From NCBI GenBank assembly GCA_965263035.1, contig OZ253580.1, positions 5,856,001 through 5,920,000 on the forward strand: a DNA stretch of 64,000 nt, given 5' to 3'. The stretch is from Acidobacteriota bacterium (GTDB lineage: Bacteria; Acidobacteriota; UBA6911; RPQK01; JAJDTT01). The notes under the pieces are model-generated. The model was not told the DNA's origin. It saw nothing but the letters and a program-made list of their open reading frames with translations, and did not search any database. The position numbers were made by a program, and so were the translations under genes. Positions 1-64,000 of this stretch are shown one piece after another; the first letter of the stretch is position 1, and the number at the start of each line of letters is the position of its first letter.

Positions 1-706
1 GGTTGGTGTCCTGGACTGTCTTGCCAGTCTGGATACAGAGCAGAACATCATGGGGAAAGGAGTCCTCCTGAGACAGGTAGTGGCAATCGTTGGTAGCGAC
101 CAGCGGAAGATCCAACTCCTTGGCCAAACTCAGAATTCCGGGATTCACAGACTTCTGAGCTTCTATCCCGTGGTCCTGCAGTTCCAGATAGAAGCGGTCC
201 TTGCCGAAGATTTCCGAGAGCTCGCCAGCCTCCTTGCGCGCCTCCTCGTAACGATCCTGATGCAGATTCCAGGCCACGATCCCCTTGAGACAGGCCGAGA
301 GTCCGATCAATCCCTCACTATGTTGCTCCAGCAACTCACGATCGATGCGCGGCCGATAGTAGAACCCCTCCAGGTACCCCAGCGAGACGAGTCTGACCAG
401 GTTCTGATAGCCCTTCTGATTTCTGGCCAGGAGAACCAGGTGGTTGCTTCCATCCGATCGACCCGTCTTGACGGTTCGGCCATCTCGGGCGACGTACACC
501 TCACAACCGATAATGGGTTTGACACCGGTTTTGACTCCGGCATCGTGGAACTGGATCGCTCCAAACAGATTGCCGTGATCTGTCAGGGCGATCGCCGGCA
601 TCTTCAGTTCGGACGCTCTCTTGAACAGGGCGTCGATTTTGTTGGCTCCATCCAGCAGGCTGAAATGGCTATGGACGTGAAGGTGGACAAATTCAGCTTG
701 GCCCAT
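1..706 (-). CDS. dnaE: DNA polymerase III subunit alpha, N-terminal PHP domain (runs off the window edge)
   Basis: Not in the ORF track. Reading the minus strand from ATG at 706 gives MGQAEFVHLHVHSHFSLLDGANKIDALFKRASELKMPAIALTDHGNLFGAIQF, the DnaE PHP signature. Confidence 0.95.
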   Translation of the reverse strand, partial: MGQAEFVHLHVHSHFSLLDGANKIDALFKRASELKMPAIALTDHGNLFGAIQFHDAGVKTGVKPIIGCEVYVARDGRTVKTGRSDGSNHLVLLARNQKGYQNLVRLVSLGYLEGFYYRPRIDRELLEQHSEGLIGLSACLKGIVAWNLHQDRYEEARKEAGELSEIFGKDRFYLELQDHGIEAQKSVNPGILSLAKELDLPLVATNDCHYLSQEDSFPHDVLLCIQTGKTVQDTN

Positions 707-788
707 ATCGCTTAATTCCTCTGGGTCGGCGGTGGGACCGATTGAAGGAGGAGGCCGTGTCCCGTTGTGTTTCCGAGGGAGGTTCCGA

Positions 789-2321
789 TCATTCCCATTC
801 GATGGTTCCCGGTGGCTTTGAGGTCACGTCGTAGACCACCCGGTTCACACCCCTGACTTCGTTGACGACGCGGACGGAAATCCGGGCGAGAACTTCTCGG
901 GGCAGGGCAACCCAATCCGCAGTCATGCCGTCGACGCTGTCGACGGCGCGAATCGCGACCACGTGCTCGTAGGTTCTACCATCCCCCATGACACCCACGC
1001 TCTTGACCGGCAACAATACCGCGAAAGACTGCCAGATCTGCGCGTAGAGGCCCGCCCGGCGTATCTCCTCATCCACGATTCGATCCGCCTGCCGCAGCAA
1101 CTCCAGCCTCTCTTCGGTCACGGGGCCCAGGATGCGAACCGAAAGGCCGGGACCCGGAAAGGGTTGTCGCCACAGGATTTCCCGCGATAGGCCCAGTTCC
1201 TGACCGATCTGACGGACCTCGTCCTTGAAAAGGTCTCGCAGCGGCTCCACCAACTCCAATTCCATCTGCTCCGGCAATCCCCCGACGTTGTGATGACTCT
1301 TGATCACGGCCGATGGCCCCTTCACGGAGACCGACTCGATCACGTCCGGATAGAGCGTTCCCTGGACCAGGAAGCGGACGTCTCCCAGCTTCCGGCATTC
1401 TTCTTCGAAGACTCGAATGAAGGTTTCTCCGATGATCTTCCGTTTCCTTTCCGGTTCATCCACACCGGCCAGCAGATCCAGAAACCGGGATCGCGCTTCC
1501 ACCCCGACCACGTTCAGTTGCAGTTGTTCCCGTACCGTGTTGAGCACCTGCCGGAACTCTCCGTCCCGCAACAAGCCGTTGTCCACGAAGACACAGGTCA
1601 GGCGATGGCGGATGCTCCGGTGGACCAGGATAGCGGCCACGGTAGAATCTACACCTCCCGACAGTCCGCAGACGGCTCGCCCCGATCCCACCCTGTCCCG
1701 GATCTGATCGACCGTACTCTCGATAAAGGAGGCCGCGGTCCAATCCCGCTTGCAGCCGCAGACCTTCACAAAATTGGAGATGACCTCTTGTCCCAGAGGC
1801 GTGTGCGCGACCTCCGGGTGGAATTGGACACCGAAGATCCGCCGCTCTGCGTTTTCCATGGCGGCCAAGGCGTTGTGCGTGGACGCCACCGGATGAAAGC
1901 CGGGAGGCAGGGCTTTTATTCGGTCGCCATGGCTCATCCAGACCTGCATCGTACGGGGAAGACCGTCCAGCAGGGGCGAGGGACGGGACCGTTCCAGCTG
2001 GGCCTTTCCATACTCCCGTTGGGACGGGTGAACCTGGCCGCCGAACCGGTGGGCCAGAAGGTGCATCCCGTAGCAGATTCCCAGAAGCGGGACATCGCAG
2101 GAATAGACTCGAGGATCGGGATACGGCGCCCCTTCCTCGAACACGGACCGGGGGCCGCCGGAAAGAACGATTCCGCTGGGCTGGCGCCTCGCGATCTCCT
2201 GAAACGGGGTGTGATAGGGAAGTACCTCCGAGAAGACGCGAGCCTCTCGAATCCGGCGGGCAATCAGTTGCGTGTACTGAGACCCGAAGTCGAGAATAAC
2301 GATGACTTCTCGCCTGCTCAC
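789..2321 (-). CDS. guaA: GMP synthase (glutamine-hydrolysing)
   Basis: [43 protein letters not shown] and C-terminal KPPGTIEWE. Start taken as GTG 2321 with GAGGT upstream. Confidence 0.97.
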
Positions 2322-2466
2322 CGGAACCTCTTTGCTCGGAGCGGAATCGGCCCTTTGCCGAGTGACGGGAGCGGAGTATAGCACGCCATTCTGACCCCCA
2401 AGTGCCCTTTGCCGCCCGCGCCGGCCCCCCTTGACTCGGGTTCTGGCAGGCGGGACCATCTCCAGA

Positions 2467-3285
2467 ATGATCAGCGAACAGACACTACAGGCGATTCTCC
2501 TGGGCATCTTACAGGGGCTCACGGAATTCCTGCCGGTGAGCAGTTCGGGTCACCTGATCCTGGTGCCCTGGATGCTGGGCTGGCAGCCCCTGGGACTGAT
2601 TTTCGACATCATGGTCCACATCGGGACTCTCCTGGCCGTTCTGGTCTATTTCCGGCGCGAGTGGAAGCAGATCTTGGTGGCGGCATTCAAACGATTGTGC
2701 GGCCGGTCCCGGAGCCGGAACTCTTTCCTGATGGACGCCATCCTTCTGGGGACGATTCCGGCGGTCGTGGCGGGGGGACTGCTGAAGCAGGTCATCGAGG
2801 AGTATCTCCGGACCCCCACGGTGACCGCATCCTGCCTGGGCATTTTTGGCTTTCTCCTCTGGTGGGCAGACCGTCGCGGAGCCAAGAACCGCTCGCTCCG
2901 GAGCCTGACTCGGAAAGATGGAATTCTGATCGGATTGGCCCAGGCTCTGGCTCTCATGCCGGGGGTGAGCCGAGCAGGCATTACACTGAGTGCGGGTCTG
3001 GCTCTCGGCCTCAATCGATCGGATGCCGCCCGGTTCGCCTTCCTCCTTTCCGCCCCCATCATGGCGCTGGCAGGGGCGGCTGCCGTTTACGAGTTGCTCT
3101 CTGCCCGAACCGCGGCGGCAGCCGGGTTGGCTGACTCCGCGTTACTCCTTGGTGTATCATCGTCCTTCGTTAGCGGCATCCTATGTATCCGGTTCTTTCT
3201 TCGCTTTCTCGAGCGGCGTACGCTGCTGCCGTTTGTCGCCTATCGGTTCTTGTTGGCTGCTGTTATTTTCTGCTCGTCCCTCTGA
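2467..3285 (+). CDS. uppP: Undecaprenyl-diphosphate phosphatase (BacA family)
   Basis: [15 protein letters not shown] and PGVSRAG motifs; multiple hydrophobic helices. Confidence 0.95.
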
Positions 3286-3893
3286 CGGGGGCGGCGGAAG
3301 ATGTCATCAAGGACTCCGAGTCCATTCCCGCCTACCAGAACCAGATACTGAGGTCACATTTTCGATCCCAGTACTACAAGAGCGTGACCTCCATCGGTTC
3401 CAGAACCAACGATCCTTTCGTCACCCAATACGTGGACCGCCAAATCGCCTACTACCTGAGGCGAATTCGCTCCGCTCTCGTCATGCTCAAGGTGCACTGC
3501 GAGGAGGTCCAGGAGATCCGGGCGAATTCAACGATCGACAACCGCCTTCAGATGACGCCCGAATTTCGGAAGCAGTGGAGGAAGGCGCTGGGGGATCTTT
3601 CCCGAGATGCGAGGGGTCTCAAGAATCTCATTGGGAGCATCCTGCTCGGACTGGCTCGGAAGGACTCCAGACGGCCCCGTGTCCGCTCGGTGGGCGGAAG
3701 GGACGGCTACGGCCGGGAGGTCGCGTACGTGAGGAGGGAGCTGACGCTGGCAGAACGGCGAATCGAGGATTTCTTCTACAAGCCCACAAATACGGTGAGC
3801 TTCGAAGATCTTCGGGACAGGAAGACCATGCTGGTGCATCTCTACCACGTCCAGGAGATGGCCAAACGACTCCGGGACGCGGTGGGCCGTTAA
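3183..3893 (+). CDS. Hypothetical, probably exported helical protein; start uncertain
   Basis: Fills the gap between uppP and the MBL gene; hydrophobic N-terminal stretch ending LTGA-AED; no recognisable motif. Confidence 0.55.
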   Translation: MYPVLSSLSRAAYAAAVCRLSVLVGCCYFLLVPLTGAAEDVIKDSESIPAYQNQILRSHFRSQYYKSVTSIGSRTNDPFVTQYVDRQIAYYLRRIRSALVMLKVHCEEVQEIRANSTIDNRLQMTPEFRKQWRKALGDLSRDARGLKNLIGSILLGLARKDSRRPRVRSVGGRDGYGREVAYVRRELTLAERRIEDFFYKPTNTVSFEDLRDRKTMLVHLYHVQEMAKRLRDAVGR

Positions 3894-3977
3894 CAATTCC
3901 GCGTGGATCAGGGGACGAGACCTTCACGCCGTGCCGAACCAGGCGGATACGGGAGTCGGCGAGACTGAAAGGAGTGT

Positions 3978-4667
3978 TTGATGCGAAACCTCACTCACTG
4001 GTTGTTTTTCGGTGTCTTCAACCTGACCGGGCTGGCCGCCGGAGTGGAGGTGATCCCGATTCACCATGGATCCCTTATTCTCAAATGGCAGGAGAAAGTG
4101 ATCTACGTCGACCCTTGGAGCCGCGGAGACTACACGGGACAACCGCCGGCGGACCTCATCCTGATCACCGATATCCATGGGGACCACATGGACCCGGAGC
4201 AGATCTCTCGAGTCCGGAAAGACGAGACGGTCATCGTCGCTCCCGCAGCGGTGCAGAAGACGGTTTCGGAAGCCAGGGTGCTGAGTAACGGCGAAACCAT
4301 TCGCCCACTTGGAATCCAGGTCGAAGGCATCGCCATGTACAACCTGAAACGGGGTCCCAAGGCGGGACAGCTCTACCACACCCGAGGCCGGGGAAACGGA
4401 TACATTCTCACGTTCGGGAAAGAGCGTGTCTATATTTCCGGAGACACCGAGTGCATTCCGGAAATGAAGGCATTGAAGGATATCGATCTGGCGTTCGTGT
4501 GCATGAATCTTCCTTACACCATGACTCCCGAAGAAGCCGCCGAGTGCGTCAACAGCTTCCGTCCCAAGGCCGTGTACCCCTATCACTTCAGGGGATCGGA
4601 CGTGAAGGTTTTCGAGCGGATGGTGACCGCGGAAGGCGTCGAGGTCAGAATTCTGGACTGGTACTGA
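3978..4667 (+). CDS. Exported MBL-fold metallo-hydrolase
   Basis: IYVDPW, TDIHGDH, YISGDTE and YPYHF motifs; signal-like N-terminus; GGAG upstream. Confidence 0.85.
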   Translation: MMRNLTHWLFFGVFNLTGLAAGVEVIPIHHGSLILKWQEKVIYVDPWSRGDYTGQPPADLILITDIHGDHMDPEQISRVRKDETVIVAPAAVQKTVSEARVLSNGETIRPLGIQVEGIAMYNLKRGPKAGQLYHTRGRGNGYILTFGKERVYISGDTECIPEMKALKDIDLAFVCMNLPYTMTPEEAAECVNSFRPKAVYPYHFRGSDVKVFERMVTAEGVEVRILDWY

Positions 4668-4734
4668 ACGAGGCTGGTCCCCCCGGAGACGTCGGCTCGA
4701 CCATGAAGGGACCGGCGAAATCGGTCAAGGAGGG

Positions 4735-5229
4735 TTAGCCTTTTCCCTTTTCCGCGCTGCCACGCCTGAGAGAGAGACACCCCGTACGGTGCACGTCCCG
4801 CACACCGTACACCCGCATGTTCTGGAGAAAACCGTTGATCTTCTCCGGCTGTCCCGTTACCTCGAAAACACAGCTCTGAGGACTGGCGTCGACCACGCGC
4901 GCCCGAAACACCTTGGAGAGTTCCAAGATCTCCGACCGGCTGGATTCCGTGACGCGCACCCGGATCAGGGCCATCTCGCGGGCCATGTGGACTCGCGGAT
5001 TGTATGGAATCACCTTGATGACATCGATCAGCTTGTTCAACTGCTTGACGACCTGCTCGGTGCCCGGCTCGTCCGTGTTCGTGGAAAGGGTAATGAGCGA
5101 CATGGTGGGGTCGGAGGTCGGAGCGACGTTCAGGGTCTCGATATTGTATCCCCGCTGGCTGAACAACCCCACAACCCGGGCCAGGACACCCGATCTGTTT
5201 TCGACCAGTAAGGAAAGCAACTGAACCAT
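4735..5229 (-). CDS. ilvN: Acetolactate synthase small (regulatory ACT) subunit
   Basis: LVENRSGVLARVVGLFSQRGYNIETL, KQLNKLIDVIKV, REMALIRV. Confidence 0.92.
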   Translation of the reverse strand: MVQLLSLLVENRSGVLARVVGLFSQRGYNIETLNVAPTSDPTMSLITLSTNTDEPGTEQVVKQLNKLIDVIKVIPYNPRVHMAREMALIRVRVTESSRSEILELSKVFRARVVDASPQSCVFEVTGQPEKINGFLQNMRVYGVRDVHRTGCLSLRRGSAEKGKG

Positions 5230-5393
5230 GGCGTGTCCCCGTATAAGCACTTTGGGGCCCAGAGTCAAGACAGGAACGCTTCTGGACTGATCCGGCGCCG
5301 TCCTTCAGACACCCCGCGACGCGCGACGCAAGGGCGTCATCCCTGGGCCGTGCCTGCGAACTCCCGACCTGCGCCGCGTCTTCCGAAACGAAT

Positions 5394-7880
5394 ATGGCAG
5401 AATGGCCCGAAATGGCCACCACGATCCGTGCGGAGCCCTGGGAAACCTACTCGGCTCAGCGTCGCCTCGTCGAGCAATCGTTCCGGTCAGACCTCTGTCC
5501 GGAGTCGGCTCTGGCGGACCTGACCCAGGCCATGGACGCCCTGGTCTCCCAAGTCGCTCAGCGGCACCTTCGATTCGGTTCGTTTTGCATCCTCGCCTTG
5601 GGCGGATACGGTCGCCGCGAGATGTTCCCCCACTCGGACGTGGATCTTCTGCTGTTGTACCGGGAGGAGGACCGAGAAGCCGCCGAGGACGCCATCAAAC
5701 GTCTGCTCCACGACTTGTGGGACCTCCGCCTGGACCTGGGGCACCAAGTCTGGTCCCTGGAGGACCTGACGACCCAGGGCCCGGACCTGGAGTTGTCCCT
5801 GTCCCTGTCGGATGCTCGAATCGTAACCGGAAACATGGCCTTGGGAAGTCTCCTTCTCCGCGACTTTCTTCCCGGCTGGCATCGAGCCCAGACCGGGGAA
5901 CTGCGCCTTGGGATCGACCGTCTGACCCGGAAACGGCACCGGAGTTTCCAGAACACCATCTTCCATCTGGAGCCGGATCTGAAGGAGGGCCCCGGTGGAC
6001 TCAGAGATTTCCTGACAGCCGGATGGCTGTCGAGGCTCCGGGGGGAGGCACGCTTCATCCCGTACAGCCGAGAACGCATCGACGACGCGTCCAGTTTCAT
6101 GAAGCGGATGCGCATGTTGGTCCACCTCGTGCGTGGGCGCAATCTGAATCGCCTTACGTATCGGCTGCAGGAAGAAATTGCACCACTGGCCGGCTATGCA
6201 TCCGAAGACGATCGGACGGGCGCTGAGACCATGATGCAGAAGTACTATCTCAACGCCCGGGTTCTCCACGGGTTTTGTCGCCACGCCCTGGTCATGAGAA
6301 CCCCGGTCGAACCGTCCGCCCAAATCCAGCTGGAGAAAGTCTCGTCGGAGCGAGCCGGCCCCACCATCCTCAGAGCTTTTCGAGACTCCCTGATTCAGTC
6401 CAAGCCTTTGAGTGACAGGGCCCGCATGTTGATTTCCCGCGGCTGTCCCCATTTGGCTGCAAGCTTGCGCCGTTTTCCGCAACCGGGATCGATATTGGAC
6501 CTCTTTTCTCCCCGGCCCGGGCTCTATCGGACCCTGATCGAAATGTACGAACTGGGAGTCTTGGAGGCTCTTTTTCCGGAATTTGGAAGCATCAAGGCCA
6601 AGGTCACACGCGATTTCTACCACCAATATACCGTCGATGAGCACAGCCTCATGGCCATCCGCAATATTGAGGAGCTGAGGGAAGGGAAGTCCGATGTGGA
6701 CGCCCGGTTCGCAGCCCTGCTGGAGGAGGCGACCCATCCGGAGCTGTTGACCCTGGCCCTCCTCCTCCACGATGTGGGAAAGAGCCGGGAAGGGCGTCAT
6801 GCCGACCGAAGCACGCGAATGGCGGCCGCGGCGCTGAGGCGCCTGTGCTTTCCCGCGGAATGTATCGAGGCCATCTCGTTTCTGATCCAACAACATCTAT
6901 CCATGACCAAAGTCATTTTCCGGAGGGACCTGGAGGACCCCAGGGTGATCGACCGCTTTGCCGACCGCGTCGGCGATCCCGATCGGCTCCGCCTGCTGTG
7001 TCTTCTGACCTACGCGGACATCAAGGCCGTCGGACCCGGCGTGCTCAAGGATTGGACCAAGGATCTCCTGTGGCAACTGTATGTCTCCGCCTACCGAAAA
7101 CTCACCCTGGGCTTTGGGGTGGACTCGGTGGAAGAAGAAACCCCGGACCTCCTCTTCAGGGATCTGCCGGGCGACCTCGATGCCCGAGATTTCGGGAGGT
7201 TCCTTGAAGGACTCCCTCTCAGATACGTGAAGATCACACCTCATTCCGAAATCTATGAGCACTATCGTCTGGCCCGAGGTCTGAGAACCGATCGGCCAGT
7301 CCGGTTGCGGCTGACTCGGGAGCTCGACGGCTACAAACTCTGCGTGGTGACTCCCGATCGTTTCTACCTCTTTGCTCGGGTCGCCGGTGTCCTCGCCTCG
7401 TTTGGCATGAACATATTCCGTGGCTATGCCATGTCCAACCGGGCGGGAACGACTCTGGACCTGTTCCATTTCACCGACGCCCGCCGACTCTTCGCTCTTA
7501 ATCCCAGCGAGAAACAGCGGTTTCAGGATTCGGTCAGCCGGGTGCTTCGGGATGACCGGTCCGTGGAGCCGTATCTCAAGCGCAACGGCAGACTGTTGAA
7601 ACCGCGCTTTTCGTCCGCACGGTTTCGCCCCTCCGTCTACTTCGAGGATGAGCCCACCCAGCGCTACACCATCATGGAACTCGTGGCTTCCGACGCCGTC
7701 GGTCTCCTGTACACCATCGCCGACCGGATCTCGTCCCTTCGCTGCAACATCGATCTGGTATTGATCAATACGGAGGGTGAGAGAGCGGTGGATGTCTTTT
7801 ACTTGTCGCGTGATGGGTGTAAACTTGGGCCTGTTCTACAGCAAGAACTGGAAGCTCAGATTCTTCAAGCGATAGGGTGA
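5394..7880 (+). CDS. glnD: [Protein-PII] uridylyltransferase/uridylyl-removing enzyme
   Basis: LGGYGRREMFPHSDVDLL, LEPDLKEGPGGLRD, HQYTVDEH, LLHDVGK (HD) and two C-terminal ACT domains; directly upstream of a PII gene. Confidence 0.95.
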   Translation: MAEWPEMATTIRAEPWETYSAQRRLVEQSFRSDLCPESALADLTQAMDALVSQVAQRHLRFGSFCILALGGYGRREMFPHSDVDLLLLYREEDREAAEDAIKRLLHDLWDLRLDLGHQVWSLEDLTTQGPDLELSLSLSDARIVTGNMALGSLLLRDFLPGWHRAQTGELRLGIDRLTRKRHRSFQNTIFHLEPDLKEGPGGLRDFLTAGWLSRLRGEARFIPYSRERIDDASSFMKRMRMLVHLVRGRNLNRLTYRLQEEIAPLAGYASEDDRTGAETMMQKYYLNARVLHGFCRHALVMRTPVEPSAQIQLEKVSSERAGPTILRAFRDSLIQSKPLSDRARMLISRGCPHLAASLRRFPQPGSILDLFSPRPGLYRTLIEMYELGVLEALFPEFGSIKAKVTRDFYHQYTVDEHSLMAIRNIEELREGKSDVDARFAALLEEATHPELLTLALLLHDVGKSREGRHADRSTRMAAAALRRLCFPAECIEAISFLIQQHLSMTKVIFRRDLEDPRVIDRFADRVGDPDRLRLLCLLTYADIKAVGPGVLKDWTKDLLWQLYVSAYRKLTLGFGVDSVEEETPDLLFRDLPGDLDARDFGRFLEGLPLRYVKITPHSEIYEHYRLARGLRTDRPVRLRLTRELDGYKLCVVTPDRFYLFARVAGVLASFGMNIFRGYAMSNRAGTTLDLFHFTDARRLFALNPSEKQRFQDSVSRVLRDDRSVEPYLKRNGRLLKPRFSSARFRPSVYFEDEPTQRYTIMELVASDAVGLLYTIADRISSLRCNIDLVLINTEGERAVDVFYLSRDGCKLGPVLQQELEAQILQAIG

Positions 7881-7884
7881 ATCA

Positions 7885-8211
7885 ATGAAATTGATCATGG
7901 CGATCGTACGGCCCAGCAAGGTGGAAGAGGTCAAGGATGCGCTGGGCAAACTGAACGTTTCAGGCATGACCATTTCGGAAGTGCGCGGTCATGGCCGCCA
8001 GAAAGGACACACGGCCATCTACCGGGGAAAAGAATACAGTGTCACCCTCCTGCCCAAAATGAAGATGGAAATCGTTCTGCCAGACGATCTGGTGGAAGAG
8101 ACCATCGAAACCATCATGGAGACGGCTCGCACAGGCGAAATCGGCGACGGCCGCGTTTTTGTGCTTCCCGTGGAATGCCAGTACAACATCCGCACCGGAG
8201 AGAACGACTGA
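7885..8211 (+). CDS. glnB: PII nitrogen regulatory protein (GlnB/GlnK)
   Basis: GHGRQKG, T-loop YRGKEY with the uridylylated Tyr, TGEIGDGRVF, IRTGE. Confidence 0.93.
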   Translation: MKLIMAIVRPSKVEEVKDALGKLNVSGMTISEVRGHGRQKGHTAIYRGKEYSVTLLPKMKMEIVLPDDLVEETIETIMETARTGEIGDGRVFVLPVECQYNIRTGEND

Positions 8212-8315
8212 TCCGGCTCCCTGCGGCTCCGCTGCGGAGGCTTCACCCAACGGCGCCATGAGGCGCTCCGTCGACCGGCCGGGGGTCACGCAAGCCTCCT
8301 CTTTCTTACCAACCG

Positions 8316-11300
8316 TCAAACGGCTTCGATCGTCTCCCGGCGATAGGTCAACAGCAGATCCTTGGTATTCACCCGGTCTCCCGGCTCCACCAGCAGTTCG
8401 TCGATCTCGGCTTCCCGGTCGGCGTAGAGCGTGAGTTCCATCTTCATGGCCTGAAGCGTCAGGAGCTTCTCTCCCTGGGCGACTTTCGCTCCGCTTCCCA
8501 CCGAGACTGAGATGACCATGCCGGGCATGGGCGCGCCGACGTGAAGCGGGTCGCCCGGGTCCGCCTTGGACCGTTTTGATACCTGGGGAATCACGGACTG
8601 ATTGGGAACCCGGACCTCCCTGGGAACGCCGTTGAGCTCGAAAAAGACGGTGCAGTTCCCCCGGGTGTCCGGTTCCCCCACGGCCATCAGCTTGATGATG
8701 AGCGTCTTTCCAGGCTCCAGTTCCACCAGGACTTCGGCTTCCCGTTCCATTCCGTAGAAGAAAACGGGCGTAGGAATTACGGAAACGTCGCCGAACCGGA
8801 TCTGGTGCCGTATGAACTCCTGAAACACCTGCGGGTACAGGAGGTACGAAATCGTGTCTCGCTCACCGAACTTGCGGCGAAGCCGCCCCTCAAGGTCTTT
8901 TCGTGCGCCTTGCAGGTCGGCGGGAGGCAGGGACTCGCCGGGCCGGCCCTGAATCGGACGCAGGTCTCCCAGAATCCGCTCTCTCAACCGGGCCGGGAAC
9001 CCGCCCTTCGGTGTTCCCAGGCGGCCCTGGAAGAAATCGATCACCGACTTGGGAAAATCGATCTTCTTTGAAGAGTCAGTCAAGTCTTGCGGAGAGAGAT
9101 CGTTAGTCAACATGAATAGCGCGAGATCGCCGACGACCTTGGAAGAGGGAGTGACCTTGACGATGTCTCCAAAAAGCTCGTTCACTCGGGCGTAGGTTCG
9201 CCACACCTCCGGCCAATTTTCCTCCAGGCCCAACGCCGCCGCCTGCTGATACAGGTTGGTGTATTGCCCGCCCGGCATCTCATGCTTGTAGACATCCGCG
9301 GTTCCTGTCCGTAGCGTCGACTCGAAGGCACAGTAGTACTGCCGCACAACCTCCCAGTAATGAGCAGTTTCCTCAAGCCTTGCCGTGTCGAAACCAGGAT
9401 CGCGGGGAGAAAACCGCAACATTTCCACGAACGTGTTGAGGCTGGGCTGAGAGGTCAGACCGGCCAACGGAGCCATGGCGCCGTCCACGATATCTGCTCC
9501 CGCTTCCACCGCCTTCAACAGTGTCGCCATCTGGCCACCGCTCGTGTCGTGGGTATGGAAGTGGATCGGAAGCCCCACTTCGTTCTTCAGAGCCCGGATC
9601 AACTGATGGGCGGCGTAGGGCTTGCACAGGCCGGCCATGTCCTTGATGGCCAGAATATGGGCGCCCATTCGCTCCAACTCCCGCGCCAATTCCAGGTAGT
9701 AGTCCAGAGAGTATTTGGGTCGGTCCGGATCCAGAATGTCGCCGGTGTAACAGATGGCAGCCTCGGCCAAGCCACCACTCCGGGACACGGCTTCTATGGC
9801 GACCTGCATGTTGCGGGTATCGTTGAGTGAATCGAAAATGCGAAAAATGTCGATGCCCGATTCTGCGGCGAACCGCACGAACTCCTGGACCACGTTGTCC
9901 GGATAACTCGTGTAGCCGACGGCATTGGAAGCTCTCAGCAACATCTGGAAGGGAATGTTGGGGATGGCTTGGCGCAAGCGGTCCAGGCGGTCCCAGGGAG
10001 ACTCCCGCAGAAAGCGCATTGCCGTGTCGAACGTGGCTCCGCCCCAGAGCTCGAGTGAGAAGAAGTCGCTATGGCAATGAGCATAGACGTCTGCGATCCG
10101 GCTCATGTCATAGGTACGCATTCGGGTAGCCAGAAGGGATTGGTGTGCATCCCGGAGGGTGGTGTCCGTGATCAGCACCTCCGGCCGATCTTGAACCCAA
10201 TCGGCGAATTTCCGAGGTCCGTCCCTGAGGAGTCGGAAACGATGGCCCTCCGGAATGGATCCACCGGTCGGGCGCCAGGGAACCGGCGCCGGCCTGCGGT
10301 TGACCTTGGCATGAAATTCCCGGACCACCGGAGTTTCATTGACCACCTGATTCCCCAGAAAGCGGAGCAGCCGAGTCGCTCGATCCCGGCGTGCCGGAAA
10401 ACGGAAGAGTTCTGGATTCTCGTCGATGAAACGAGTGGTGCAATTCCCGTTCCGAAACTCCGGGTGGTCTACCAAATTGATCAGGAAGGGGATGTTCGTC
10501 TTCACGCCGCGGATTCGGAACTCTTGCAGACAGCGCTCCATCCGGCGGACCGTTTCGGAAAAATGAAGGCCCCAGGCCGTGACCTTCACCAGAAGGGAGT
10601 CATAGAACGGGGTTACCGTGGCCCCGGAGAAGGCGGTTCCGGCGTCCAGCCGGATTCCCGCCCCGGCCGCCGAACGATAATGGAGAATGCGTCCGTAGTC
10701 GGGAATGAACGAATTCTCCGGATCCTCCGTGGTCACCCGGCACTGGCAGGCATAACCCCGGACCTGCACATCGGACTGAGTGGCCAGTCCGATCTCAGGA
10801 TGCTCCAGAGACAGTCCCTGGGCGATCAGAATCTGATGGTGAACCAGATCCACACCCGTCACCTGTTCCGTCACCGTGTGTTCGACCTGGATCCTGGGGT
10901 TGATCTCGATGAAGTAGAACTGGTCCGTGTCCTGATCCAACAGGAATTCCACCGTTCCCGCGTTGTCATACCCGATGGCCCGGCCCAGCGCCACCGCGGC
11001 ATCGCAGATCTTCCTTCTCAACTCCGGCGCCAGATTGAGGGCTGGAGCCATCTCCACCAACTTCTGATGGCGCCGCTGAAGGGAACAGTCGCGCTCGTAG
11101 AGATGGACGAGGTTGCCATGCCGGTCGCCCAGAATCTGAACCTCCAGGTGTCGCGCTCGGGACACGAATCGCTCCAGAAAGATCTCTTCTCGTCCGAATG
11201 CCGACGCCGACTCACGCCGCGCCTCTTGAAACTGGGCTTCCAACTCCGCCTCTCGGGACACGACGCGAATCCCGCGGCCGCCGCCGCCGTGAGCCGCCTT

Positions 11301-11792
11301 GAGCATGACCGGGTAACCCACGGCGGAAGCCAGGCTCCTGGCCTCGTCCAGGTCCGAGAGGGGCGTCTCGCTGCCCTGCAATATTGGAACCCCCAATTGG
11401 GCCGCCAACCCGCGGGCCACCGTCTTGTCGCCCAGCTGCTCCAGAATCTCAGGCCGGGGACCGATGAACAGAATTCCGGCATCCGCACAGGCCCGGGCCA
11501 GCACCGGGTTTTCCGAGAGAAAACCGTAGCCGGGATGAATGGCGTCGACTCGCTTCTCAACGGCCAGTGCGATCACGTTGTCGACGTTGAGGTAGGCCTG
11601 GATGGGATCCATGCCGGAGCCGATCAGATAAGCTTCATCCGCCTTATACCGATGGAGGGAGAATCGATCTTCTTCCGAATAGAGAGCGATCGTCCGGATG
11701 CCCAATTCATGTGTCGATCGAAAAACGCGAATCGCGATTTCACTTCGATTGGCGGCCAACAGGCGTTTGATTCGTGACTGACGTGAGGCCAT
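8316..11792 (-). CDS. pyc: Pyruvate carboxylase
   Basis: Biotin carboxylase (ANRSEIAIR, GGGGRG, INPRIQVEH), carboxyltransferase (DTTLRDAHQSL, IKDMAG, HFHTH) and biotinyl domain (AMKME). ATG at 11792. Confidence 0.97.
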   Translation of the reverse strand: MASRQSRIKRLLAANRSEIAIRVFRSTHELGIRTIALYSEEDRFSLHRYKADEAYLIGSGMDPIQAYLNVDNVIALAVEKRVDAIHPGYGFLSENPVLARACADAGILFIGPRPEILEQLGDKTVARGLAAQLGVPILQGSETPLSDLDEARSLASAVGYPVMLKAAHGGGGRGIRVVSREAELEAQFQEARRESASAFGREEIFLERFVSRARHLEVQILGDRHGNLVHLYERDCSLQRRHQKLVEMAPALNLAPELRRKICDAAVALGRAIGYDNAGTVEFLLDQDTDQFYFIEINPRIQVEHTVTEQVTGVDLVHHQILIAQGLSLEHPEIGLATQSDVQVRGYACQCRVTTEDPENSFIPDYGRILHYRSAAGAGIRLDAGTAFSGATVTPFYDSLLVKVTAWGLHFSETVRRMERCLQEFRIRGVKTNIPFLINLVDHPEFRNGNCTTRFIDENPELFRFPARRDRATRLLRFLGNQVVNETPVVREFHAKVNRRPAPVPWRPTGGSIPEGHRFRLLRDGPRKFADWVQDRPEVLITDTTLRDAHQSLLATRMRTYDMSRIADVYAHCHSDFFSLELWGGATFDTAMRFLRESPWDRLDRLRQAIPNIPFQMLLRASNAVGYTSYPDNVVQEFVRFAAESGIDIFRIFDSLNDTRNMQVAIEAVSRSGGLAEAAICYTGDILDPDRPKYSLDYYLELARELERMGAHILAIKDMAGLCKPYAAHQLIRALKNEVGLPIHFHTHDTSGGQMATLLKAVEAGADIVDGAMAPLAGLTSQPSLNTFVEMLRFSPRDPGFDTARLEETAHYWEVVRQYYCAFESTLRTGTADVYKHEMPGGQYTNLYQQAAALGLEENWPEVWRTYARVNELFGDIVKVTPSSKVVGDLALFMLTNDLSPQDLTDSSKKIDFPKSVIDFFQGRLGTPKGGFPARLRERILGDLRPIQGRPGESLPPADLQGARKDLEGRLRRKFGERDTISYLLYPQVFQEFIRHQIRFGDVSVIPTPVFFYGMEREAEVLVELEPGKTLIIKLMAVGEPDTRGNCTVFFELNGVPREVRVPNQSVIPQVSKRSKADPGDPLHVGAPMPGMVISVSVGSGAKVAQGEKLLTLQAMKMELTLYADREAEIDELLVEPGDRVNTKDLLLTYRRETIEAV

Positions 11793-14751
11793 TAGCAAGA
11801 GAAGATGTGCCGGTAGATTTGTCGAATGGCGGCGGTTTCGATCCGATAGCGCTCCAGAAGCGAGTCCCCCGAGTCCAAACCCATGAGCCGAGCCGTGATT
11901 GCACACCGGGACGGATCGCGGGGTAGTCTGGTCACCGGACTTTCAGCCAGTAGTCGCTGCAGAGCCTCGAGGTGGAAGAGAAATCCCGCGCCCCGGCTCA
12001 GGACCCTCCCCTCGTCAGGATCGAGATGACCCGACTCGACAAGTCTGGTGATGCCGACCCGAGTCCCGCTTCCCTCGATCCCGTGTTGCAGCTGCCGATA
12101 CTTTACCACGAACTGGATATCCATCAGCCCACCGCGGCCAACCTTGAAATCGTAGTTGACTCCATCTTTTTCCTTTCCCACCTCCCGCTCCTTGCGCCGG
12201 CGGACATGGTCCAGATCCCGAACCTGGTCCGGGGTGAAGGGCTGGACGTTCCAGATCAGAGGCCTCAGGTCCAGGGGTCTTCCCTGACTGTAGAGAGGAC
12301 GAAGACTGGCGTAGGCCATTCGTTCCAGGGGTCGGCTCGGGTAGCGAAGTAGCGCTCAAGCGCCGGGAAGGGAATTGCCAATGCCCCGTGGCGTCCATCG
12401 GGACGCAACCGGAAATCCATCAGGTACGCCCTCCCCTGATCAGTGTAGGTCTCCAGCTCCTGAATCAGTCTTCGAACCAGGCGCACGAAGAGTATGGACA
12501 GATCCTTGTCCGGACGGAGTCCGTAAACCAGCAACAGATCCAGATCGGAGTGATAGGTCATCTGCCGCTCTCCCAGCTTTCCCAGAGCCAGGAGGCTGAA
12601 CGTCTCTTCCCGAAGGGCAGGGAAGTCCTGGAGAATCTCTCGCATGACGTGACGGAGACAGCTGTCGGCCAGATGACTGAGGCGGAGCCTGGTCCCGGCG
12701 GTCCCCGGTTCCAACAGATCGTGGAGCGCCACCTTGAACTCCTCCCGGCGCTTGAAGACCCGCAAACCGTTCCTCCGATCCTTGGCCCCCTCAGCCAACT
12801 GCTCCAGCGATTTCCGCATCCCGAGAGCATCGTCCTCCAAGGGCGGAAGCCGAGAGACCGAATCCAGCAACTCGGGGTTGTGGATCAGGGTCTCGGACAA
12901 AAACTCACTGGTCGCCAACACGGTCAGAAGGGTCTTCCGGAAAAGGCGGTTCTCTATGAGTTCGGAATAGAGGTCGGCTCGAGCATTGAGCGACTCGCTG
13001 AAGCGGTCCAGGCGGGTGAACAGGTGAGAGGCTTTCGGAGCGAGGCCGATGTATTCGACCAGGTTAGGCACCAGGTTGGCCAGAAGATTCCTCATCCGGC
13101 TGGGCGAATGGGGAAAAGACGGGGCCTTCTCCAGAACGGCGATGCCCTCCAGGACACTCTCGTCGCGGATCCCGTTGGCTCGGAGAATCTCCAACGCCTC
13201 CTCGCGGTTCATATCCGAATTGAGCACCAGCCGTTCCAGGCCGCGCCGGGTCGGATCCTTTCCGAACAACGACTCGAAGATTCGCTGGACCTGGCTCTTC
13301 CTCCGCTCCAGTTCTTCCAGGAACGAGTCGGTCTCCGGCTCGGCCGCCGGACCGCTCGTTCCGGCGCCGAAGCCCAGACGCCGAGCCAGGCGCAGCAGCT
13401 TGCCGGGATCCCGGGGAAGACGATGGGTCTGCAGGTCATGGACGAGTTGCAACTTGTGCTCGACGTCGCGGAAAAACAGGTAACTGCCGCGAAGCGTGCG
13501 ATGGTCGTCGGCAGAGATGAGTCCGCCGTCCAGCAAGTGGTCCAGGGCGTCCAGGGTGTTGGGGGTTCTGAGCCCAGGCTGGGACCCACCGTAGAGAAGT
13601 TGGAAGGCCTGCGCGAAAAACTCGATTTCCCGAATTCCGCCCCGGCCCAACTTGACGTCCCACGTCTCGCTCCCCCCCTGCTCCGACTGGCGCTCCGCTC
13701 GCCGCTTGAGCCACCGAACCTCCTCGATGGCAGCAAAATCCAGATATCGCTTGTAAACGAATTCCTCCTGAACGATTCCCACCAATTTGCCGCCCAACGC
13801 GGCGCTTCCCGCCACGTGCCTGCACTTGATCAGGGACCAGCGGTCGGGTGTGTCCCCCCAGGTCTGGTAATAGGAGCGGTAGGCATCCAGCGAATATACG
13901 ATCTCCCCGGATCTGCCCATGGGCCGCAACCGGAGGTCGACTCGGTAAAGCCTTCCCTCGGCCGTAATGGTGGACAGGGCCCGCGTCAGATCGCGGGCAA
14001 AGCGGGCCGTGCGTCCAAAATCGGTCCCGTCGGCACGGACGTACAAGAGATCCACGTCGGAGCTGAAATTCAGCTCTTCTCCTCCCAGCTTCCCCAGGGC
14101 CAGCCCTGAAATGTCGGATTTCGAATCCAGTCCCGCCGGCGCCAGGATGTCGAAGGTCCGCTCCAGCACGGCGTCGGCGAGGTGGGACACCTGGCGAGCC
14201 GTCTGGTCCGGCGTGCAGAAACCCAGGATGTCCTGCGCCGCAATCCGGAGAGTCTCTTGCCGGCGAAGCCGGCGAAGCGACTCGAGAGCCGCCTCCGAAC
14301 CTTCGGGCGGACCCGCCGCCCGGGCCCGCGCAAGGAAGTAATCTCTGTCTGGAATCGATTCGAGCCGTTTCCCCTCCAGGAGCCAATCGACGTAGTCGGG
14401 GCTCCGCAGCAGGAGTTGGGCCAAGTAGGTCGAGGCTCCCAGAATCCGGGAGAGGGTTCTCAGCGCACGCGGTTTTTGACTCAGCAGGTCGAGAAAAGCA
14501 TTAGGACTGGACGCCGATTCGATCAGCGTTGCCAGATGGGGGATCACGGCGTCCGGATCGGCGGCTCGAAGGGCCTCCCGAAACGGATTCTCGGCCAATT
14601 CGGGCCATTCGTGGAGGTCACCGCCCACACGGCGAATTGCCTGAAGACTTGGAGCGACTCTGGAGGGGTTGCGAAAACCGGACTGGGCGAGAACCCGGCT
14701 GATCTCCTCGTTGGAAAAGCGGGAGGACAGAAACAATTCCCGGGCGCGCAT
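11792..14751 (-). pseudogene. glnE: Bifunctional glutamine synthetase adenylyltransferase/adenylyl-removing enzyme, split by a 1-bp frameshift near 12325
   Basis: Two nucleotidyltransferase domains (GKLGGEELNFSSDVDL..DLRLRP; GKLGERQMTYHSDLDL..DFRLRP) in ORF 12265-14769. The C-terminal part (DFKVGRGGLMDIQF) is in ORF 11792-12319. Adding one G restores DPWERMAY. May be a sequencing error rather than a true pseudogene. Confidence 0.85.
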
Positions 14752-14873
14752 TCCAGACGATTCTAGCAACCCCTGGCAGAAGCCGTCACGGCATCAGACC
14801 GGTCCCGGCGCTAGCCCGGATATCTCATCAGAAAGATTGATAAAGGCCGCGTTTTCTGCTATAAGTGTTGTGT

Positions 14874-14886
14874 AATCAATAACTTA
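14874..14886 (+). promoter_or_regulatory. IHF-consensus site inside the IS1380 left end
   Basis: AATCAATAACTTA matches WATCAANNNNTTR in an AT-rich patch just upstream of the transposase start. Confidence 0.45.
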
Positions 14887-14909
14887 CAAAGCAGAAGGGA
14901 CGCGACCTT

Positions 14910-16322
14910 ATGACCGCAGAGTGTACCAGAATAAAGCTCAGATTTCAGGGCCTGGACGGACGGGATGTCGTGGGCCGGTTCGACGGCGGCGAGATCACCT
15001 CCGACGCCGGTGGCGTGCTCCTGCGCGAAGTGGAGCAGCGGACCCGGATTCTGGGTCGTCTGAGCGAATGCTTCACCGACTATCGAGACTCGGATCGAGT
15101 CGAACACCCGGTGGAGGCGTTGATCAAACAGCGGGTGCTGGGGCTGTGCCTGGGCTACGAGGACCTCAACGACCACGACGAGTTGTGCCGGGACCGGCTC
15201 TTGGCGCTGTTGTGTGATCGAGATGATCTGACGGGGGAGTTCCGGCGCGTGGAGTCGGATCGAGGCAAGCCGCTGGCAGGCAAGAGCACCCTGAACCGAC
15301 TGGAGCGGACTCCGTTGGAGGGACCGGAGGGCGCGTACAAGAAGATCGTGGCCGACCCGGCGGGGATGGACGAGCTGCTGCTGGAGGTGTTTGTGGAAGC
15401 GCATCCGGAGCCCCCGGAGGAGGTGATCCTGGATGTAGACGCCACGGACGATCCGCTGCATGGGAAGCAGGAGGGACGGTTCTTCCACGGCTATTACAAA
15501 CGCTACTGCTACCTGCCGCTGTACGTCTTCTGTGGGGAACACCTGTTGCGTGCGCGGCTGCGCACGGCGGATCGAGGCGCGGCCCACGGGGTGGTGGCGG
15601 AGTTGGAACCAATCGTGAGGCGGCTGCGTGAAGCGTGGCCCCAGGTGCGGATCACGGTTCGAGGGGACAGTGCCTTCTCCAACGACGAGTTGATGGTCTG
15701 GTGCGAGAAGGAAGGGATCGATTACGTCCTGGGGTTGGCGCAGAACGATCGGCTGAAGCGGAGGATCGCGACCCGGATGGAGACCGTCCGGCAGTTGCAG
15801 CGGGCGATCGGGAAGGCCGTGAGGCAGTTCCAGGAACTGCGCTATCAGACGCACAAGAGTTGGTCGTGCGAGCGCCGGGTGGTGGCGAAGGTGGAGCACC
15901 TGCCCCGGGGAAAGAACCCGCGATTCATCGTGACTTCGGTCCCGGTCCAGGAATGCGATGGGCGAAGATTGTACGAGGAGGTCTACTGCGCGCGGGGAGA
16001 CATGGAGAATCGGATAAAGGAACAGCAGATGGGTCTGTTTGCGGACCGCACGTCGACCCGGAAGCTGGCGGGGAATCAACTGCGGTTGTATTTCTCGGCA
16101 TTCGCCTACGTGATGATGGAGACGTTGCGACGGGTGGGGCTGGCGGGGACGAAGCTGGCGCGGGCGCAGAGCTGGACCCTGCGGGTGAGATTGCTGAAGA
16201 TCGGGGCACAGGTCCGGATCACCAGCCGCAAGGTCTGGTTGTCCTTTTCCGAGAGCTATCCGTATGCGGCGCTGTTGAGGACGGCTCTGACGCAAGTGCA
16301 AGCCCTCCCGCTTCGCTGTTAG
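14910..16322 (+). CDS. IS1380-family DDE transposase
   Basis: FDGGEITSDAG, LDVDATDDPLHGKQEGRFFHGYY, RGDSAF, YCARGDMENRIKEQ. Confidence 0.95.
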   Translation: MTAECTRIKLRFQGLDGRDVVGRFDGGEITSDAGGVLLREVEQRTRILGRLSECFTDYRDSDRVEHPVEALIKQRVLGLCLGYEDLNDHDELCRDRLLALLCDRDDLTGEFRRVESDRGKPLAGKSTLNRLERTPLEGPEGAYKKIVADPAGMDELLLEVFVEAHPEPPEEVILDVDATDDPLHGKQEGRFFHGYYKRYCYLPLYVFCGEHLLRARLRTADRGAAHGVVAELEPIVRRLREAWPQVRITVRGDSAFSNDELMVWCEKEGIDYVLGLAQNDRLKRRIATRMETVRQLQRAIGKAVRQFQELRYQTHKSWSCERRVVAKVEHLPRGKNPRFIVTSVPVQECDGRRLYEEVYCARGDMENRIKEQQMGLFADRTSTRKLAGNQLRLYFSAFAYVMMETLRRVGLAGTKLARAQSWTLRVRLLKIGAQVRITSRKVWLSFSESYPYAALLRTALTQVQALPLRC

Positions 16323-16582
16323 CAACGGATGGAAAGAACTCTTTGGACGATGGCGACTTGGGAGTCCCCAGGATGGACTGCGCCCCGGAGTGGGCACCGG
16401 GTCGAGAGTCGTCGCTCAGAAGCGCAGGATGGGCGTCAAAAGGCTCTGGAGAAGCGCTGCATCTGGCCGTTGGTCGGCACGTTCGAGCACGAAAACTGCC
16501 TCTTGAACTCGTATGGATAAAGAATCACCCAGACGACGGTTCAACTTCCGTTTATTGTTCTACTGATGAGAAATGCAGGCTA

Positions 16583-16743
16583 GGAGTCTGCGCAGTAGAA
16601 ATGATCGTAGCGAGAAAGTGGGGAATCGAGGCCAGATTTTCTCGATTTGGAGGTGCATAGTTGTTCTATTCGCCGAGAAATCGAGGAAATATGGACCGAT
16701 TCTACTGCTTTCGCAGTAGATCAATTTCTGCGGCGCAGGCTCC
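16583..16743. repeat. MITE-like palindromic repeat, family 1, copy 1
   Basis: ~160 bp. Terminal inverted repeats GGAGTCTGCGCAGTAGAAATGATC / GGAGCCTGCGCCGCAGAAATTGATC; CTAG at both ends; near-identical copies at 48912 and 59686. Confidence 0.92.
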
Positions 16744-16872
16744 TAGGTGAGACTCTCACCACGGACCGGCAGTGCGGATCCGGAATCGCTGTCCGGGAGT
16801 GGACGGGTCGTTCGGCAACTGGAACGACCCGTCCACGGGCACGGCGGCTGTGGAACCGCAGGGCAGGGAAGA

Positions 16873-18288
16873 TCAGATGTCGAAGTAGAGAGCGAATTCG
16901 TAGGGATGCGGTCTCAGCCGCATGGCATCCACCTCACGCTCCCGCTTATAGCCCAACCAATTCTCGATCACGTCCGGAGTGAAGACATCTCCCTTGAGCA
17001 GGAAGTCATGGTCGGCCTCCAAGGCGTCGAGAGCCTGCTCCAGAGTCCCCGGAACCGACTCCACCTGAGCCATCTGTTCCGGCGGCAGATCGTAGAGGTC
17101 CTTGTCCATGGGATCGGGCGGCATGATCTTGTTCTGAATCCCATCCAGTCCGGCCATGAGCATGGCCGCAAATGCCAAGTAGCCGTTACAGGACGGATCG
17201 GGAGGACGGAACTCGATCCGCTTGGCCTTCTCGCTGCTGGAGTAAGTGGGGATTCGGACGCAGGCGCTTCGGTTGCGCATCGAATAGATGAGATTGACGG
17301 GCGCCTCGTAACCGGGCACCAGCCGCCGGTAGGAATTCGTGGTCGGAGCACCGAAAGCCAGGACCGCGGCGGCGTGCTTGAGGAGTCCGCCGATGTAGTA
17401 GACCGCCTCCTGACTCAGATCGGCATAGGTCCCGGGGCCGTAGAAGACGTTCCTGCCGTTCTTCCAGAGGCTCTGATGGCAGTGCATCCCGGAGCCGTTG
17501 TCCATGAATATGGGCTTGGGCATCAGGGTGACCGTCTTATTGTAACGGCGCGCCACGTTCTTGATGATGTACTTGAACTTCAGCAGCTTGTCTCCCATGT
17601 TGACCAGGGAATCGAAGCGTATGTCGATCTCGCATTGGCCGGCCGTTGCCACTTCGTGGTGATGAACTTCCACCTGGATGTCGGCGTCCTGGAGAGCCAG
17701 CATCATCTCCGTCCTCAGGTCCTGCAGCGTGTCCATGGGAGGAACGGGGAAGTAGCCTTCCTTGTATCGAGGCTTGTAGCCCAGGTTGGGGTTTTCTTCG
17801 CGCCCGCTGTTCCAGAAACCCTCCACCGAATCGATGTAGTAGTAGCCGTGATTGTAGGACTGGCCGAACCGGACGTCGTCCAGGACGAAGAACTCGGGTT
17901 CGGGTCCGAAATAGGCGGTATCGGCGATACCGGTCGACACCAGGTATTTCTCAGCTTTCTGAGTGATGTAGCGGGGGTCCCGGCTGTATGGTTCGTGGGT
18001 GATGGGATCGGCGATGTTGCAGATCAGAATCAGGGTTCTGACCTTGGAAAATGGATCCTCGAAGCAGGTGCTGGGATCGGGGATCAGGATCATGTCGCTC
18101 TCCTGAATCTGCTGAAAACCCCGAATGCTGGACCCGTCAAAACCGAACCCATCGGTGAAGCTGTCCTCGTCCAGATCGCCGGCGGCAATGGAAAAATGCT
18201 GCCACAGTCCCGGCAGGTCGCAGAACCGCAGGTCCACGACCTTGAGCTGCTGATCTCGAATCAGATTGACTACTTCTCTGGCGTCCAT
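16873..18288 (-). CDS. glnA: Glutamine synthetase type I
   Basis: [49 protein letters not shown] and adenylylation motif [11 protein letters not shown]. Confidence 0.98.
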
Positions 18289-18333
18289 AAGCGAGGTCCC
18301 TCCTTATGCTGGTTTTCAGATTGTTCGTGTAAA

Positions 18334-18387
18334 GGCAACGAGCGTTGCCAAGCTTCCGCCTGCGGGCATGGTACAACGACTCGTGCC
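18334..18387. promoter_or_regulatory. Candidate operator sites upstream of glnA
   Basis: 7-2-7 palindrome GGCAACG-AG-CGTTGCC at 18334-18349; CAACGA-N4-TGCC occurs at both 18336 and 18374. Confidence 0.4.
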
Positions 18388-18472
18388 TTCTCGAAAGAAC
18401 CCTCTGATTTTTATTTCGGGAAGCCGTCTTGTCCCCGGGGAAGGGCCATTTCTGTTGGCGAGGAGCTACTGA

Positions 18473-19042
18473 CTATTGCCCTTGGGTCTCCATGAAGTAG
18501 TAGGAGACCAGGTGGAGAATCAGGAAGTGGGCTTCCTCGATGTGGCCCATGTGGGACGAATCGACGTGAATGACACTCCGGGCGCATTCGGAGAGCTCCC
18601 CTCCGGATCTCCCCGTAATGCCGACGGTGTCGATTCCGTTCCGGTTCGCCCAGCGGACGGCATTGATCACGTTCGGAGAGTTTCCGCTGCCACTGAAGGC
18701 CAAGAGCAGGTCTCCGCTGCGGCCGAGGTTCCTCAACTGCTCCACAAAGATCTGGTCGTAGTCGTAGTCGTTGGCTACGGCCGATATCCAGGGAATATTG
18801 TCGGTGAGGGAAAGGACACGGAACCGGGGATTGCGGCCGTGGGAAGCCCCCTTACCCAGATCGTTGGCCAAATGGGATGCGGAGGCCGCGCTGCCGCCGT
18901 TCCCACAGACGAATATCTGTCGCTCGTTCTTCCGGGCCGTCTCCAATCGACTCGCCAGCTCGGCCACCAGATTCTCCGAAACCGTTTTCAGCACATCCAG
19001 CGAGGTCTTCTTGTAGGCCGCGACGTAGCTCTTGATGTCCAT
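18473..19042 (-). CDS. SIS-domain sugar isomerase, GmhA (phosphoheptose isomerase)-like
   Basis: CGNGGSAASASH, ANDYDYDQIFVEQ, SGSGNSPNV, IEEAH. Confidence 0.85.
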   Translation of the reverse strand: MDIKSYVAAYKKTSLDVLKTVSENLVAELASRLETARKNERQIFVCGNGGSAASASHLANDLGKGASHGRNPRFRVLSLTDNIPWISAVANDYDYDQIFVEQLRNLGRSGDLLLAFSGSGNSPNVINAVRWANRNGIDTVGITGRSGGELSECARSVIHVDSSHMGHIEEAHFLILHLVSYYFMETQGQ

Positions 19043-19242
19043 GCCGGAGAATCTCCTCGATCCTTGCGCCGACGATTCGGCTGTGCTCGGAAGCGTAACT
19101 TCCAGCTCGACCCTCCCGCAAGCTCGAGCCGGGCTTCGACGATCTGAGCTGACCGGTCGCTGCCGGACGGGGAACGAGGTGCGCCCAGCCCAACCTGACC
19201 CAGCGAGATCCTGGCGCGAGCCTCGTCCGTTCCATTTCCAGA

Positions 19243-19270
19243 ACGTCGCATAATGAATATTATGTAAACT
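19243..19270 (+). other. dif site (XerC/XerD chromosome dimer resolution)
   Basis: ACGTCGCATAA-TGAATA-TTATGTAAACT, an 11-6-11 layout. Left arm and centre resemble E. coli dif (GGTGCGCATAA-TGTATA); right arm equals the B. subtilis TTATGTAAACT arm. Intergenic and AT-rich. Confidence 0.88.
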
Positions 19271-19389
19271 ATTGGGACCAGGATCCGGCTCGGGCGGAGT
19301 TCGTAAGAATATCGAAATCAGTTTGTTTTAAAGGGATTTAGATAGATTTGTCTAAGAAGAGTCTGAAGTAAGGGGTCCACGCACGGACG

Positions 19390-19875
19390 CTACATCTTGT
19401 ATTTTCCCATTTCTTCCGGGTTGAGATTCTCCAGCCACTTGCGCACCTCTTCCGGATCCAGGTTTTCCTTGTCCAGAGTGATGTTGCGGCTGTTGTTGAT
19501 GACGTCGTCCGTGACGTAGATGGGGGAGTCGGTTCGGAGGGCCAAGGCGATGGCGTCGCTGGGACGGCTGTCGATGGCGATGGGTTCCCCGTTGAGCTTG
19601 AGATGAATCATCGCGTAGAAGGTGTTGTCCTTGAGCCCCGTGACGACGACCTTGTAGATCTCCGCATCCAGGTGCAGGAGGATGTTCTTGATCAGATCGT
19701 GGGTCATGGGACGGGGCGTGTCGATCCGCTCCACCTGGAGCGCAATGGCGTTGGCCTCGAAGATCCCGACCCAGATCGGCAGAAGCGTGTTCTTCTTCAC
19801 GTCTTGGAGGATGATGATCGGAGAATTGGTGATGGGATCCATCATCAGTCCGCGAATCTTGAATTCTCGCTCCAT
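19390..19875 (-). CDS. Bifunctional nuclease family protein (DUF151)
   Basis: LPIWVGIFEANAIA, PRPMTHDL, IDSRPSDAIALA. Confidence 0.92.
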   Translation of the reverse strand: MEREFKIRGLMMDPITNSPIIILQDVKKNTLLPIWVGIFEANAIALQVERIDTPRPMTHDLIKNILLHLDAEIYKVVVTGLKDNTFYAMIHLKLNGEPIAIDSRPSDAIALALRTDSPIYVTDDVINNSRNITLDKENLDPEEVRKWLENLNPEEMGKYKM

Positions 19876-19883
19876 GTGGACTC

Positions 19884-21233
19884 CTAGTGGCTTGTCTCGG
19901 GACCGACTCTGGTTCCCAGAAGACTGTTGGCTCCGATACCTGTGACCCGCACCTGGACGAAGGAGCCGGGAGGGTCCTGACCCGGAAAATTGACCACCTT
20001 GTTGGTCGCCGTCCTTCCGAAGATCTTCTCTCCGTCTCTCGAGGTCCCTTCCACCAGGACCTCGAATTCCCTTCCCAGATACCGGTCCCGGTGGATTTCG
20101 AGTTGGATCTCTTTCTGGCGGCGTTGCAACTGCATGAGACGGCGGGTCCGGTCCAGGTCGGTTTGATCGTCCGTCCAGAGCTCGGCGTCCGTGTAGGGCC
20201 GGGGGGAGTATTTGAAGGAGAACATGGACTCGTAGCGGACCGTTTCCAAGAGGCTCATGGTCTGCTGAAAATCGTCTTCCGTCTCCCCCGGAAATCCGAC
20301 GATCACGTCGGTGGAAAACGCAAAATCAGGATTCCAGCGGCGAAAGTTCTCGACGATCTCCAGGTATCTCTCCCGGGTGTACTGCCGCCGCATTCGCTTC
20401 AAAATCGGATCGGAACCGCTCTGGACCGGCAGGTGGACCTGGGAACAAATTCGGGGTTCCTGCGCCATCAGTGCGATGGCGTCGTCGTCGAACTCGCGCG
20501 GATGCGGAGACGTGAACCGGATTCGCCGGATTCCATCGACCCGGGCCACCTGGCCCAGGAGCTGCGCGAAGCGGAACCGGGGCCGCTGCGGGTCTCGATA
20601 ACTGTTGACCGTCTGTCCCAACAGGACGATCTCCACGAATCCCAGATCGGCCGCGCGCCGGACTTCTTCCAAAATGGCTTCGGCGGGCCGATTCCGTTCC
20701 TTGCCCCGGGTAAAAGGCACGATGCAGAAGGTGCAGCGCTTGTTGCAACCCTCCATGATGGTGATCTGGGCTCTGAACCGGCTGGAGCGCAGCACTGGTC
20801 CGATCTCGACCGGTATCGAGTCCGCCAGGAACTCGGTACGGACCCGCCGGGACGGGTCCTGGCCCAAATCCTTGGAATCCAACTCGTCCAGAAGATCGGG
20901 CAACGAGTGGTAGAGGTGGGTTCCCACCACCAGGTCCAGAAACGGAACCTTCTTCAGCATCCGCTCGCCCTCTTGCTGGGCCACGCAGCCCACCACTCCG
21001 ATTCTGAAGTTGTCCTCCCTCCGCTTTCGCTTCTTCATCTGTCCCAGACGGCTGTAGACCTTCTGGGCAGCCTTCTCACGGACGCTGCAGGTGTTGAGAA
21101 GAAAGAGGTCCGCTTCCTCGGGAGTCGAGACCGGAATCATCCCGCGATGAACCAGGAGCCCGGAGATCTTCTCCGAGTCATGCACGTTCATCTGGCATCC
21201 GAAGGTTTCGATGAAAAAGCGCTCAGACTGCAT
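19884..21233 (-). CDS. miaB: tRNA-2-methylthio-N6-dimethylallyladenosine synthase
   Basis: TFGCQMNVHDSE, NTCSVREKA, GCVAQ, radical-SAM CNKRCTFC and C-terminal TRAM domain. Confidence 0.96.
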   Translation of the reverse strand: MQSERFFIETFGCQMNVHDSEKISGLLVHRGMIPVSTPEEADLFLLNTCSVREKAAQKVYSRLGQMKKRKRREDNFRIGVVGCVAQQEGERMLKKVPFLDLVVGTHLYHSLPDLLDELDSKDLGQDPSRRVRTEFLADSIPVEIGPVLRSSRFRAQITIMEGCNKRCTFCIVPFTRGKERNRPAEAILEEVRRAADLGFVEIVLLGQTVNSYRDPQRPRFRFAQLLGQVARVDGIRRIRFTSPHPREFDDDAIALMAQEPRICSQVHLPVQSGSDPILKRMRRQYTRERYLEIVENFRRWNPDFAFSTDVIVGFPGETEDDFQQTMSLLETVRYESMFSFKYSPRPYTDAELWTDDQTDLDRTRRLMQLQRRQKEIQLEIHRDRYLGREFEVLVEGTSRDGEKIFGRTATNKVVNFPGQDPPGSFVQVRVTGIGANSLLGTRVGPETSH

Positions 21234-21363
21234 TGATCAGACCCCGCGTGCCCGGAGGCCACGATTCCCCAACCCGACCGGGCTCGAGGCGTTCGGCCCC
21301 CACGTCGGAGTTCATTCTAGCCGAAGCCCGAAAGGCGAAACAATTGAGACGATCAAAACGGGA

Positions 21364-23088
21364 TCAGGAGGGCTGCGATACGGGTAGCTGAGGATCGGCC
21401 CGGGATTCCGGCCTGGTGGCGGCCGCTGCCCGTCGAAGCAGCTCCCGGGCCTGCCGGAGCGTCGTCTCCGTCAACGAATCACCGGCCGCCATGCGGGCCA
21501 ATTCCCTGACCCGCTCGTCTGCATCCAGGATCTGGACCTGAATGACGGTTCTGCCCTCGTGGATTCCTTTGTCCACCTGCAAATGGCGCGTTGCGTGGCA
21601 GGCCAACTGAGGCCAGTGGGAGATGCAGAACACCTGGTCGCGGTGCGCCAAACGGGCCAATTTCAGACCTGCGATCGACGCGACCCGGCCCCCGATACCG
21701 GCATCCACCTCATCGAAGACCAAGGTCTTGGAGTAGGGGGTGAATGCGACCACCGACTTCAGGGCCAACGTGATCCGGGAGAGCTCACCTCCCGACGCGG
21801 TGCGCCCCAAGGGTCGCGGAGATTCCCCGGGATTGGGACTGATGAGGAATTCCGCCGTATCCGTTCCCTGCCCTGTCTGGACCGACTCGTCGGTTTCGAT
21901 CCGGACCCGGAATACACAGCTGCCCATGGCCAGTTGGGAGAGCTCCCCCTCAACCCGCCGGCAGAAATCCTTGGCATCTGCGCGGCGTTTGCGGGAGAGC
22001 TTCCGGGACAGCGTGAGATACCGGGATTCAAGGTCTTGCTCCTCCCGGGTCCACTCCTCCTCCTGCCTCCGGGAGACATCCACCGACTCCAATTCTTCCT
22101 GGATCTTTGCCTGGTGGGCCAGAACCTCCTCCAATGACGGCCCGTATTTCCTCTTGACACCCTCCAAGGCCGAGAGTCTTTCGCCGACTTCGTCCAGCCG
22201 TGCCGCGTCCCACTGGATCGATGCGGCGTAGTCCCGCAATTCCAGACCCACTTCCTCCACCTGATACCGGAGATCGAGGCTGCGCTCGGCCACGGACTCC
22301 ATTTCCGGGTCGAGGCGGCCGAGATCGTAGAGGCACTTCTGAGCCTGATCCAGGAGAGAGAGCACACTTCCCTCCTGATCGTAAAGCAGCTGAAAACTCG
22401 CGTTTGCGGTCTGGTGCCGGCTTTCCGCCGTTGCCAGGAGGTCCCGCTCCCGTTCCAACTTCCAATCCATTCCCGGTTCCAGGCCAAGCTGTTCCAGTTC
22501 CGACAACTGGTAACGCAGAGTGTCCATTCTCTCGAGGCGCCCGCTCGCGCCTTCACGGAGGCGTTCGAGGCGCCGGCGAACCGCCATCAGATCGACGTAG
22601 ATCTGCCGGACACGGTCCGTGAGTTCCCCGTTCTTGCCAAAACCGTCCAAGTGTTGGAGGTGGGTCCGAGGCTGCAACAGGCTTTGTTGATCATGCTGAC
22701 CATGGATGTCCGCCATCAGGTTTCCCAACCGGGTCAGGACCCCCAGTGTCGAGAGCTTCCCATTGATGAAAATCCGATTGGCTCCGGTCCGGGAAATCTC
22801 CCTCCGGATCAGTATTTCGTCGCCCTCGGTTTCCAGACCCGTTTCCTCGAGAAAGGACCAGGCGGGATGCCCGGGTTCCAGGGAAAAAACGCCTTCGACC
22901 CGGGCCTTATTGAAGCCCTCTCGTATCATCTCCTGCGAGGCCCTTTCCCCCGCCAGGAGGGACACCGAATCGACCAGGATCGATTTTCCCGACCCGGTCT
23001 CGCCGGTGATCAGATTGAACCCCGGCGCAAACTCCAGATCGAGCCGGTCAATGAGCGCGAAATTACTGATGCGAAGGTACTTGAGCAT
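21364..23088 (-). CDS. recN: DNA repair protein RecN
   Basis: ITGETGSGKS Walker A, IHGQHDQ, ASGGELSR, VFDEVDAGIGG. Confidence 0.96.
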   Translation of the reverse strand: MLKYLRISNFALIDRLDLEFAPGFNLITGETGSGKSILVDSVSLLAGERASQEMIREGFNKARVEGVFSLEPGHPAWSFLEETGLETEGDEILIRREISRTGANRIFINGKLSTLGVLTRLGNLMADIHGQHDQQSLLQPRTHLQHLDGFGKNGELTDRVRQIYVDLMAVRRRLERLREGASGRLERMDTLRYQLSELEQLGLEPGMDWKLERERDLLATAESRHQTANASFQLLYDQEGSVLSLLDQAQKCLYDLGRLDPEMESVAERSLDLRYQVEEVGLELRDYAASIQWDAARLDEVGERLSALEGVKRKYGPSLEEVLAHQAKIQEELESVDVSRRQEEEWTREEQDLESRYLTLSRKLSRKRRADAKDFCRRVEGELSQLAMGSCVFRVRIETDESVQTGQGTDTAEFLISPNPGESPRPLGRTASGGELSRITLALKSVVAFTPYSKTLVFDEVDAGIGGRVASIAGLKLARLAHRDQVFCISHWPQLACHATRHLQVDKGIHEGRTVIQVQILDADERVRELARMAAGDSLTETTLRQARELLRRAAAATRPESRADPQLPVSQPS

Positions 23089-23258
23089 TACGCGTCGAGA
23101 GAAGACGAGGTCCGGTTCCGCCCCGGGACGAGAACCAGGAATCATTATAGGAAAATCGAGCCGATTCCGGGAGAGGCTGGGCGCCCGATATGTGACATAG
23201 GCCTAGTTTACAATTTCCTGGGCTGTCTTCGGAGGGATTCGACCGTGGCGCCGGGGGA

Positions 23259-23981
23259 ATGATGCAAGGTTGTTGTCTGATTGCTCAGGGTTCTTTCGGA
23301 AGCTTCTGGTCTCTAGTCGCCCAGAGTGGGCCGGTGGCCCTGCTGGTCCTGCTGGTCCTGCTCTTCTTCTCCATCTTATCTTGGACTATCATCGTCTCCA
23401 AGGTAAGGGCCTACAAGAGGGTTGAAGAGCAGTCGTTCGAGTTCACCGAATTCTTCCGGCGCAGTTCCAGTCTTTCCGAGATTCACCGCGCCTGCGATGA
23501 CTACCCGCTTTCTCCGCTGGCCGGCGTATTCAAGGCCGGCTATCGGGAACTGGATCATTGGATTCAGGCCAAGGGAGACATGAGTCGGACCAACCCCATG
23601 GACCAGCACGTGGCCATACGCAGCCTGGGGGGCCTGGAACGGGCGTTGCGCAAGGCGGCGAGCGCCGAGATGACCACCCTGGAAAGCTCCTTGAGTTGGC
23701 TGGCGACGACCGGCTCGGTCACCCCGTTCATCGGACTCTTCGGAACGGTCGTCGGGATCATCAACGCGTTCCAGGGATTGGGAGAGGGTTCGGGCACCAC
23801 CATCCAGGCCGTTGCTCCCGGAATCAGTGAGGCCTTGGTCGCGACAGCGGCGGGCCTATTCGCCGCAATTCCTGCGGTGATTGCCTACAACCATTTTCTG
23901 AACCGACTCAAGATCATCGGCATCGAAATGGACGATTTCACCACTGAGCTCCTGAATCTGATCGAGCGGAGTTTCGCTTGA
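23259..23981 (+). CDS. tolQ: Tol-Pal system protein TolQ (MotA/TolQ/ExbB family)
   Basis: TPFIGLFGTVVGI and APGISEALVATAAGLFAAIPA; first gene of the tol-pal cluster. Confidence 0.9.
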   Translation: MMQGCCLIAQGSFGSFWSLVAQSGPVALLVLLVLLFFSILSWTIIVSKVRAYKRVEEQSFEFTEFFRRSSSLSEIHRACDDYPLSPLAGVFKAGYRELDHWIQAKGDMSRTNPMDQHVAIRSLGGLERALRKAASAEMTTLESSLSWLATTGSVTPFIGLFGTVVGIINAFQGLGEGSGTTIQAVAPGISEALVATAAGLFAAIPAVIAYNHFLNRLKIIGIEMDDFTTELLNLIERSFA

Positions 23982-24096
23982 TGGAACGGATCCGGAGCCA
24001 CGGCGGTCCTCTGGTCCGGGCTTCACGTCTTCGGCCGGATCTGCATCCCGCAGTTTCCGTCCGGCGGCGGAACGGTCTTTGCAAAAGGAGGACTTC

Positions 24097-24516
24097 TTGG
24101 CCTTCTCCGGCGTGAATCCGACTCGGCCTTCAATCTCCGAGATCAACGTCACTCCCCTGGTGGACGTCGTATTGGTCCTCCTGATCATCTTCATGGTTAC
24201 GGCGCCGATCCTCCAGACCGGAATCGAAGTCAATCTCCCCCGGACGCGCACCGTCTCCAACGTCGATCCGGAGCAGCGCGCCGTGGTGACCATCGGACGG
24301 GAGGAAACCCTGTACTATGGGTCCACACCGTTGAATTTCAATGAATTGGGAAACCGGTTGAAGACCGATATCGGGACCGGGAACCTGCCCGTGTTCCTCC
24401 AGGCTGACGAGGACGTCCGCTGGAAGACGATCGTCACCGTCATGGACGAGATCCGGGTCTCGGGATACACGAATATCCAGGTCGTGACCCGGCCCTTCAA
24501 GGAGAAGGCCCCGTAG
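24097..24516 (+). CDS. tolR: Tol-Pal system protein TolR (ExbD family)
   Basis: EINVTPLVDVVLVLLIIFMVTAP; TTG start at 24097 after AGGAGG. Confidence 0.9.
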   Translation: MAFSGVNPTRPSISEINVTPLVDVVLVLLIIFMVTAPILQTGIEVNLPRTRTVSNVDPEQRAVVTIGREETLYYGSTPLNFNELGNRLKTDIGTGNLPVFLQADEDVRWKTIVTVMDEIRVSGYTNIQVVTRPFKEKAP

Positions 24517-24533
24517 GCCGTCGTAGGAAATCG

Positions 24534-25367
24534 ATGCCGCAAAGCCGGATCCTGATCACCCACGTCAAGAGCGACCGCCTTTCACGTCCGTTCGTGTTTT
24601 CGGCGGTGGCGCACGTGGTTCTTTTTCTGGCCGCCACCTTTGTGACCGACCTTTTCCCACCCGTGGAGATCGTCAGCGGAAGCACCGGCACGGGAGGAGG
24701 CCAGGGAGGAAATCTGGTCTCTGTCGGCCTGGCGGCCGATTTGGGAGGCGGCGCCGGCATGTACAAGCCGGCAGTGACCCCCAGAGTCCAGGCTGCGCCC
24801 CCTCCTGAAACCAAGAGCAAGGAGAAAGCGGTCCCGGAGGCCGCGCCGGACAAGACCGAGTTTCAGCAGAAGACGTCGCGCAAACGCCGGCCCCGAAAAC
24901 AGAAAAAAGCGGCCATATCCTCTCGCACCGGTTCCAAGGACTCGCAATCCGGCGCCGAGGCCCAGATCCCCCGGAAAGCGGACGCCGGCAGCGGGGGCGC
25001 CGGTGGAGCCCCCTCGGGGTCCGGCGGCGGATTCGGCGGCGGACAGGGAGTACGCGTCGGCGGCGGCACGGGACAGGAGGGAATGCACTCCTGGTATGCT
25101 CGCCAGGTCGAGCAGCGCGTGGGGCAGAACTGGCTCCGGGCCTCGTTGGGTGCGCTGGCGAGACCCGTGGAGACGGTCGTCAGTTTCGAAGTGCTGCGAA
25201 ACGGCCAGATCCATCGGATCAAACTGGAGCGGCCCAGCGGCGTCCGAGCCGTAGACCTGGCCGCACAACGCGCCATCCACGCGAGCGCCCCATTGCCTGC
25301 TCTTCCGCCGGAGCTGCGAAACCGAAGAGTGCGATTTGTGACCTACTTCCAATATCCTCCTCGGTAA
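24534..25367 (+). CDS. tolA: TolA/TonB-family energy transducer
   Basis: Transmembrane helix with SAVAH, Gly/Lys/Pro-rich linker, C-terminal SGVRAVDLAAQRAI..PLPALP; lies between tolR and tolB. Confidence 0.8.
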   Translation: MPQSRILITHVKSDRLSRPFVFSAVAHVVLFLAATFVTDLFPPVEIVSGSTGTGGGQGGNLVSVGLAADLGGGAGMYKPAVTPRVQAAPPPETKSKEKAVPEAAPDKTEFQQKTSRKRRPRKQKKAAISSRTGSKDSQSGAEAQIPRKADAGSGGAGGAPSGSGGGFGGGQGVRVGGGTGQEGMHSWYARQVEQRVGQNWLRASLGALARPVETVVSFEVLRNGQIHRIKLERPSGVRAVDLAAQRAIHASAPLPALPPELRNRRVRFVTYFQYPPR

Positions 25368-25382
25368 AAAAGGGATTACACC

Positions 25383-26885
25383 ATGCTTCCAGCTATTTCG
25401 ACCTTGACAGCCCGTGGCAAAAGTCGTCACGGCATTCGACCGTCCCTGCATCCCGGCGGACTGCGTTGCGACTCGGTCACATACTCCCGGTATGCTCCCT
25501 CATCGCGCCTTGTCCGGCGGGCGCAGGAACGGTCTCGGTGCTCGCGAGACTTTCACCACGGACTGTTGGCCACGGTCCTCATCCTGATGCTCGTTGCGCC
25601 CACGGGAATGGCGCAGCCGTCCGACGTCAAGATCTATCCCAAGTTGCGAGAGAGCACGCGCTTGGCCGCGGCCGACTTCGTGGCTCGGACAGCGGCCACG
25701 CCCCAGACTCAAACCGCCGCGAAGGTCTTCAATGACGTCCTCTGGCAGGACCTCAAATTCTCCGCATTCTTCGAGATGCCGTCCAAGAGTTTCTACCCTT
25801 TGAAGCCGCTACGGTCGCCGCAGGACGTGAGTTTCGATCACTGGCAGGCGCCGACGCTGGACGTCGACTTTCTGGCCTTCGGCAACCTGCACGTGGATGC
25901 CGCCGGAGCCATGATCGAAGGCTACCTCTATGACGTGAAGACACGCCAGCAGGTCCTGGGAAAGCGCTACTCCGTATCCGACGCGACGCTGATTCGAAAG
26001 GTCGCCCACGAGTTTGCCGACCAGATCGTCTATCAGTTGTCGGCCGGTACCAGCCAGGGCGTGGCCAGCACGCAGATCACGTACAGCTCTCTTAAATCCG
26101 GGAGCAAGGAAATCTATACCATGGACTATGACGGTTCCAACGTTCGGACCGTCACCGCCAACCAGGGAATCAACAAGTTTCCCGACTGGTCCGGCGACAA
26201 TTCAAAACTGGCTTTCGTCACCATCCTTCCCGGCAGCGCCCGCTGGCAGTTCTGGATCCAGAGCCTCCAAGGAGGCCGGGATGTGATTTCAACGCCCACC
26301 TCGTACGTGTCGTCTCCGGCTTTCTCTCCCGATGGCCGGCAGATCGCTTACTCCGCCCGGGGCAGAGGCCATTCCAGTGCGGACATCTTCGTGGCGAACG
26401 CCGACGGATCCGGCAAGATCAACGTCTCCAATCATCCTGCCATCGACACCTCGCCGACGTGGAGTCCCTCGTCCCGGCAGATCGCCTTTGTCTCGGACCG
26501 GACCGGACGGCCCCAGCTCTGGCTCATGGACGTCGACGGTTCCGATCTCCGCAAACTGGTATTGGAAGGAGGACACTGCGACAGTCCCAGTTGGGCGCCG
26601 GACGGTCGTCACGTCATCTACTCCTGGCAGGCCCCAAAACGTTGGAAACACGACGTTTATATAGTGGAAGTGGCCAGTGGGAAGATCTTTCAGCTGACCT
26701 CGGGAACCGGAAGTAACGAGCATCCCGACTGGTCTCCGGACGGAAGGCACATCGTCTTCCAGAGCACGCGAACCGGTTCCAAACAGCTGTTCATCATGAA
26801 TGCCGACGGCAAGAGTAGAAGGCAAATTACGGCCTATGGTATAAACGAGAGTCCAGCTTGGTCAGGCTATCTGACCCGTCCCTGA
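25383..26885 (+). CDS. tolB: Tol-Pal beta-propeller protein TolB, with an in-frame repeat inserted in the signal-peptide region
   Basis: PD40 repeats (PAFSPDG, PTWSPS, PSWAPDG, PDWSPDG) and AHEFADQIV; directly upstream of pal. Confidence 0.93.
   Translation: MLPAISTLTARGKSRHGIRPSLHPGGLRCDSVTYSRYAPSSRLVRRAQERSRCSRDFHHGLLATVLILMLVAPTGMAQPSDVKIYPKLRESTRLAAADFVARTAATPQTQTAAKVFNDVLWQDLKFSAFFEMPSKSFYPLKPLRSPQDVSFDHWQAPTLDVDFLAFGNLHVDAAGAMIEGYLYDVKTRQQVLGKRYSVSDATLIRKVAHEFADQIVYQLSAGTSQGVASTQITYSSLKSGSKEIYTMDYDGSNVRTVTANQGINKFPDWSGDNSKLAFVTILPGSARWQFWIQSLQGGRDVISTPTSYVSSPAFSPDGRQIAYSARGRGHSSADIFVANADGSGKINVSNHPAIDTSPTWSPSSRQIAFVSDRTGRPQLWLMDVDGSDLRKLVLEGGHCDSPSWAPDGRHVIYSWQAPKRWKHDVYIVEVASGKIFQLTSGTGSNEHPDWSPDGRHIVFQSTRTGSKQLFIMNADGKSRRQITAYGINESPAWSGYLTRP
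25407..25566. repeat. MITE-like palindromic repeat, family 2, copy A (inside tolB)
   Basis: Terminal inverted repeats ACAGCCCGTGGCAAAAGTC / ACAGTCCGTGGTGAAAGTC; TG on both flanks; homologous copies at 57188 and 58577. Confidence 0.92.
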
Positions 26886-26914
26886 GTGTAGTTTTTTCCT
26901 TCCAAGGAGGTTCA

Positions 26915-27685
26915 ATGAACAGAGGCTTTCTGGTCACTGTGCGGTTGGTTCCCTGTGTGTTGTTGGTGCTGGCGATGGGAAGCTGCAAGAAAAAGCCCCC
27001 TCCGGCGATTGCGGTTCCTGACGCTCCTGCGGTGGTGGCCCCCTCCAAACCGGCGGCCGTCATGCCGACCATTGAAATCACGGCGGAGCCCAGCACCATC
27101 GAGCGTGGCAGCCAGACGACGTTGAGTTGGAAGAGCACCGACGCCACATCCGTCCTCATCGACGGGGGTGTCGGAAACGTCGCCGAGACTGGTTCCCTGG
27201 TCCTTTCGCCAACCGAGTCCACCACCTATACGGCCATCGCCCGAGGGAGCGGCGGCAGCGCGCGCGACAGTACCCGTGTGACCGTGGTGCCCAAGAGGGC
27301 CGCGAAACTGTCGGTCACGGATATCGAGGGACTTCAGCGGGCGATCGACGATGGGCGGGTCCGGCCGGTCTTCTTCGACTATGACAGGGCTCTACTGAGC
27401 TCCAAGACGACGCAGATCCTGGAGGAGAACGCCCGCTGGATCAAGAGGTTCCCGACGGCGACGGTCATCGTCGAGGGACACTGCGACGAGCGGGGCAGCG
27501 AAGAGTACAACCTGGCTCTGGGCGATCGCCGAGCCCAGGTCACCCGCGACTACCTGTTGGACGCCGGCGTGAGTGCGACTCAGTTGGAAGCTCTTTCGTT
27601 TGGCGAGGAGCGTCCCTTCGAGAGCTGTCACGACGAGACCTGTTGGAGCAAGAACCGCCGCGCCCATTTCGCCGTCAAACGTTAG
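26915..27685 (+). CDS. pal: Peptidoglycan-associated lipoprotein Pal with an extra N-terminal Ig-like domain
   Basis: Lipobox LAMGSC; OmpA-like domain VFFDYD..EGHCDERGSEEYNLALGDRRA..NRRA; AGGAGG RBS. Confidence 0.93.
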   Translation: MNRGFLVTVRLVPCVLLVLAMGSCKKKPPPAIAVPDAPAVVAPSKPAAVMPTIEITAEPSTIERGSQTTLSWKSTDATSVLIDGGVGNVAETGSLVLSPTESTTYTAIARGSGGSARDSTRVTVVPKRAAKLSVTDIEGLQRAIDDGRVRPVFFDYDRALLSSKTTQILEENARWIKRFPTATVIVEGHCDERGSEEYNLALGDRRAQVTRDYLLDAGVSATQLEALSFGEERPFESCHDETCWSKNRRAHFAVKR

Positions 27686-27814
27686 GGGCTAGTGGTGTGC
27701 CTTACCGCTGGACTGTGAGACCGGGGCAATTCTCTCCCCGGTCTCACAGCTTCCGGCGGTGGATTGTCCGAGATGTCCGGTCCTTACCGTTGGGACTCAA
27801 CCTAGGAGCAGGCC

Positions 27815-28609
27815 ATGAAACTGTCAGCATCTGTTCTCGCGCCGGTATCGCTGGGATTGTTCGTCTTCTCGATGGGTGGCACCAAAGAGGAGATCGTTCG
27901 TCTTCAGAGCGACGTACTCCAGCTCTCGAACCAGATCCGGATGCTCCAGAAGAGCAACGACGAAACCGGGTCCGTGTCCCAGTCCCTCTTGGAACAGTTG
28001 AATGATCAGGTGGCACAGATGAATCTGGCGACGGATGAGTTGCACCGGACCATTCAGGACCAGAAGACGGATGTCTTCAATCTGGTCACTTCGATCCGAT
28101 CCGAAGTCCAGAATCTGAGCGTGAAACTGGACGACACCAACAACCGGCTAACGGCCCTACAGAAAAACCAGGAAGAGCAACAAGTCAGAATGCAGTCTCT
28201 GAGAACGGCGCCGGCGGCAGCGGAAGGCAGGATCCAGCCTGATCAGGCCTATGCTGCCGCCTACAACGACTTCATTATCGGAAACTACGACTTGGCCATC
28301 GCCGGTTTTCAGGACCTGATGGAGAGCCATCCTGACAGCGAGTACAGCGACAACGCCCTCTACTACAGCGGCATCTGCTCCCAGGAGCAGCAGCGTTACG
28401 AACAGGCCATCCAGGCCTTCGACCAGGTCATCAATCTGTATCCCAAGGGCGACAAAACCGCGGCGGCCTATTTCAAGAAGGCCCAGGTCTTCCAGCACCT
28501 GCAGAAGAATACGGATGCCATCGACACCTTCCGGCAGCTGATCGAGGTTTACCCCGAAACTCAGGAAGCGGTCCAAGCGCAACGGGAACTGGAGCGCATG
28601 GGGGTGTAG
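27815..28609 (+). CDS. cpoB: Cell division coordinator CpoB/YbgF (coiled coil plus TPR)
   Basis: N-terminal coiled coil; TPRs (YSDNALYY, YPKGDK, YPETQEA); follows pal. Confidence 0.88.
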   Translation: MKLSASVLAPVSLGLFVFSMGGTKEEIVRLQSDVLQLSNQIRMLQKSNDETGSVSQSLLEQLNDQVAQMNLATDELHRTIQDQKTDVFNLVTSIRSEVQNLSVKLDDTNNRLTALQKNQEEQQVRMQSLRTAPAAAEGRIQPDQAYAAAYNDFIIGNYDLAIAGFQDLMESHPDSEYSDNALYYSGICSQEQQRYEQAIQAFDQVINLYPKGDKTAAAYFKKAQVFQHLQKNTDAIDTFRQLIEVYPETQEAVQAQRELERMGV

Positions 28610-28660
28610 TTCGTCCCCAACTACAGGTGTCCCAGCCGACGACGAACCCGGGACGGGGAA

Positions 28661-29095
28661 TCAGAAAGGAATGTCGTCGTCGGTGATCTCCACTTCCGGT
28701 GACGGTTGAGAGGGTGTTGGAGTGGGGGAAGGGGTTCTGTCGGGTGTGGGGCTCCCTCCCATCCGGTCTGACCGGGAATCCAACATCTTCATGCCGAAGG
28801 CTTTGATTTCAGTGGTTCGCCTTCGGTTACCGTCCCGATCGTCCCACTCCCGGGTCTGGATTCGTCCCTCGATCATGACGAGACTTCCCTTCCGCAGATA
28901 GTTCTGGCATATCTCCGCCAGCCTGCTCCAGACGACGATCCTGTGCCACTCGGTCCGCTCCTGCCGTTCCCCACTCTGATCGGTCCAGACTTCGTTGGTC
29001 GCCAAAGTGAAATCCGCCACCGCAGTGCCTGATGTGGTGTATCGAACTTCAGGATCGCGCCCCAGTCTTCCGATCAAGATAGCCTTGTTGAACAT
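28661..29095 (-). CDS. ssb: Single-stranded DNA-binding protein
   Basis: [25 protein letters not shown] and acidic tail DDDIPF. Confidence 0.97.
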
Positions 29096-29227
29096 CTCCA
29101 ACCTCCTTTGTAACTCGTCCTTCTCACTATAACGTCCCACCCCGAAAAAAACGCATCTTGACGGGACTGGCGTTGTTCTCCGTCGATTTCGACTGTGCTT
29201 CCACGGCTCGGCGGGCAACGACCCGGT

Positions 29228-30379
29228 TCAGATCCGACGCGCACCGAACTGTTCGTATCCCACCAGTTCGATGATCGTCTCGACCCTGCGATCCCCTCGA
29301 TAGAAGCTCGAGCTGACCCGGTCTCCGGGCCGCTTGTCTCCCAGCAACCGGACAATGTCGTCGTGGGTCCGAACCGGCTGGCCCTCCAGGGAGATCAGAA
29401 CGTCGCCCCCGATGATGAGGAAGAAGTTTCCGAGCAGGACCCTCCGGCGCCCGCCTCTCAGACCGGCCAGATCCGAAGAACTTCCCTCTTCCACTCGCTC
29501 GATCAGGAATCCTTCCTGGACCGGGAGGTTCAGGAAGGACGCCAGCCGCGGCGTCAGCGTGCGTCCCTGGACTCCGAACCAGGGGCGGCGCACGAACCCG
29601 TAGGACACCAGGTCGGGAACGATACGCCGCAATATGTTCACTGGGACGGCGAACCCGATCCCGGCGCTTTCGCCGGATCGCGAGTAGATGGCGGTATTGA
29701 TTCCGATGAGTTCCCCTCGCGTGTTCAACAGTGGACCGCCGCTGTTCCCGGGATTGATGGCGGCGTCACTCTGGATGACATTCTCGATGACTCCGGATTC
29801 GGTCCGGAGGCTTCGGCCCAGCGAAGAGATGATTCCCGTCGTCAGCGTGTGCTCGAAGCCGAAGGGATTGCCGATGGCCAGGACTTTCTGCCCGACTTTC
29901 AGATTGTCGCTGCTGCCCAGCTTGATGGGGTGAAGCTTTTCGGCCGGACATTCGATCTCCAGGATCGCCAGATCGTTGAAACGATCGGTCCCCAGAACCT
30001 TGGCCTCGTAGCTGCTCTTGTCGTAAAGCGTGACCTCGATCCGGCTGGCCTCCTGGACGACATGGAAATTGGTCACGATGCGACCCTTGCGGTCGATGAC
30101 GACTCCACTGCCGACGCCCCGTCTGGGGATGACGTCGAACCAGAAATCCCGCTCCAGCGTGGTGCTGGTCACGTTCACCACTCCGGGTCCCAGCTCGTCA
30201 TAGATGCGGATGTTGATATCTTCGCTCTGGGTTCGGGCGGTGTCGAACGTCCGGGTCTGGGTTTTCGTGAACCCGGCATGGGTCGGCTCGGGAACCGGAC
30301 ACCGCGTCAGGAAGGCCACCATCCCAGTGGAAAGCAGACTGCTGGTCAGAACCAGCTTCCAGAATTCCGTCCTGTTCAT
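29228..30379 (-). CDS. HtrA/DegP-like S1C serine protease with one PDZ domain
   Basis: TNFHVV, DLA, AIGNPFG, DAAINPGNSGGPL catalytic motifs. Confidence 0.92.
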   Translation of the reverse strand: MNRTEFWKLVLTSSLLSTGMVAFLTRCPVPEPTHAGFTKTQTRTFDTARTQSEDINIRIYDELGPGVVNVTSTTLERDFWFDVIPRRGVGSGVVIDRKGRIVTNFHVVQEASRIEVTLYDKSSYEAKVLGTDRFNDLAILEIECPAEKLHPIKLGSSDNLKVGQKVLAIGNPFGFEHTLTTGIISSLGRSLRTESGVIENVIQSDAAINPGNSGGPLLNTRGELIGINTAIYSRSGESAGIGFAVPVNILRRIVPDLVSYGFVRRPWFGVQGRTLTPRLASFLNLPVQEGFLIERVEEGSSSDLAGLRGGRRRVLLGNFFLIIGGDVLISLEGQPVRTHDDIVRLLGDKRPGDRVSSSFYRGDRRVETIIELVGYEQFGARRI

Positions 30380-30391
30380 GGCCCGATTATA

Positions 30392-31567
30392 CTATTCGGC
30401 AGATCCCCGAGGCTCCTCGACACTCAGGAAGAAGAGGATACCGGCAGCCACCGAGAGCAGCGCCACCAGGAAAACGACGGCCCCGTAACCGGACCAGGTA
30501 TAGCACCAGCCCGAGACCAGGACTACCAGCGCGATTCCCAGTTGCGAAAAGCAGTTTCGAAGGGCGAGGTATGAACCGCGCTCATCGATCCCCACCAGTT
30601 GCGTCTGCAGAGTCTGCAGAGCGGTCTGGCGGAAACTCACGCACAGACTTACGGCGAAGAAGAGGCCGATGAGTCCGCCCCCCCAGGGAATCGACACCAG
30701 ACCCGAAATGGTGAGGATGAAGGCCAGGTTGGCCAATAGAAACACCCTTCGCTTGGTCCAATGATCCACCACCCAACCCGAGATCAGACTGCCCGCGACG
30801 GCGGCGATCCCCGCCACCACAAACAACCAGGAGATCTGGACGGGAGCCAAGCCGAAACGGTCGATGAGATAACCGGAGAGATACACCATCAGCGCCATGG
30901 TGCCGCCGGCGACGGCGAAGGAGACCAGCAGGGCGCTTCTCAGGGGACGAACCGAGAAAAAACGCCGGTAGGCAAACTGTATTCTTGCCTTTGTCGGGGC
31001 TCCGGACCGGAAGTCCGGCAGCGGGCCCCAAAGGGATGCCAGGACTGCCGAGGCCAAGAGGCACGAAGCCAGAAATACACTCCTCCATTGCCAGCGATCG
31101 GCGATCCAGGTGCCGGCCGGAACTCCCACGATCAAGGCCACGAAATAGGCGCTCAGGACGATGCCCATGACCCTGCCCCGGCGACGGTAGGGAAAGACGT
31201 CGCCCACCAGACCGGCCGTGCAGGTCGAGATGAGTCCGGATGCCGCTCCGGTGCCGGCCCGCAGCCAGAGGAGTTGCGAATACCCTCCGGAGAAGTGGGT
31301 GACCAGAGCCAGCAGAGCGAAAACCGCCAGACCCGCCCGGAGAAACGGAAGCCGTCCCCAACGATCCGTCAGAGGACCCACCAGCAGGTTGAATCCTCCG
31401 GCCGTCAGCGCATAGACACTGAAGAGCCGCCCCATCCCCTCCACCGAAGTCCCATAGTCCGCTTCCAGGCGTCCCAGAAGGGGGATCAGCATCTGGGCGT
31501 CGACGGCGGCCAACAACAGCGCTCCAAACAGAGCGGCGATGGTCCAGCGGTCGCGAAACCGACTCAT
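30392..31567 (-). CDS. MFS transporter
   Basis: About 12 hydrophobic helices; motif A GPLTDRWGR. Confidence 0.88.
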   Translation of the reverse strand: MSRFRDRWTIAALFGALLLAAVDAQMLIPLLGRLEADYGTSVEGMGRLFSVYALTAGGFNLLVGPLTDRWGRLPFLRAGLAVFALLALVTHFSGGYSQLLWLRAGTGAASGLISTCTAGLVGDVFPYRRRGRVMGIVLSAYFVALIVGVPAGTWIADRWQWRSVFLASCLLASAVLASLWGPLPDFRSGAPTKARIQFAYRRFFSVRPLRSALLVSFAVAGGTMALMVYLSGYLIDRFGLAPVQISWLFVVAGIAAVAGSLISGWVVDHWTKRRVFLLANLAFILTISGLVSIPWGGGLIGLFFAVSLCVSFRQTALQTLQTQLVGIDERGSYLALRNCFSQLGIALVVLVSGWCYTWSGYGAVVFLVALLSVAAGILFFLSVEEPRGSAE

Positions 31568-32262
31568 GGATGGCGCAAGTGCCGGGTACGAGAGTTGATC
31601 CTGGCATCCGAAGGGCGCAGATAGTTCGCCTTCAACTGCCGTTCGCTACCGGTCTCACCCGACATGTGCCTCCGGTGGGCCAGAAGGCAGAGTTCCGGCA
31701 GGATGCAATTGTCTGAACTGGCGACTCGGGACTCGGGGTGAAGAGCCTGGATAGTGGTGCGGTACTGCTGTGCACCGTCACCGACGAAGAGATGATCTCC
31801 AGGGGGAACTTGCCTCAAGAACTCCGCCGGGGGCGCCACCTGTTCCTCGACCTCGAGGGAAACACCCGATTCAGGGTCGGTACGATAGGCGGCTCCGTAG
31901 ATCTGTTGCCTTCGCGCGTCGATCATGGGAACGATCCGGCTCCGGGCCCAGCGGAACCGGAAAGCGAGAGCTTCCAAGGTGGACAGCCCCACGGCAGGCC
32001 GATCCAGACTTTGGGCAAAGGCCTTGACCGTGGCCAAGCCGATTCGAAGTCCGGTGAATGAGCCCGGACCCGCTGCCACGGCAAAACACCCCAGTTGGGT
32101 GCGTTTCAACTGGAGACCATCGAGCAGAAACTCCACGCATGAGAGCACTTCTTCAGAATAGCGCAACGGCGCCTTCAACATGACCTGACCGATCACTTCG
32201 GCGTTTCGGCTCAAGGCTATCCCGCCGCTGTTGGTGGCCGTATCGAGGGCCAGGATGTACAT
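31564..32262 (-). CDS. tsaB: tRNA threonylcarbamoyladenosine biosynthesis protein TsaB
   Basis: ILALDTAT, GPGSFTGLRIG, IDARRQQIY, YLR. Confidence 0.93.
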   Translation of the reverse strand: MYILALDTATNSGGIALSRNAEVIGQVMLKAPLRYSEEVLSCVEFLLDGLQLKRTQLGCFAVAAGPGSFTGLRIGLATVKAFAQSLDRPAVGLSTLEALAFRFRWARSRIVPMIDARRQQIYGAAYRTDPESGVSLEVEEQVAPPAEFLRQVPPGDHLFVGDGAQQYRTTIQALHPESRVASSDNCILPELCLLAHRRHMSGETGSERQLKANYLRPSDARINSRTRHLRHP

Positions 32263-32359
32263 GGCGAACACTCCCCGAACAGGGCTCCCGGACCGCGTTC
32301 CGGAGCCCCGGAACTTGCGAAATTCCCGAAGTTTATTTCACACGTTGCTGATAAAGTAA

Positions 32360-34864
32360 ATGATTGTGGAACGCCTCACCCCGATGATGAAACAGTACCA
32401 TGAGATCAAGCTTCGGCACCCGGGGATCCTCCTTTTTTTCCGCTTGGGCGATTTCTACGAGATGTTCTATGAGGATGCCGTCGTCGCCAGCCGCGATATG
32501 GAGATCACCCTCACCGCCCGGAACAACAACGCCAATGGTCAACCCATTCCCATGTGCGGCGTGCCGCACCATGCCATCGAAACCTATCTGGGACGACTGA
32601 TCCGAAAAGGCCATAAAGTCGCGTTGTGCGAGCAGGTCGAGGATCCTCGCCTGGTCAAGGGACTTGTGCGGCGCGAGGTGGTCCGCATCGTCACTCCCGG
32701 GACCGTAATCGAGGAGGGCGTTCTCGACTCCAAGGAGAACAACTTTCTGGGTAGCCTCCTGCAACAGAATGACCGAGTCGGCCTCTCCTTTCTCGATCTC
32801 TCCACGGGGGAATTCTGGATCACCGAGTTCAGCGGCCGGGACTCTTGGCGGCGGGCCCGGGAAGAGTTGGCGCTCTTTCGTCCCCGGGAGCTGGTACTGG
32901 CGGAAAGGGACAGTTCCCGGATCGGAAAAGAGTTGTCCGCTAACGATTACCGGCAGGTCTCCCGCACCTTTCAGGAAGATTGGACTTTCGATTCCGACTA
33001 CGCCCGGCGCCTGCTCCTGGAACATTTCCAAGTGTCCACCCTGGAGGGCTTCGGCATCAATGGCCAGGGTGCGGCCGTATCGGCCGGGGGTTCCCTGCTC
33101 CATTACGTCCGGCAGACCCAGAAGGCTCCCCTGGACCACATTACCGAGGTGCGTCTCCTGGAAACGCGAGACCACCTCAAGATCGACGCGGCCAGCGTCC
33201 GAAATCTGGAACTGGTCCGGGAGCTGAACGGGGGGCGCCGCTGGACCCTCCTCTCGACCTTGGATTTCACCCGCACCGCCATGGGCGCACGCCTGTTGCG
33301 GCATCGGATCTTGCGGCCTTCCCTCGACCTGGAGCAGATCCGCGCAAGACAGGACGCAGTGGCTGAGTTGCAATCGTCTCTTCTCCAGATGGAGCGACTG
33401 GGTAAGCTCCTGGATTCGATCCAGGATCTGGAGCGGCTGCTGAGCCGCGTCACTCTGGGCACCGCCAACCCGAGAGATCTGGCGGCGCTCAAGACGTCAG
33501 TCCAGATACTGCCTCGATTGGCGCCCTTGCTGGAGCAATATGACAGCCGGTTGCTGGAACCACTCCAGGACACGCTGCCGGACGTGGCCGGGACATTGAA
33601 GACCTCCCTGGCCCAGAATCCCCCCGTCAGCTTGACGGAGGGAGGGATCATCGCGTCCGGTTTCCATGCCGAGTTGGACCAGCTTCGCGAGACAGCCCAT
33701 TCGGGAAAGTCGCTTCTGGCCCGTCTGGAATCCCAGGAACGAGAGCGGACGGGGATCTCCAGCCTCAAGGTCCGGTACAACAAGGTCTACGGCTACTTTA
33801 TCGAGGTCACCAGGACTCATTCCTCTTCTGTTCCCGAGGACTACGTCCGGCGTCAGACCCTGGTGGGTTCGGAACGGTTCATCACTCCCGAGCTCAAGGT
33901 CCACGAGGAGAAGGTTCTCCAGGCAGAAGAACGGATCTTCGAACTGGAACGAGATCTCTTCCTGCAGATCCGCCGTCAGATCGCCGGCGAAGCCGCCAGG
34001 ATTCAGAGCGCAGCCCGGCGTGTGGCGGAGCTGGACGTGTTGCTTTCGTTGGGCCAAGCCTCAAGAAAGAATGGCTACCGTAGACCTGAGGTCGACGACT
34101 CTTGCGATCTGGAAATCCACGAGGGAAGACATCCCGTGCTGGAGGTTCAGGACGGAGGTGAGCCATTCGTACCCAACCCGTTGCATACGAACAACGAATC
34201 CGATCAGATGCTGATCCTGACCGGTCCCAATATGGGGGGGAAGTCGACCTATCTTCGCCAGAATGCCCTCATTGTCATCATGGCCCAAATGGGTTCGTTC
34301 GTTCCGGCGGGCGAGGCGCGAATTGGCCTGGTGGACCAGATTTTCACCCGAGTCGGCGCCAGCGACGATCTCTCCCGCGGCCGCTCGACCTTCATGGTGG
34401 AGATGATCGAGACGGCAAACATCCTCAACAGCGCCACCCGGAGAAGCTTCATTCTGCTGGATGAAGTCGGACGCGGCACGGCCACGTTCGACGGACTCTC
34501 CATCGCCTGGGCCGTCGCCGAGTTCCTCCTGACCGAACCGGACCGCCGGGCCCGAACCCTCTTCGCGACCCACTACCAGGAACTGACCCAGTTGGAGCAG
34601 ATCTACGAAGGCGTCAAGAACTACCGGGTCGCAGTGAAGGAGTCGGGAGACAGGATTCTGCTTTTCCACCGAGTTCTGCCCGGCGTGGCCAACAAGAGCT
34701 ATGGAATCGAGGTGGCTCGGCTGGCAGGGCTACCGAGACGGGTGGTCGGACGCGCCCGGGAGATCCTCTCTCGGCTGGAACGCAAGGAACTCAACCTCTC
34801 GGGCAACTCCCCGCAGCCTCACGTTTCCAAACCCTTCGACCAGCTTCAGGGGACTCTCTTCTGA
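32360..34864 (+). CDS. mutS: DNA mismatch repair protein MutS
   Basis: TPMMKQY, FRLGDFYEMF, TGPNMGGKST, STFMVEM, DEVGRGT, SYGIEVARLAG and C-terminal clamp motif QGTLF. Confidence 0.98.
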   Translation: MIVERLTPMMKQYHEIKLRHPGILLFFRLGDFYEMFYEDAVVASRDMEITLTARNNNANGQPIPMCGVPHHAIETYLGRLIRKGHKVALCEQVEDPRLVKGLVRREVVRIVTPGTVIEEGVLDSKENNFLGSLLQQNDRVGLSFLDLSTGEFWITEFSGRDSWRRAREELALFRPRELVLAERDSSRIGKELSANDYRQVSRTFQEDWTFDSDYARRLLLEHFQVSTLEGFGINGQGAAVSAGGSLLHYVRQTQKAPLDHITEVRLLETRDHLKIDAASVRNLELVRELNGGRRWTLLSTLDFTRTAMGARLLRHRILRPSLDLEQIRARQDAVAELQSSLLQMERLGKLLDSIQDLERLLSRVTLGTANPRDLAALKTSVQILPRLAPLLEQYDSRLLEPLQDTLPDVAGTLKTSLAQNPPVSLTEGGIIASGFHAELDQLRETAHSGKSLLARLESQERERTGISSLKVRYNKVYGYFIEVTRTHSSSVPEDYVRRQTLVGSERFITPELKVHEEKVLQAEERIFELERDLFLQIRRQIAGEAARIQSAARRVAELDVLLSLGQASRKNGYRRPEVDDSCDLEIHEGRHPVLEVQDGGEPFVPNPLHTNNESDQMLILTGPNMGGKSTYLRQNALIVIMAQMGSFVPAGEARIGLVDQIFTRVGASDDLSRGRSTFMVEMIETANILNSATRRSFILLDEVGRGTATFDGLSIAWAVAEFLLTEPDRRARTLFATHYQELTQLEQIYEGVKNYRVAVKESGDRILLFHRVLPGVANKSYGIEVARLAGLPRRVVGRAREILSRLERKELNLSGNSPQPHVSKPFDQLQGTLF

Positions 34865-34931
34865 TTCCGGCCTCGAATTCCCAGGTCTATCGAACTGAGG
34901 CGCCGCCGGCAGATTTCGTGGGGACCGTGAA

Positions 34932-36533
34932 TTGAAGCGGTTCACGCTGGCGGGAATGGCATTGCTGGCGCTCCCGCTGTTCGTGTCTCTCGGCACCTCC
35001 TCCATCTGGGACTCGAACGAAGCCTTTTACGTTCAGACCCCTCGCGAAATGGCGGAACACGGGGATTGGATCGTTCCCCGCTTCAACGGCCAACCGCGAT
35101 TGAACAAACCCCCACTCAGCTATTGGCTGGTCGCCGCAGCCTACTCGTTATTTGGGGTCTCCGTCTTCTGGGAACGGCTGATTCTGGCCTTCTTGGCCTA
35201 CGCCTCCGTGTGGGCCGTTTTTCTCTCCGGACGTATTCTGGTCTCGGAACGGTCGGCATTGCTGGCGGCCGTCCTGTTCGCCACCACCTTCCGCTTCCAG
35301 ATCCTGGCTCGCAGGCTTCTCATCGACGTCCTGCTCCTGTTCTGCATCCTGGCGGCTCTGACCGCTTTCCTCTACTGGTGGAAGAGGAATCGTGATTCAG
35401 GCCTGGTCCTGGCGGCTCTCTTTCTGGGACTGGGAGTGTTGGCCAAAGGCCCGGTCATCCTCTTGCCTGCGCTCATTCTCGCCGTCTACACGTTCCTTAC
35501 GGTGCCGCCCGAACAGTTGCGCCGAGCTCCCTGGGTCCGTTCGCTCCTGGTGTTTTGCCTGGTCTCAAGTTCCTGGTATCTGCTGCTGGGGTTCACCCAA
35601 GGCTGGGACTCGGTGTTCGACTTCCTCTGGAAAGAGAATCTGGGCCGTTTCACCCACGTGGACTTCGGTCCCCAGCGGGGGCTCCAATACTATCCGCTGG
35701 TTTTTCTGGCTGATTATCTTCCCTGGTCGATCCTCCTTCTCGGCGCTTTGGCCGGCAGGTGGACCTCCCGCCAATACCCGGACCGCAATCTCTCCACCCT
35801 CCTCGCCCTCTGGCTGGGAGCCTTTCTCGTCTTCTTCTCCCTTTCTCACAACAAGCAGGAGTACTACATCCTCCCCGTTTACCCGGTGGCTTCCCTGTGG
35901 CTGGCCGCCTATCTGGACAGGGAGACATTGCCCGGCTGGAGCCGGTGGCTGATTTGCGGAGTCCTGCTCGCCGTCACCACGTCCCTGGCCGTTCTGGCTT
36001 ATTCCCTGTTCCGGGACGTGGCTGGGTGGTGGCTTCCCGTTCTCTTACTGGCGGGAGTTGCGTTGGGAGTGGCCGGATCACGGATTCGCCTGGCAGCTTG
36101 GACCTTGAGTCTCTTCTACGCGCTGGCTTTCCACGTCTACCTTCAACCTTTGGAAGAGTACCGTCCGGTCCGTCACCTGGCGGAGATCATCCGCTCCAGA
36201 ATCCCGTCCGGAGATCCTGTGACCGCCGGCTACTATCGATTGTCGACTCCAAGCCTCGCCTACTATCTGAATTCGCCTGTTCTGGAGCTCGGAACACTGG
36301 GACAGGCCCTGGAGGCGCTGCGGGCACCTCGGCCCGTCTATTTGATCATGGCTGCAGATGACTACACTGACCTGAAGAGGGAAATGGGTCCAACCCTGAA
36401 AATTGAGGGAGTCCGACCCAAACTGTATACTATCGGTTCCACGCTGGTCGAAGGATGGAAACTTGGCCGACTCGACACTCGCTCCGAGGCTTGGACCCGC
36501 CCCGTCTACTTGGTCAGCAACCAGGGTGGATGA
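34932..36533 (+). CDS. ArnT-like (PMT_2/GT83) membrane glycosyltransferase
   Basis: NEAFY..REM..GDW..PRFNGQPRLNKPPLSYW and LAKGPV; many transmembrane helices. Confidence 0.85.
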   Translation: MKRFTLAGMALLALPLFVSLGTSSIWDSNEAFYVQTPREMAEHGDWIVPRFNGQPRLNKPPLSYWLVAAAYSLFGVSVFWERLILAFLAYASVWAVFLSGRILVSERSALLAAVLFATTFRFQILARRLLIDVLLLFCILAALTAFLYWWKRNRDSGLVLAALFLGLGVLAKGPVILLPALILAVYTFLTVPPEQLRRAPWVRSLLVFCLVSSSWYLLLGFTQGWDSVFDFLWKENLGRFTHVDFGPQRGLQYYPLVFLADYLPWSILLLGALAGRWTSRQYPDRNLSTLLALWLGAFLVFFSLSHNKQEYYILPVYPVASLWLAAYLDRETLPGWSRWLICGVLLAVTTSLAVLAYSLFRDVAGWWLPVLLLAGVALGVAGSRIRLAAWTLSLFYALAFHVYLQPLEEYRPVRHLAEIIRSRIPSGDPVTAGYYRLSTPSLAYYLNSPVLELGTLGQALEALRAPRPVYLIMAADDYTDLKREMGPTLKIEGVRPKLYTIGSTLVEGWKLGRLDTRSEAWTRPVYLVSNQGG

Positions 36534-37524
36534 GCCCCCACCAAGGCTGTCCATCATCGTTCCCGTCTACAACGAAAGACCCAATTTGGAGATCCTGTAC
36601 CAAGATTTGACGCGGGTTCTCCAAGGGCTCAAGCCCGACTACGAGATTCTCTTCATCGACGACGGAAGCAGCGACGGAGGAAGTCGAATCCTGGCCGATC
36701 TCGCCGCACGGGACCATCATGTCCTGGTGCTGCAATTCGCTCGGAACTTCGGACAGACGGCAGCCCTGTCGGCCGGTTTCGACCATGCCCGGGGCGAGGT
36801 AATCATTCCCATGGATGCCGATCTCCAGAACGATCCCGCCGACATTCCGCAGATCCTGGACAAACTCGACGAGGGGTACGATGTGGTCAGTTGCTGGAGA
36901 AAGGATCGGCAAGACCCGTGGCTGACCCGGATTCTCCCCTCTCGGGCCGCCAATCGAATCATCAGCTGGATCAGCGGAGTCCGCCTCCACGACTATGGAT
37001 GCACGCTCAAGGGTTACCGGAGCGAAATCCTGCAACATATCCGTCTCTATGGAGAGATGCACCGGTTCATTCCAGTCTATGCGAGTTGGACGGGAGCCAG
37101 AGTGACGGAGATCCCGGTCCGCCATCACCCCCGTAGGCACGGAAGATCCAAGTATGGCCTCCTGCGGACCCTCAAGGTTCCTCTGGATCTGATGACCGTC
37201 AAGTTTCTGGTCAGCTATTCCACCAAGCCCATGTATCTCTTTGGCGGATTGGGGCTGGTCTCGATCCTGTCCGGATGGCTGCTCAGCGCGCTCGCCCTCT
37301 ACGAGAAGTTTATTCACGATGTGAAGGTCCACCGCAATCCCCTCCTCCTGCTTTCGGTGTTCCTCTGCATCGTCGGAATCCAATTCATTCTGTTCGGCCT
37401 GGTGGCGGAGCTCATCATCCGGACGTACCATGAGTCGCAGGGTAAGCCGACCTACATTCTCAGCCGGACGATCCGAAAGGAACAGGAGTCCCGATCGCAC
37501 TCGCGCGGCTCGGTCCCGGAGTAA
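36526..37524 (+). CDS. GT2 polyprenol-phosphate glycosyltransferase (ArnC-like)
   Basis: IIVPVYNE, IDDGSSDG, RNFGQTAAL, MDADLQNDP, LYGEMHRFIP and two C-terminal transmembrane helices. Confidence 0.9.
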   Translation: MDEPPPRLSIIVPVYNERPNLEILYQDLTRVLQGLKPDYEILFIDDGSSDGGSRILADLAARDHHVLVLQFARNFGQTAALSAGFDHARGEVIIPMDADLQNDPADIPQILDKLDEGYDVVSCWRKDRQDPWLTRILPSRAANRIISWISGVRLHDYGCTLKGYRSEILQHIRLYGEMHRFIPVYASWTGARVTEIPVRHHPRRHGRSKYGLLRTLKVPLDLMTVKFLVSYSTKPMYLFGGLGLVSILSGWLLSALALYEKFIHDVKVHRNPLLLLSVFLCIVGIQFILFGLVAELIIRTYHESQGKPTYILSRTIRKEQESRSHSRGSVPE

Positions 37525-37528
37525 TCAC

Positions 37529-38986
37529 ATGCAGGTTCTGGATTGGCTGCTGACGAACACGACGACGGTCTCGGGTTGGATCTGGGGTCTACCCATGATC
37601 GTGCTCCTCTTCGGTACCGGGATCCTCCTGACCGGGATGACCCGTTTTGTCCAGATTCGTCATCTGGCCAGCTCCATCCGGCAGATCTTGAAGGGACCCA
37701 AGGCCGAGACCCGGGACCACCGGCGGTCCCAGGGGGATATCACCCCGTTTCAGGCCCTGATGACCGCGTTGTCGGCGACTGTGGGCAATGGAAACATCGC
37801 CGGCGTCGCGACGGCCATTGCGGCCGGCGGTCCGGGAGCCGCCTTCTGGATGTGGATCACCGCTGTCTTCGGAATGGCCACCAAGTACTCGGAAGCGGTT
37901 CTGGCCATCCTCTTCCGCCGGCGCATGCGGGACGGAACCATGGCCGGCGGGCCCATGTACTACTGTCGAGACGGCGTCAGGGGGCGCCTGGGTTTCGTCT
38001 TGGGGGGCATATTCGCCGTGTGCGGTGCGGCGACCGCCCTTTTTGGAACGGGAAACATGTTCCAGTCCCAGTCCATGGCCATGGCCGTCCGGGAGCAGTT
38101 CGGAACTCCTCAATGGGTGACCGGTCTGATCATGAGCCTGTTGGTCGGCTTGGTGATCATCGGCGGAATACGCCGGATCGGAGCCGTGGCCGAGCGTCTG
38201 GTCCCGGTGATGATCATTTTCTACTTTTCCGGAGCGTTGCTGGTGATCGTCAGCAACATCTCGCTGGTCCCGGACGCCTTCCGGCTGATCGTCGTCTCCG
38301 CCTTCAGTCCTCAGGCGGTCTTTGGGGGAAGCGTGGGCATCGGAGTTCAGCAGGCGATGCGATTCGGAGTGGCTCGCGGCGTCCTCTCCAACGAGTCCGG
38401 TCTGGGCAGTGCGGCCATCGCCCATGGGGCTGCCCGGACTCGATTCCCCGTCGTCCAGGGTGGCATCGCCATGATGGGCACCTTCATCGACACCATCATC
38501 GTTTGCACGCTCACGGCTCTGGCCATTACCGTCTCCGGCGCCTACCGCAGTGCTTCCTTCCTGGTGGAGGACGGTCTCCTGGGGGCCGATCTCACCGTGC
38601 ACGCTTTCAGCGTGGGCATGCCCGATTGGACCGGAGGATGGGGAGGACTGGTCGTCGCCTTCGCCTCCCTGGTCTTCGGGTTCACTACGCTGGTCGGTTG
38701 GAGCTATTACGGTCAGATCTGCTGCGAGTATCTCTTCGGCCTGAAAGTCGTCAAGCCGTACCGGATCCTCTTCGTGGTGCTCCTGTTCGCGGGAGCGCTG
38801 CTCACCGGGCGCTATTCCTCGATCATCACCAACGTGGGGGACATCTGTAACGCCGCAATGGCGTTTCCCAATCTCATCGCGCTGATCTTCCTGAGCCGCC
38901 GGGTCGCGGACGTCACTCGGAAAACCTACGAGGCGGGAGATCCCTACGCGGCTCGCGTGCCCCGGCTGCCTGATCCTATCGGTTAG
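37529..38986 (+). CDS. Sodium:alanine/glycine symporter (AGCS family)
   Basis: ATVGNGNIAGVATAI, GGPGAAFWMW, GGPMYY, SNESGLGS. Confidence 0.93.
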   Translation: MQVLDWLLTNTTTVSGWIWGLPMIVLLFGTGILLTGMTRFVQIRHLASSIRQILKGPKAETRDHRRSQGDITPFQALMTALSATVGNGNIAGVATAIAAGGPGAAFWMWITAVFGMATKYSEAVLAILFRRRMRDGTMAGGPMYYCRDGVRGRLGFVLGGIFAVCGAATALFGTGNMFQSQSMAMAVREQFGTPQWVTGLIMSLLVGLVIIGGIRRIGAVAERLVPVMIIFYFSGALLVIVSNISLVPDAFRLIVVSAFSPQAVFGGSVGIGVQQAMRFGVARGVLSNESGLGSAAIAHGAARTRFPVVQGGIAMMGTFIDTIIVCTLTALAITVSGAYRSASFLVEDGLLGADLTVHAFSVGMPDWTGGWGGLVVAFASLVFGFTTLVGWSYYGQICCEYLFGLKVVKPYRILFVVLLFAGALLTGRYSSIITNVGDICNAAMAFPNLIALIFLSRRVADVTRKTYEAGDPYAARVPRLPDPIG

Positions 38987-39031
38987 TTTCCGGAAGGTGG
39001 ATACACGGGGAGTATCCGGATTCGAGCGACG

Positions 39032-39979
39032 TCACGGGGAAGCGGACCGGTCGGACGCTCGGGGCGGGAGTCCCGCCGCCTCTACGATTTCGGCCACCAA
39101 TTCTTCCTGCCGATAGGCCATGACGTGGACTCCGCTGATCCCGGGAATCTCCCGGGCCTCGCGAATGATCTCGACACAAATCTGCATGCCCTCGCGGCGC
39201 TGCCGGTTACCGGGAACTCCCTTGAGACGGCGGATCACCTCGTCCGGGATCACCACGCCAGGGACGTTGGTCCGGATCCATTCGGCCGCCTTGGCCGATC
39301 GTAGCGGGCCGACACCCAACAGGAAGAAGACCTTCTCGTGCAAGCCCAACTCTCGCGTCGACTTCATGAATTGGCGGAGTCTGGACATGTCAAAGCAGTA
39401 CTGGCTCTGAATGAAATCCGCTCCCGCCTCGATCTTCTTCAGCAGCCGGAAGGGACGATAATCGAAGGGGGGAGCGAAGGGATTGCTGGCCGCCCCGAGA
39501 AAAATCCGGGGGTTGGATTCCAGCTTCCTGCCGCTCAGGAAGCGGCCCTCGTCCCGGAGCAGGCAGGCCGTTCTCAAAAGATTCATGCAATCCAGATCGA
39601 AGACCGGCTTGGCGTCCGGATGGTCGCCCACGCCCACGCCGTCGCCCGTCAGGCACAGCACGTTCCGGATCCCCAGTGCGGCGGCTCCCAGCAGGTCTCC
39701 CTGAATGGCGATCCGGTTCCGGTCCCGGCAGGCGACCTGAAGCACCGGCTCGTAGCCCGCCTTCACCAGCAAGGAACAGACGGCCACGCTGGACATGTGG
39801 ACATGGGCGCCGGAAGCATCCGTGGCGTTGATGGCATCACACACCGGGGCCAGGACCAGCGCCCTTTCGTAGACCGAATTCGGGTCTGCGGTGTCGGGGG
39901 AATTGATCTCGGCGGTGACGGCGAATCCGCCCGAGCGAAGTACCCGCTCCAGCCTGGAGCCGGACTTCATGGGGTTCAC
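39032..39979 (-). CDS. metF: Methylenetetrahydrofolate reductase
   Basis: VTAEI, INATD, CRDRNRIAIQGDLLGA, LTGD, KKIEAGADFIQSQ; GTGA overlap with the upstream gene. Confidence 0.92.
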   Translation of the reverse strand: MNPMKSGSRLERVLRSGGFAVTAEINSPDTADPNSVYERALVLAPVCDAINATDASGAHVHMSSVAVCSLLVKAGYEPVLQVACRDRNRIAIQGDLLGAAALGIRNVLCLTGDGVGVGDHPDAKPVFDLDCMNLLRTACLLRDEGRFLSGRKLESNPRIFLGAASNPFAPPFDYRPFRLLKKIEAGADFIQSQYCFDMSRLRQFMKSTRELGLHEKVFFLLGVGPLRSAKAAEWIRTNVPGVVIPDEVIRRLKGVPGNRQRREGMQICVEIIREAREIPGISGVHVMAYRQEELVAEIVEAAGLPPRASDRSASP

Positions 39980-40428
39980 TGCTTCCAATGGGATCCCGCG
40001 TTTCCGGCGTCCGAGAAGTGGTTGACCCAGGCGGACGATCCCTGGCGGTCGTGACTCAGCGGAGGAAGCACGTGGAGGATCTCGGACCCAAAATGGGGCA
40101 TCTTTCTGGATCGTTCCCAAGCCTGCACCCAGACGCACGGCATCTCGGGAACCACCTCGCAATGTCCGTTCGGCCGCACCCCGCCACAGGGGCCGTTGCG
40201 GAGATTCTTGGGACAGGTCATGGGACAGGTCATCCCGGTGCTGTGCAGGACGCACTGTCCGCACATGCGACAGTCGAACACGGCGCCTTTGGTCAATCGC
40301 TCCGCCGGAATCAGGAGCCGTTCGATCCGGCTCCCGGGTTTGAGCGACGACCGGAACCAACCAAGAATTTTTAGACTAATCAGATAGATCGACTCCAATA
40401 CCTGAGGATGGTTCTGAAGGAATCTCAC
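39976..40428 (-). CDS. MetV-like (MTHFR C-terminal domain) Fe-S/Zn protein
   Basis: CRMCGQC..CPMTCPKNLRNGPCGG..CEV..CVW; coupled to metF. Confidence 0.85.
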   Translation of the reverse strand: MRFLQNHPQVLESIYLISLKILGWFRSSLKPGSRIERLLIPAERLTKGAVFDCRMCGQCVLHSTGMTCPMTCPKNLRNGPCGGVRPNGHCEVVPEMPCVWVQAWERSRKMPHFGSEILHVLPPLSHDRQGSSAWVNHFSDAGNAGSHWKQ

Positions 40429-40447
40429 AGTTTTCCCCTGCGCTTGT

Positions 40448-42085
40448 TCAGCCTGTCGGACCCGAATCCAGTACCGCCGGCATGGCCTTGAACAGACATC
40501 CTTCCACAAAAATATCGAAGAAGTCTTCGGTCGTCTCCAACTCGATGTGTTCAATACGCCTGACCATCTCCTCGATGCGACGCCTGAGGGTCCGGCTGGT
40601 CAACATGAGTGTGGCTCCCTCAAGCGCGCTGTTTCCCACCTTGGCTACGCGGCCTTGGGGAAGCGGGGGGATGAACCCGATGGACATGGCGTTGTCCACG
40701 TTGACGTAGTTGGCGAAGCCTCCCGCCAGATAGAGCCGCTTGAGCTGGACCGGCGAGACCCCGTACTTCCTCAGAACGATCCACTGACCCGAGTAGTTGG
40801 CGGCCTTGGCCTGGGCCAGCGCGCTGATATCGGCTCGGGAGAGGAAAATCCCGCGTTCGCCCGGAATGGTGAAGCGGTCCAGCCCGCCTGCAAGAACACC
40901 GAGATAGTTCATGTCCTCGGTCCGGAGCAACTCTGCCAGGAGGTCGATCAAGCCCGAACCGCAGATCCCCTCCGGCGCGGCTCCACCGATGGTCTTCCAA
41001 ATCACCGCTCCGTTCCGGAGTTCGACCGACTCGATGGCGCCTTCGTAGCCGGGCATGCCATAGGTGATCTCGCCCCCCTCGAAGGCCGGTCCGGCGGGGC
41101 AAGAGGCGGCCATCATGCCATGGCGATTGCCGACCACCACTTCCGTGTTGGTTCCCACATCCACCAACATGACCACGTCTTCTTCCTCATCCATGCCGAC
41201 GGCAAGAAGGTCGGCGGCCACGTCGGCGCCGACATGGGAACCGATCAGCGGCCCCCCGTAAACGTTGGCGCCAGGGTGGACCCTGAGTCCCAGATCCCGA
41301 GCCTGGAAATTCAGGACAGTGTCGGCCCTTTCGCCCCGTTCCATTTCCAGTTGGGTGCTGGACTGGTACGGTTTCTCGCCGATGGACTGGATGTCGAGAC
41401 CGAAAAACAGGTCCCGCATGGCAGCGTTGCCCACGATCACGACCTCGTAGATCTGGCGCCGTGGAACCCCCGCCATCCGACGCAGTTCGCGGATCTCATA
41501 GTTGAGTCCGGCAATCACCGAGTTCTGAAGCTCCCCGTGAAAAGATCCACCGTCATAGGAAATCCGGCGCATGATGTCGCTGCCGCCGAATCTCTGCGGA
41601 TTTTCGAACGAACCGGTGTACAGGATGCCTCCGCTTCGCAGATCCACCAGATTGAAGGCGATGGTCGTCGTCCCCAGGTCCACGGCAAGGCCGTAGATCC
41701 CCCCCCGATAGGAGTCGATGACGTTGCCGTCATAGACGACATCGGTTCCCTGAAGCCGAGTCATTGGCTCGATGGGAGCTTGGCGGCGAACGGCTTGGGT
41801 AAGGATCCTGGGACGGCGGCGCAACAGGGCAAATTCAATGTTGGCGTTCGCGTCCAGAACCCGCGCTTGACAGGCAAGCCGATAGTCGTCGCGAAGAAAC
41901 TGCTCGGCCTCGGTGCCTGGGGTCAGTGCTTCCCCGCCCCGGAGGATCTGGACAATACACTCGTGACACTCGCCACTACGGCGACAGGAGGTGGGGACCC
42001 GCACCCGAAGGTCGTCGGCATAGTCGAAAACGGTCTTGCCGGGCACAAGATCCAGCTTGCGATTACCGTAATTGAGGGGCGACAT
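40448..42085 (-). CDS. ASKHA-type reductive activator of corrinoid enzymes (RACE/DUF4445) with N-terminal 2Fe-2S domain
   Basis: SCRRSGECHEC..RLACQ, DLGTTT, ENPQRFGGSDIMRRI, DVGTNTE, AGPAFEG, GICGSG, AGGFANY, GNSALEG. Confidence 0.92.
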   Translation of the reverse strand: MSPLNYGNRKLDLVPGKTVFDYADDLRVRVPTSCRRSGECHECIVQILRGGEALTPGTEAEQFLRDDYRLACQARVLDANANIEFALLRRRPRILTQAVRRQAPIEPMTRLQGTDVVYDGNVIDSYRGGIYGLAVDLGTTTIAFNLVDLRSGGILYTGSFENPQRFGGSDIMRRISYDGGSFHGELQNSVIAGLNYEIRELRRMAGVPRRQIYEVVIVGNAAMRDLFFGLDIQSIGEKPYQSSTQLEMERGERADTVLNFQARDLGLRVHPGANVYGGPLIGSHVGADVAADLLAVGMDEEEDVVMLVDVGTNTEVVVGNRHGMMAASCPAGPAFEGGEITYGMPGYEGAIESVELRNGAVIWKTIGGAAPEGICGSGLIDLLAELLRTEDMNYLGVLAGGLDRFTIPGERGIFLSRADISALAQAKAANYSGQWIVLRKYGVSPVQLKRLYLAGGFANYVNVDNAMSIGFIPPLPQGRVAKVGNSALEGATLMLTSRTLRRRIEEMVRRIEHIELETTEDFFDIFVEGCLFKAMPAVLDSGPTG

Positions 42086-42198
42086 GAAAGCGCGCTCCCA
42101 ACGCCAGCGACCCACCGGGGCGATTGCAAGTACGTCTAGTGAAAGTGGTCACGGAATCCGGTCAGCTCACAGCCCGCGGCAAACGCCGTGCCGGAAGG

Positions 42199-42465
42199 CT
42201 AAGCTTCCCAGGCATCCCGATAATCCAGATCGTCACTTCCGGTACAGAGTGGCAACCCTGCAGAACCATGACGCCTGGACTGGTTTCGACACCCGAAACG
42301 GGCGGTGCAGCAATCTTGGGCATTCTTGTAGGGACACCGCCACTTGGATACGAGATTGGCGTTTTCGCCGATCTGCCGGTAGATCTCCCAAAGGCGATCC
42401 AGACTGGCCTTGAGTTTGGCCTTGTCAACAGGTTGGAAGTTCCCGGGGGCGTCTGTTCGCGGCAC
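42199..42465 (-). CDS. Small Cys-rich hypothetical protein (~88 aa)
   Basis: Co-oriented ORF filling the gap in the operon; RCPYKN..CCTARFGCRNQ..C..LDYRDAWE. GTG start inferred. Confidence 0.65.
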   Translation of the reverse strand: MPRTDAPGNFQPVDKAKLKASLDRLWEIYRQIGENANLVSKWRCPYKNAQDCCTARFGCRNQSRRHGSAGLPLCTGSDDLDYRDAWEA

Positions 42466-42490
42466 TGGACTATATCCGACGAGGAGTATC

Positions 42491-43258
42491 TTAAGGGTAT
42501 TCGGAGGCGGCTTGCTGCGGCGCTTTCTGCCCGACACCCAGGAGTTCCTTGGCCTTTTCCACACAGTCAATGGCGTCCTTGCCATAACGGTCGGCCCCCA
42601 TGTCGTCCGCGAACTCCTGAGTCACGGGAGCTCCACCCACCATCGTGCTGACGACATCTGTCAGACCCGCATCTTCCAAGGCCTGGATGGTTCTTCCCAT
42701 GTTGGGCATGGTCGTCGTCAGCAGGGCGGACATTCCGACGACCTGGGGCTCGTATTCGAATACCGAATCGACAAACTCGTCCGGCTTGGTATCGACACCC
42801 AGATCATGCACGACGAAACCGGCTCCCCGGAGCATCATGATGCACAGATTCTTTCCGATATCGTGGAGATCTCCCTTGACGGTTCCCATGACCACGGTGC
42901 CCATGGGTGGAATATCGGAAGCGGACAGTATGGGCTCGATATGCTTCATCCCGGCCTTCATGGCGCGGGCTGAAATCAGAACCTCGGGAACGAAAATGAT
43001 GTTGTCCCGGAATTTGATCCCGACCAGAGCCATTCCGGCAATCAGTCCGTCATCCAGCAGCGTGTTGGCGGCGTAACCGGTGTCCAGAGCCTCCCTGGTC
43101 AGGCGGTCGACTTCATGCTGGTTACCCACGATCAAGGCATAGCTGATGTTTTGCATCAAAGGATCGGCGTTCCGAAAGAGCGACTTGATGTGCTCTCGCT
43201 CGTGCCGGCGCGCAACGTGGCGGAGTTCCCTTGTCAGGCCCTCGTTAATATTAGACAT
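42491..43258 (-). CDS. Corrinoid (B12-binding) methyl-carrier protein
   Basis: Cap domain FVPEVLISARAMK and GTVKGDLHDIGKN (DxHxxG)..DLGVD..SALLTTTM..MVGGAPVT. Confidence 0.95.
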   Translation of the reverse strand: MSNINEGLTRELRHVARRHEREHIKSLFRNADPLMQNISYALIVGNQHEVDRLTREALDTGYAANTLLDDGLIAGMALVGIKFRDNIIFVPEVLISARAMKAGMKHIEPILSASDIPPMGTVVMGTVKGDLHDIGKNLCIMMLRGAGFVVHDLGVDTKPDEFVDSVFEYEPQVVGMSALLTTTMPNMGRTIQALEDAGLTDVVSTMVGGAPVTQEFADDMGADRYGKDAIDCVEKAKELLGVGQKAPQQAASEYP

Positions 43259-43382
43259 GCTGGAATTGCAGCCAGATCAACTAATTTGACAGACGCCAAG
43301 ACGACTTAAGAGAGAAATTAAACCTTTTCGGGTCGAGGTTTGTCAAACCGGACGGCGGACGGGACAGGGCTCTGAGAAAGCT

Positions 43383-44429
43383 TTACGCCCCGCTCAACCT
43401 CCCAGCCCGCCACGCCTGGATGTAGTTCATGCAGAAATCGTCCCGGCCCAAAAGCATGTCCCGAGCCAACCCGACTTTCTCCGAATTCAGGTCCAGGGCG
43501 AAGACGTCCTGCACGCGATTCTGGACAGGATCCATGATGGCGGCATCGATGCCGACTTCCAGACTCAGGTGAATGAAGGTCGCGTTGATGAGCTTCCGAT
43601 TGGGAAGGCCGAAGGAGACATTGCTCAACCCGCCGGTGACGTGGACCTCGTTTCCGAAGATTCTCCGCACCTCCCTTACCGCATCCAGAAAATGATGTCC
43701 GTAATCGGGGGAGACCGAAATCGGAAAGACCAGACAGTCGATGTACACATCGTCCAGAGCGAATCCTTGCCTCACGACCGCCTCCATGACCTGTTCCACG
43801 TTGGAAATCCGGTCGTCCGCGTCTTCCGGCATTCCCTCTTTCCCGGCGGCCGTCACAATCATGCGTGCATTGTTTTCCTGAACCAGATCCAGGGTTTCCA
43901 ACCGCTCCAGAGCCACGGAATTGACCAGAGGGCGGTGCGATCTGCGGGTGTGGGCTGCCAACCCCGCCGCGATGATCTCCGAATTTGAAGAATCGATGCT
44001 GAGCGGCAACGCCGTCATCTCCTGGACTTGTTGCACGAGCCAAGTCATGGCTCGCTTCTGAACACCGAGATCATAGGAGACCTCGTCCACGTTCAGATCA
44101 AGGAAATGGGCTCCGGTGGCTTCCTGGCGCCGGACCTCGAACTCGATGTAGGCGGTCCCCTCCGCCTCCTCTGCCGGATCGCCGCCGAGTCCCTTCTGGA
44201 CCGCAATCATGAAATGCTTGATTTGACCTTGCTCGTAGGGCTGCGTCTTCTTGAAACTCTCCGGCACCCGGAGATACCGGCGGTCACCCGGACTGGGATC
44301 GAAGAAGACGGCTTCCGCTCCGTCGGGCGCCGTCGCAGTCCGCTTGCCATTACGCAAGACGATGCGAGTCGTATGAATGTTCTCTCCGATGATGATCAGA
44401 CCGCCGGGTTCATGGATGAGCTTTGACAT
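43383..44429 (-). CDS. Methyltetrahydrofolate:corrinoid methyltransferase (AcsE/MT-II, pterin-binding fold)
   Basis: IIGENI, FLDLNVD, LSIDS, VNSV, YIDCLVFP, GGLSNVSFGLPNRKLIN, AIMDP. Confidence 0.88.
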   Translation of the reverse strand: MSKLIHEPGGLIIIGENIHTTRIVLRNGKRTATAPDGAEAVFFDPSPGDRRYLRVPESFKKTQPYEQGQIKHFMIAVQKGLGGDPAEEAEGTAYIEFEVRRQEATGAHFLDLNVDEVSYDLGVQKRAMTWLVQQVQEMTALPLSIDSSNSEIIAAGLAAHTRRSHRPLVNSVALERLETLDLVQENNARMIVTAAGKEGMPEDADDRISNVEQVMEAVVRQGFALDDVYIDCLVFPISVSPDYGHHFLDAVREVRRIFGNEVHVTGGLSNVSFGLPNRKLINATFIHLSLEVGIDAAIMDPVQNRVQDVFALDLNSEKVGLARDMLLGRDDFCMNYIQAWRAGRLSGA

Positions 44430-44449
44430 GGAACACCCGGTTGGCGCCT

Positions 44450-45487
44450 TCAGGCGTAGTGATCCCGGCACCAGTCCTTGACCGCCCGTGGAATCTCGAT
44501 GAGGTTTTCCAGTTTGGTAGCCAGGGGAATGGCACACTCAGGGGAAATCATATCGACGCCCGCCGCCATGCATTCGTTGACGGCCGCTCGGACCTCCTCC
44601 GGCCCTCGGCTATAGAGGAGTTCCGGGTTGTTCAGATTCCCCACCAGGCGTATCCGTCCGGCAGCGATCTTCATGGCATCGGCAGGGTTGTTTTTGGAGT
44701 CGAAGTGGAAACAAGCCATTCCGGATTGAGCGATATAGTCCAGGCGATCCAACGTCTGGCCGCAGATATGGAGAATGAGCGGACACGGGATTCGCTCGCA
44801 CATCTCCTTGTGGATCTCCAACAGGAATCTACGATAGTACTCACCGCTCACCAGATCTCCGGTGGCGTGATCCGGAAAGGTCAGGGCATCGGCGCCCGCT
44901 TCGATCTGGGCCAGGGAAAAAGCAACCGAGATTTCCTTGAGCCGATCCAGACAGAGCATGGTCATCCCTGGGTCATCAATGCTCATGAGCAGAAACTTCT
45001 CCACGCCGAAGACATGATAGGCTAATGTCCAAGGCCCCATGGCTTTGCCGATGACGGCCACCTCGTCACCGTATTCCTTCTTCAGGATCCGGAGCGACTC
45101 CAGGACGCAGACATTGTCCGGATGGGTCAGGAAATCCTTCGGCATATGGATGTCGTCCGGCCCCGACCAGATCGGGTTGTTCATCCGTACCGTGGGCCAG
45201 TTGTCCTTGATCTCCCACTGCATGTCACATCCCAGGGCGGAAGACTCCTGGATGATGGTGAACACCGGCATGATGCAATCAAAGCCCAACTGGGTGTATC
45301 CCGTTGCCGCCAAGCGCGCGTTGAGTTCGGCGTCACGGCACGCGTCCGGAAACGGTGCGTCCACCATGTCCATGAGTTCCACGGTGGCGATATTGGTCGG
45401 ATTGCACACCGGGGGCCGATCCACCGGCTTGCCGGCCAGCGCGTTCATCACTCGCTCTCTGGGGGTCATGGTCTCCACGAATGGCAT
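44450..45487 (-). CDS. MtaA/CmuA-family methyltransferase (URO-D fold)
   Basis: MTPRERV..G..VDRPPV, ESSALG, GPWTLA, EAGAD, LHICG, VGNL, SPEC (HxC...C Zn motif). Confidence 0.88.
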   Translation of the reverse strand: MPFVETMTPRERVMNALAGKPVDRPPVCNPTNIATVELMDMVDAPFPDACRDAELNARLAATGYTQLGFDCIMPVFTIIQESSALGCDMQWEIKDNWPTVRMNNPIWSGPDDIHMPKDFLTHPDNVCVLESLRILKKEYGDEVAVIGKAMGPWTLAYHVFGVEKFLLMSIDDPGMTMLCLDRLKEISVAFSLAQIEAGADALTFPDHATGDLVSGEYYRRFLLEIHKEMCERIPCPLILHICGQTLDRLDYIAQSGMACFHFDSKNNPADAMKIAAGRIRLVGNLNNPELLYSRGPEEVRAAVNECMAAGVDMISPECAIPLATKLENLIEIPRAVKDWCRDHYA

Positions 45488-45505
45488 TCCATCTGCTCCT
45501 TGGGA

Positions 45506-46180
45506 TCAGAGAGGGCTGAAGCCCGCGGTTCCGGTGGTGAGCTGACCTCTTTGGGCCGAACTCTCCAACATGTTCTCCACGGCGCTGATGTTGCGGGAGA
45601 AGGGGAACAGGAGCCGGACCAACGGCTCGTGACGGTGTCCACAGTTGAAGGAGACACCGAGGTTTCCCGCCTGCTCCATCTCGCCGTACTTTCGAAAGCC
45701 CATCGTAATGGCACGCAGGCGAAAAGGAGCGTTACGCGCCTCGCCCTGAGCCGAGACCTGGTAGACCCAACGATTCTCGGAGTGGTGAGGCGTGAGCTTC
45801 AAAGTCAATGGACTACGGGTATCCCGAAGCACCATCTCGCCCGTGGCGTGTGAATAATTCGGATCCTTTTCCACCGCTTGCGGCATCAGAAACTTGAGCG
45901 GTCTCGAATGAAGTACTCCACAGGGAAATCGAACCTGGTTCCTGCTGCCCTCTACGGCAACCAAGCCACCCAAATTGCAAAGTTGGTCTCGGATTCTTTC
46001 GATCCGGTCCTCGACCCCCGCCTTCTTGCCGTAGGTCCAGACGGTCAACAGACCGTCTTTCTCGTATAGACCGACGGTAATGTCGTGGAAATGCGGGTCC
46101 ATGGAAACCAGTTCGACGCAGCGCCCGTAGCGCTCGATCATCTCCTCCACCTGGGAAAGCTGACCTTCCCTACCCTTCAT
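45506..46180 (-). CDS. Hypothetical protein with a duplicated FxCGxxH motif
   Basis: Operonic ORF (ATGA overlap with the upstream gene); VRFPCGVLH and VSFNCGHRH. Confidence 0.75.
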   Translation of the reverse strand: MKGREGQLSQVEEMIERYGRCVELVSMDPHFHDITVGLYEKDGLLTVWTYGKKAGVEDRIERIRDQLCNLGGLVAVEGSRNQVRFPCGVLHSRPLKFLMPQAVEKDPNYSHATGEMVLRDTRSPLTLKLTPHHSENRWVYQVSAQGEARNAPFRLRAITMGFRKYGEMEQAGNLGVSFNCGHRHEPLVRLLFPFSRNISAVENMLESSAQRGQLTTGTAGFSPL

Positions 46181-46554
46181 GGCGAATTGCTCCCGGATGT
46201 TGCAGGACCCGGATCGTCACAGATCCAGCGCTCAAGTGCGCCAGGCCGCTCATCCCGCTGACCAGCACGGTGGAGCCGACAAATCCGGGCCGCCAAGTCC
46301 TCAGGAAGTCCTTGATTGAATCGACCCGCCCAAGCTTGGGCAAGCTGGCGTGGATCTCCCGAGTCCTGACCCTGATCCACCCACTCCCACCCCTCCAAAT
46401 AGGCATCGCTCCCCATGCTCCCTTCGAACATGGCAACGGCGTCCACCGCTTCCTGGAACCGGTGGTCCAGCGGTTCCGAAAATCGATCGCCACCGGATTC
46501 GACCTGTACCTGGACGGGGATCTCTTTCCAGTAGAGGACTCTGATTCTGGCCAC
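46177..46554 (-). CDS. 'Virulence factor' family (CvfC/Virulence_fact-like) small protein
   Basis: YWKEIPVQV..RFQEAVDAVAM..DAYLEGW; GTG start after GGGAG. From memory this family is often encoded near metF and B12 genes. Confidence 0.75.
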   Translation of the reverse strand: MARIRVLYWKEIPVQVQVESGGDRFSEPLDHRFQEAVDAVAMFEGSMGSDAYLEGWEWVDQGQDSGDPRQLAQAWAGRFNQGLPEDLAARICRLHRAGQRDERPGALERWICDDPGPATSGSNSP

Positions 46555-46693
46555 GATTTGGACTCCCACGAGAGGCGATCCAGCCTGGACTACCGTCAGA
46601 ACCGGATCTACGGGACGTCTCCCCTTGCCAAGTCGGTTTCGGCGACCATTCCTCGGGGGGCGAAGGTGACCTGCTCCGTCCCACGGGAAAGTC

Positions 46694-46722
46694 AGGCTAC
46701 ACCAGCGTGGACACCCTGTAAA
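46694..46722 (-). promoter_or_regulatory. Candidate sigma70 promoter of the methyltransferase operon
   Basis: Minus strand reads TTTACA-N17-TAGCCT, about 140 bp upstream of the first start codon. Confidence 0.45.
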
Positions 46723-46833
46723 GCCCGCCGGCGCCGGATACTCCCGGCCATGTGGCTGGTGCTGCGCGGTCCTTTCACCGACTCCGATACGCCTTTCTTG
46801 ACTTGGTCGGAGCCACTTCCGCAAAATGTCGTC

Positions 46834-47691
46834 ATGGATGTCTACGAGGAAATTGTCCGGCTCCGGCGTGAAGGACGTTCGGGCGCAGTGGCCACCATTG
46901 TCCGGCGCCTTGGGAGCACTCCCCGGAAAGACCATGCCAAGATGCTGGTCCGCCAGGATGGAAGCTTCGTGGGCACCGTCGGCGGCGGCTGTGTCGAAGC
47001 CGAAGTCTGGCGCCATGCCAACCAGGTCATGGAATCGGGCCGGGCCACACTGGTCAAATATGAATTGACCCAGGAAGATACGGAAAACGAGGGCTTGGTC
47101 TGCGGCGGAACCGTGGAGATATTCATCGAGCCCGTGATTCCCGAGCCCACGTTGATTCTCATGGGAGCCGGACACTTGGGGCAGGCCATCGCCGCGGCTG
47201 CCGACAAGGTCGGTTTTCAGGTCGTAGTCCTGGATGACCGGGAGGCTTTCTCCAATCGCCAACGATTTCCCCGCGCCCGGGAGGTGATCGTAGACTCCTT
47301 CCGGACGGGTCTCTCCCAGACATCGGTGACTATCAACACCTTCATCCTGGTCATCACTCGGGGTCACAGCCACGACCACGCCGCAATGGAACAGGCCATT
47401 CAGACCGAGGCCCGATACGTGGGACTGGTGGGCAGTCGCCGAAAGATCCAGCTGATCGTCGATAGCCTTCTGCAACAGGGATATCCGCCCGATCTGTTCG
47501 AGAACCTCTATGCTCCCATTGGACTGGCCATCGGATCTGAGACTCCGGAAGAGATCGCAATCAGCGTCGTCGGTGAACTGATCGCCATCCGCAAGGGCGT
47601 GCATGAGCGGAACCGAAAACAACGTTTCGTTCGGAAAATCCTGGAGCGCGCAAGAACAAAGCAAGCTCCAGCCCAGGTTGCTGCCGGCTAG
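46834..47691 (+). CDS. XdhC/CoxI-family molybdoenzyme maturation factor
   Basis: GSTPR..AKM..GTVGGGCVEAE, CGG, MGAGH, TRGHSHD, YVGLVGSRRK, APIGLAIGSETPEEIA. Confidence 0.92.
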   Translation: MDVYEEIVRLRREGRSGAVATIVRRLGSTPRKDHAKMLVRQDGSFVGTVGGGCVEAEVWRHANQVMESGRATLVKYELTQEDTENEGLVCGGTVEIFIEPVIPEPTLILMGAGHLGQAIAAAADKVGFQVVVLDDREAFSNRQRFPRAREVIVDSFRTGLSQTSVTINTFILVITRGHSHDHAAMEQAIQTEARYVGLVGSRRKIQLIVDSLLQQGYPPDLFENLYAPIGLAIGSETPEEIAISVVGELIAIRKGVHERNRKQRFVRKILERARTKQAPAQVAAG

Positions 47692-48909
47692 TACCCAATA
47701 ACATGTAATTGTTCGTATACTATGGTGGGAGGCTGGAGGACTCGGAAGGAGGAGTTCTCATGGCACCACGCTATCGTGTCACGCTCACTGTGGAAGAGCG
47801 CTCAGAATTGAAGGCCTTGACCCGGGCCGCGACCAAGACCACCGGCAAGCGGTTCCTGTACGCGCGGGCTCTGTTGTTGTGCGACCGCGGGCCGGAAGGG
47901 CCGGGATGGACCGTGGCCCGGGTGGCCGAGGCGCTGGGCGTCTCAACCCGCACGATCGAGCACTTGAAACGGCGGTTTGTGGAGCAGGGTTTGGAGTTCG
48001 CCTTGGAGCGCAAGCGGCGGGTGCGGCCGCCGCGGAAAGTGATCTTCGACGGCGCGTTCGAGGCTCGCCTGGTCGCCTTGGCCTGCTCTCCGGCCCCGCC
48101 AGGACGGAAGCGCTGGACCCTGCGCCTGCTGGCGGAGAAAGTAGTGGAACTGGGCTGGGTCGAGCGGGTGTCGGTGATGACGGTGCAGCGGACGCTAAAA
48201 AAAACCAACTGCAGCCTCATCGGAAGAAGTATTGGCGGATCCCGCCCCGGGGCAGCGCCGCATTCGTAGCCTGCATGGAGGACGTTTTAGAAGTCTATGC
48301 CCGTCCGTACGACCCCCGTCGTCCGGTGGTCTGCATGGACGAGACCAACAAGCAGTTGATCGGAGAAGTGCGGGAGCCTTTGCCGGTCGCGCCCGGCCAG
48401 CCGGAGCGAGTCGAGCATGAGTATGTGCGCAACGGGGTCGCGCAGATCTTCCTGGAGGTGGAGCCACTGACCGGCCGCTGCCATGTGGAGGCGACCGAGC
48501 GGCGCACGCGACAGGATTGGGCCCGGTGGATCGAGGGCATGTTGGAGAGGCGATACCCGGAGGCCGAGCGGGTGGTCCTGGTCTTGGACAACCTGAACAC
48601 GCACGGAATCGAATCGCTGTACGCGACCTACGAGCCTCGACACGCTCGCCAACTGGCACAACGACTGGAAATCCACTACACGCCGAAGCACGGCAGTTGG
48701 CTCAACATTGCAGAAATCGAATTGAGCGCGCTGTGCGGACAATGCCTGGACCGCCGGATTCCAAGCCTGGCCGGGATGCAACGTGAGATCGGGGCTTGGG
48801 TTGCGGATCGGAACCAACGGCAAACCGAGATCGACTGGCAGTTCAAGACGGAGGATGCACGGATCAAGCTGAAGAGCCTGTATCCACAACTTTAAGTGTT
48901 ACGGGGTAC
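47691..48909 (+). mobile_element. IS630-family insertion sequence, apparently complete
   Basis: Terminal inverted repeats GTACCCAATAACA / GTACCCCGTAACA; TA duplication at 47689-47690 and 48910-48911. Confidence 0.92.
47760..48895 (+). CDS. IS630 transposase, two ORFs joined by a probable -1 frameshift at the A8 run 48197-48204
   Basis: HTH ORF (RWTLRLLA..TLKK) plus DDE ORF (CMDE, LDNLNTH, YTPKHGSWLNIAEIE); -1 slippage gives LKKNQLQPH. Confidence 0.9.
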
Positions 48910-48911
48910 TA

Positions 48912-49072
48912 GGAGTCTGCGCGGTAGAAATGATCGTAGCGAGAAAGTGGGGAATCGAGGCCGGATTTTCTCGATTTGGAGGTGCATAGTTGTTCTATTC
49001 GCCGAGAAATCGGGGAAATATGGACCGATTCTACCGCTTTCGCAGTAGATCAATTTCTGCGGCGCAGGCTCC
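48912..49072. repeat. MITE-like palindromic repeat, family 1, copy 2
   Basis: Near-identical to 16583-16743; directly abuts the IS630 right end. Confidence 0.92.
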
Positions 49073-49147
49073 CAGCCGGCTCAGCGCCCCACTCAAACCG
49101 AAAGCATCCGACCGATCCCCAATCCGCATACGGATCGAAGGCGCCAC

Positions 49148-49816
49148 CTACACGGAATCGACTCCCCCTGCCAGTAAGCGGAGGATCTTTTCGTCCATCG
49201 CGCCCTTCCTGACGATCCGGGGTGTCTTCGCGCATAGATCCAAGACCGTGGAAGGCACCGATCCGCGAAGCGGTCCCGCGTCCAGAAAAAGGTCGACTTT
49301 CCGGCCGAAGAGGTCTTCCATCCGTGATCTGGATTCCGGAGCCGGCTGGCCCGCCAGATTGGCGCTGGTGGAGACGATGGGAGCAGCGAGGCGTTTCAGC
49401 CAGAGTCGGAGGAAAGGCAGGCTGGGGTAACGCAACCCGACCTTGCCCTGGCTTCCGGTGATGGCCGCCGGGAGCGAAGGCGCCGCCGGAACCAGGAAGG
49501 TGACGGGCCCCGGCCAAAGCCGGGCCGCCAGCCGGTGAAACTGTCGTGGCAATCGCCGGGAAAGTTTTGCGGCCGATTTCAGATCTGGAATCAGGAGCAA
49601 CAGACCCTTGCCCGCAGCCCGCCGCTTCAGTTGCAGAATCCTCTCGATGGCGGGCTCGCAAAAGCCATGGCACCCGAATCCGTATACGGTATCCGTGGGA
49701 TAAAGGAGGACTTCCCCTCGATCGACCGCCCGGGACGCCGCCTCGAGGGCACGCGGTTCGGGCCGGTCCAGATCGACGGCCAGCCTTCGTCTCCAACCTC
49801 TCTTGGCGTTCTCCAT
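49148..49816 (-). CDS. tsaC: L-threonylcarbamoyladenylate synthase (Sua5/TsaC)
   Basis: YPTDTVYG, LKRR..KG, WPGPVT, STSANLAG, PSTVLD. Confidence 0.92.
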   Translation of the reverse strand: MENAKRGWRRRLAVDLDRPEPRALEAASRAVDRGEVLLYPTDTVYGFGCHGFCEPAIERILQLKRRAAGKGLLLLIPDLKSAAKLSRRLPRQFHRLAARLWPGPVTFLVPAAPSLPAAITGSQGKVGLRYPSLPFLRLWLKRLAAPIVSTSANLAGQPAPESRSRMEDLFGRKVDLFLDAGPLRGSVPSTVLDLCAKTPRIVRKGAMDEKILRLLAGGVDSV

Positions 49817-49886
49817 CTGCTCCCGTTCCATTCCGACTGGTTGGGGCCGGGACGGCCTTCATCGCGGGCTGGTAGAATATCATCAG

Positions 49887-50660
49887 GTGTCCGCTTCTCC
49901 GGAGGTGATCCGAAGCCGGTCGAACAAACGCTTTCAACGGCTGCGCCTGCTGGTGGCCAGTTGTGCCTCTTCCGATGGTCCCTGGGTCATGGTGGAAGGG
50001 TGGAAACAGGTTTCGGATCTTTCCAGGACTCTCGAAATAGAAGTTCTTCTCTACTCTCAGGACGGCGATGCCCGACTCTCCCAGTTGCGGCGACGGAGCC
50101 GCCAATGTCTCCATCTTTCCAAGCCTTTGTTCAAATCGCTCTCCAGTGTGGAAAATCCCCAGGGAGTTGCCGCATTCTTTCCGAAACGGAAATGGAATTG
50201 GTCCGATCTGGGTCCCTATGTCCTCTACGCCCACGAGCTCCAGGACCCGGGAAATCTTGGAACGCTGTTGAGAACGGCCGAGTCGACAGGCCAGTTCACA
50301 CTGGTGACTTCTCCGGGTTGCGCCTGCTGTTACGGTTCCAAGACGGTTCGGGCGTCGGTGGGAGCGGCCTTACGCCTACCGTTGCTGGAGAGGATACCGT
50401 GGACGTCTCTCAGGTCCAGAGGCTACCAGTTGTGGGCCACAACGCATCTGGGCGGAACCTCCCTGTTCCAGGCCAGATTCCGTCCTCCTCTGGCGGTGCT
50501 GGTCGGGAACGAGGGCAACGGGCTTCCGAGCCGAATCCTGGAAGCAGCGGACCATCTGTTGCACATCCCCATGGGATTCGCCGAGGGGAGCCTCAACGCG
50601 GCCGTTGCCGGCTCGCTCGCCCTGTACGAGGTCTTTCGACGGGAGCAAGTGGATGAATAA
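49887..50660 (+). CDS. TrmH/SpoU-family RNA methyltransferase; start uncertain
   Basis: LQDPGNLGTLLRTA, VRASVG, GNEGNG, IPM..SLNAAVA. Confidence 0.88.
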   Translation: MSASPEVIRSRSNKRFQRLRLLVASCASSDGPWVMVEGWKQVSDLSRTLEIEVLLYSQDGDARLSQLRRRSRQCLHLSKPLFKSLSSVENPQGVAAFFPKRKWNWSDLGPYVLYAHELQDPGNLGTLLRTAESTGQFTLVTSPGCACCYGSKTVRASVGAALRLPLLERIPWTSLRSRGYQLWATTHLGGTSLFQARFRPPLAVLVGNEGNGLPSRILEAADHLLHIPMGFAEGSLNAAVAGSLALYEVFRREQVDE

Positions 50661-51999
50661 GAGCCTGTTCCCCGGCATGGCCTCCATGGCGGAAGAGCAA
50701 GGCCCGCAAGCGCCCCTCGCCGATAGGATGCGTCCCCTCGCCTTGGATCAGGTCGTCGGACAGGAACATCTTCTGGGTCCTGGAAAAATCCTTCAGGAAA
50801 TATCGGCTTCCGGTGAGATTCCGTCGCTGCTGCTCTGGGGCCCACCGGGAGTGGGCAAGACCACCTTGGCCCACCTTATGGCTCATAAGAGGAACTGTCA
50901 CTTCGTTTCCATCAGCGCCGTTCTGGCGGGGGTGAAGGAGGTCAAACGGGTAGTGCAGGTAGCCCGGGGCGAATGGCGCCTCCGACAACAACGAACCGTG
51001 CTCTTCGTCGACGAGATTCATCGCTTCAACAAGGCACAGCAGGATGCTTTCCTCCCCCATGTGGAGAATGGAACTCTGATTTTGATGGGGGCCACCACCG
51101 AGAATCCTTCCTTCGAGATCATCCCTCCGCTGCTCTCCCGCAGCCGGGTCCTGGTGCTTAAGGCTCTGGAAGAATCGCACCTGCTGATCTTGCTGCAACG
51201 GGCGCTCCAGGAGGAAAGGGGGTTGGGTCTCTGGAAGCTGCGGGCGGAGGAGGGTTGTCTTGAGACGATCGCCCGGTTCGCCGATGGGGATGCGCGGATC
51301 GCGCTCAATTCGCTGGAACTGGCAGCTCAACTGGTTCGCCGGTCCCAATCGGGAGATGCGGTCATCACACGTGACATTGTGCGGGTAGCGCTGCAGACCC
51401 GCACTCTCCGTTACGACAAGTCCGGCGAGGAGCACTACAATCTGATATCGGCCCTTCACAAGTCACTGCGCAACAGTGACCCCGACGCGTCCCTGTACTG
51501 GATGGGAAGGATGTTGGAAGCGGGGGAAGATCCCCTCTATATCGCCCGGCGGATGGTCCGCTTCGCCTCCGAGGACATCGGTTTGGCCGATCCGGACGCG
51601 CTCGGGCGTGCCATCGACGCCATGCAGGCCGTTCGTTTCATCGGCCTCCCCGAAGGAAAGCTGGCGTTGGCCCAGTTGGCCGTCTATCTGGCGCAGGCTC
51701 CCAAGTCGAACCGGATCTACGAGGCCTACGCGCGGGTCGAGAAGGACGTGACCAGCACTCGCAACCAACCCGTCCCCCTGCACCTGAGGAACGCTCCCAC
51801 CAGCCTGATGAAGGAACTCGGTTACGGCCGCAACTATCGTTACGCCCACAACGAACCGGACCGAGTAACCGATATGGTTTGCCTGCCTCCAAATCTGGCA
51901 GGCCGACGCTATTTTGAACCGAGTGACGAGGGCTTCGAGCGCCGCGTTCGGACCCGGCTGGAAAATCTCGAGCAGGTGAAGAAGCGCAACCGCGAATAA
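50653..51999 (+). CDS. rarA: Replication-associated recombination protein A (MgsA)
   Basis: PLADRMRP, GPPGVGKTT, DEIHRFNKAQQD, ATTENPSF, ISALHKS, ASEDIG, VPLHLRNAPT. Confidence 0.95.
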   Translation: MNKSLFPGMASMAEEQGPQAPLADRMRPLALDQVVGQEHLLGPGKILQEISASGEIPSLLLWGPPGVGKTTLAHLMAHKRNCHFVSISAVLAGVKEVKRVVQVARGEWRLRQQRTVLFVDEIHRFNKAQQDAFLPHVENGTLILMGATTENPSFEIIPPLLSRSRVLVLKALEESHLLILLQRALQEERGLGLWKLRAEEGCLETIARFADGDARIALNSLELAAQLVRRSQSGDAVITRDIVRVALQTRTLRYDKSGEEHYNLISALHKSLRNSDPDASLYWMGRMLEAGEDPLYIARRMVRFASEDIGLADPDALGRAIDAMQAVRFIGLPEGKLALAQLAVYLAQAPKSNRIYEAYARVEKDVTSTRNQPVPLHLRNAPTSLMKELGYGRNYRYAHNEPDRVTDMVCLPPNLAGRRYFEPSDEGFERRVRTRLENLEQVKKRNRE

Positions 52000-52071
52000 C
52001 GAAGATACCGCCGAGCGTTCGAGCCTGCAGGTGCCGGACACGAACGACCCGCGCAGCGCCGCTCGTTCGCT

Positions 52072-53610
52072 TCACTGCGGAGAAGAAGTAGAGGGACCGG
52101 TCCTGGGGGCGTCGACCAACACCTGGAGAAACTCTTCCTGGAGAGCTTCCAGATCCGCCTCGTCTCCCTTGAGATGATTGACCAGCATGGCAAAGGCCAG
52201 GGTCTCACCATCTACCGTCTTGAGGAAACCGGATAGCGCCCGGACTCCCTCCATGGACCCGGTCTTGGCCTGGATCCGACCCTTCAAACCGGGGGCCGTC
52301 ATCCGCCAGCGAAGAGTGCCGTCGGTTCCCGCCGCCGGCAGCCATTGCCGAAAGGCGGTCCCATAGGATTGCCGGTGCACGTGTTCCAGGAGTCGCACCA
52401 CGGCACCCGCCGAGATCAAATTGTGCCGAGAAAGCCCGGAACCGTCCGCCAGCAGGAAGCTGTCCGGGTCCAGGCCGATTCGACGAGTGAGAACCGACTC
52501 CATCCGGGCCAGCCCCTCTTGGGCGCGTTTCCGTCTCGGGGCTCGGTCCAGCATCCTCAAGAGCGTCTCTCCGTACAGGTTCTGGCTGATTTTCAGGAAG
52601 ACTCGCAATACTTGCGGGAGGGGCGGAGAGTCGTGGGAGAAGAGTTCCCTCCTGGATTCACCTGAATCCCCCTGGACATTCTCGCCCGCCCGGTAACCCA
52701 TCAGTTCGAGGTGACTGGACCTCAGGAATTCAGCGAACGTGTTGGTGAAGTAGCGGACCGGGTTCCGGACCGCGACTCTGAGCCAGATCGGCTCCTGAGA
52801 GGGTTCCACGGCACCTTCCAACACGACCTCCGCTTCCAGCTTTGGCCACTTCAGCTCCAACTCTTGACGCGGACCGGTCCGGATCTGATTTCGCCAACGG
52901 ATCAGCGCCGTTCGCGGGCGCCACAGCAGGTGGGCCAGAGCTCCTGTGTCAGTCGGGGAGACGCGGACCAGAGCGACGCCCTCGTTGTACTGCAGACCGC
53001 TGGGGGAGGCGCCGTAGCCGTAGACCAGATCGTCCCAAGCCCAACCTCGCCCGGGGCCCTCCGTCTCCAGCAGGCTGTCGTCGGCCAACAGAGTTCCTCG
53101 GATTCGATGGATTCCCAGATTCCGCAGATTCGCTCGCCACTGCCGGAACACGGCGAGAGGATCCCCCTCTTCCATCTTCTCGAGATCGGGGCTATTGAAG
53201 CGTGCGCCAAGAGTCGGATCTCCGCCTCCCTGGATGATGAGATTTCCCTCCAACGTCCCGTCCTCGATCCGGCCATCGGTCCAGATCCGAGTCGTGAACC
53301 GGAAGTCCAGCCCCAGGCCTTCGATGGCCGCGACGGCGGTCAGAAGCTTCAGATTGGAAGCGGGTATCAGACGCTTTCGGGGATTCTCGGCAAACAAGAT
53401 CTTCCCGGTGTCCAGGGACTGAACCTGGACTCCCCAGGAGGATCGAACCAGAACGGGAGCCGACAGAACCTGTCCCAGCCGATCCTCCAGGCGGGGATTG
53501 CCAGGTCCGGCGGTGGCGGGAGATCCGATCCGCGAGCCCGAAGTCCCGCCGCCGTAAGCCTGCGAACAGCCGAAGAAAAGCAATCCACAGAGCGTGCGCA
53601 CCATGGTCAT
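52072..53610 (-). CDS. dacB: D-Ala-D-Ala carboxypeptidase/endopeptidase (PBP4, peptidase S13)
   Basis: PASNLK (SxxK), SQN (SxN), DGSGLSR, KTG. Confidence 0.92.
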   Translation of the reverse strand: MTMVRTLCGLLFFGCSQAYGGGTSGSRIGSPATAGPGNPRLEDRLGQVLSAPVLVRSSWGVQVQSLDTGKILFAENPRKRLIPASNLKLLTAVAAIEGLGLDFRFTTRIWTDGRIEDGTLEGNLIIQGGGDPTLGARFNSPDLEKMEEGDPLAVFRQWRANLRNLGIHRIRGTLLADDSLLETEGPGRGWAWDDLVYGYGASPSGLQYNEGVALVRVSPTDTGALAHLLWRPRTALIRWRNQIRTGPRQELELKWPKLEAEVVLEGAVEPSQEPIWLRVAVRNPVRYFTNTFAEFLRSSHLELMGYRAGENVQGDSGESRRELFSHDSPPLPQVLRVFLKISQNLYGETLLRMLDRAPRRKRAQEGLARMESVLTRRIGLDPDSFLLADGSGLSRHNLISAGAVVRLLEHVHRQSYGTAFRQWLPAAGTDGTLRWRMTAPGLKGRIQAKTGSMEGVRALSGFLKTVDGETLAFAMLVNHLKGDEADLEALQEEFLQVLVDAPRTGPSTSSPQ

Positions 53611-53808
53611 TGACCGGTCTTTGGGCACGGGGCAGAGATTACGTCCGTCATAGTCTTCATGGCAACCCGCGGCAGCCTGGCGGCTCTGCGCTCCTGGCCC
53701 GCATTTGCGCCCGAATCGCCGATCATAGGGCAAGAAATATCTTATCCTCAGAGGCTTCGGGGTTTATTATCGAAGCCTTTCGGGCCCCGACTCTGATGGA
53801 ATGAATCG

Positions 53809-55269
53809 ATGCGATATTTGTCGGTGGACAAGATCTCCGAAACGCGATTGGAGTTCATCCCCTCTCCCGAGGTCCCCCCACAGACCTTTTCCGGCCCCCA
53901 ATTGACACGGTGGACCGAGCGTTATGCCGCCGCGCTCCACCACAGGGGAATTCGGGCCGGCGACCGGGTTGCCCTGCATCTGCCAAACTCTCCGGAGTTG
54001 GTTGTGGCGCTTCTGGGCAACCACCTGCTGGGCGTCGTGACGGTTCCGGTCACTTCTGCGGCTACGATGCAGGAATTGGAGTACGTGGCGGGCCGGGCCG
54101 AGATTTCAGGCCTCGTCGGTTCCAATCCCTACCCCGGGCAGGTGGGAATGCAACTCTTGAAGGAAGAGTTCTGGGATATTCTGCAGGAACAAGAGGGCGG
54201 CTTCCCGGAAGCGGACGATTCGGAGGCGCCGGCCCTGCTCTGCTTCACCTCCGGGACCACCGCGCGCCCCAAGGGAGTCCTCCTGACTCACCGAAACATC
54301 CGGAGCAATCTCCGGGATTTGATCCAGGTCTGGCAATGGTCTCAGGCGGACCGCCTCTTGTTGACGCTGCCGCTGTTCCATGTTCACGGACTGGTCGTGG
54401 CGCTTCATGGATGGGCCATGACGGGGTGCCAAGCAATCCTCAGCCGAAAGTTCGATCCGAACCAGGTCCTGGATCTGTTGACCCGGAGGGGCTGCACGCT
54501 GTTCATGGGTGTGCCCACCATGTACCACCGGATGGTGTCCGCCTTCGATCCGCAGGTCCACAGCTTTGACACTCTCCGCTTGGCGATCAGCGGGTCCGCT
54601 CCCATGTCGGTGGAACTGCACCGCAAGTGCCGCGAAATGACCGGACAGACCATTTTGGAACGGTACGGAATGACAGAGACCATCATGAATACTTCCAACC
54701 CGTTCCACGGGCGCCTCCCAGGATCGGTCGGACTTCCCCTGCCCTCGGTCCAACTCCGCCTGATCGACGAACAGATGAAGGAGATCCAGGAAGACAGGCA
54801 GATCGGGGAAGTCTGTGTGCGCGGCCCCAACGTCTTTGGCGGCTACTGGAGGGATCCGGAGGCGACATCCAAGGCCTTTCTGGGGGGTTGGCTGCGCACG
54901 GGAGATGCCGGTTACCGTGACGAAAACGGTTTCTACCACCTGGTGGGCCGGCTGAGCGTGGACCTGATCAAATCGGGTGGCTATCGCATCGGCTCCCGGG
55001 AGGTGGAGGACGTCCTGGAGCGTCACCCGGGAGTCCTCGAAGTGGCGGTGGTCGGACTTCCCGACCCGGACTTGGGAGAAAAGGTGGCGGCGTTTGTAGT
55101 AACCGATGGGACGGCCAGCCAGGAGGACCTGGCGGCTCTTTGCCGATCCGCGCTGGCCCTCTTCAAGTGTCCCCGAGTGTTCCTCATCGTCGATTCCCTG
55201 CCTCGAAACGCCATGGGAAAGGTCACCAAGTCAGTCCTTAAGACCGCGCCGCACGATGGATCTGCGTAG
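53809..55269 (+). CDS. Acyl-CoA synthetase (AMP-binding), malonyl-CoA synthetase MatB-like
   Basis: FTSGTTARPKG, LPLFHVHG, ERYGMTET, TGD, DLIKSGG, PRNAMGKV. Confidence 0.88.
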   Translation: MRYLSVDKISETRLEFIPSPEVPPQTFSGPQLTRWTERYAAALHHRGIRAGDRVALHLPNSPELVVALLGNHLLGVVTVPVTSAATMQELEYVAGRAEISGLVGSNPYPGQVGMQLLKEEFWDILQEQEGGFPEADDSEAPALLCFTSGTTARPKGVLLTHRNIRSNLRDLIQVWQWSQADRLLLTLPLFHVHGLVVALHGWAMTGCQAILSRKFDPNQVLDLLTRRGCTLFMGVPTMYHRMVSAFDPQVHSFDTLRLAISGSAPMSVELHRKCREMTGQTILERYGMTETIMNTSNPFHGRLPGSVGLPLPSVQLRLIDEQMKEIQEDRQIGEVCVRGPNVFGGYWRDPEATSKAFLGGWLRTGDAGYRDENGFYHLVGRLSVDLIKSGGYRIGSREVEDVLERHPGVLEVAVVGLPDPDLGEKVAAFVVTDGTASQEDLAALCRSALALFKCPRVFLIVDSLPRNAMGKVTKSVLKTAPHDGSA

Positions 55270-55291
55270 GAGCGCCCCTTGTGGGCGCCCT
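55266..55291 (+). repeat. Single GTAG-type REP-like palindrome
   Basis: GTAG-GA-GCGCCC-CTTGT-GGGCGC; the GTAG contains the upstream gene's stop codon. Confidence 0.5.
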
Positions 55292-55366
55292 CTTTCCTCT
55301 CTTCTCCATCCTCACAACGTAGTAGACTGACGGACGACGAACCCGAGACGCAGGAAGGATTACGCC

Positions 55367-56008
55367 ATGTTTAAACATATTTCCGTTCTCACGGCGCTGA
55401 TCTTGTGTGCTTCCCCGGCCCCCAGCGCTGCACAATTGGGAAGCAAGCCCGCCAAAGAATGGATCAAGTCGATGGAACGGCCCGGACGCCTCGCGAAACT
55501 CAAGACCGACGAGATCATAACCCGGTTGGAACTGAAACCGGGTGATCTGGTGGCGGACGTCGGCGCCGGCAGCGGTGTTTTCAGTTGGCCACTGGCTCGA
55601 GCCGTGGCGCCCGGAGGTACCGTGTATGCCGTCGAGGTGGACCCAGGTTTTCTCGATTTCATCCGAGAGGGCGCGCAGAAGAGAGGCCTGGACAACGTCT
55701 TCCCCGTGTTGGGAGAGTTCACCGATCCCAAGTTACCGGTTCGGAACCTGGACTTGGCCTACTTTCACAACGTCCTGCACCACATCGAGGGGCGTCAGGC
55801 CTACCTCCAGACGTTCTCCGGGTATCTGAAGCCGAATGCACGTATCGTCATCATCGACCTGATCGAGGGACACAAAGAGCCCGAAATGAAGATGACTCTG
55901 GATCAGGTCAAGGATTGGATGGCCGCCATCGGCTTCCGGATGACCGGAGAATACTCCGTCGTCGAGGACCGCTTCTTCGCCGTCTTTTCCCGGGGTCCGG
56001 CCTCCTGA
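55367..56008 (+). CDS. Class I SAM-dependent methyltransferase with a signal peptide
   Basis: VADVGAGSG, YAVEVD, NVLHHI; N-terminus MFKHISVLTALILCASPAPSAA. Confidence 0.85.
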   Translation: MFKHISVLTALILCASPAPSAAQLGSKPAKEWIKSMERPGRLAKLKTDEIITRLELKPGDLVADVGAGSGVFSWPLARAVAPGGTVYAVEVDPGFLDFIREGAQKRGLDNVFPVLGEFTDPKLPVRNLDLAYFHNVLHHIEGRQAYLQTFSGYLKPNARIVIIDLIEGHKEPEMKMTLDQVKDWMAAIGFRMTGEYSVVEDRFFAVFSRGPAS

Positions 56009-56039
56009 TGCCAGCGGGCAGGTTCACGCTGCCGGAGTT

Positions 56040-57128
56040 TCAAGCGAACGTGGACTTGTTGAACACGTAGGGCATCTTGGACGGATCCCCTCCGTAATTC
56101 CCTTCCAGGACGTCGATGATTCCCTGGGCGGTTCGACCCGCCATGCCCAGGTCCGGATCTCCCGAAAGCCGCGTCCGCCGTCCGCCGCTGGCGAAGTGGT
56201 GAAAGATGCGCAATCGGTCTTCCAGATCCGGATCTCTCATAGGGGAGTCGGCCGGAAGCGGCTCCTGCTCGAATACATCCAAGGCGGCGCCGGCGATCTG
56301 ACTCTTGCGGAGGGCCCTGACCAACGCGTCAGGGTCCACCACAGGACCCCGGGAGGTGTTGATGAGATAGGCTGTCGGTTTCATCAACTCCAGGGCCTCG
56401 TCATCGATGAGATGGTGAGTTTCGGGCGTGAGGGGAACGTGCAGGCTGATGTAATCAGCCTGGCGAAAAGCCTCGTCGAAAGATGTCCAGCGAATAGTGG
56501 AACGTCGAATGGACAGGCCCTGTTCGTACTTGAAGTCGAAGAGCGCCTGCACCGACTCCACAAAGGACCGGTCCTCCGGCATAAGGTCGCAACAGAGGAT
56601 GTCGGTGTCCAATCCGGTGCATTTGAGTAGAAAGGCCCGCCCGATGCGTCCGGTTCCGATCACGGCGACCGTCTTGCCCGTGACCTCATCCCCCAGGAAC
56701 GGAACATAGGGATGCCATGTCTCCCATCGGCTTTCCCGGACCAGCCGCTCACTCGGGTAGAGCTTTCGCGAAACGCAACCCATTATGAAAAAGGCAAATT
56801 CGGCCGTCGCATCGGTCAGTACCACGGCCGTATGGGTGTAGGGCACCCGGTACTTGCGGGCTGCCGCTTCGTCGATATTGTCGACACCCACGGCAATCTG
56901 GGACACCACCTTCAAGGTCCCCTGACCCGCCTGAAACACCTCCTCATCGATGGGGTCGCGCAACGTGGTGATGAGCCCGTCGATTCCCGACTTGACCTTC
57001 TCCACGATCAGCGCCTTCGGCGGAGGCTCGACGTGGGAATACACTTCGACCTGGTATCCCCGGTCCGTCAGGCGCTTGAACCCTTCTTCTCCAATGTCAC
57101 AGGTTGCGTAGATGCGATAACTCTTCAT
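56040..57128 (-). CDS. D-isomer-specific 2-hydroxyacid dehydrogenase (glyoxylate/hydroxypyruvate reductase-like)
   Basis: VGVDNID, GTGRIG, SLHVPLTPETHHLI, INTSRG, LDVFEQEP. Confidence 0.92.
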   Translation of the reverse strand: MKSYRIYATCDIGEEGFKRLTDRGYQVEVYSHVEPPPKALIVEKVKSGIDGLITTLRDPIDEEVFQAGQGTLKVVSQIAVGVDNIDEAAARKYRVPYTHTAVVLTDATAEFAFFIMGCVSRKLYPSERLVRESRWETWHPYVPFLGDEVTGKTVAVIGTGRIGRAFLLKCTGLDTDILCCDLMPEDRSFVESVQALFDFKYEQGLSIRRSTIRWTSFDEAFRQADYISLHVPLTPETHHLIDDEALELMKPTAYLINTSRGPVVDPDALVRALRKSQIAGAALDVFEQEPLPADSPMRDPDLEDRLRIFHHFASGGRRTRLSGDPDLGMAGRTAQGIIDVLEGNYGGDPSKMPYVFNKSTFA

Positions 57129-57187
57129 CTGGCATTCGACTCCTGTTTCCCGCTTCTCTCCGAATCGAGGTCTGGTATCAGACCATA

Positions 57188-57349
57188 CCAGCCCGTGGCA
57201 AAAGTCGTCACGGCATTCGACCGTCCCTGCATCGTGCGCGGACTGCGTTGCTATCGGCTCACATACTCCCGGTATGCTCCCTCCGTTGCGCCTGGTCCGG
57301 CGGGCGCAGGAACGGTCTCGGTGCTCGCGCGACTTTCACCGCGGACTGG
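57188..57349. repeat. MITE-like palindromic repeat, family 2, copy B
   Basis: Homologous to 25407-25566; TA on both flanks; supplies the last codons and stop of the aminotransferase. Confidence 0.92.
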
Positions 57350-58526
57350 TAGCCGCCCACTTCGCCAAAGCTGTCTTCATTTTCCGGACTCCCTTTTCCA
57401 GCAGTTCCAGGGAGGTGGCATAGGAAAGACGCAGGTAGCCCTGTCCCATGGTTCCAAAGGAGGTCCCGGAAAGGAGCGCGACCCCCCCTTCCTGCAACAG
57501 GAAATCAGCCAGCTTCGGAGAATCGTCGGATAGGGCCCGCGTGTTGGGAAAAACGTAAAAGGCGCCTTTTGGCAGCCGACAGGAGACACCCTCGACGCTG
57601 TTCAGGAGATCGACGATTCGATCCCTCCGAGTCTGGAAGACCTTCACCATATCGTGGACCGGCTTCGGATCCTGATGGAGCGCCTGGATTCCGGCCATCT
57701 GGGTGAAGGCGGCCGTACAGGAATTGGAGTTGACCATGAGCTTGGTCATGTGCCCGGCCAGTTCCTTGGGCATGATGCCGTAACCCATCCGCCAACCGGT
57801 CATGGCGTAGGTCTTGGAGAACCCGTCGAGCAGAATGGTCCGCTCCTTCATGCCGGGAAAGGAAGCGATACTCACATGGGGTTCGTCGTAAATGATGCGA
57901 TTGTAGACTTCATCGGAGAGAAAGAGAACGTCGGTATCCGCGAACGCGTCGACGATGGCGGCGAGATCTCCCCGGTTCAAGACCGAACCGGTGGGGTTAC
58001 TGGGAGAGTTGAGAATGATGAGACGGGTGCGCGGGCTGGACAAGTCGACCAGTTCCTGGATATCGATCCGAAAATCCAGTTCCTCCCGCAATGGGACGGG
58101 CACCGGCCGCGCCCCCACATACCGGATCATCGACTCGTAGATGGGGAACCCCGGATCAGGATAGATCACCTCGTCCCCCTTCTGAGCCAAGGCCAGCAGG
58201 GAAAAAAATATGATCGGCTTGGCGCCGGGCGTCACTACGACCTCATCCGGATCGACTGCGATCTGCCTGGTCTGGGAGATCTCCCGGGCGATGGCTTGGC
58301 GCAGCGGAAGGATGCCCGCCGACGGAGTGTAGTGGTGATGGCCGCCTCTCAACGCCTCGACCGCCGCCTCGACGATGTCTTCATGGGTATTGAAGTCGGG
58401 CTCTCCGATCTCCAGGTGGACGATGTCCCGGCCTTGCGCTTCCAAACCCTTGGCTCGAGCCAGCACCTCGAAAGCCGTCTCCGTCCCCAAATTGGACATT
58501 CGATGCGCCAACTGCATGGCGGTCAT
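57336..58526 (-). CDS. PLP-dependent class I/II aminotransferase (aspartate aminotransferase-like)
   Basis: IGEPDF, NSPSNPTG, SDEVY, GFSKTYAMTGWRMG, GAFY, YLRLSYA. Confidence 0.94.
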   Translation of the reverse strand: MTAMQLAHRMSNLGTETAFEVLARAKGLEAQGRDIVHLEIGEPDFNTHEDIVEAAVEALRGGHHHYTPSAGILPLRQAIAREISQTRQIAVDPDEVVVTPGAKPIIFFSLLALAQKGDEVIYPDPGFPIYESMIRYVGARPVPVPLREELDFRIDIQELVDLSSPRTRLIILNSPSNPTGSVLNRGDLAAIVDAFADTDVLFLSDEVYNRIIYDEPHVSIASFPGMKERTILLDGFSKTYAMTGWRMGYGIMPKELAGHMTKLMVNSNSCTAAFTQMAGIQALHQDPKPVHDMVKVFQTRRDRIVDLLNSVEGVSCRLPKGAFYVFPNTRALSDDSPKLADFLLQEGGVALLSGTSFGTMGQGYLRLSYATSLELLEKGVRKMKTALAKWAATSPR

Positions 58527-58576
58527 TCTCAGGGGCGGACCCCGATTCGTCAAGTATTGCCAGCGAGGGGTCCTTA

Positions 58577-58737
58577 GCAGCCCGTGGCAAAAGTCGTCAC
58601 GGCATTCGACCGTCCCTGCATCGTGCGCGGACTGCGTTGCGACTCGGCCACAGACTCCCGGCATGCTCCCTCACCGCGCCTTGTCCGGCGGGCGCAGGAA
58701 CGGTCTCGGTGCTCGCGGGACCTTCACCACGGACGGC
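58577..58737. repeat. MITE-like palindromic repeat, family 2, copy C
   Basis: Homologous to copies A and B; TA on both flanks; lies in the divergent aminotransferase/GNAT intergenic region. Confidence 0.92.
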
Positions 58738-58786
58738 TAGACCGGAACTGCTATAATCCGGCAGCGGACCCGGACGGGACCCGACC

Positions 58787-59701
58787 ATGGCTGATCTCCT
58801 ACCTGAACGGACGGTTCAGACCGGCATCCAAACCATTCGTCTCAGAGCTCTAACCACAATCGGAGAAATGGATCAGGTCGTCGACCTGGAGGAACAGATC
58901 TGGGGGTACGGCACACCCGGCTCCGATTCCCCCTACCCGGCTCGAGCCCTGTTCGCCGTGGCCGAGAGTGGGGGGCTGGTGGCCGGAGCCTTTGCCGGCG
59001 GCGATCTGGTCGGGTTTACTCTCGCCTGGCTGGGGTCGGAAAACGGGACGCGAGTTCCCTACCTCCACAGCCAACTCATGGGCGTCCTCCCGGCTTTCCG
59101 TTCCCACGGCATCGGGTACCACTTGAAGCTGTTCCAGAGGGACTACGCATTGGGTTCGGGGCTGGATCTGATCAAGTGGACCTTTGATCCACTCCTTGCG
59201 GCGAACGCCCACTTGAACCTGAAGAAGCTGGGAGGCGTGATTCGGTCGTACCTCCCCAACTACTATGGGAACCTGCAGAGTCACTTCACCAGGGGGATCG
59301 CTTCCGACCGGGTGTGGGTCTCCTGGTTCGTCAAGTCGCAACGCGTCCGGCAAAGGATCGACCGGTCGTCCTCATCCACGTCAACGGGTGCCGGCCGGCC
59401 CTGGGCCACCCGGGTGAAACCTGATCCGATCAGCGGTCTTGCACGTCTGTCCGGGTTCCGGATCGACCTGGATTCGAAACGGCTGTTGGTCGAGGTGCCC
59501 GGCGACTTCAACACGCTTCGGAGAACGGAGCCGAAGCTGGCTCGAGAGTGGCAGCAGAAGATTCGTGAGATCTTCGTCCACTACCTGAACCGGAGCTATT
59601 GCGCCTCGGATTTCTTCTTCATGGATGGACAAAGCGCCTACCTGCTGGATCGCTCACCCCTGCCTCAGATCCTGAATTCGGAACAGGAGTCTGCGCGGTA
59701 G
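58787..59701 (+). CDS. GNAT-family N-acyltransferase
   Basis: GGLVAGAF, LHSQLMGVLP..GIGYHLK, WTFDPL..NAHLNL..KLG, Y..NYYG, SDR. Confidence 0.82.
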   Translation: MADLLPERTVQTGIQTIRLRALTTIGEMDQVVDLEEQIWGYGTPGSDSPYPARALFAVAESGGLVAGAFAGGDLVGFTLAWLGSENGTRVPYLHSQLMGVLPAFRSHGIGYHLKLFQRDYALGSGLDLIKWTFDPLLAANAHLNLKKLGGVIRSYLPNYYGNLQSHFTRGIASDRVWVSWFVKSQRVRQRIDRSSSSTSTGAGRPWATRVKPDPISGLARLSGFRIDLDSKRLLVEVPGDFNTLRRTEPKLAREWQQKIREIFVHYLNRSYCASDFFFMDGQSAYLLDRSPLPQILNSEQESAR

Positions 59702-59846
59702 AAATGATCGTAGCGAGAAATCGGGGAATCGAGGCCAGATTTTCTCGATTTTGAGGTGCATAGTTGTTCTATTCGCCGAGAAATCGGGGAAATATGGACC
59801 GATTCTACCGCTTTCGCAGTAGCTCAATTTCTGCGGCGCAGGCTCC
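59686..59846. repeat. MITE-like palindromic repeat, family 1, copy 3
   Basis: Near-identical to copies 1 and 2; CAG at both ends; supplies the last codons and TAG of the GNAT gene. Confidence 0.92.
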
Positions 59847-59891
59847 CAGCCCATTTGACCACGGTCCGGGAACGTAGGACCATAAGCCGCC

Positions 59892-61334
59892 GTGGGTTTT
59901 TCGCTCCTGGACTACACGATCCTGGTTCTCTATCTCCTGGTTACAGCCATCCTGGGCATCCTGCTGGGCCGAGGCCGGAAGGATCTGGGACAATACTTCC
60001 TGGCCGGGCGGAACCTTTCCTGGTGGGTCGTCTGTCTCTCCATTGTCGCTACCGAAACCAGCACCCTCACCTTCATCGGAGTCCCGGCCCTCTCCTACAC
60101 CGGAAATTTAACTTTCCTGCAGTTGGTCCTGGGATACGTCGTGGGCCGTGTACTGGTCAGTTTTCTGCTGGTCCCAGCCTACTTCCAACAGCGGTTACAG
60201 ACCGCTTACCAACTCTTGGCCTACCGCCTGGGGAAAGGGGTGAGAAACTTCTCTGCCCTCCTTTTTCTCGGAACTCGTTCTCTGGCGGACGGGGTCCGCC
60301 TGTTTTCCACCGGGCTCGTCCTTTCGGTAGTCACGGGACTCTCCGACTTTTGGGCCGTCCTCCTGATCGGCGCCGTCACCGTCGCCTATACGTTCTACGG
60401 GGGCATGCTATCGGTCATCTTTAATGACGTGGTTCAACTCGTGGTCTATCTGTCGGGAGCCGCCATCGCCCTGTACGTCCTGCTGGAAAAGATCCCCGGA
60501 GGATGGTCCCAGGCCATCAGTGAGGCGCAGCTCCACGGCAAGCTGCAGATCTTCGACTTCGATCTGTCTCTGGCCACCCCCTACACCTTCTGGGCGGGCC
60601 TGTTGGGCGGCGCCTTTCTGACCCTGGCGACCCACGGCACGGACCAGATGATGGTCCAGCGCTATCTCTCGAGCGGCACTTCCCGACGCAGCCAGATCGC
60701 TCTGATCGCCAGCGGCGTGGTGATCCTGGCACAGTTCGGACTCTTCCTTCTTCTGGGAGTTCTGCTCTTCGTCTTCTACAGGAACTTCCCTCTGGACCAG
60801 GAACTGGTGCAGACCGACCGGATATTTCCCATCTTCATCGTTCAGGAGTTGCCCTCGGGAATCTCGGGGCTGATCATTGCGGCCATCTTCGCCGCTGCCA
60901 TGTCGACGCTTAGCAGCTCCCTGAACTCCCTCTCCTCCTCCTCCATCCACGACTTCTACCGTCGGTGGCGGCGCGGAACCGAAGGCCACTACCTGCGGGT
61001 GTCCCGGCTGCTGACCCTGGGATGGTGCGGGATTCTGGTGGTCATCGCCCTACTGGCCAGGAACTGGGGATCTGTCCTGGAAGCAGGCCTGACCATACCC
61101 AGCCTGACCATGGGAAGCGTACTGGGAGCGTTCCTGTTGGCTCTGCGCCGTCGCAGCATTACGGAGAGAGGGGCTCTGACGGGTATGGCGGCGGGCCTCG
61201 CCACCATGCTCGTGATTCACTGGACGGGAGGAGTGGCGTGGCCCTGGTACGTTCTGGTAGGTACGGCCGTGACGTTTACGACGGGACGGATCGTTTCAAA
61301 AATAGGGAGTGGCAGCCGGGCACCGGGTCACTAA
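59892..61334 (+). CDS. Sodium:solute symporter (SSS family)
   Basis: YFLAGR, SIVATETS, GGM..V..ND, GTDQMMVQRYL, AAAMSTLSSSLNS. Confidence 0.92.
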   Translation: MGFSLLDYTILVLYLLVTAILGILLGRGRKDLGQYFLAGRNLSWWVVCLSIVATETSTLTFIGVPALSYTGNLTFLQLVLGYVVGRVLVSFLLVPAYFQQRLQTAYQLLAYRLGKGVRNFSALLFLGTRSLADGVRLFSTGLVLSVVTGLSDFWAVLLIGAVTVAYTFYGGMLSVIFNDVVQLVVYLSGAAIALYVLLEKIPGGWSQAISEAQLHGKLQIFDFDLSLATPYTFWAGLLGGAFLTLATHGTDQMMVQRYLSSGTSRRSQIALIASGVVILAQFGLFLLLGVLLFVFYRNFPLDQELVQTDRIFPIFIVQELPSGISGLIIAAIFAAAMSTLSSSLNSLSSSSIHDFYRRWRRGTEGHYLRVSRLLTLGWCGILVVIALLARNWGSVLEAGLTIPSLTMGSVLGAFLLALRRRSITERGALTGMAAGLATMLVIHWTGGVAWPWYVLVGTAVTFTTGRIVSKIGSGSRAPGH

Positions 61335-61352
61335 GAAACCGGAATTTCCAGG

Positions 61353-62006
61353 CTATTCGATCTCTCCGTGACCGAGCATCACCATGCCCAGCGTGAGAGA
61401 ACCGGATTGGGCAACCAGAGTCCATTGGTCCATATCGTTCTTCATGAGCTTGGGGCCGGTGACCTCGTCGTAGATCGGGAAGAGGCTGAGGGTGGCGGGA
61501 TGCCTTCCGACGGCAGCTTCAGCGCTGGCCTTCACCAACTCTTCGGGTCTGAAATCCATATCCGGGTCTCCATCCATCCGGGCAGGGATCAGAAGGAGGA
61601 AATCCCGGTACATGGCAACCCCCATGTGATTGCCGTCCGCCGGCTGGACGGCGTAGCGGAGGGTATAAACACCTGGTGCAACCGGAAGGTTCTTGTAGTC
61701 GGACCACTTCACGGCCAAGCGGACTGCGCCGACCAGGGTTCCCACCTTCAGCTGGCCGAAACTGACTCCCAACTCGGTGGACGGCGAAGACGCCTTCGGC
61801 ACATCCGCTCTCAACCAGAACTCGGCAATAGGCTGTCCGCCCTGCATGACGCGCAGAGCTTCCGGCTGGAAAGTGTTCCGGACCTCCTGGGAAAGTTCCG
61901 GCGGCGGGTCGACCTTGGCCGCCTCCACGGTCAAGGTCCCGTCCGCACCGAGGCACGGCGTCAAACCGACACCGAGCAGGACGATCCCCAGTATCCGACA
62001 GGACAT
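61353..62006 (-). CDS. Exported hypothetical protein
   Basis: Signal-like N-terminus; conserved-looking core GVYTLRY..QPADGNHMGV..RDFLLL..HP; follows the DUF1326 gene. Confidence 0.7.
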   Translation of the reverse strand: MSCRILGIVLLGVGLTPCLGADGTLTVEAAKVDPPPELSQEVRNTFQPEALRVMQGGQPIAEFWLRADVPKASSPSTELGVSFGQLKVGTLVGAVRLAVKWSDYKNLPVAPGVYTLRYAVQPADGNHMGVAMYRDFLLLIPARMDGDPDMDFRPEELVKASAEAAVGRHPATLSLFPIYDEVTGPKLMKNDMDQWTLVAQSGSLTLGMVMLGHGEIE

Positions 62007-62053
62007 GAACCGAGGTCCTCTGCGATCTCGCTGTCCGGCCTGCACCGAGTTCC

Positions 62054-62716
62054 TCAGCGCGTGAAACTGCCGACGAACGTCCCTCGGGTCCCGTAGGTTC
62101 CCCAACTGCTTCCCAGGCCCTCTCCCTGGAATCTATGGGAGAGAGTGAAGGCGGGACGGGCATCGGCCACCTCGGTCAATGGCGGATAATAAACCGTTTC
62201 GTTGCCGCAGATATGGTCGCCGTGATTCAGGGCTCGGGTCTGGAGAGACGCGATATCCCCAGCCTGCAGACGGGCAAAGGCCCTGGACGCCCCGAACTCG
62301 AGAGCGATGGGTGCGCGTTGGACCTGGACCAGGTTCTCCATCAGGTGGGGCGCTTCCGCCCGAACGAACGCCAACAAGGCCTCCTCCTGAGCTCCATCCG
62401 CCCGCTCGTCCACCACGACCAGAGACCGGGAGGAACGGTCCACGGCATGAGGATCACCCAAGGTGGACGCGGACTTCACGATGGCCAATACGCTGAGCCC
62501 CTGCAGCGAAACCCCGTTCCAACTCCCTTGGCGGACCCGCCAGGCGAGCATGGCCTCTTTCCCCGCCAGATTGACTTCCGCGTTGGCGAAACAGGGCCCG
62601 GTGTAAACGTCCGTCGTCCTCACCTCCAGATAATCTCCGGAGATGGTGGCATCGGCGGCAACCAGAGGCACCATGACCACGGCCAAGGTCAAGCAAGCAA
62701 CGATTCCTGTTCTCAT
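62054..62716 (-). CDS. DUF1326-like exported protein
   Basis: Signal peptide; GDYLEVRTTDVYTGPCFANAE and CGNE..YYPPL. Confidence 0.72.
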   Translation of the reverse strand: MRTGIVACLTLAVVMVPLVAADATISGDYLEVRTTDVYTGPCFANAEVNLAGKEAMLAWRVRQGSWNGVSLQGLSVLAIVKSASTLGDPHAVDRSSRSLVVVDERADGAQEEALLAFVRAEAPHLMENLVQVQRAPIALEFGASRAFARLQAGDIASLQTRALNHGDHICGNETVYYPPLTEVADARPAFTLSHRFQGEGLGSSWGTYGTRGTFVGSFTR

Positions 62717-62868
62717 AACGACCCCCTATGTTATCGAGTCCCTAATCCTATCAAATGTATCCGTCGGACCAACTTGACCAGTCCGATCCGAACCAGGAGC
62801 CACCGTCAGTTCCGCAACCCACCGATTCCAGATCGAACCCAACCGGGATCTTCAGCCCTGAGCAACCA

Positions 62869-63078
62869 CTACAAGGGCTCGTGGCAACTCCGGTCCGATT
62901 GGCACCTCTCTTCGTTTGCCAGGTCCCCATCGGGTCCCAGGCAGGTCATGGTCTCGTTGCACCAGAAATACGCGTCATTGCTTGGGGGCACCGTGAGATC
63001 CGGCGCCGCCTCGACGTACATTCCCTTCCACCGCAAACGTCGGCAAAGTCGATACTTGATCTGCTCCACATCCAACAT
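62869..63078 (-). CDS. Small Cys-rich protein (~69 aa)
   Basis: GGAGGAG RBS overlapping the end of the upstream gene; C..LRWKGMY..FWC..T..C.GPDG..C..R.C. Confidence 0.7.
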   Translation of the reverse strand: MLDVEQIKYRLCRRLRWKGMYVEAAPDLTVPPSNDAYFWCNETMTCLGPDGDLANEERCQSDRSCHEPL

Positions 63079-63080
63079 GA

Positions 63081-64000
63081 TCAACTCTCCTCCATCCCGG
63101 CTGCCCGGAGCACGGCACGTTTGACGGCCACTCGAGCCAGTTGGATCTTGTACTTGTTCCGGCTCAGTGCCCGAGCACCTTCCACGGCCGCGTTACCGGC
63201 ACTCTCCGCCGATTCCCGGCTTACGGCTTTGCCTTGAAGAGCCATTGCAGCCTTTTCGGAAACCCAGGGCACCGGAGCCACGTGTCCCAATACGACACGG
63301 GCTTGACCGACGCCCCCTCCATTCCGGGTGAGAGCGACGGCGGCCGCCGCCAGCGGCCAGTCCAGTGCCTCCTTCTCCCGAACTTCGTAGGTTGCGTTCT
63401 GGGCCCCTGAAGCCGCCGGAACCATGATCCGGGTCAGAATCTCGTTGGGAGCCAGGACGTTTTCCCGCTCACCTTGGGACCCGGGAGTTTGGAAAAAATT
63501 CTTGAGGTCGACTTCCCGGGAACCGGAGACTCCTTGGATCGTGACCTTGGCCCCGAGTGCAATCAAAGCGGGGGCCAGACTCGAGGCATTGACGAATTGC
63601 GCCGCGCCGTCATTGCCCAGAATGGCGTGGTAGCGGTTGTCTCCAGGCGCGACCATGGACTTGCCGTCCATCTGCGCCAACAGTCCGAAGCCACGTCGAA
63701 AATACCAGCAGCGAGGCCGCTGACAGAGGTCTCCCCCGACGGTTCCGACAGCCTGGATCTGCGGACTGCGAATGCCGTCAAGCGCCTGCGCCAGCGCCGG
63801 ATAGTGAGTCTGCACAGAGTCCTGGGCGGCCAATTCGTCCAAGGTCACGACGGCGCCGATGCTGAGCCCGTTCCCGGAGTCGTAACTCACGCCCTGCAGC
63901 TCTTCGATGGACTTGATGTTCACCAAGCGGCCGGGTGTCACGATATAGTCCTTCATGAGACTCAGGAGATCGGTCCCGCCGGCCAGCACCGCCGACTCTC
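63081..64000 (-). CDS. Xanthine dehydrogenase-family FAD-binding subunit (PaoB/YagS-like), 5' end outside the window
   Basis: AGGTDL, SPQIQAVGTVGG, QRPRCWYFR, LGHVAPVPW, N.YK. Confidence 0.9.
   Translation of the reverse strand, partial: ESAVLAGGTDLLSLMKDYIVTPGRLVNIKSIEELQGVSYDSGNGLSIGAVVTLDELAAQDSVQTHYPALAQALDGIRSPQIQAVGTVGGDLCQRPRCWYFRRGFGLLAQMDGKSMVAPGDNRYHAILGNDGAAQFVNASSLAPALIALGAKVTIQGVSGSREVDLKNFFQTPGSQGERENVLAPNEILTRIMVPAASGAQNATYEVREKEALDWPLAAAAVALTRNGGGVGQARVVLGHVAPVPWVSEKAAMALQGKAVSRESAESAGNAAVEGARALSRNKYKIQLARVAVKRAVLRAAGMEES

What the first reader, a model, noticed from the sequence alone, without database searches (positions are those of the whole stretch)
19243..19270. Chromosomal dif site with KOPS-like polarity switch: the window probably spans the terminus
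Seen: 28-bp ACGTCGCATAA-TGAATA-TTATGTAAACT. In a non-exhaustive scan by eye, GGGNAGGG is on the plus strand left of the site (900, 12365, 12615, 16861, 18438) and on the minus strand right of it (21866, 31171, 46168, 54127, 54737, 58931), with exceptions at 12004, 12429 and 28726. Known: FtsK reads KOPS towards dif, where XerCD acts. The site combines an E. coli-like left arm with a B. subtilis-identical right arm. No integrated element is visible beside it.
Basis: partly seen in the sequence, partly recalled or inferred. Interest (0 to 1): 0.55.

Follow-up and report, generated by a model that had tools for sequence, protein, structure and literature searches.

The report
Chromosome dif site at replication terminus
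This 28-base sequence is very probably the ordinary dif site where an uncultured soil-type (Acidobacteriota) bacterium separates joined daughter chromosomes, and a G-rich signpost motif known from E. coli points towards it from both chromosome arms.

Summary
ACGTCGCATAA-TGAATA-TTATGTAAACT lies at window 19243-19270 (genome 5,875,243 of 6,198,070). It is unique in the genome: the next best match has 10 mismatches.

It lies 48.5% of the circle from dnaA, which sits at the GC-skew minimum. It is at the last GC-skew maximum before a steady decline, and at the edge of an independently trained word-skew switch at 5.873-5.933 Mb.

Exactly one copy is present in 14 of 14 other genomes of the family. 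It is a conservation island: 25 of 28 columns invariant against 0-4 of 50 in the flanks. The genome encodes XerC, XerD and a full FtsK with a gamma domain.

GGGNAGGG is the most significantly skewed of 76,514 octamer families (998 leading, 588 lagging). Its cumulative polarity peaks 805 bp from the site. The skew does not depend on gene orientation. The motif ranks first again in three relatives.

The skew (63% genome-wide, 74% near dif) is well below that of proven KOPS, and one relative in another family lacks it.

Verdict: a genuine but ordinary XerCD/dif terminus. The KOPS reading is plausible and unproven. The scan has found dif sites before on other DNA.

The parts
19243..19270 (+). dif site, 28 bp, 11-6-11 layout
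   Evidence: unique in the genome; one copy in each of 14 of 14 family relatives; a conservation island.
19243..19253 (+). Left arm ACGTCGCATAA, inferred XerC-binding half-site
   Evidence: Assigned by position, by analogy with E. coli and B. subtilis dif (PMC5357621 passages; PMC2731167 passages). The outer bases vary among relatives. Binding was not tested.
19254..19259 (+). Central region TGAATA, where strands would be exchanged
   Evidence: It varies between genera (TGAATA, TAAATA, TATATA, GTAATA) and is fixed within the genus. Carnoy and Roten describe the same pattern for dif.
19260..19270 (+). Right arm TTATGTAAACT, inferred XerD-binding half-site
   Evidence: 11 of 11 identical to the right arm of B. 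subtilis dif as quoted in PMC3025954 (hand count). It is the best conserved part among relatives.
900..18445 (+). Seven GGGNAGGG motifs pointing rightwards to dif (900, 6679, 6787, 12365, 12615, 16861, 18438); two opposed (12004, 12429)
20069..58938 (-). Seven GGGNAGGG motifs pointing leftwards to dif (20069, 21866, 31171, 46168, 54127, 54737, 58931); two opposed (28726, 61580)
18473..19042 (-). Left neighbour gene: SIS-domain, GmhA-like isomerase. Not part of the mechanism; it bounds the 347-bp intergenic region that holds dif.
   Evidence: PF13580, PF01380. (below the NCBIfam GmhA cut-offs).
19390..19875 (-). Right neighbour gene: bifunctional-nuclease-domain protein. Bounds the intergenic region.
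   Evidence: PF02577, 134.7 bits.

Best explanation
The 28-mer is the chromosomal dif site of this Acidobacteriota bacterium. After replication, an odd number of crossovers between sister chromosomes leaves a dimer. XerC would bind the left arm and XerD the right arm of each of the two dif copies, and strands would be exchanged across the 6-bp centre to give two monomers. The septum-anchored FtsK pump would bring the two copies together and switch on XerD. FtsK is probably steered along each arm by GGGNAGGG-type octamers that point towards dif.

Shown here: the site's sequence, uniqueness, position, conservation, the presence of the three proteins, and the motif polarity.

My odds are about 0.95 that this is the functional dif, and about 0.5 that GGGNAGGG is the true FtsK guide motif.
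For: Sequence:
- The layout is 11-6-11 with inner dyad ATAA/TTAT.
- Hand counts against sequences quoted by papers give 21 of 28 identical to E. coli dif and 22 of 28 to B. subtilis dif. They give 23 of 28 to the Geobacter sulfurreducens prediction and 23 of 28 to the Solibacter usitatus prediction.

Uniqueness:
- One copy in 6,198,070 bp; the next best match has 10 mismatches.

Position:
- dnaA is at 2,872,067, which is the cumulative GC-skew minimum at 2,873,575.
- The site is 3,003,176 bp from dnaA, or 48.5% of the circle.
- Cumulative skew falls steadily after 5.88 Mb.
- Forty-eight skewed word pairs were learned only from 0.3-2.5 and 3.2-5.2 Mb. They place the switch on a plateau at 5,872,860-5,933,417.
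- In 5 of 5 other complete genomes of the genus, the single copy lies 43-49% of the circle (shorter arc) from dnaA. The sizes of G001, G002 and G004 are rounded.

Conservation:
- 17 of 41 genomes searched, counting G000, have exactly one match at up to 3 mismatches. That is 14 of 14 relatives in the family and 2 of 26 in other families of the order. The reversed-pattern control gave 0 in all 41.
- At family level 25 of 28 columns are invariant, against 0-4 of 50 in each flanking block.

Proteins:
- XerD scores 379.4 bits against a cut-off of 329.6, and XerC 352 bits against 335.15.
- The catalytic R, K, HxxR, H and Y residues are visible in both.
- One 785-aa FtsK carries the 4TM, alpha, motor and gamma domains.

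Guide motif:
- GGGNAGGG ranks 1 of 76,514 octamer families (998 leading, 588 lagging).
- Cumulative polarity peaks at 5,874,438, which is 805 bp from the site.
- Skew rises towards dif: 57.5% at 2-3 Mb, 74.7% within 250 kb and 80.6% within 50 kb.
- On the leading strand there are 998 copies against 789 expected from a second-order Markov model. On the lagging strand there are 588 against 653.
- The motif is 63.9% leading in genes co-oriented with replication and 64.6% leading in head-on genes.
- In +-100 kb around dif of G003, G005 and G011 pooled, it again ranks 1 of 69,436 families (126 towards dif, 35 away).
Against: For dif:
- Nothing tested speaks against it.
- The global cumulative GC-skew maximum is at 5,540,850, which is 334 kb or 5.4% of the genome away. 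The maximum next to the site (5,846,813, value 444 against 483) is only second.
- Inside the window the first 13 kb have slightly negative skew. The local peak near the site owes much to the IS at 14.8-16.6 kb.
- No binding or recombination was tested.

For the KOPS reading:
- Skew is 62.9% genome-wide and 73.8% (104 of 141) in the 7% dif region. Proven motifs show 0.79-0.91 and 0.90-1.0 (PMC3384302 Table 1). The motif therefore fails that paper's criterion of at least 90%.
- It is under-represented against a first-order Markov model on both strands.
- In G024, a different family of the same order, +-100 kb around its dif shows no polarity: 21 of 41 towards dif, rank 46,523 of 49,778. G024 has the same FtsK recognition helix.
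- The residue aligned with E. coli N1296, one of the KOPS-recognition residues named in PMC2533119, is Gly here, and E1303 aligns with Asp. This mapping is by spacing and is my inference.
Confidence: 0.93

Rival explanations
1. The site is dif, but the GGGNAGGG polarity is a by-product of replication-linked mutational and compositional asymmetry acting on G-rich words. On this view FtsK either reads another motif or is not guided.
For: The skew is only 62.9% genome-wide and 73.8% in the dif region, below every proven KOPS/SRS in PMC3384302 Table 1. Many overlapping G-rich families are also skewed, such as GAAGGGNA, GGAAGGGN and GGGANGGG. G024 has no polarity despite an identical recognition helix. 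The position equivalent to N1296 is Gly.
Against: The motif ranks first of 76,514 families. Independently, it ranks first of 69,436 in three relatives, and first of 44,246 in the second genus alone, with 42 of 49 pointing to dif. Expected skew from composition is only 0.54-0.55. The polarity follows replication direction in both gene orientations and strengthens towards dif.
Confidence: 0.45
2. The 28-mer is the attachment site or a remnant of a Xer-exploiting mobile element (IMEX), or a plasmid-type Xer site. On this view it is not the chromosome's own dimer-resolution site.
For: Xer sites are used by integrative elements (PMC5357621 passages). An IS copy lies 2.7 kb away. The wider terminus region holds many integrase genes.
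Against: There is only one copy in the genome and no second full or half site in the window. Both flanks are housekeeping genes. The flanks are alignable across the genus on both sides, at 0.75-0.90 mean column identity. There is one copy per genome in 14 of 14 family relatives, opposite dnaA in all 6 complete genomes of the genus.
Confidence: 0.02
3. The sequence is a chance AT-rich palindrome, or an operator or promoter element for the neighbouring SIS-domain or nuclease-domain gene.
For: It lies in a 347-bp intergenic region upstream of the - strand SIS-domain gene.
Against: Across genera and families the 28-mer is conserved while its flanks are unrelated sequence. No Rfam family matches at 17000-21500.
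Confidence: 0.02

Closest known systems
XerCD/dif with FtsK and KOPS (Escherichia coli, Vibrio cholerae)
   Same: A 28-bp 11-6-11 site, 21 of 28 identical to E. coli dif (hand count). It is single copy and lies opposite oriC. The genome has separate XerC and XerD and an FtsK with a gamma domain. GGGNAGGG is the top polar octamer and switches at the site.
   Different: The outer left arm and two right-arm bases differ. The motif skew is 63% genome-wide and 74% near dif, against 91% and 100% in E. coli. The FtsK gamma helix reads GRAARLLDIME where E. coli and P. aeruginosa have NRAAR(I/M)IE.ME.
CodV-RipX/dif with SpoIIIE and SRS (Bacillus subtilis)
   Same: The right arm TTATGTAAACT is 11 of 11 identical, and the site is 22 of 28 identical overall (hand count). 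PMC3025954 (Discussion passage) states that the Firmicutes dif profile was the best starting profile for Acidobacteria and several other phyla.
   Different: The B. subtilis guide motif GAGAAGGG is weakly skewed here: 264 leading and 192 lagging, or 57.9%.
Published dif predictions for Acidobacteria and Deltaproteobacteria (Kono et al. 2011, PMC3025954 supplement; Carnoy and Roten 2009, PMC2731167)
   Same: Solibacter usitatus is 23 of 28 identical. Acidobacterium capsulatum is 20 of 28, with an identical centre TGAATA and 9 of 11 in the left arm. Geobacter sulfurreducens is 23 of 28, with 10 of 11 in each arm. All are hand counts.
   Different: None is identical. The A. capsulatum prediction has a divergent right arm (5 of 11), and its table lists it 27 degrees from the GC-skew shift point.

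Membership tests
XerCD/dif chromosome dimer resolution site | 28-bp site: two 11-bp arms with partial dyad symmetry around a 6-bp centre, similar to experimentally proven dif sites | tested here: met
   One search gives the sequence. It is 21 of 28 identical to E. coli dif and 22 of 28 to B. subtilis dif, as quoted in PMC3025954 (counted by hand).
XerCD/dif chromosome dimer resolution site | Single occurrence per chromosome | tested here: met
   one copy, with the next best match at 10 mismatches; exactly one copy in each of the 17 genomes that have a match.
XerCD/dif chromosome dimer resolution site | Located in the terminus region, near the GC-skew shift and opposite the origin | tested here: met
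   48.5% of the circle from dnaA. The site is 28 kb from the second-highest cumulative skew maximum, and lies on a word-skew plateau at 5,872,860-5,933,417. Caveat: the global skew maximum is 334 kb away.
XerCD/dif chromosome dimer resolution site | Genome encodes XerC and XerD with intact catalytic residues | tested here: met
   TIGR02225 scores 379.4 bits against a cut-off of 329.6 for one protein. TIGR02224 scores 352 bits against 335.15 for the other. The R, K, HxxR, H and Y residues were read.
XerCD/dif chromosome dimer resolution site | FtsK with a C-terminal gamma domain to activate XerD | tested here: met
   one 785-aa protein with the FtsK_4TM, alpha, FtsK_SpoIIIE and gamma domains (94.2 bits against a cut-off of 30.6).
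XerCD/dif chromosome dimer resolution site | Site conserved among relatives while the flanks diverge | tested here: met
   14 of 14 family relatives carry it. 25 of 28 columns are invariant, against 0-4 of 50 in the flanks.
XerCD/dif chromosome dimer resolution site | XerC and XerD bind and recombine the site; its loss gives a dimer-resolution defect | not testable with these tools
   Needs biochemistry or genetics.
KOPS / SRS (FtsK-orienting polar sequences) | Leading-strand skew beyond what base composition and gene orientation give | tested here: met
   62.9% observed against 54-55% expected. The motif ranks 1 of 76,514 families. It is 63.9% leading in co-oriented genes and 64.6% in head-on genes.
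KOPS / SRS (FtsK-orienting polar sequences) | Polarity inverts at dif | tested here: met
   the maximum is 805 bp from the site; convergence within +-100 kb in G000 (46 of 60), G003 (45 of 58), G005 (39 of 54) and G011 (42 of 49). It is absent in G024 (21 of 41).
KOPS / SRS (FtsK-orienting polar sequences) | At least 90% skew in the dif region (7% of the genome) and at least 1 motif per 40 kb there (criteria of PMC3384302) | tested here: not met
   104 of 141, or 73.8%. The frequency criterion is met, at 141 motifs in 434 kb.
KOPS / SRS (FtsK-orienting polar sequences) | FtsK gamma recognition residues as in KOPS-reading FtsK (E. coli N1296, R1300, E1303, E1306; PMC2533119 and PMC2680272) | tested here: inconclusive
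   alignment: the aligned residues are G, R, D and E. Two are identical, one is conservative and one is changed. Numbering is mapped by spacing, which is my inference.
KOPS / SRS (FtsK-orienting polar sequences) | Direct, orientation-dependent recognition by FtsK | not testable with these tools
   Needs EMSA, triplex-displacement or recombination assays.

The most novel reading that the evidence does not exclude
GGGNAGGG is the true FtsK guide motif in this Acidobacteriota family. That would place the E. coli-type KOPS word well outside Proteobacteria. It would be read by a gamma domain that has glycine where E. coli has the recognition residue N1296, and it would be maintained at only 63-86% polarity. 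It would follow that the KOPS word is older and more widely shared than the few tested species show. It would also follow that 90% polarity near dif is not required for function.
Probability: 0.45. Interest if true: 0.35.

Novelty: new member of a known kind. Interest (0 to 1): 0.2.

Why it matters
The site fixes the junction of the two replication arms in this genome and its relatives. That helps with genome orientation, skew analyses and the detection of rearrangements or integrated elements at dif.

The modest extra is a clean, replicated computational case. The E. coli KOPS consensus is the top polar octamer in a family of Acidobacteriota, a phylum in which my literature searches found no KOPS work. 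The dif site itself is what a specialist would expect.

Tried and rejected
- an unbiased list of 'top converging' words was flawed. The reverse complement of a family with N at position 4 has N at position 5, so every partner count came out as 0. I discarded that part and redid it with all eight degenerate positions.
- a search for second half-sites in the window, as a sign of an IMEX remnant, found only the site itself.
- an Rfam scan of 17000-21500 at E-value up to 1 gave 0 matches.
- applying the strict PMC3384302 criteria gave 59 octamer families with at least 90% skew and at least 1 per 40 kb in the dif region. None has a strong genome-wide skew; the best is AGGGAAGT, at 91 leading and 42 lagging. 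No better KOPS candidate emerged.
- the individual N variants of GGGNAGGG peak at 5.83-5.93 Mb. The 805-bp coincidence of the summed curve with the site is therefore partly luck, and the real resolution is about +-50 kb.
- the review PMC5357621 did not hold the dif sequences as text.
- earlier scan notes held nothing near the site.

Full report
**What is there**

Window 19243-19270 (+) reads ACGTCGCATAA-TGAATA-TTATGTAAACT, exactly as reported. The window is bases 5,856,001-5,920,000 of a single 6,198,070-bp contig with 62.1% G+C, so the site starts at genome position 5,875,243.

It sits in a 347-bp intergenic region between two - strand genes. On the left is a SIS-domain, GmhA-like isomerase (18473-19042). 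On the right is a bifunctional-nuclease-domain protein (19390-19875).

Further out to the left are glnA (16873-18288, -), an IS transposase (14910-16322, +) and glnE (12265-14769, -). To the right are a MiaB-like radical SAM enzyme, RecN and ExbB. No Rfam family matches at 17000-21500.

**Is it more than chance?**

Allowing up to 3 mismatches, the 28-mer matches once in the window, and none of 100 shuffles gave any match. In the whole genome there is one exact copy and nothing with 1-9 mismatches on either strand. The core CATAA-N6-TTATG occurs once in 6.2 Mb.

**Comparison with known dif sites**

PMC3025954 (Methods passage) quotes these two sites:
- E. coli dif: GGTGCGCATAATGTATATTATGTTAAAT
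- B. subtilis dif: ACTTCCTAGAATATATATTATGTAAACT

All counts in the table are by hand.

| Site compared | Left arm | Centre | Right arm | Total | Source |
|---|---|---|---|---|---|
| E. coli dif | 7 of 11 | 5 of 6 | 9 of 11 | 21 of 28 | |
| B. subtilis dif | 7 of 11 | 4 of 6 | 11 of 11 | 22 of 28 | |
| Geobacter sulfurreducens (predicted) | 10 of 11 | 3 of 6 | 10 of 11 | 23 of 28 | PMC2731167 table, |
| Solibacter usitatus (predicted) | 8 of 11 | 5 of 6 | 10 of 11 | 23 of 28 | PMC3025954 supplement, |
| Acidobacterium capsulatum (predicted) | 9 of 11 | 6 of 6 | 5 of 11 | 20 of 28 | PMC3025954 supplement, |

The site is close to a widely shared form.

By record title these come from Kiritimatiellia, Melioribacteraceae, Aminicenantes, Gemmatimonadota, Desulfuromonadales, Omnitrophota, Acidobacteriota and others.

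One of those records coincides with relative G011, which places the family in Acidobacteriota. An earlier scan note also calls this genome an uncultured Acidobacteriota bacterium.

**Position on the chromosome**

- The only strong DnaA match is at 2,872,067. It coincides with the cumulative GC-skew minimum at 2,873,575.
- The site is 3,003,176 bp from dnaA, or 48.5% of the circle.
- Cumulative GC skew rises from the origin to a broad top with two nearly equal maxima: 5,540,850 (value 483) and 5,846,813 (value 444). It is 340 at the site and declines steadily after 5.88 Mb.
- The dip between the two maxima (5.56-5.62 Mb) lies among several integrase genes.
- As a skew measure that does not presuppose the site, I selected 48 significantly skewed 8-mer pairs using only 0.3-2.5 Mb and 3.2-5.2 Mb, and scored them across 5.2-6.2 Mb plus the first 0.3 Mb. 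The weighted cumulative curve peaks at 5,917,581, with a plateau (within 3 units) from 5,872,860 to 5,933,417.

The site lies at the left edge of that plateau, and the window contains most of it. The window therefore does span the junction of the two replichores.

A caveat is that GC skew inside the window is noisy. The first 13 kb are slightly negative. The sharp positive stretch at 14-17 kb is the IS copy.

**Relatives**

With up to 3 mismatches the 28-mer is found exactly once in 17 of 41 genomes searched, counting G000:
- 8 of 8 other genomes of the genus
- 6 of 6 genomes of a second genus of the family
- 2 of 26 genomes from 15 other families of the order

The reversed-pattern control gave 0 in all 41.

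Differences between relatives fall mostly in the central six bases (TGAATA, TAAATA, TATATA, GTAATA) and in the left arm, chiefly its outer bases. Carnoy and Roten describe this pattern for dif (passages).

In alignments of 150 bp on each side, the 28-mer stands out as an island:

| Comparison | Genomes aligned | Invariant columns in dif | Invariant columns per 50-bp flank block |
|---|---|---|---|
| Genus level | 5 | 27 of 28 | 9-38 of 50 |
| Family level | 7 | 25 of 28 | 0-4 of 50 |
| Order level | 4 | 22 of 28 | 0-3 of 50 |

In the 5 other complete genomes of the genus, the single copy lies 43-49% of the circle (shorter arc) from dnaA. Exact sizes are known for G003 and G005, and the others are rounded.

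GC skew changes from positive to negative across the site in G003, G011 and G024. In G005 it drops from +0.029 to about 0.

**Machinery**

- Of 27 tyrosine-recombinase matches in the genome, the two best pass NCBIfam equivalog cut-offs.
- One is XerD (TIGR02225, 379.4 bits against a cut-off of 329.6). The other is XerC (TIGR02224, 352 bits against 335.15).
- Both show the catalytic R, K, HxxR, H and Y residues.
- A single 785-aa FtsK carries the 4TM, alpha, motor and gamma domains.

**The polar octamer**

In the window:
- The tally is 7 + / 2 - on the left and 2 + / 7 - on the right.
- Alone this is marginal (Fisher p = 0.057).
- The motif is not enriched in the window (18 found against 22.1 expected).

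Genome-wide the picture is clear:
- GGGNAGGG is the most significantly skewed of 76,514 octamer families (exact, or with one degenerate position), at 998 leading against 588 lagging, or 62.9%.
- GGGAAGGG is the top exact 8-mer when tested against composition-expected skew: 403 leading against 185 lagging, with 0.536 expected.
- The cumulative + minus - curve peaks at 5,874,438, which is the last + copy before the site, 805 bp away. The four N variants peak separately at 5.83-5.93 Mb, so the true resolution is tens of kb.
- Skew rises towards dif: 57.5% at 2-3 Mb, 64-66% at 0.25-2 Mb, 74.7% within 250 kb and 80.6% within 50 kb.
- Against a second-order Markov model, the leading-strand count is in excess (998 against 789) and the lagging-strand count in deficit (588 against 653). 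Against a first-order model both are in deficit.

As a control for gene orientation I built a crude gene model: 3,647 ORFs chosen by GC3-GC2 contrast, covering 81% of the genome. Only 53.3% of coding bases are co-oriented with replication. The motif is 63.9% leading (431 of 675) in co-oriented genes and 64.6% leading (387 of 599) in head-on genes. The polarity therefore follows replication and not transcription.

**Replication in relatives**

Counts of GGGNAGGG pointing towards dif within +-100 kb:

| Genome | Relation to G000 | Towards dif | Fisher p |
|---|---|---|---|
| G000 | this genome | 46 of 60 | not computed |
| G003 | same genus | 45 of 58 | 3.5e-5 |
| G005 | same genus | 39 of 54 | 0.0023 |
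| G011 | second genus of the family | 42 of 49 | 4.9e-7 |
| G024 | another family of the order | 21 of 41 | 0.75 |

An unbiased ranking over all octamer families gave these results:
- G003, G005 and G011 pooled, without G000: GGGNAGGG ranks 1 of 69,436 (126 towards dif, 35 away).
- G011 alone: rank 1 of 44,246.
- G003 and G005 together: rank 6 of 56,960.
- G024: rank 46,523 of 49,778.

**Limits of the KOPS reading**

- PMC3384302 (Table 1 and criteria passages) reports skews of 0.79-0.91 genome-wide and 0.90-1.0 in the dif region for the proven motifs. [quoted passage not shown] Here the dif-region value is 73.8% (104 of 141), so the criterion is not met.
- The FtsK gamma recognition helix reads RIGYGRAARLLDIME. 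The solved P. aeruginosa and E. coli domains read (K/R)IGYNRAAR(M/I)IE.ME.
- I mapped the E. coli residues named in PMC2533119 and PMC2680272 (N1296, R1300, E1303, E1306) by their spacing. The aligned residues here are G, R, D and E.
- The four aligned recognition positions (G, R, D, E) are the same in G003, G005, G011, G024 and G038 (the helix differs only at L/M, I/V/M and M/L positions). They therefore do not explain why G024 lacks the polarity.

**Verdict**

The site is a genuine chromosomal dif at the junction of the replication arms, served by a standard XerC/XerD/FtsK set. It is an ordinary member of a well-known system.

Dif predictions for Acidobacteria have been in print since 2011 (PMC3025954). 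The scan has also found dif sites before on other DNA, in CPR bacteria, Gemmatimonadaceae and a phage.

The one modestly new point is that the E. coli KOPS consensus is the top polar octamer in this acidobacterial family. My two literature searches (listings and abstracts only) returned no paper on KOPS in Acidobacteria. That is not proof that none exists.

Noticed in passing
window 14811-16584: A 1.77-kb insertion sequence with a DDE_Tnp_1_4 transposase (PF13701, 494 bits) lies between glnE and glnA, 2.7 kb left of dif. The genome holds 16 copies at 95% identity or more, most at 99-100%. This copy causes the sharp positive GC-skew spike at 14-17 kb of the window.
   Followed up: partly
genome 2,088,349; 3,684,176; 5,656,978; 6,146,635; 6,028,487; 5,171,968; 5,547,265; 2,118,119; 2,929,669 (outside the window): These are a family of roughly 28-bp inverted-repeat sites built around ACGATAA/TATAA-N6-TTAT. 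Several lie within about 1 kb of tyrosine-recombinase genes. They may be recombination sites of mobile elements or invertible switches.
   Followed up: no
genome 5.55-5.62 Mb (outside the window): A stretch of reversed GC skew splits the terminus-side skew maximum in two and puts the global maximum 334 kb from dif. Integrase genes lie just beside it and beyond (5,547,701; 5,643,955; 5,647,731; 5,656,031; 5,660,916). This suggests integrated elements or an inversion.
   Followed up: no
window 30001-33000, 34001-37000, 37001-39000 and 59001-62000: Strong AT-skew excursions: +0.205 at 30-32 kb, -0.17 to -0.19 at 34-37 kb, -0.168 at 37-39 kb, and -0.16 at 59-61 kb. I did not look at what genes lie there.
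   Followed up: no
G024:C1:1864633-2064632 (L149-L158): This relative from another family has a dif within 3 mismatches, a GC-skew sign change at it, and the same FtsK gamma recognition helix. It shows no GGGNAGGG polarity within +-100 kb (21 of 41). Related words such as GGAAGNGA (43 against 11) top its list instead.
   Followed up: partly
PMC3025954 supplement, row for Acidobacterium capsulatum: The published dif prediction for A. capsulatum shares this site's centre (6 of 6) and most of its left arm (9 of 11), but has a divergent right arm. Its table lists it 27 degrees from the GC-skew shift. It may be a degenerate or secondary Xer site and not the true dif.
   Followed up: no
G003 and G005 versus G000: The strand of dif relative to the strand of dnaA differs among genomes of the genus: same strand in G000, G001, G002 and G004, and opposite in G003 and G005. 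GGGNAGGG still converges on the site in every case tested. This is consistent with inversions that include dif or dnaA.
   Followed up: no

Follow-up and report, generated by a model that had tools for sequence, protein, structure and literature searches.

A split corrinoid methyl-transfer operon with a co-inherited MtaA-like module in an uncultured Acidobacteriota bacterium

Introduction

The O-demethylases of acetogens combine a methyltransferase of the URO-D fold (MT-I), a corrinoid protein, a THF methyltransferase (MT-II) and an activase of the RACE type (AE). In the cmu pathway of aerobic methylotrophs, whose CmuA belongs to the same family model as the UROD protein described here, methyl groups reach THF through a corrinoid and then undergo MetF-type oxidation. 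CdmBCA of Acetobacterium dehalogenans is reported to use the same kind of route (PMC13222342), to which the operon is similar. A three-part MetH with a RamA-like activase has been described (Price 2018, PMC5764234), as have MtgB, MtgC, MtgD and MtgE, of which MtgD works in both directions, together with an adjacent MetF2 (Mausz 2025, PMC12478193), and for type 1 mlp clusters the demethylation of S or Se compounds and a corrinoid route to methionine have been proposed (Kountz and Balskus, PMC10418091).

The operon studied here lies in a window of 64,000 nucleotides, the whole stretch of DNA that was analysed, from an uncultured Acidobacteriota bacterium, and was proposed in a first-pass annotation as an undescribed system. 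For its backbone this does not hold, as VirF-MetV-MetF-MeTr-RACE together with CoP are the genes that make up the split methionine synthase / Mtg hub (Price 2018; Mausz 2025); it is not new, but of a kind described in marine bacteria and Proteobacteria. The new element is a strictly co-inherited module of Hyp224, UROD, CoP, SmCys and RACE.

In Phaeobacter inhibens and Ruegeria pomeroyi the hub has the same separate corrinoid protein, pterin methyltransferase, PF02574 homocysteine methyltransferase and RamA-like activase (Fer2 + ASKHA), its MetF adjoins the pterin methyltransferase, and its carriers often lack MetH. A Virulence_fact gene also adjoins MetV-MetF, and with them the pterin methyltransferase and ASKHA genes, on the replicons of Azoarcus (pAZKH: CoP-DUF1638-VirF-MetV-MetF-pterin MT-ASKHA, beside glycine betaine transporters) and Sinorhizobium (S. 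meliloti pSymB: VirF-MetV-MetF-MeTr-x-ASKHA, with an MttB-family gene, CoP and DUF1638). Compared with the Phaeobacter and Ruegeria hub as described, however, the place of the plug-in substrate enzyme would be taken by UROD and Hyp224 and not by an MttB-family MtgB, of which the source genome has none, DUF1638 is missing from that genome, the RACE subfamily has the SmCys domain, and the lineages are Acidobacteriota and Dehalococcoidia/SAR202, with 0 occurrences in Mausz 2025 (PMC12478193).

With MtaA, MtbA, MtsA and MtpA of Methanosarcina the operon shares the URO-D fold, the TIGR01463 family, the aligned HxC...C ligands and a small corrinoid protein with an ATP-dependent activase, but UROD scores below the equivalog cut-offs (MtaA 225.3 vs 400 bits; MtbA 200.9 vs 600), the carriers are bacteria, and the coupling is to THF and homocysteine and not to methanogenesis. 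Type 1 mlp clusters, which occur in non-methanogens, likewise join MtaA-like His-Cys-Cys proteins to a bacterial RACE and a corrinoid protein. In PMC10418091, however, they have two or three Mlps, no THF methyltransferase, and carriers that are obligate anaerobes, mostly Firmicutes, with 0 occurrences of Chloroflexi, Acidobacteria and Dehalococcoidia, whereas the operon type has one Mlp, MeTr and/or a homocysteine methyltransferase, and Hyp224. The four-part architecture is common to the operon and the acetogens, but the O-demethylases are described as replacing one Cys zinc ligand or both (Kountz and Balskus, PMC10418091), whereas His-Cys-Cys is invariant in the operon UROD family.

Results

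The nine closely spaced minus-strand genes first annotated at 39032-46554 are all present and conserved (Table 1), seven of them confirmed by Pfam and NCBIfam matches and the two without a match, Hyp224 and SmCys, by conserved relatives. Gene starts were refined by comparison with orthologues, and of two start/stop overlaps noted earlier only the one between the VirF stop and the Hyp224 start (4 bases) is left, the remaining intergenic gaps being 5 to 124 bases. The matched families also bear out that the module for corrinoid methyl transfer is complete and that MetVF connects it to THF, and no MttB, MtaB or MetH-type gene was found inside the block.

Table 1. Features of the operon, in positions of the window
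Feature	Position	Strand	Evidence
VirF, 125-aa Virulence_fact (PF13769) protein	46177..46554	-	Pfam 56.6 bits; GTG start set by orthologues
Hyp224, 224-aa orphan protein	45506..46180	-	No Pfam or NCBIfam match; conserved gene
UROD, MtaA/CmuA-family corrinoid methyltransferase	44450..45487	-	TIGR01463 266.5 bits (cut-off 235.4)
MeTr, pterin-binding methyl-THF:corrinoid methyltransferase (MtgD/AcsE-like)	43383..44429	-	Pterin_bind 78.2 bits
CoP, corrinoid protein (cap + B12-binding domain)	42491..43258	-	B12-binding_2 + B12-binding
SmCys, four-Cys protein (88 aa, not 128)	42199..42465	-	Start by orthologues; no Pfam or NCBIfam match
RACE/RamA-like ATP-dependent corrinoid reductive activase, N-terminal 2Fe-2S domain	40448..42085	-	RACo_C_ter 223.4, Raco_middle 134.3, Fer2 33.8 bits
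MetV, small Cys-rich subunit of MetVF-type methylene-THF reductase	39976..40428	-	PF12225 (DUF5981) 94.8 bits; start by orthologues
MetF, methylene-THF reductase	39032..39970	-	PF02219 (MTHFR) 104.9 bits
Probable 5' leader/promoter-proximal region (weak hint)	46555..46680	-	Ends of RNA-library contigs

Three proteins had been listed as uncharacterised, but two of them, VirF and SmCys, appear to be accessory modules of RACE because both are fused to it elsewhere. In a 760-aa Terrarubrum protein, encoded beside a corrinoid protein and DUF1638, VirF is fused N-terminally to Fer2 and RACo domains; VirF, for which structure comparison gave no fold match, is thus predicted to be an accessory subunit of the activase. 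The small Cys-rich gene is real and conserved (motif RCPY..CTA.FGC..C.G.D.L.YR.AW, four Cys invariant in 16/16 sequences), and it has 479 longer relatives at E <= 0.001; among the 120 listed, most are proteins of 630-640 aa with Fer2, Raco_middle and RACo_C_ter. Such fusions occur in Poribacteria and others, and in protein P0133 residues 2-78 match SmCys (45%) and residues 92-629 the operon RACE (55%). Judged by sequence, SmCys is the N-terminal domain of RACE proteins of this subfamily, here split off as a separate gene.

On the methyl-THF side, MeTr reaches 207 bits with PRK07535, below the cut-off of 259, and CoP scores best against the NCBIfam models MtgC, pyl_corrinoid and MtbC without reaching the cut-off of any. 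CoP, MeTr, RACE, MetV and MetF were each found by tblastn in a single genome copy, all in the operon, MetF being the only MTHFR found. The suggested search for metH elsewhere gave no full-length MetH in any of seven genomes of the source family (0/7), and no MttB, DUF1638 or acetyl-CoA synthase (CdhC) was found in the source genome. Because of these absences and the single CoP, MeTr and MetF, the operon is likely to be the methionine synthase of this bacterium as well. For metE there were five core-MetE-like paralogues only, all below the NCBIfam cut-offs; they could be the real homocysteine methylases. Homocysteine had been named as a possible partner; a homocysteine methyltransferase is indeed present, but as a separate enzyme 170 kb from the operon (G000:C1:6072240-6073112), an orthologue (64% identity) of the one inside the Dehalococcoidia clusters. 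In the source genome this enzyme is linked to the operon by orthology only and not by neighbourhood. Of the Chloroflexota-labelled clusters, 52/54 have the homocysteine methyltransferase inside. Full MetH is absent from five divergent Dehalococcoidia genomes (0/5), of which three measure 1.3-1.4 Mb, and in these five the cluster holds the only matches to Hcy-MT and to B12 domains.

It had also been stated that no substrate-specific enzyme was recognisable, which overlooks that UROD, with Hyp224, is itself the candidate. The closest solved relative of UROD is MtaA 4AY7 (E 3.9e-48), to which both the HxC and the later C align, and the zinc motif first noticed is confirmed as H240, C242 and C318, invariant in 25/25 orthologues, which have a mean column identity of 81% and are 65-85% identical between phyla. 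These residues are predicted to form a His-Cys-Cys zinc site that makes UROD a corrinoid methyltransferase, and its substrate and the direction of the methyl step are set out below as our reading. The ligands are those described for S and Se methyltransferases (Kountz and Balskus, PMC10418091).

Hyp224 has 245 relatives at E <= 0.001 among 393 candidates. Its motifs CGVLH (87-91) and CGHRH (180-184) are invariant in 23/23 aligned sequences, as are the residues C21, C87, H91, C180 and H184, and the AF2 model has a pLDDT of 85.4, falling below 50 in the conserved but disordered C-terminal tail (212-224). No fold match was found (best hits E 0.024 with Foldseek and Z 5.7 with VIA), and Hyp224 does not resemble DUF1638 either (hhalign probability 0.2). 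In 78/80 loci UROD is no more than 10 kb away from Hyp224, and Hyp224 is predicted to be a partner of the MtaA-like enzyme.

The module was found in Acidobacteriota, Dehalococcoidia/SAR202 and metagenome contigs with Rhodospirillales-labelled relatives, and its carriers are marine or sponge-associated by run labels. The 7/251 Dehalococcoidia genomes with Hyp224 are also the ones with SmCys and with the UROD orthologue, and a Hyp224 subfamily of only 29-35% identity still keeps Hyp224-UROD-CoP-SmCys-RACE; there UROD comes directly after Hyp224 in 15 of the 18 loci of at least 4 kb, one of them being a closer relative (L128, 54%). MeTr is missing nearby in 47/54 Chloroflexota-labelled clusters, and two of five Chloroflexota genomes examined that carry such a cluster have no pterin-binding match anywhere. 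Full MetH is present in 3/5 Chloroflexota carriers examined and, in complete form, in four of the five Acidobacteriota genomes of a sister family that carry the cluster. A 2-hydroxyacid dehydrogenase recurs beside the cluster, scoring best as phosphoglycerate dehydrogenase or glyoxylate reductase but below both cut-offs; the conserved neighbours include no transporter or catabolic gene, no folD or purU, no selenium genes and no thiol-cofactor biosynthesis genes. The cluster is kept in Dehalococcoidia genomes of 1.3-1.4 Mb, which suggests a housekeeping role rather than consumption of a substrate from the environment.

Discussion

We hypothesize, with a probability of about one half, that the nine genes form a modular methyltransferase hub that depends on cobalamin and is split into separate proteins, likely the methionine synthase too, in which UROD and Hyp224 load CoP from a methyl-thioether-type compound. 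By homology and context CoP is the methyl carrier, and RACE, with the split-off SmCys and the accessory VirF, is a member of the activase family that reduces Co(II) to Co(I) at the cost of ATP. On the donor side, the His-Cys-Cys zinc site of UROD may together with Hyp224 catalyse R-S-CH3 + Co(I) -> R-SH + CH3-Co(III), candidates for R-S-CH3 being methanethiol, DMS, methylmercaptopropionate or a methylthio hydroxy/oxo acid. From there the methyl would be handed on to homocysteine, the distal homocysteine methyltransferase turning the methyl of CH3-CoP into methionine like MtgE in the roseobacter hub, or to the C1 pool through MeTr (CoP <-> THF) and MetVF (methyl-THF <-> methylene-THF), as their families imply. 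In the two pterin-less Chloroflexota genomes CoP has no visible methyl source but UROD, because no pterin-binding match was found there. Corrinoid methyl transfers are reversible, and the donor-side direction given to UROD is a matter of interpretation.

The same parts could run in the biosynthetic direction, with methyl groups from MetVF and MeTr passing through CoP to UROD, which would act like MtaA (MT-II) and not as a demethylase, and on to a thiol acceptor, which could be sulfide (with methanethiol as product), a thiol cofactor of low molecular weight or a cysteine residue in Hyp224. The closest solved and curated relatives of UROD are indeed methylcobamide:CoM methyltransferases of the acceptor side, MetVF and MeTr share the operon in the source genome, and the recurrent dehydrogenase could feed in serine-derived C1 units, but the absence of MeTr near most Chloroflexota-labelled clusters, together with the pterin-less genomes and the lack of conserved thiol-cofactor genes, makes this direction rather unlikely. 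It is improbable that methyl halides are used, UROD acting like the methyltransferase domain of CmuA to move the methyl of chloro-, bromo- or iodomethane to CoP, and MeTr and MetF like CmuB and MetF2. CmuA also carries His-Cys-Cys, so a halide is possible, UROD passes the MtaA/CmuA family model, the layout of UROD, CoP, pterin methyltransferase and MetF resembles the cmu pathway, and the marine or sponge habitat of the carriers would suit it. Yet the operon has no fused CmuA-type protein, tblastn of 72,556 plasmid records gave nothing above 29% identity and no cmuA-annotated match, folD and purU are not conserved beside the cluster, and the in-cluster homocysteine methyltransferase fits sulfur-amino-acid metabolism better. 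Roseobacter MtgC is placed near CmuA in Mausz 2025 (PMC12478193), which speaks for a halide.

We give equally little credence to pure housekeeping, that is a split methionine synthase only, with UROD and Hyp224 for cofactor upkeep such as priming or rescuing CoP by a methyl group. The unusually high conservation of UROD, the retention of the cluster in small MetH-less genomes and the analogy with DUF1638, absent here and needed in Phaeobacter for reasons not known, point that way, but upkeep does not need a complete zinc thiol-activating site, Hyp224 does not resemble DUF1638, and several carriers, in the sister family and in Chloroflexota, hold full MetH. Because 4/5 of the sister-family carriers do so, the module appears to do something beyond MetH. 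Salvage of methyl selenides, in which UROD would demethylate methylselenol or dimethylselenide and pass the methyl to homocysteine or THF, as proposed for type 1 mlp clusters, is very improbable. The His-Cys-Cys site is as suitable for Se as for S (Kountz and Balskus, PMC10418091) and the genome has a SelD match above the cut-off (297.5 vs 125 bits), but selenium genes are not conserved beside the cluster, which falls outside the type 1 mlp definition by having a single Mlp and not at least two, and a THF methyltransferase.

As to expression, no riboswitch was found that would link the operon to regulation by methionine or B12. RNA-labelled libraries contain contigs, 8020 and 6657 bases long, that cover the block; such libraries can carry DNA, and the contigs are no proof of a single transcript. 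The RNA-library contigs X16 and X20, from two studies, end at 46680 and X15 at 46552, and the depth of X15 drops to 3.7 over 46586-46896, against about 49 on both sides, which gives a weak hint that the region directly upstream of VirF (Table 1) is the probable 5' leader or promoter-proximal part of the operon.

The operon and its backbone

The nine minus-strand genes lie exactly at the positions reported by the first-pass annotation, and seven of the nine could be assigned to families with Pfam and NCBIfam (see table). Comparison with orthologues shifted the starts of several genes, and of the two overlapping junctions claimed earlier the refined starts leave one, the 4 bases shared by VirF and Hyp224, all other junctions being gaps of 5-124 bases. 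The two genes that match no family, Hyp224 and SmCys, are real genes, because relatives were found and the Cys residues and motifs are conserved: the four Cys of SmCys are kept in 16 of 16 sequences, and the two CGxxH motifs and a third Cys of Hyp224 are invariant in 23 of 23. The MTHFR-domain protein MetF adjoins the PF12225 protein MetV, so that the pair is a methylene-THF reductase of the MetVF type; a Wood-Ljungdahl role for it was rejected, as no CdhC/acetyl-CoA synthase was found in the genome.

Features of the operon, the source genome (G000) and related loci (L-numbers). The last column gives presence within 10 kb of Hyp224 in the 80 loci fetched out of 292, where several misses fall on short contigs; Acido. 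and Chlor. are loci labelled Acidobacteriota and Chloroflexota.
Feature	Coordinates (strand)	Assignment	Hyp224 loci
Operon	window 39032-46554 (-)	nine genes, in the order below
VirF		Virulence_fact (Pfam/NCBIfam)	63/80
Hyp224		224-aa Cys/His protein
UROD		MtaA/CmuA-family enzyme	78/80
MeTr	start 44429	pterin-binding methyl-THF methyltransferase, PF00809 (78.2 bits), stand-alone	Acido. 25/26, Chlor. 7/54
CoP		corrinoid protein, cap + B12-binding domains, PF02607 + PF02310, stand-alone	68/80
SmCys		small four-Cys protein, 88 aa	66/80
RACE	start 42085	RamA-like activase, Fer2 + Raco_middle + RACo_C_ter (Fer2 + DUF4445/ASKHA)	46/80
MetV	start 40428	PF12225	Acido. 23/26, Chlor. 0/54
MetF	start 39970	PF02219, MTHFR domain	Acido. 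22/26, Chlor. 0/54
Homocysteine methyltransferase of related loci		PF02574, between VirF and Hyp224	Acido. 0/26, Chlor. 52/54
IS630-type transposase	window 47709-48895 (+)	helix-turn-helix part, then DDE_3 (87.5 bits)
Dehydrogenase relative	window 56040-57128 (-)	29% identity
Homocysteine methyltransferase of source genome	G000:C1:6072240-6073112	PF02574
Core-MetE-like protein (example)	G000:C1:5747280-5748323	Meth_synt_2 only
SelD match	G000:C1:556908-557825	297.5 bits
MtaA-like paralogue	L101 (G371:C40:1543-3157)	42% identity
Inserts between Hyp224 and UROD	L056:10704-11669, L066:12145-12483, L048:13171-13686
D-2-hydroxyacid dehydrogenase	L047:8497-9501, L108:6966-7910
GntR/FCD regulator	L114:7109-7858 (-), L120:7071-7922 (-)

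The stretch occurs in 20 sequencing runs from 10 studies, four of them labelled as RNA, and two of these four also carry the label "sponge metagenome". Contigs from the RNA-labelled libraries cover the operon over 8020 bases (38533-46552) and 6657 bases (40024-46680), an RNA-library contig of a second study also ends at 46680, and in one run the depth between the operon and the divergent xdhC falls to 3.7, from about 49 on both flanks. A single transcription unit that begins about 125 bases before VirF would fit these data, with the reservation that contigs only document presence and that DNA may be carried over in RNA libraries. No riboswitch was found at E <= 1 in window 38500-48000, nor at gathering score in seven related loci, and scans for promoters and terminators gave no signal above shuffled controls. 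The only mobile element seen beside the operon is the IS630-type transposase directly after xdhC, which is encoded in two overlapping open reading frames.

The operon had been put forward as an undescribed system, which does not hold for its backbone. Price 2018 (PMC5764234) describes a three-part MetH in Phaeobacter, composed of one PF02574 and one PF00809 protein plus a corrinoid protein, and reactivated by a RamA-like Fer2+DUF4445 protein together with DUF1638. In the account of Mausz 2025 (PMC12478193), MtgC and the bidirectional MtgD of Ruegeria work with MtgE to make methionine and with the MttB-family MtgB to demethylate glycine betaine, a MetF paralogue adjoins mtgD, and most carriers are without MetH. 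A tblastn search of plasmid records with VirF linked the window to this split hub in Azoarcus and S. meliloti. On pAZKH of Azoarcus a corrinoid protein, DUF1638, a "virulence factor", MetV, MetF, a pterin methyltransferase and an ASKHA protein stand amid glycine betaine transport genes, and pSymB of S. meliloti has a "virulence factor", MetV, MetF, MeTr, a small gene and an ASKHA protein, with an MttB-family gene, a cobalamin-binding protein and DUF1638 nearby.

Like the split hub, the operon has a stand-alone CoP, an MtgD-like MeTr and a RamA-like activase, and an MtgE-like PF02574 protein is present in the genome, outside the operon. Unlike it, the genome (6.2 Mb in a single contig, 97% complete) has no match to DUF1638 and none to the MttB-family MtgB. 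The operon also differs from the type 1 mlp clusters of Kountz and Balskus (PMC10418091), whose definition needs at least Mlp2 and Mlp3 and excludes a THF methyltransferase, in that it has one URO-D gene and contains MeTr. The earlier reading was thus right in part: the system is a variant of the split hub rather than a categorically new pathway, and its new content is the Hyp224-UROD module. Our literature searches, supplements aside, found no MtaA-like gene joined to a split MetH described in Chloroflexota or Acidobacteriota, no description of Hyp224 and no mention of PF13769.

A probable role in methionine synthesis in the source genome

By tblastn, CoP, MeTr, RACE, MetV and MetF are single-copy in the genome, all within the operon. 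When the genome was checked for metH and metE elsewhere, no full-length metH and only five core-MetE-like paralogues turned up (347-383 aa), all below the NCBIfam cut-offs for methionine synthase; the best match to MetH (TIGR02082) in G000 is partial (E 2.0e-47), and a full-length MetH was found in none of the seven genomes of the source family. Three stand-alone PF02574 proteins are encoded, one of which is 64% identical to the in-cluster enzyme of Dehalococcoidia and scores 260.3 bits with PRK07534, below the cut-off of 338. Its gene lies between that of a cytochrome-c-motif protein and an unrelated one, and has no informative neighbours. Price 2021 discusses a core MetE that receives its methyl group from a corrinoid protein. 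As either route needs a methyl-corrinoid and the operon has the sole corrinoid protein, both the split MetH and the core MetE route would depend on the operon. From the single-copy parts, the lack of MetH and the sole corrinoid protein we infer that the operon is likely to be required for methionine synthesis in this genome.

VirF and SmCys as predicted partners of the activase

The first-pass annotation counted three uncharacterised proteins, of which Hyp224 is still an orphan; the other two can be assigned to RACE through gene fusions. A 760-aa protein of Terrarubrum flagellatum, which emerged from the plasmid search, has the order Virulence_fact(8-92)-Fer2-RACo_linker-Raco_middle-RACo_C_ter and adjoins a B12-binding protein and DUF1638. 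The SmCys profile matches 479 longer proteins (E <= 0.001), and most of the 120 listed of these are 630-640 aa long with Fer2, Raco_middle and RACo_C_ter, several coming from Candidatus Poribacteria. In one of them, P0133, residues 2-78 correspond to SmCys (45%) and residues 92-629 to the RACE of the window (55%), and among the matches listed one SmCys-domain protein is fused to a corrinoid protein. VirF and SmCys are therefore predicted from gene fusions to work with RACE in corrinoid activation, which would place the Virulence_fact family and that of the small four-Cys protein, both orphans so far, with the activase. A word-index search found no VirF fusions among longer proteins, Foldseek found no match for the VirF model (pLDDT 71), the ESM Atlas returned only Virulence_fact clusters for VirF, and hhalign found no similarity between SmCys and the 112-aa gene in the same position in S. 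meliloti.

The Hyp224-UROD module and its distribution

UROD passes the MtaA/CmuA family model TIGR01463 (266.5 bits, cut-off 235.4). It was rejected as an MtaA or MtbA equivalog, as it scores below the cut-offs of NF040654 (225.3 against 400) and NF041608 (200.9 against 600). Its zinc ligands H240, C242 and C318 (His-x-Cys...Cys) are invariant in 25 of 25 orthologues, with LHICG and PECA aligning with MtaA 4AY7. Outside the operon the genome has two URO-D matches, HemE and a weak paralogue. Elsewhere, in a Dehalococcoidia genome, an MtaA-like paralogue with stop codons inside the extended match adjoins a corrinoid protein (46%) without Hyp224.

Among 393 candidates 245 relatives of Hyp224 have E <= 0.001, and among 1.84 billion representatives there are just 246, every one short and stand-alone. 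In the AF2 model, which is confident (pLDDT 85.4), two similar alpha/beta halves each place CxxxH immediately ahead of a helix, and the conserved tail is predicted to be unstructured; Hyp224 may plausibly have a Cys/His metal site and use its tail to bind a partner. Foldseek found no fold match in the PDB (best E 0.024, TM about 0.2), and the top VIA-align score among 48,161 chains, Z 5.7, covers half a domain and falls within the stated noise range of the tool. Profile searches of PDB sequences gave no match for Hyp224, VirF or SmCys, the ESM Atlas no usable match for Hyp224, and hhalign no similarity between Hyp224 and DUF1638. A distant subfamily (29-35% identity; alignment A5, P0264 and others) is without C21 and has a different conserved tail, and its cluster-member labels include one Rhodospirillales and one Terriglobia. 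The tails, RGVLAAPSAQ in the distant subfamily and RGQLTTGTAGF, are kept within each subfamily and not between them.

A scan of one genome per species gave 292 confirmed Hyp224 loci. Near-identical ones (Hyp224 identity 86-98%) are labelled Acidobacteriota, where the gene is patchy (12 of 301 genomes, all from two families of one order); in Dehalococcoidia it occurs in 7 of 251 genomes, and SmCys and a UROD orthologue in exactly those seven. UROD (median 76%) and CoP (71%) stand out by their high identity between the window and the Chloroflexota copies, with lower values for RACE (64%), Hyp224 (56%), SmCys (55%) and VirF (51%). A query with the distant subfamily found 34 metagenome loci, 18 of them of at least 4 kb. 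UROD (65-74% identical) directly follows Hyp224 in 15 of these 18, one of them a closer relative (L128, 54%), the other three contigs ending just past Hyp224; after UROD come CoP, SmCys, RACE and often MetF, MetV, MeTr and VirF. On the grounds of synteny, identities and patchy distribution, we take Hyp224-UROD-CoP-SmCys-RACE to be a conserved unit that is shared horizontally.

Proposed role and alternatives

We hypothesize, with a probability of roughly 0.3, a new B12-dependent S-demethylase made up of two proteins, Hyp224 and the MtaA-like enzyme, which would pass the methyl group via a single corrinoid protein directly on to homocysteine or THF, and which would have been shared by transfer. 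UROD with Hyp224 would move the methyl from a methyl-thioether onto Co(I). Two exits would then be available, as in the Mtg model: homocysteine as acceptor, or the C1 pool by way of MeTr and MetVF. A complete MetH is found in four of five cluster-carrying genomes of the sister family and in three of five Chloroflexota carriers examined, which argues that the module is not just a substitute for MetH. A role of UROD and Hyp224 in pure upkeep we consider improbable. Two of the five Chloroflexota carriers have no match to a pterin-binding domain anywhere in the genome, and here UROD would be the only visible route for loading CoP and the homocysteine methyltransferase the only visible exit; that the UROD step runs in the reverse direction is unlikely. 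Five divergent Dehalococcoidia carriers, three of them of 1.3-1.4 Mb, are all without MetH and keep a compact VirF-HcyMT-Hyp224-UROD-CoP-SmCys-RACE set (HcyMT being the homocysteine methyltransferase), followed by a 2-hydroxyacid dehydrogenase. The MetH co-occurrence, the pterin-less genomes, these compact sets and the invariant His-Cys-Cys make a donor-side role of UROD with Hyp224 the favoured reading.

As for the substrate, Kountz and Balskus (PMC10418091) tie the His-Cys-Cys site to S or Se rather than O substrates. A selenide fits this site as well, and is the least probable of the alternatives. A methyl halide would agree with a family model that spans MtaA and CmuA; no cmuA-like match was found among the plasmid records searched, and such a substrate has little probability.

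If S-demethylation by UROD with Hyp224 is the right reading, methyl-sulfur compounds would supply methionine and C1 units by this route in SAR202/Dehalococcoidia and sponge-associated Acidobacteriota as well as in other marine bacteria, and the pair would fill the place of a missing bacterial enzyme that demethylates compounds such as methanethiol or methylmercaptopropionate. A methylated sulfur substrate would also mean a sink for such a compound that has not been recognised and a new B12 requirement in the carriers. Split plug-in B12 methyltransferases have, according to Mausz 2025 (PMC12478193), only lately been recognised as a major route of methyl flow in the ocean, and the cluster carries the split design over to another class of plug-in enzyme and into uncultured lineages that are abundant, namely SAR202/Dehalococcoidia and sponge-associated Acidobacteriota. 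What is isolated is one real orphan, Hyp224, which has no recognisable fold and travels with an exceptionally conserved MtaA-like enzyme, in a module small and well defined enough for reconstitution.

Neighbouring genes

In many SAR202/Dehalococcoidia loci Hyp224 and UROD lie 1-5 kb apart because of inserts, which encode DUF4268 or a DUF433 + DUF5615 pair resembling a toxin-antitoxin module, and the Chloroflexota clusters seem to tolerate such selfish insertions. Dehalococcoidia, some Acidobacteriota and metagenome loci repeatedly have a D-2-hydroxyacid dehydrogenase next to the cluster; its best scores are for phosphoglycerate dehydrogenase or glyoxylate reductase, with neither cut-off reached, and the window has a weaker relative about 10 kb from the operon. 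In two metagenome loci the gene immediately upstream of the distant-subfamily Hyp224 encodes a divergently oriented GntR/FCD regulator, and a small carboxylate may accordingly regulate the cluster in those bacteria. Together the dehydrogenase and the regulator hint at a carboxylic acid as substrate or effector, which is only a lead. The SelD match of the source genome lies within a 756-aa open frame, which points to an apparent fusion of selenophosphate synthetase with another domain.
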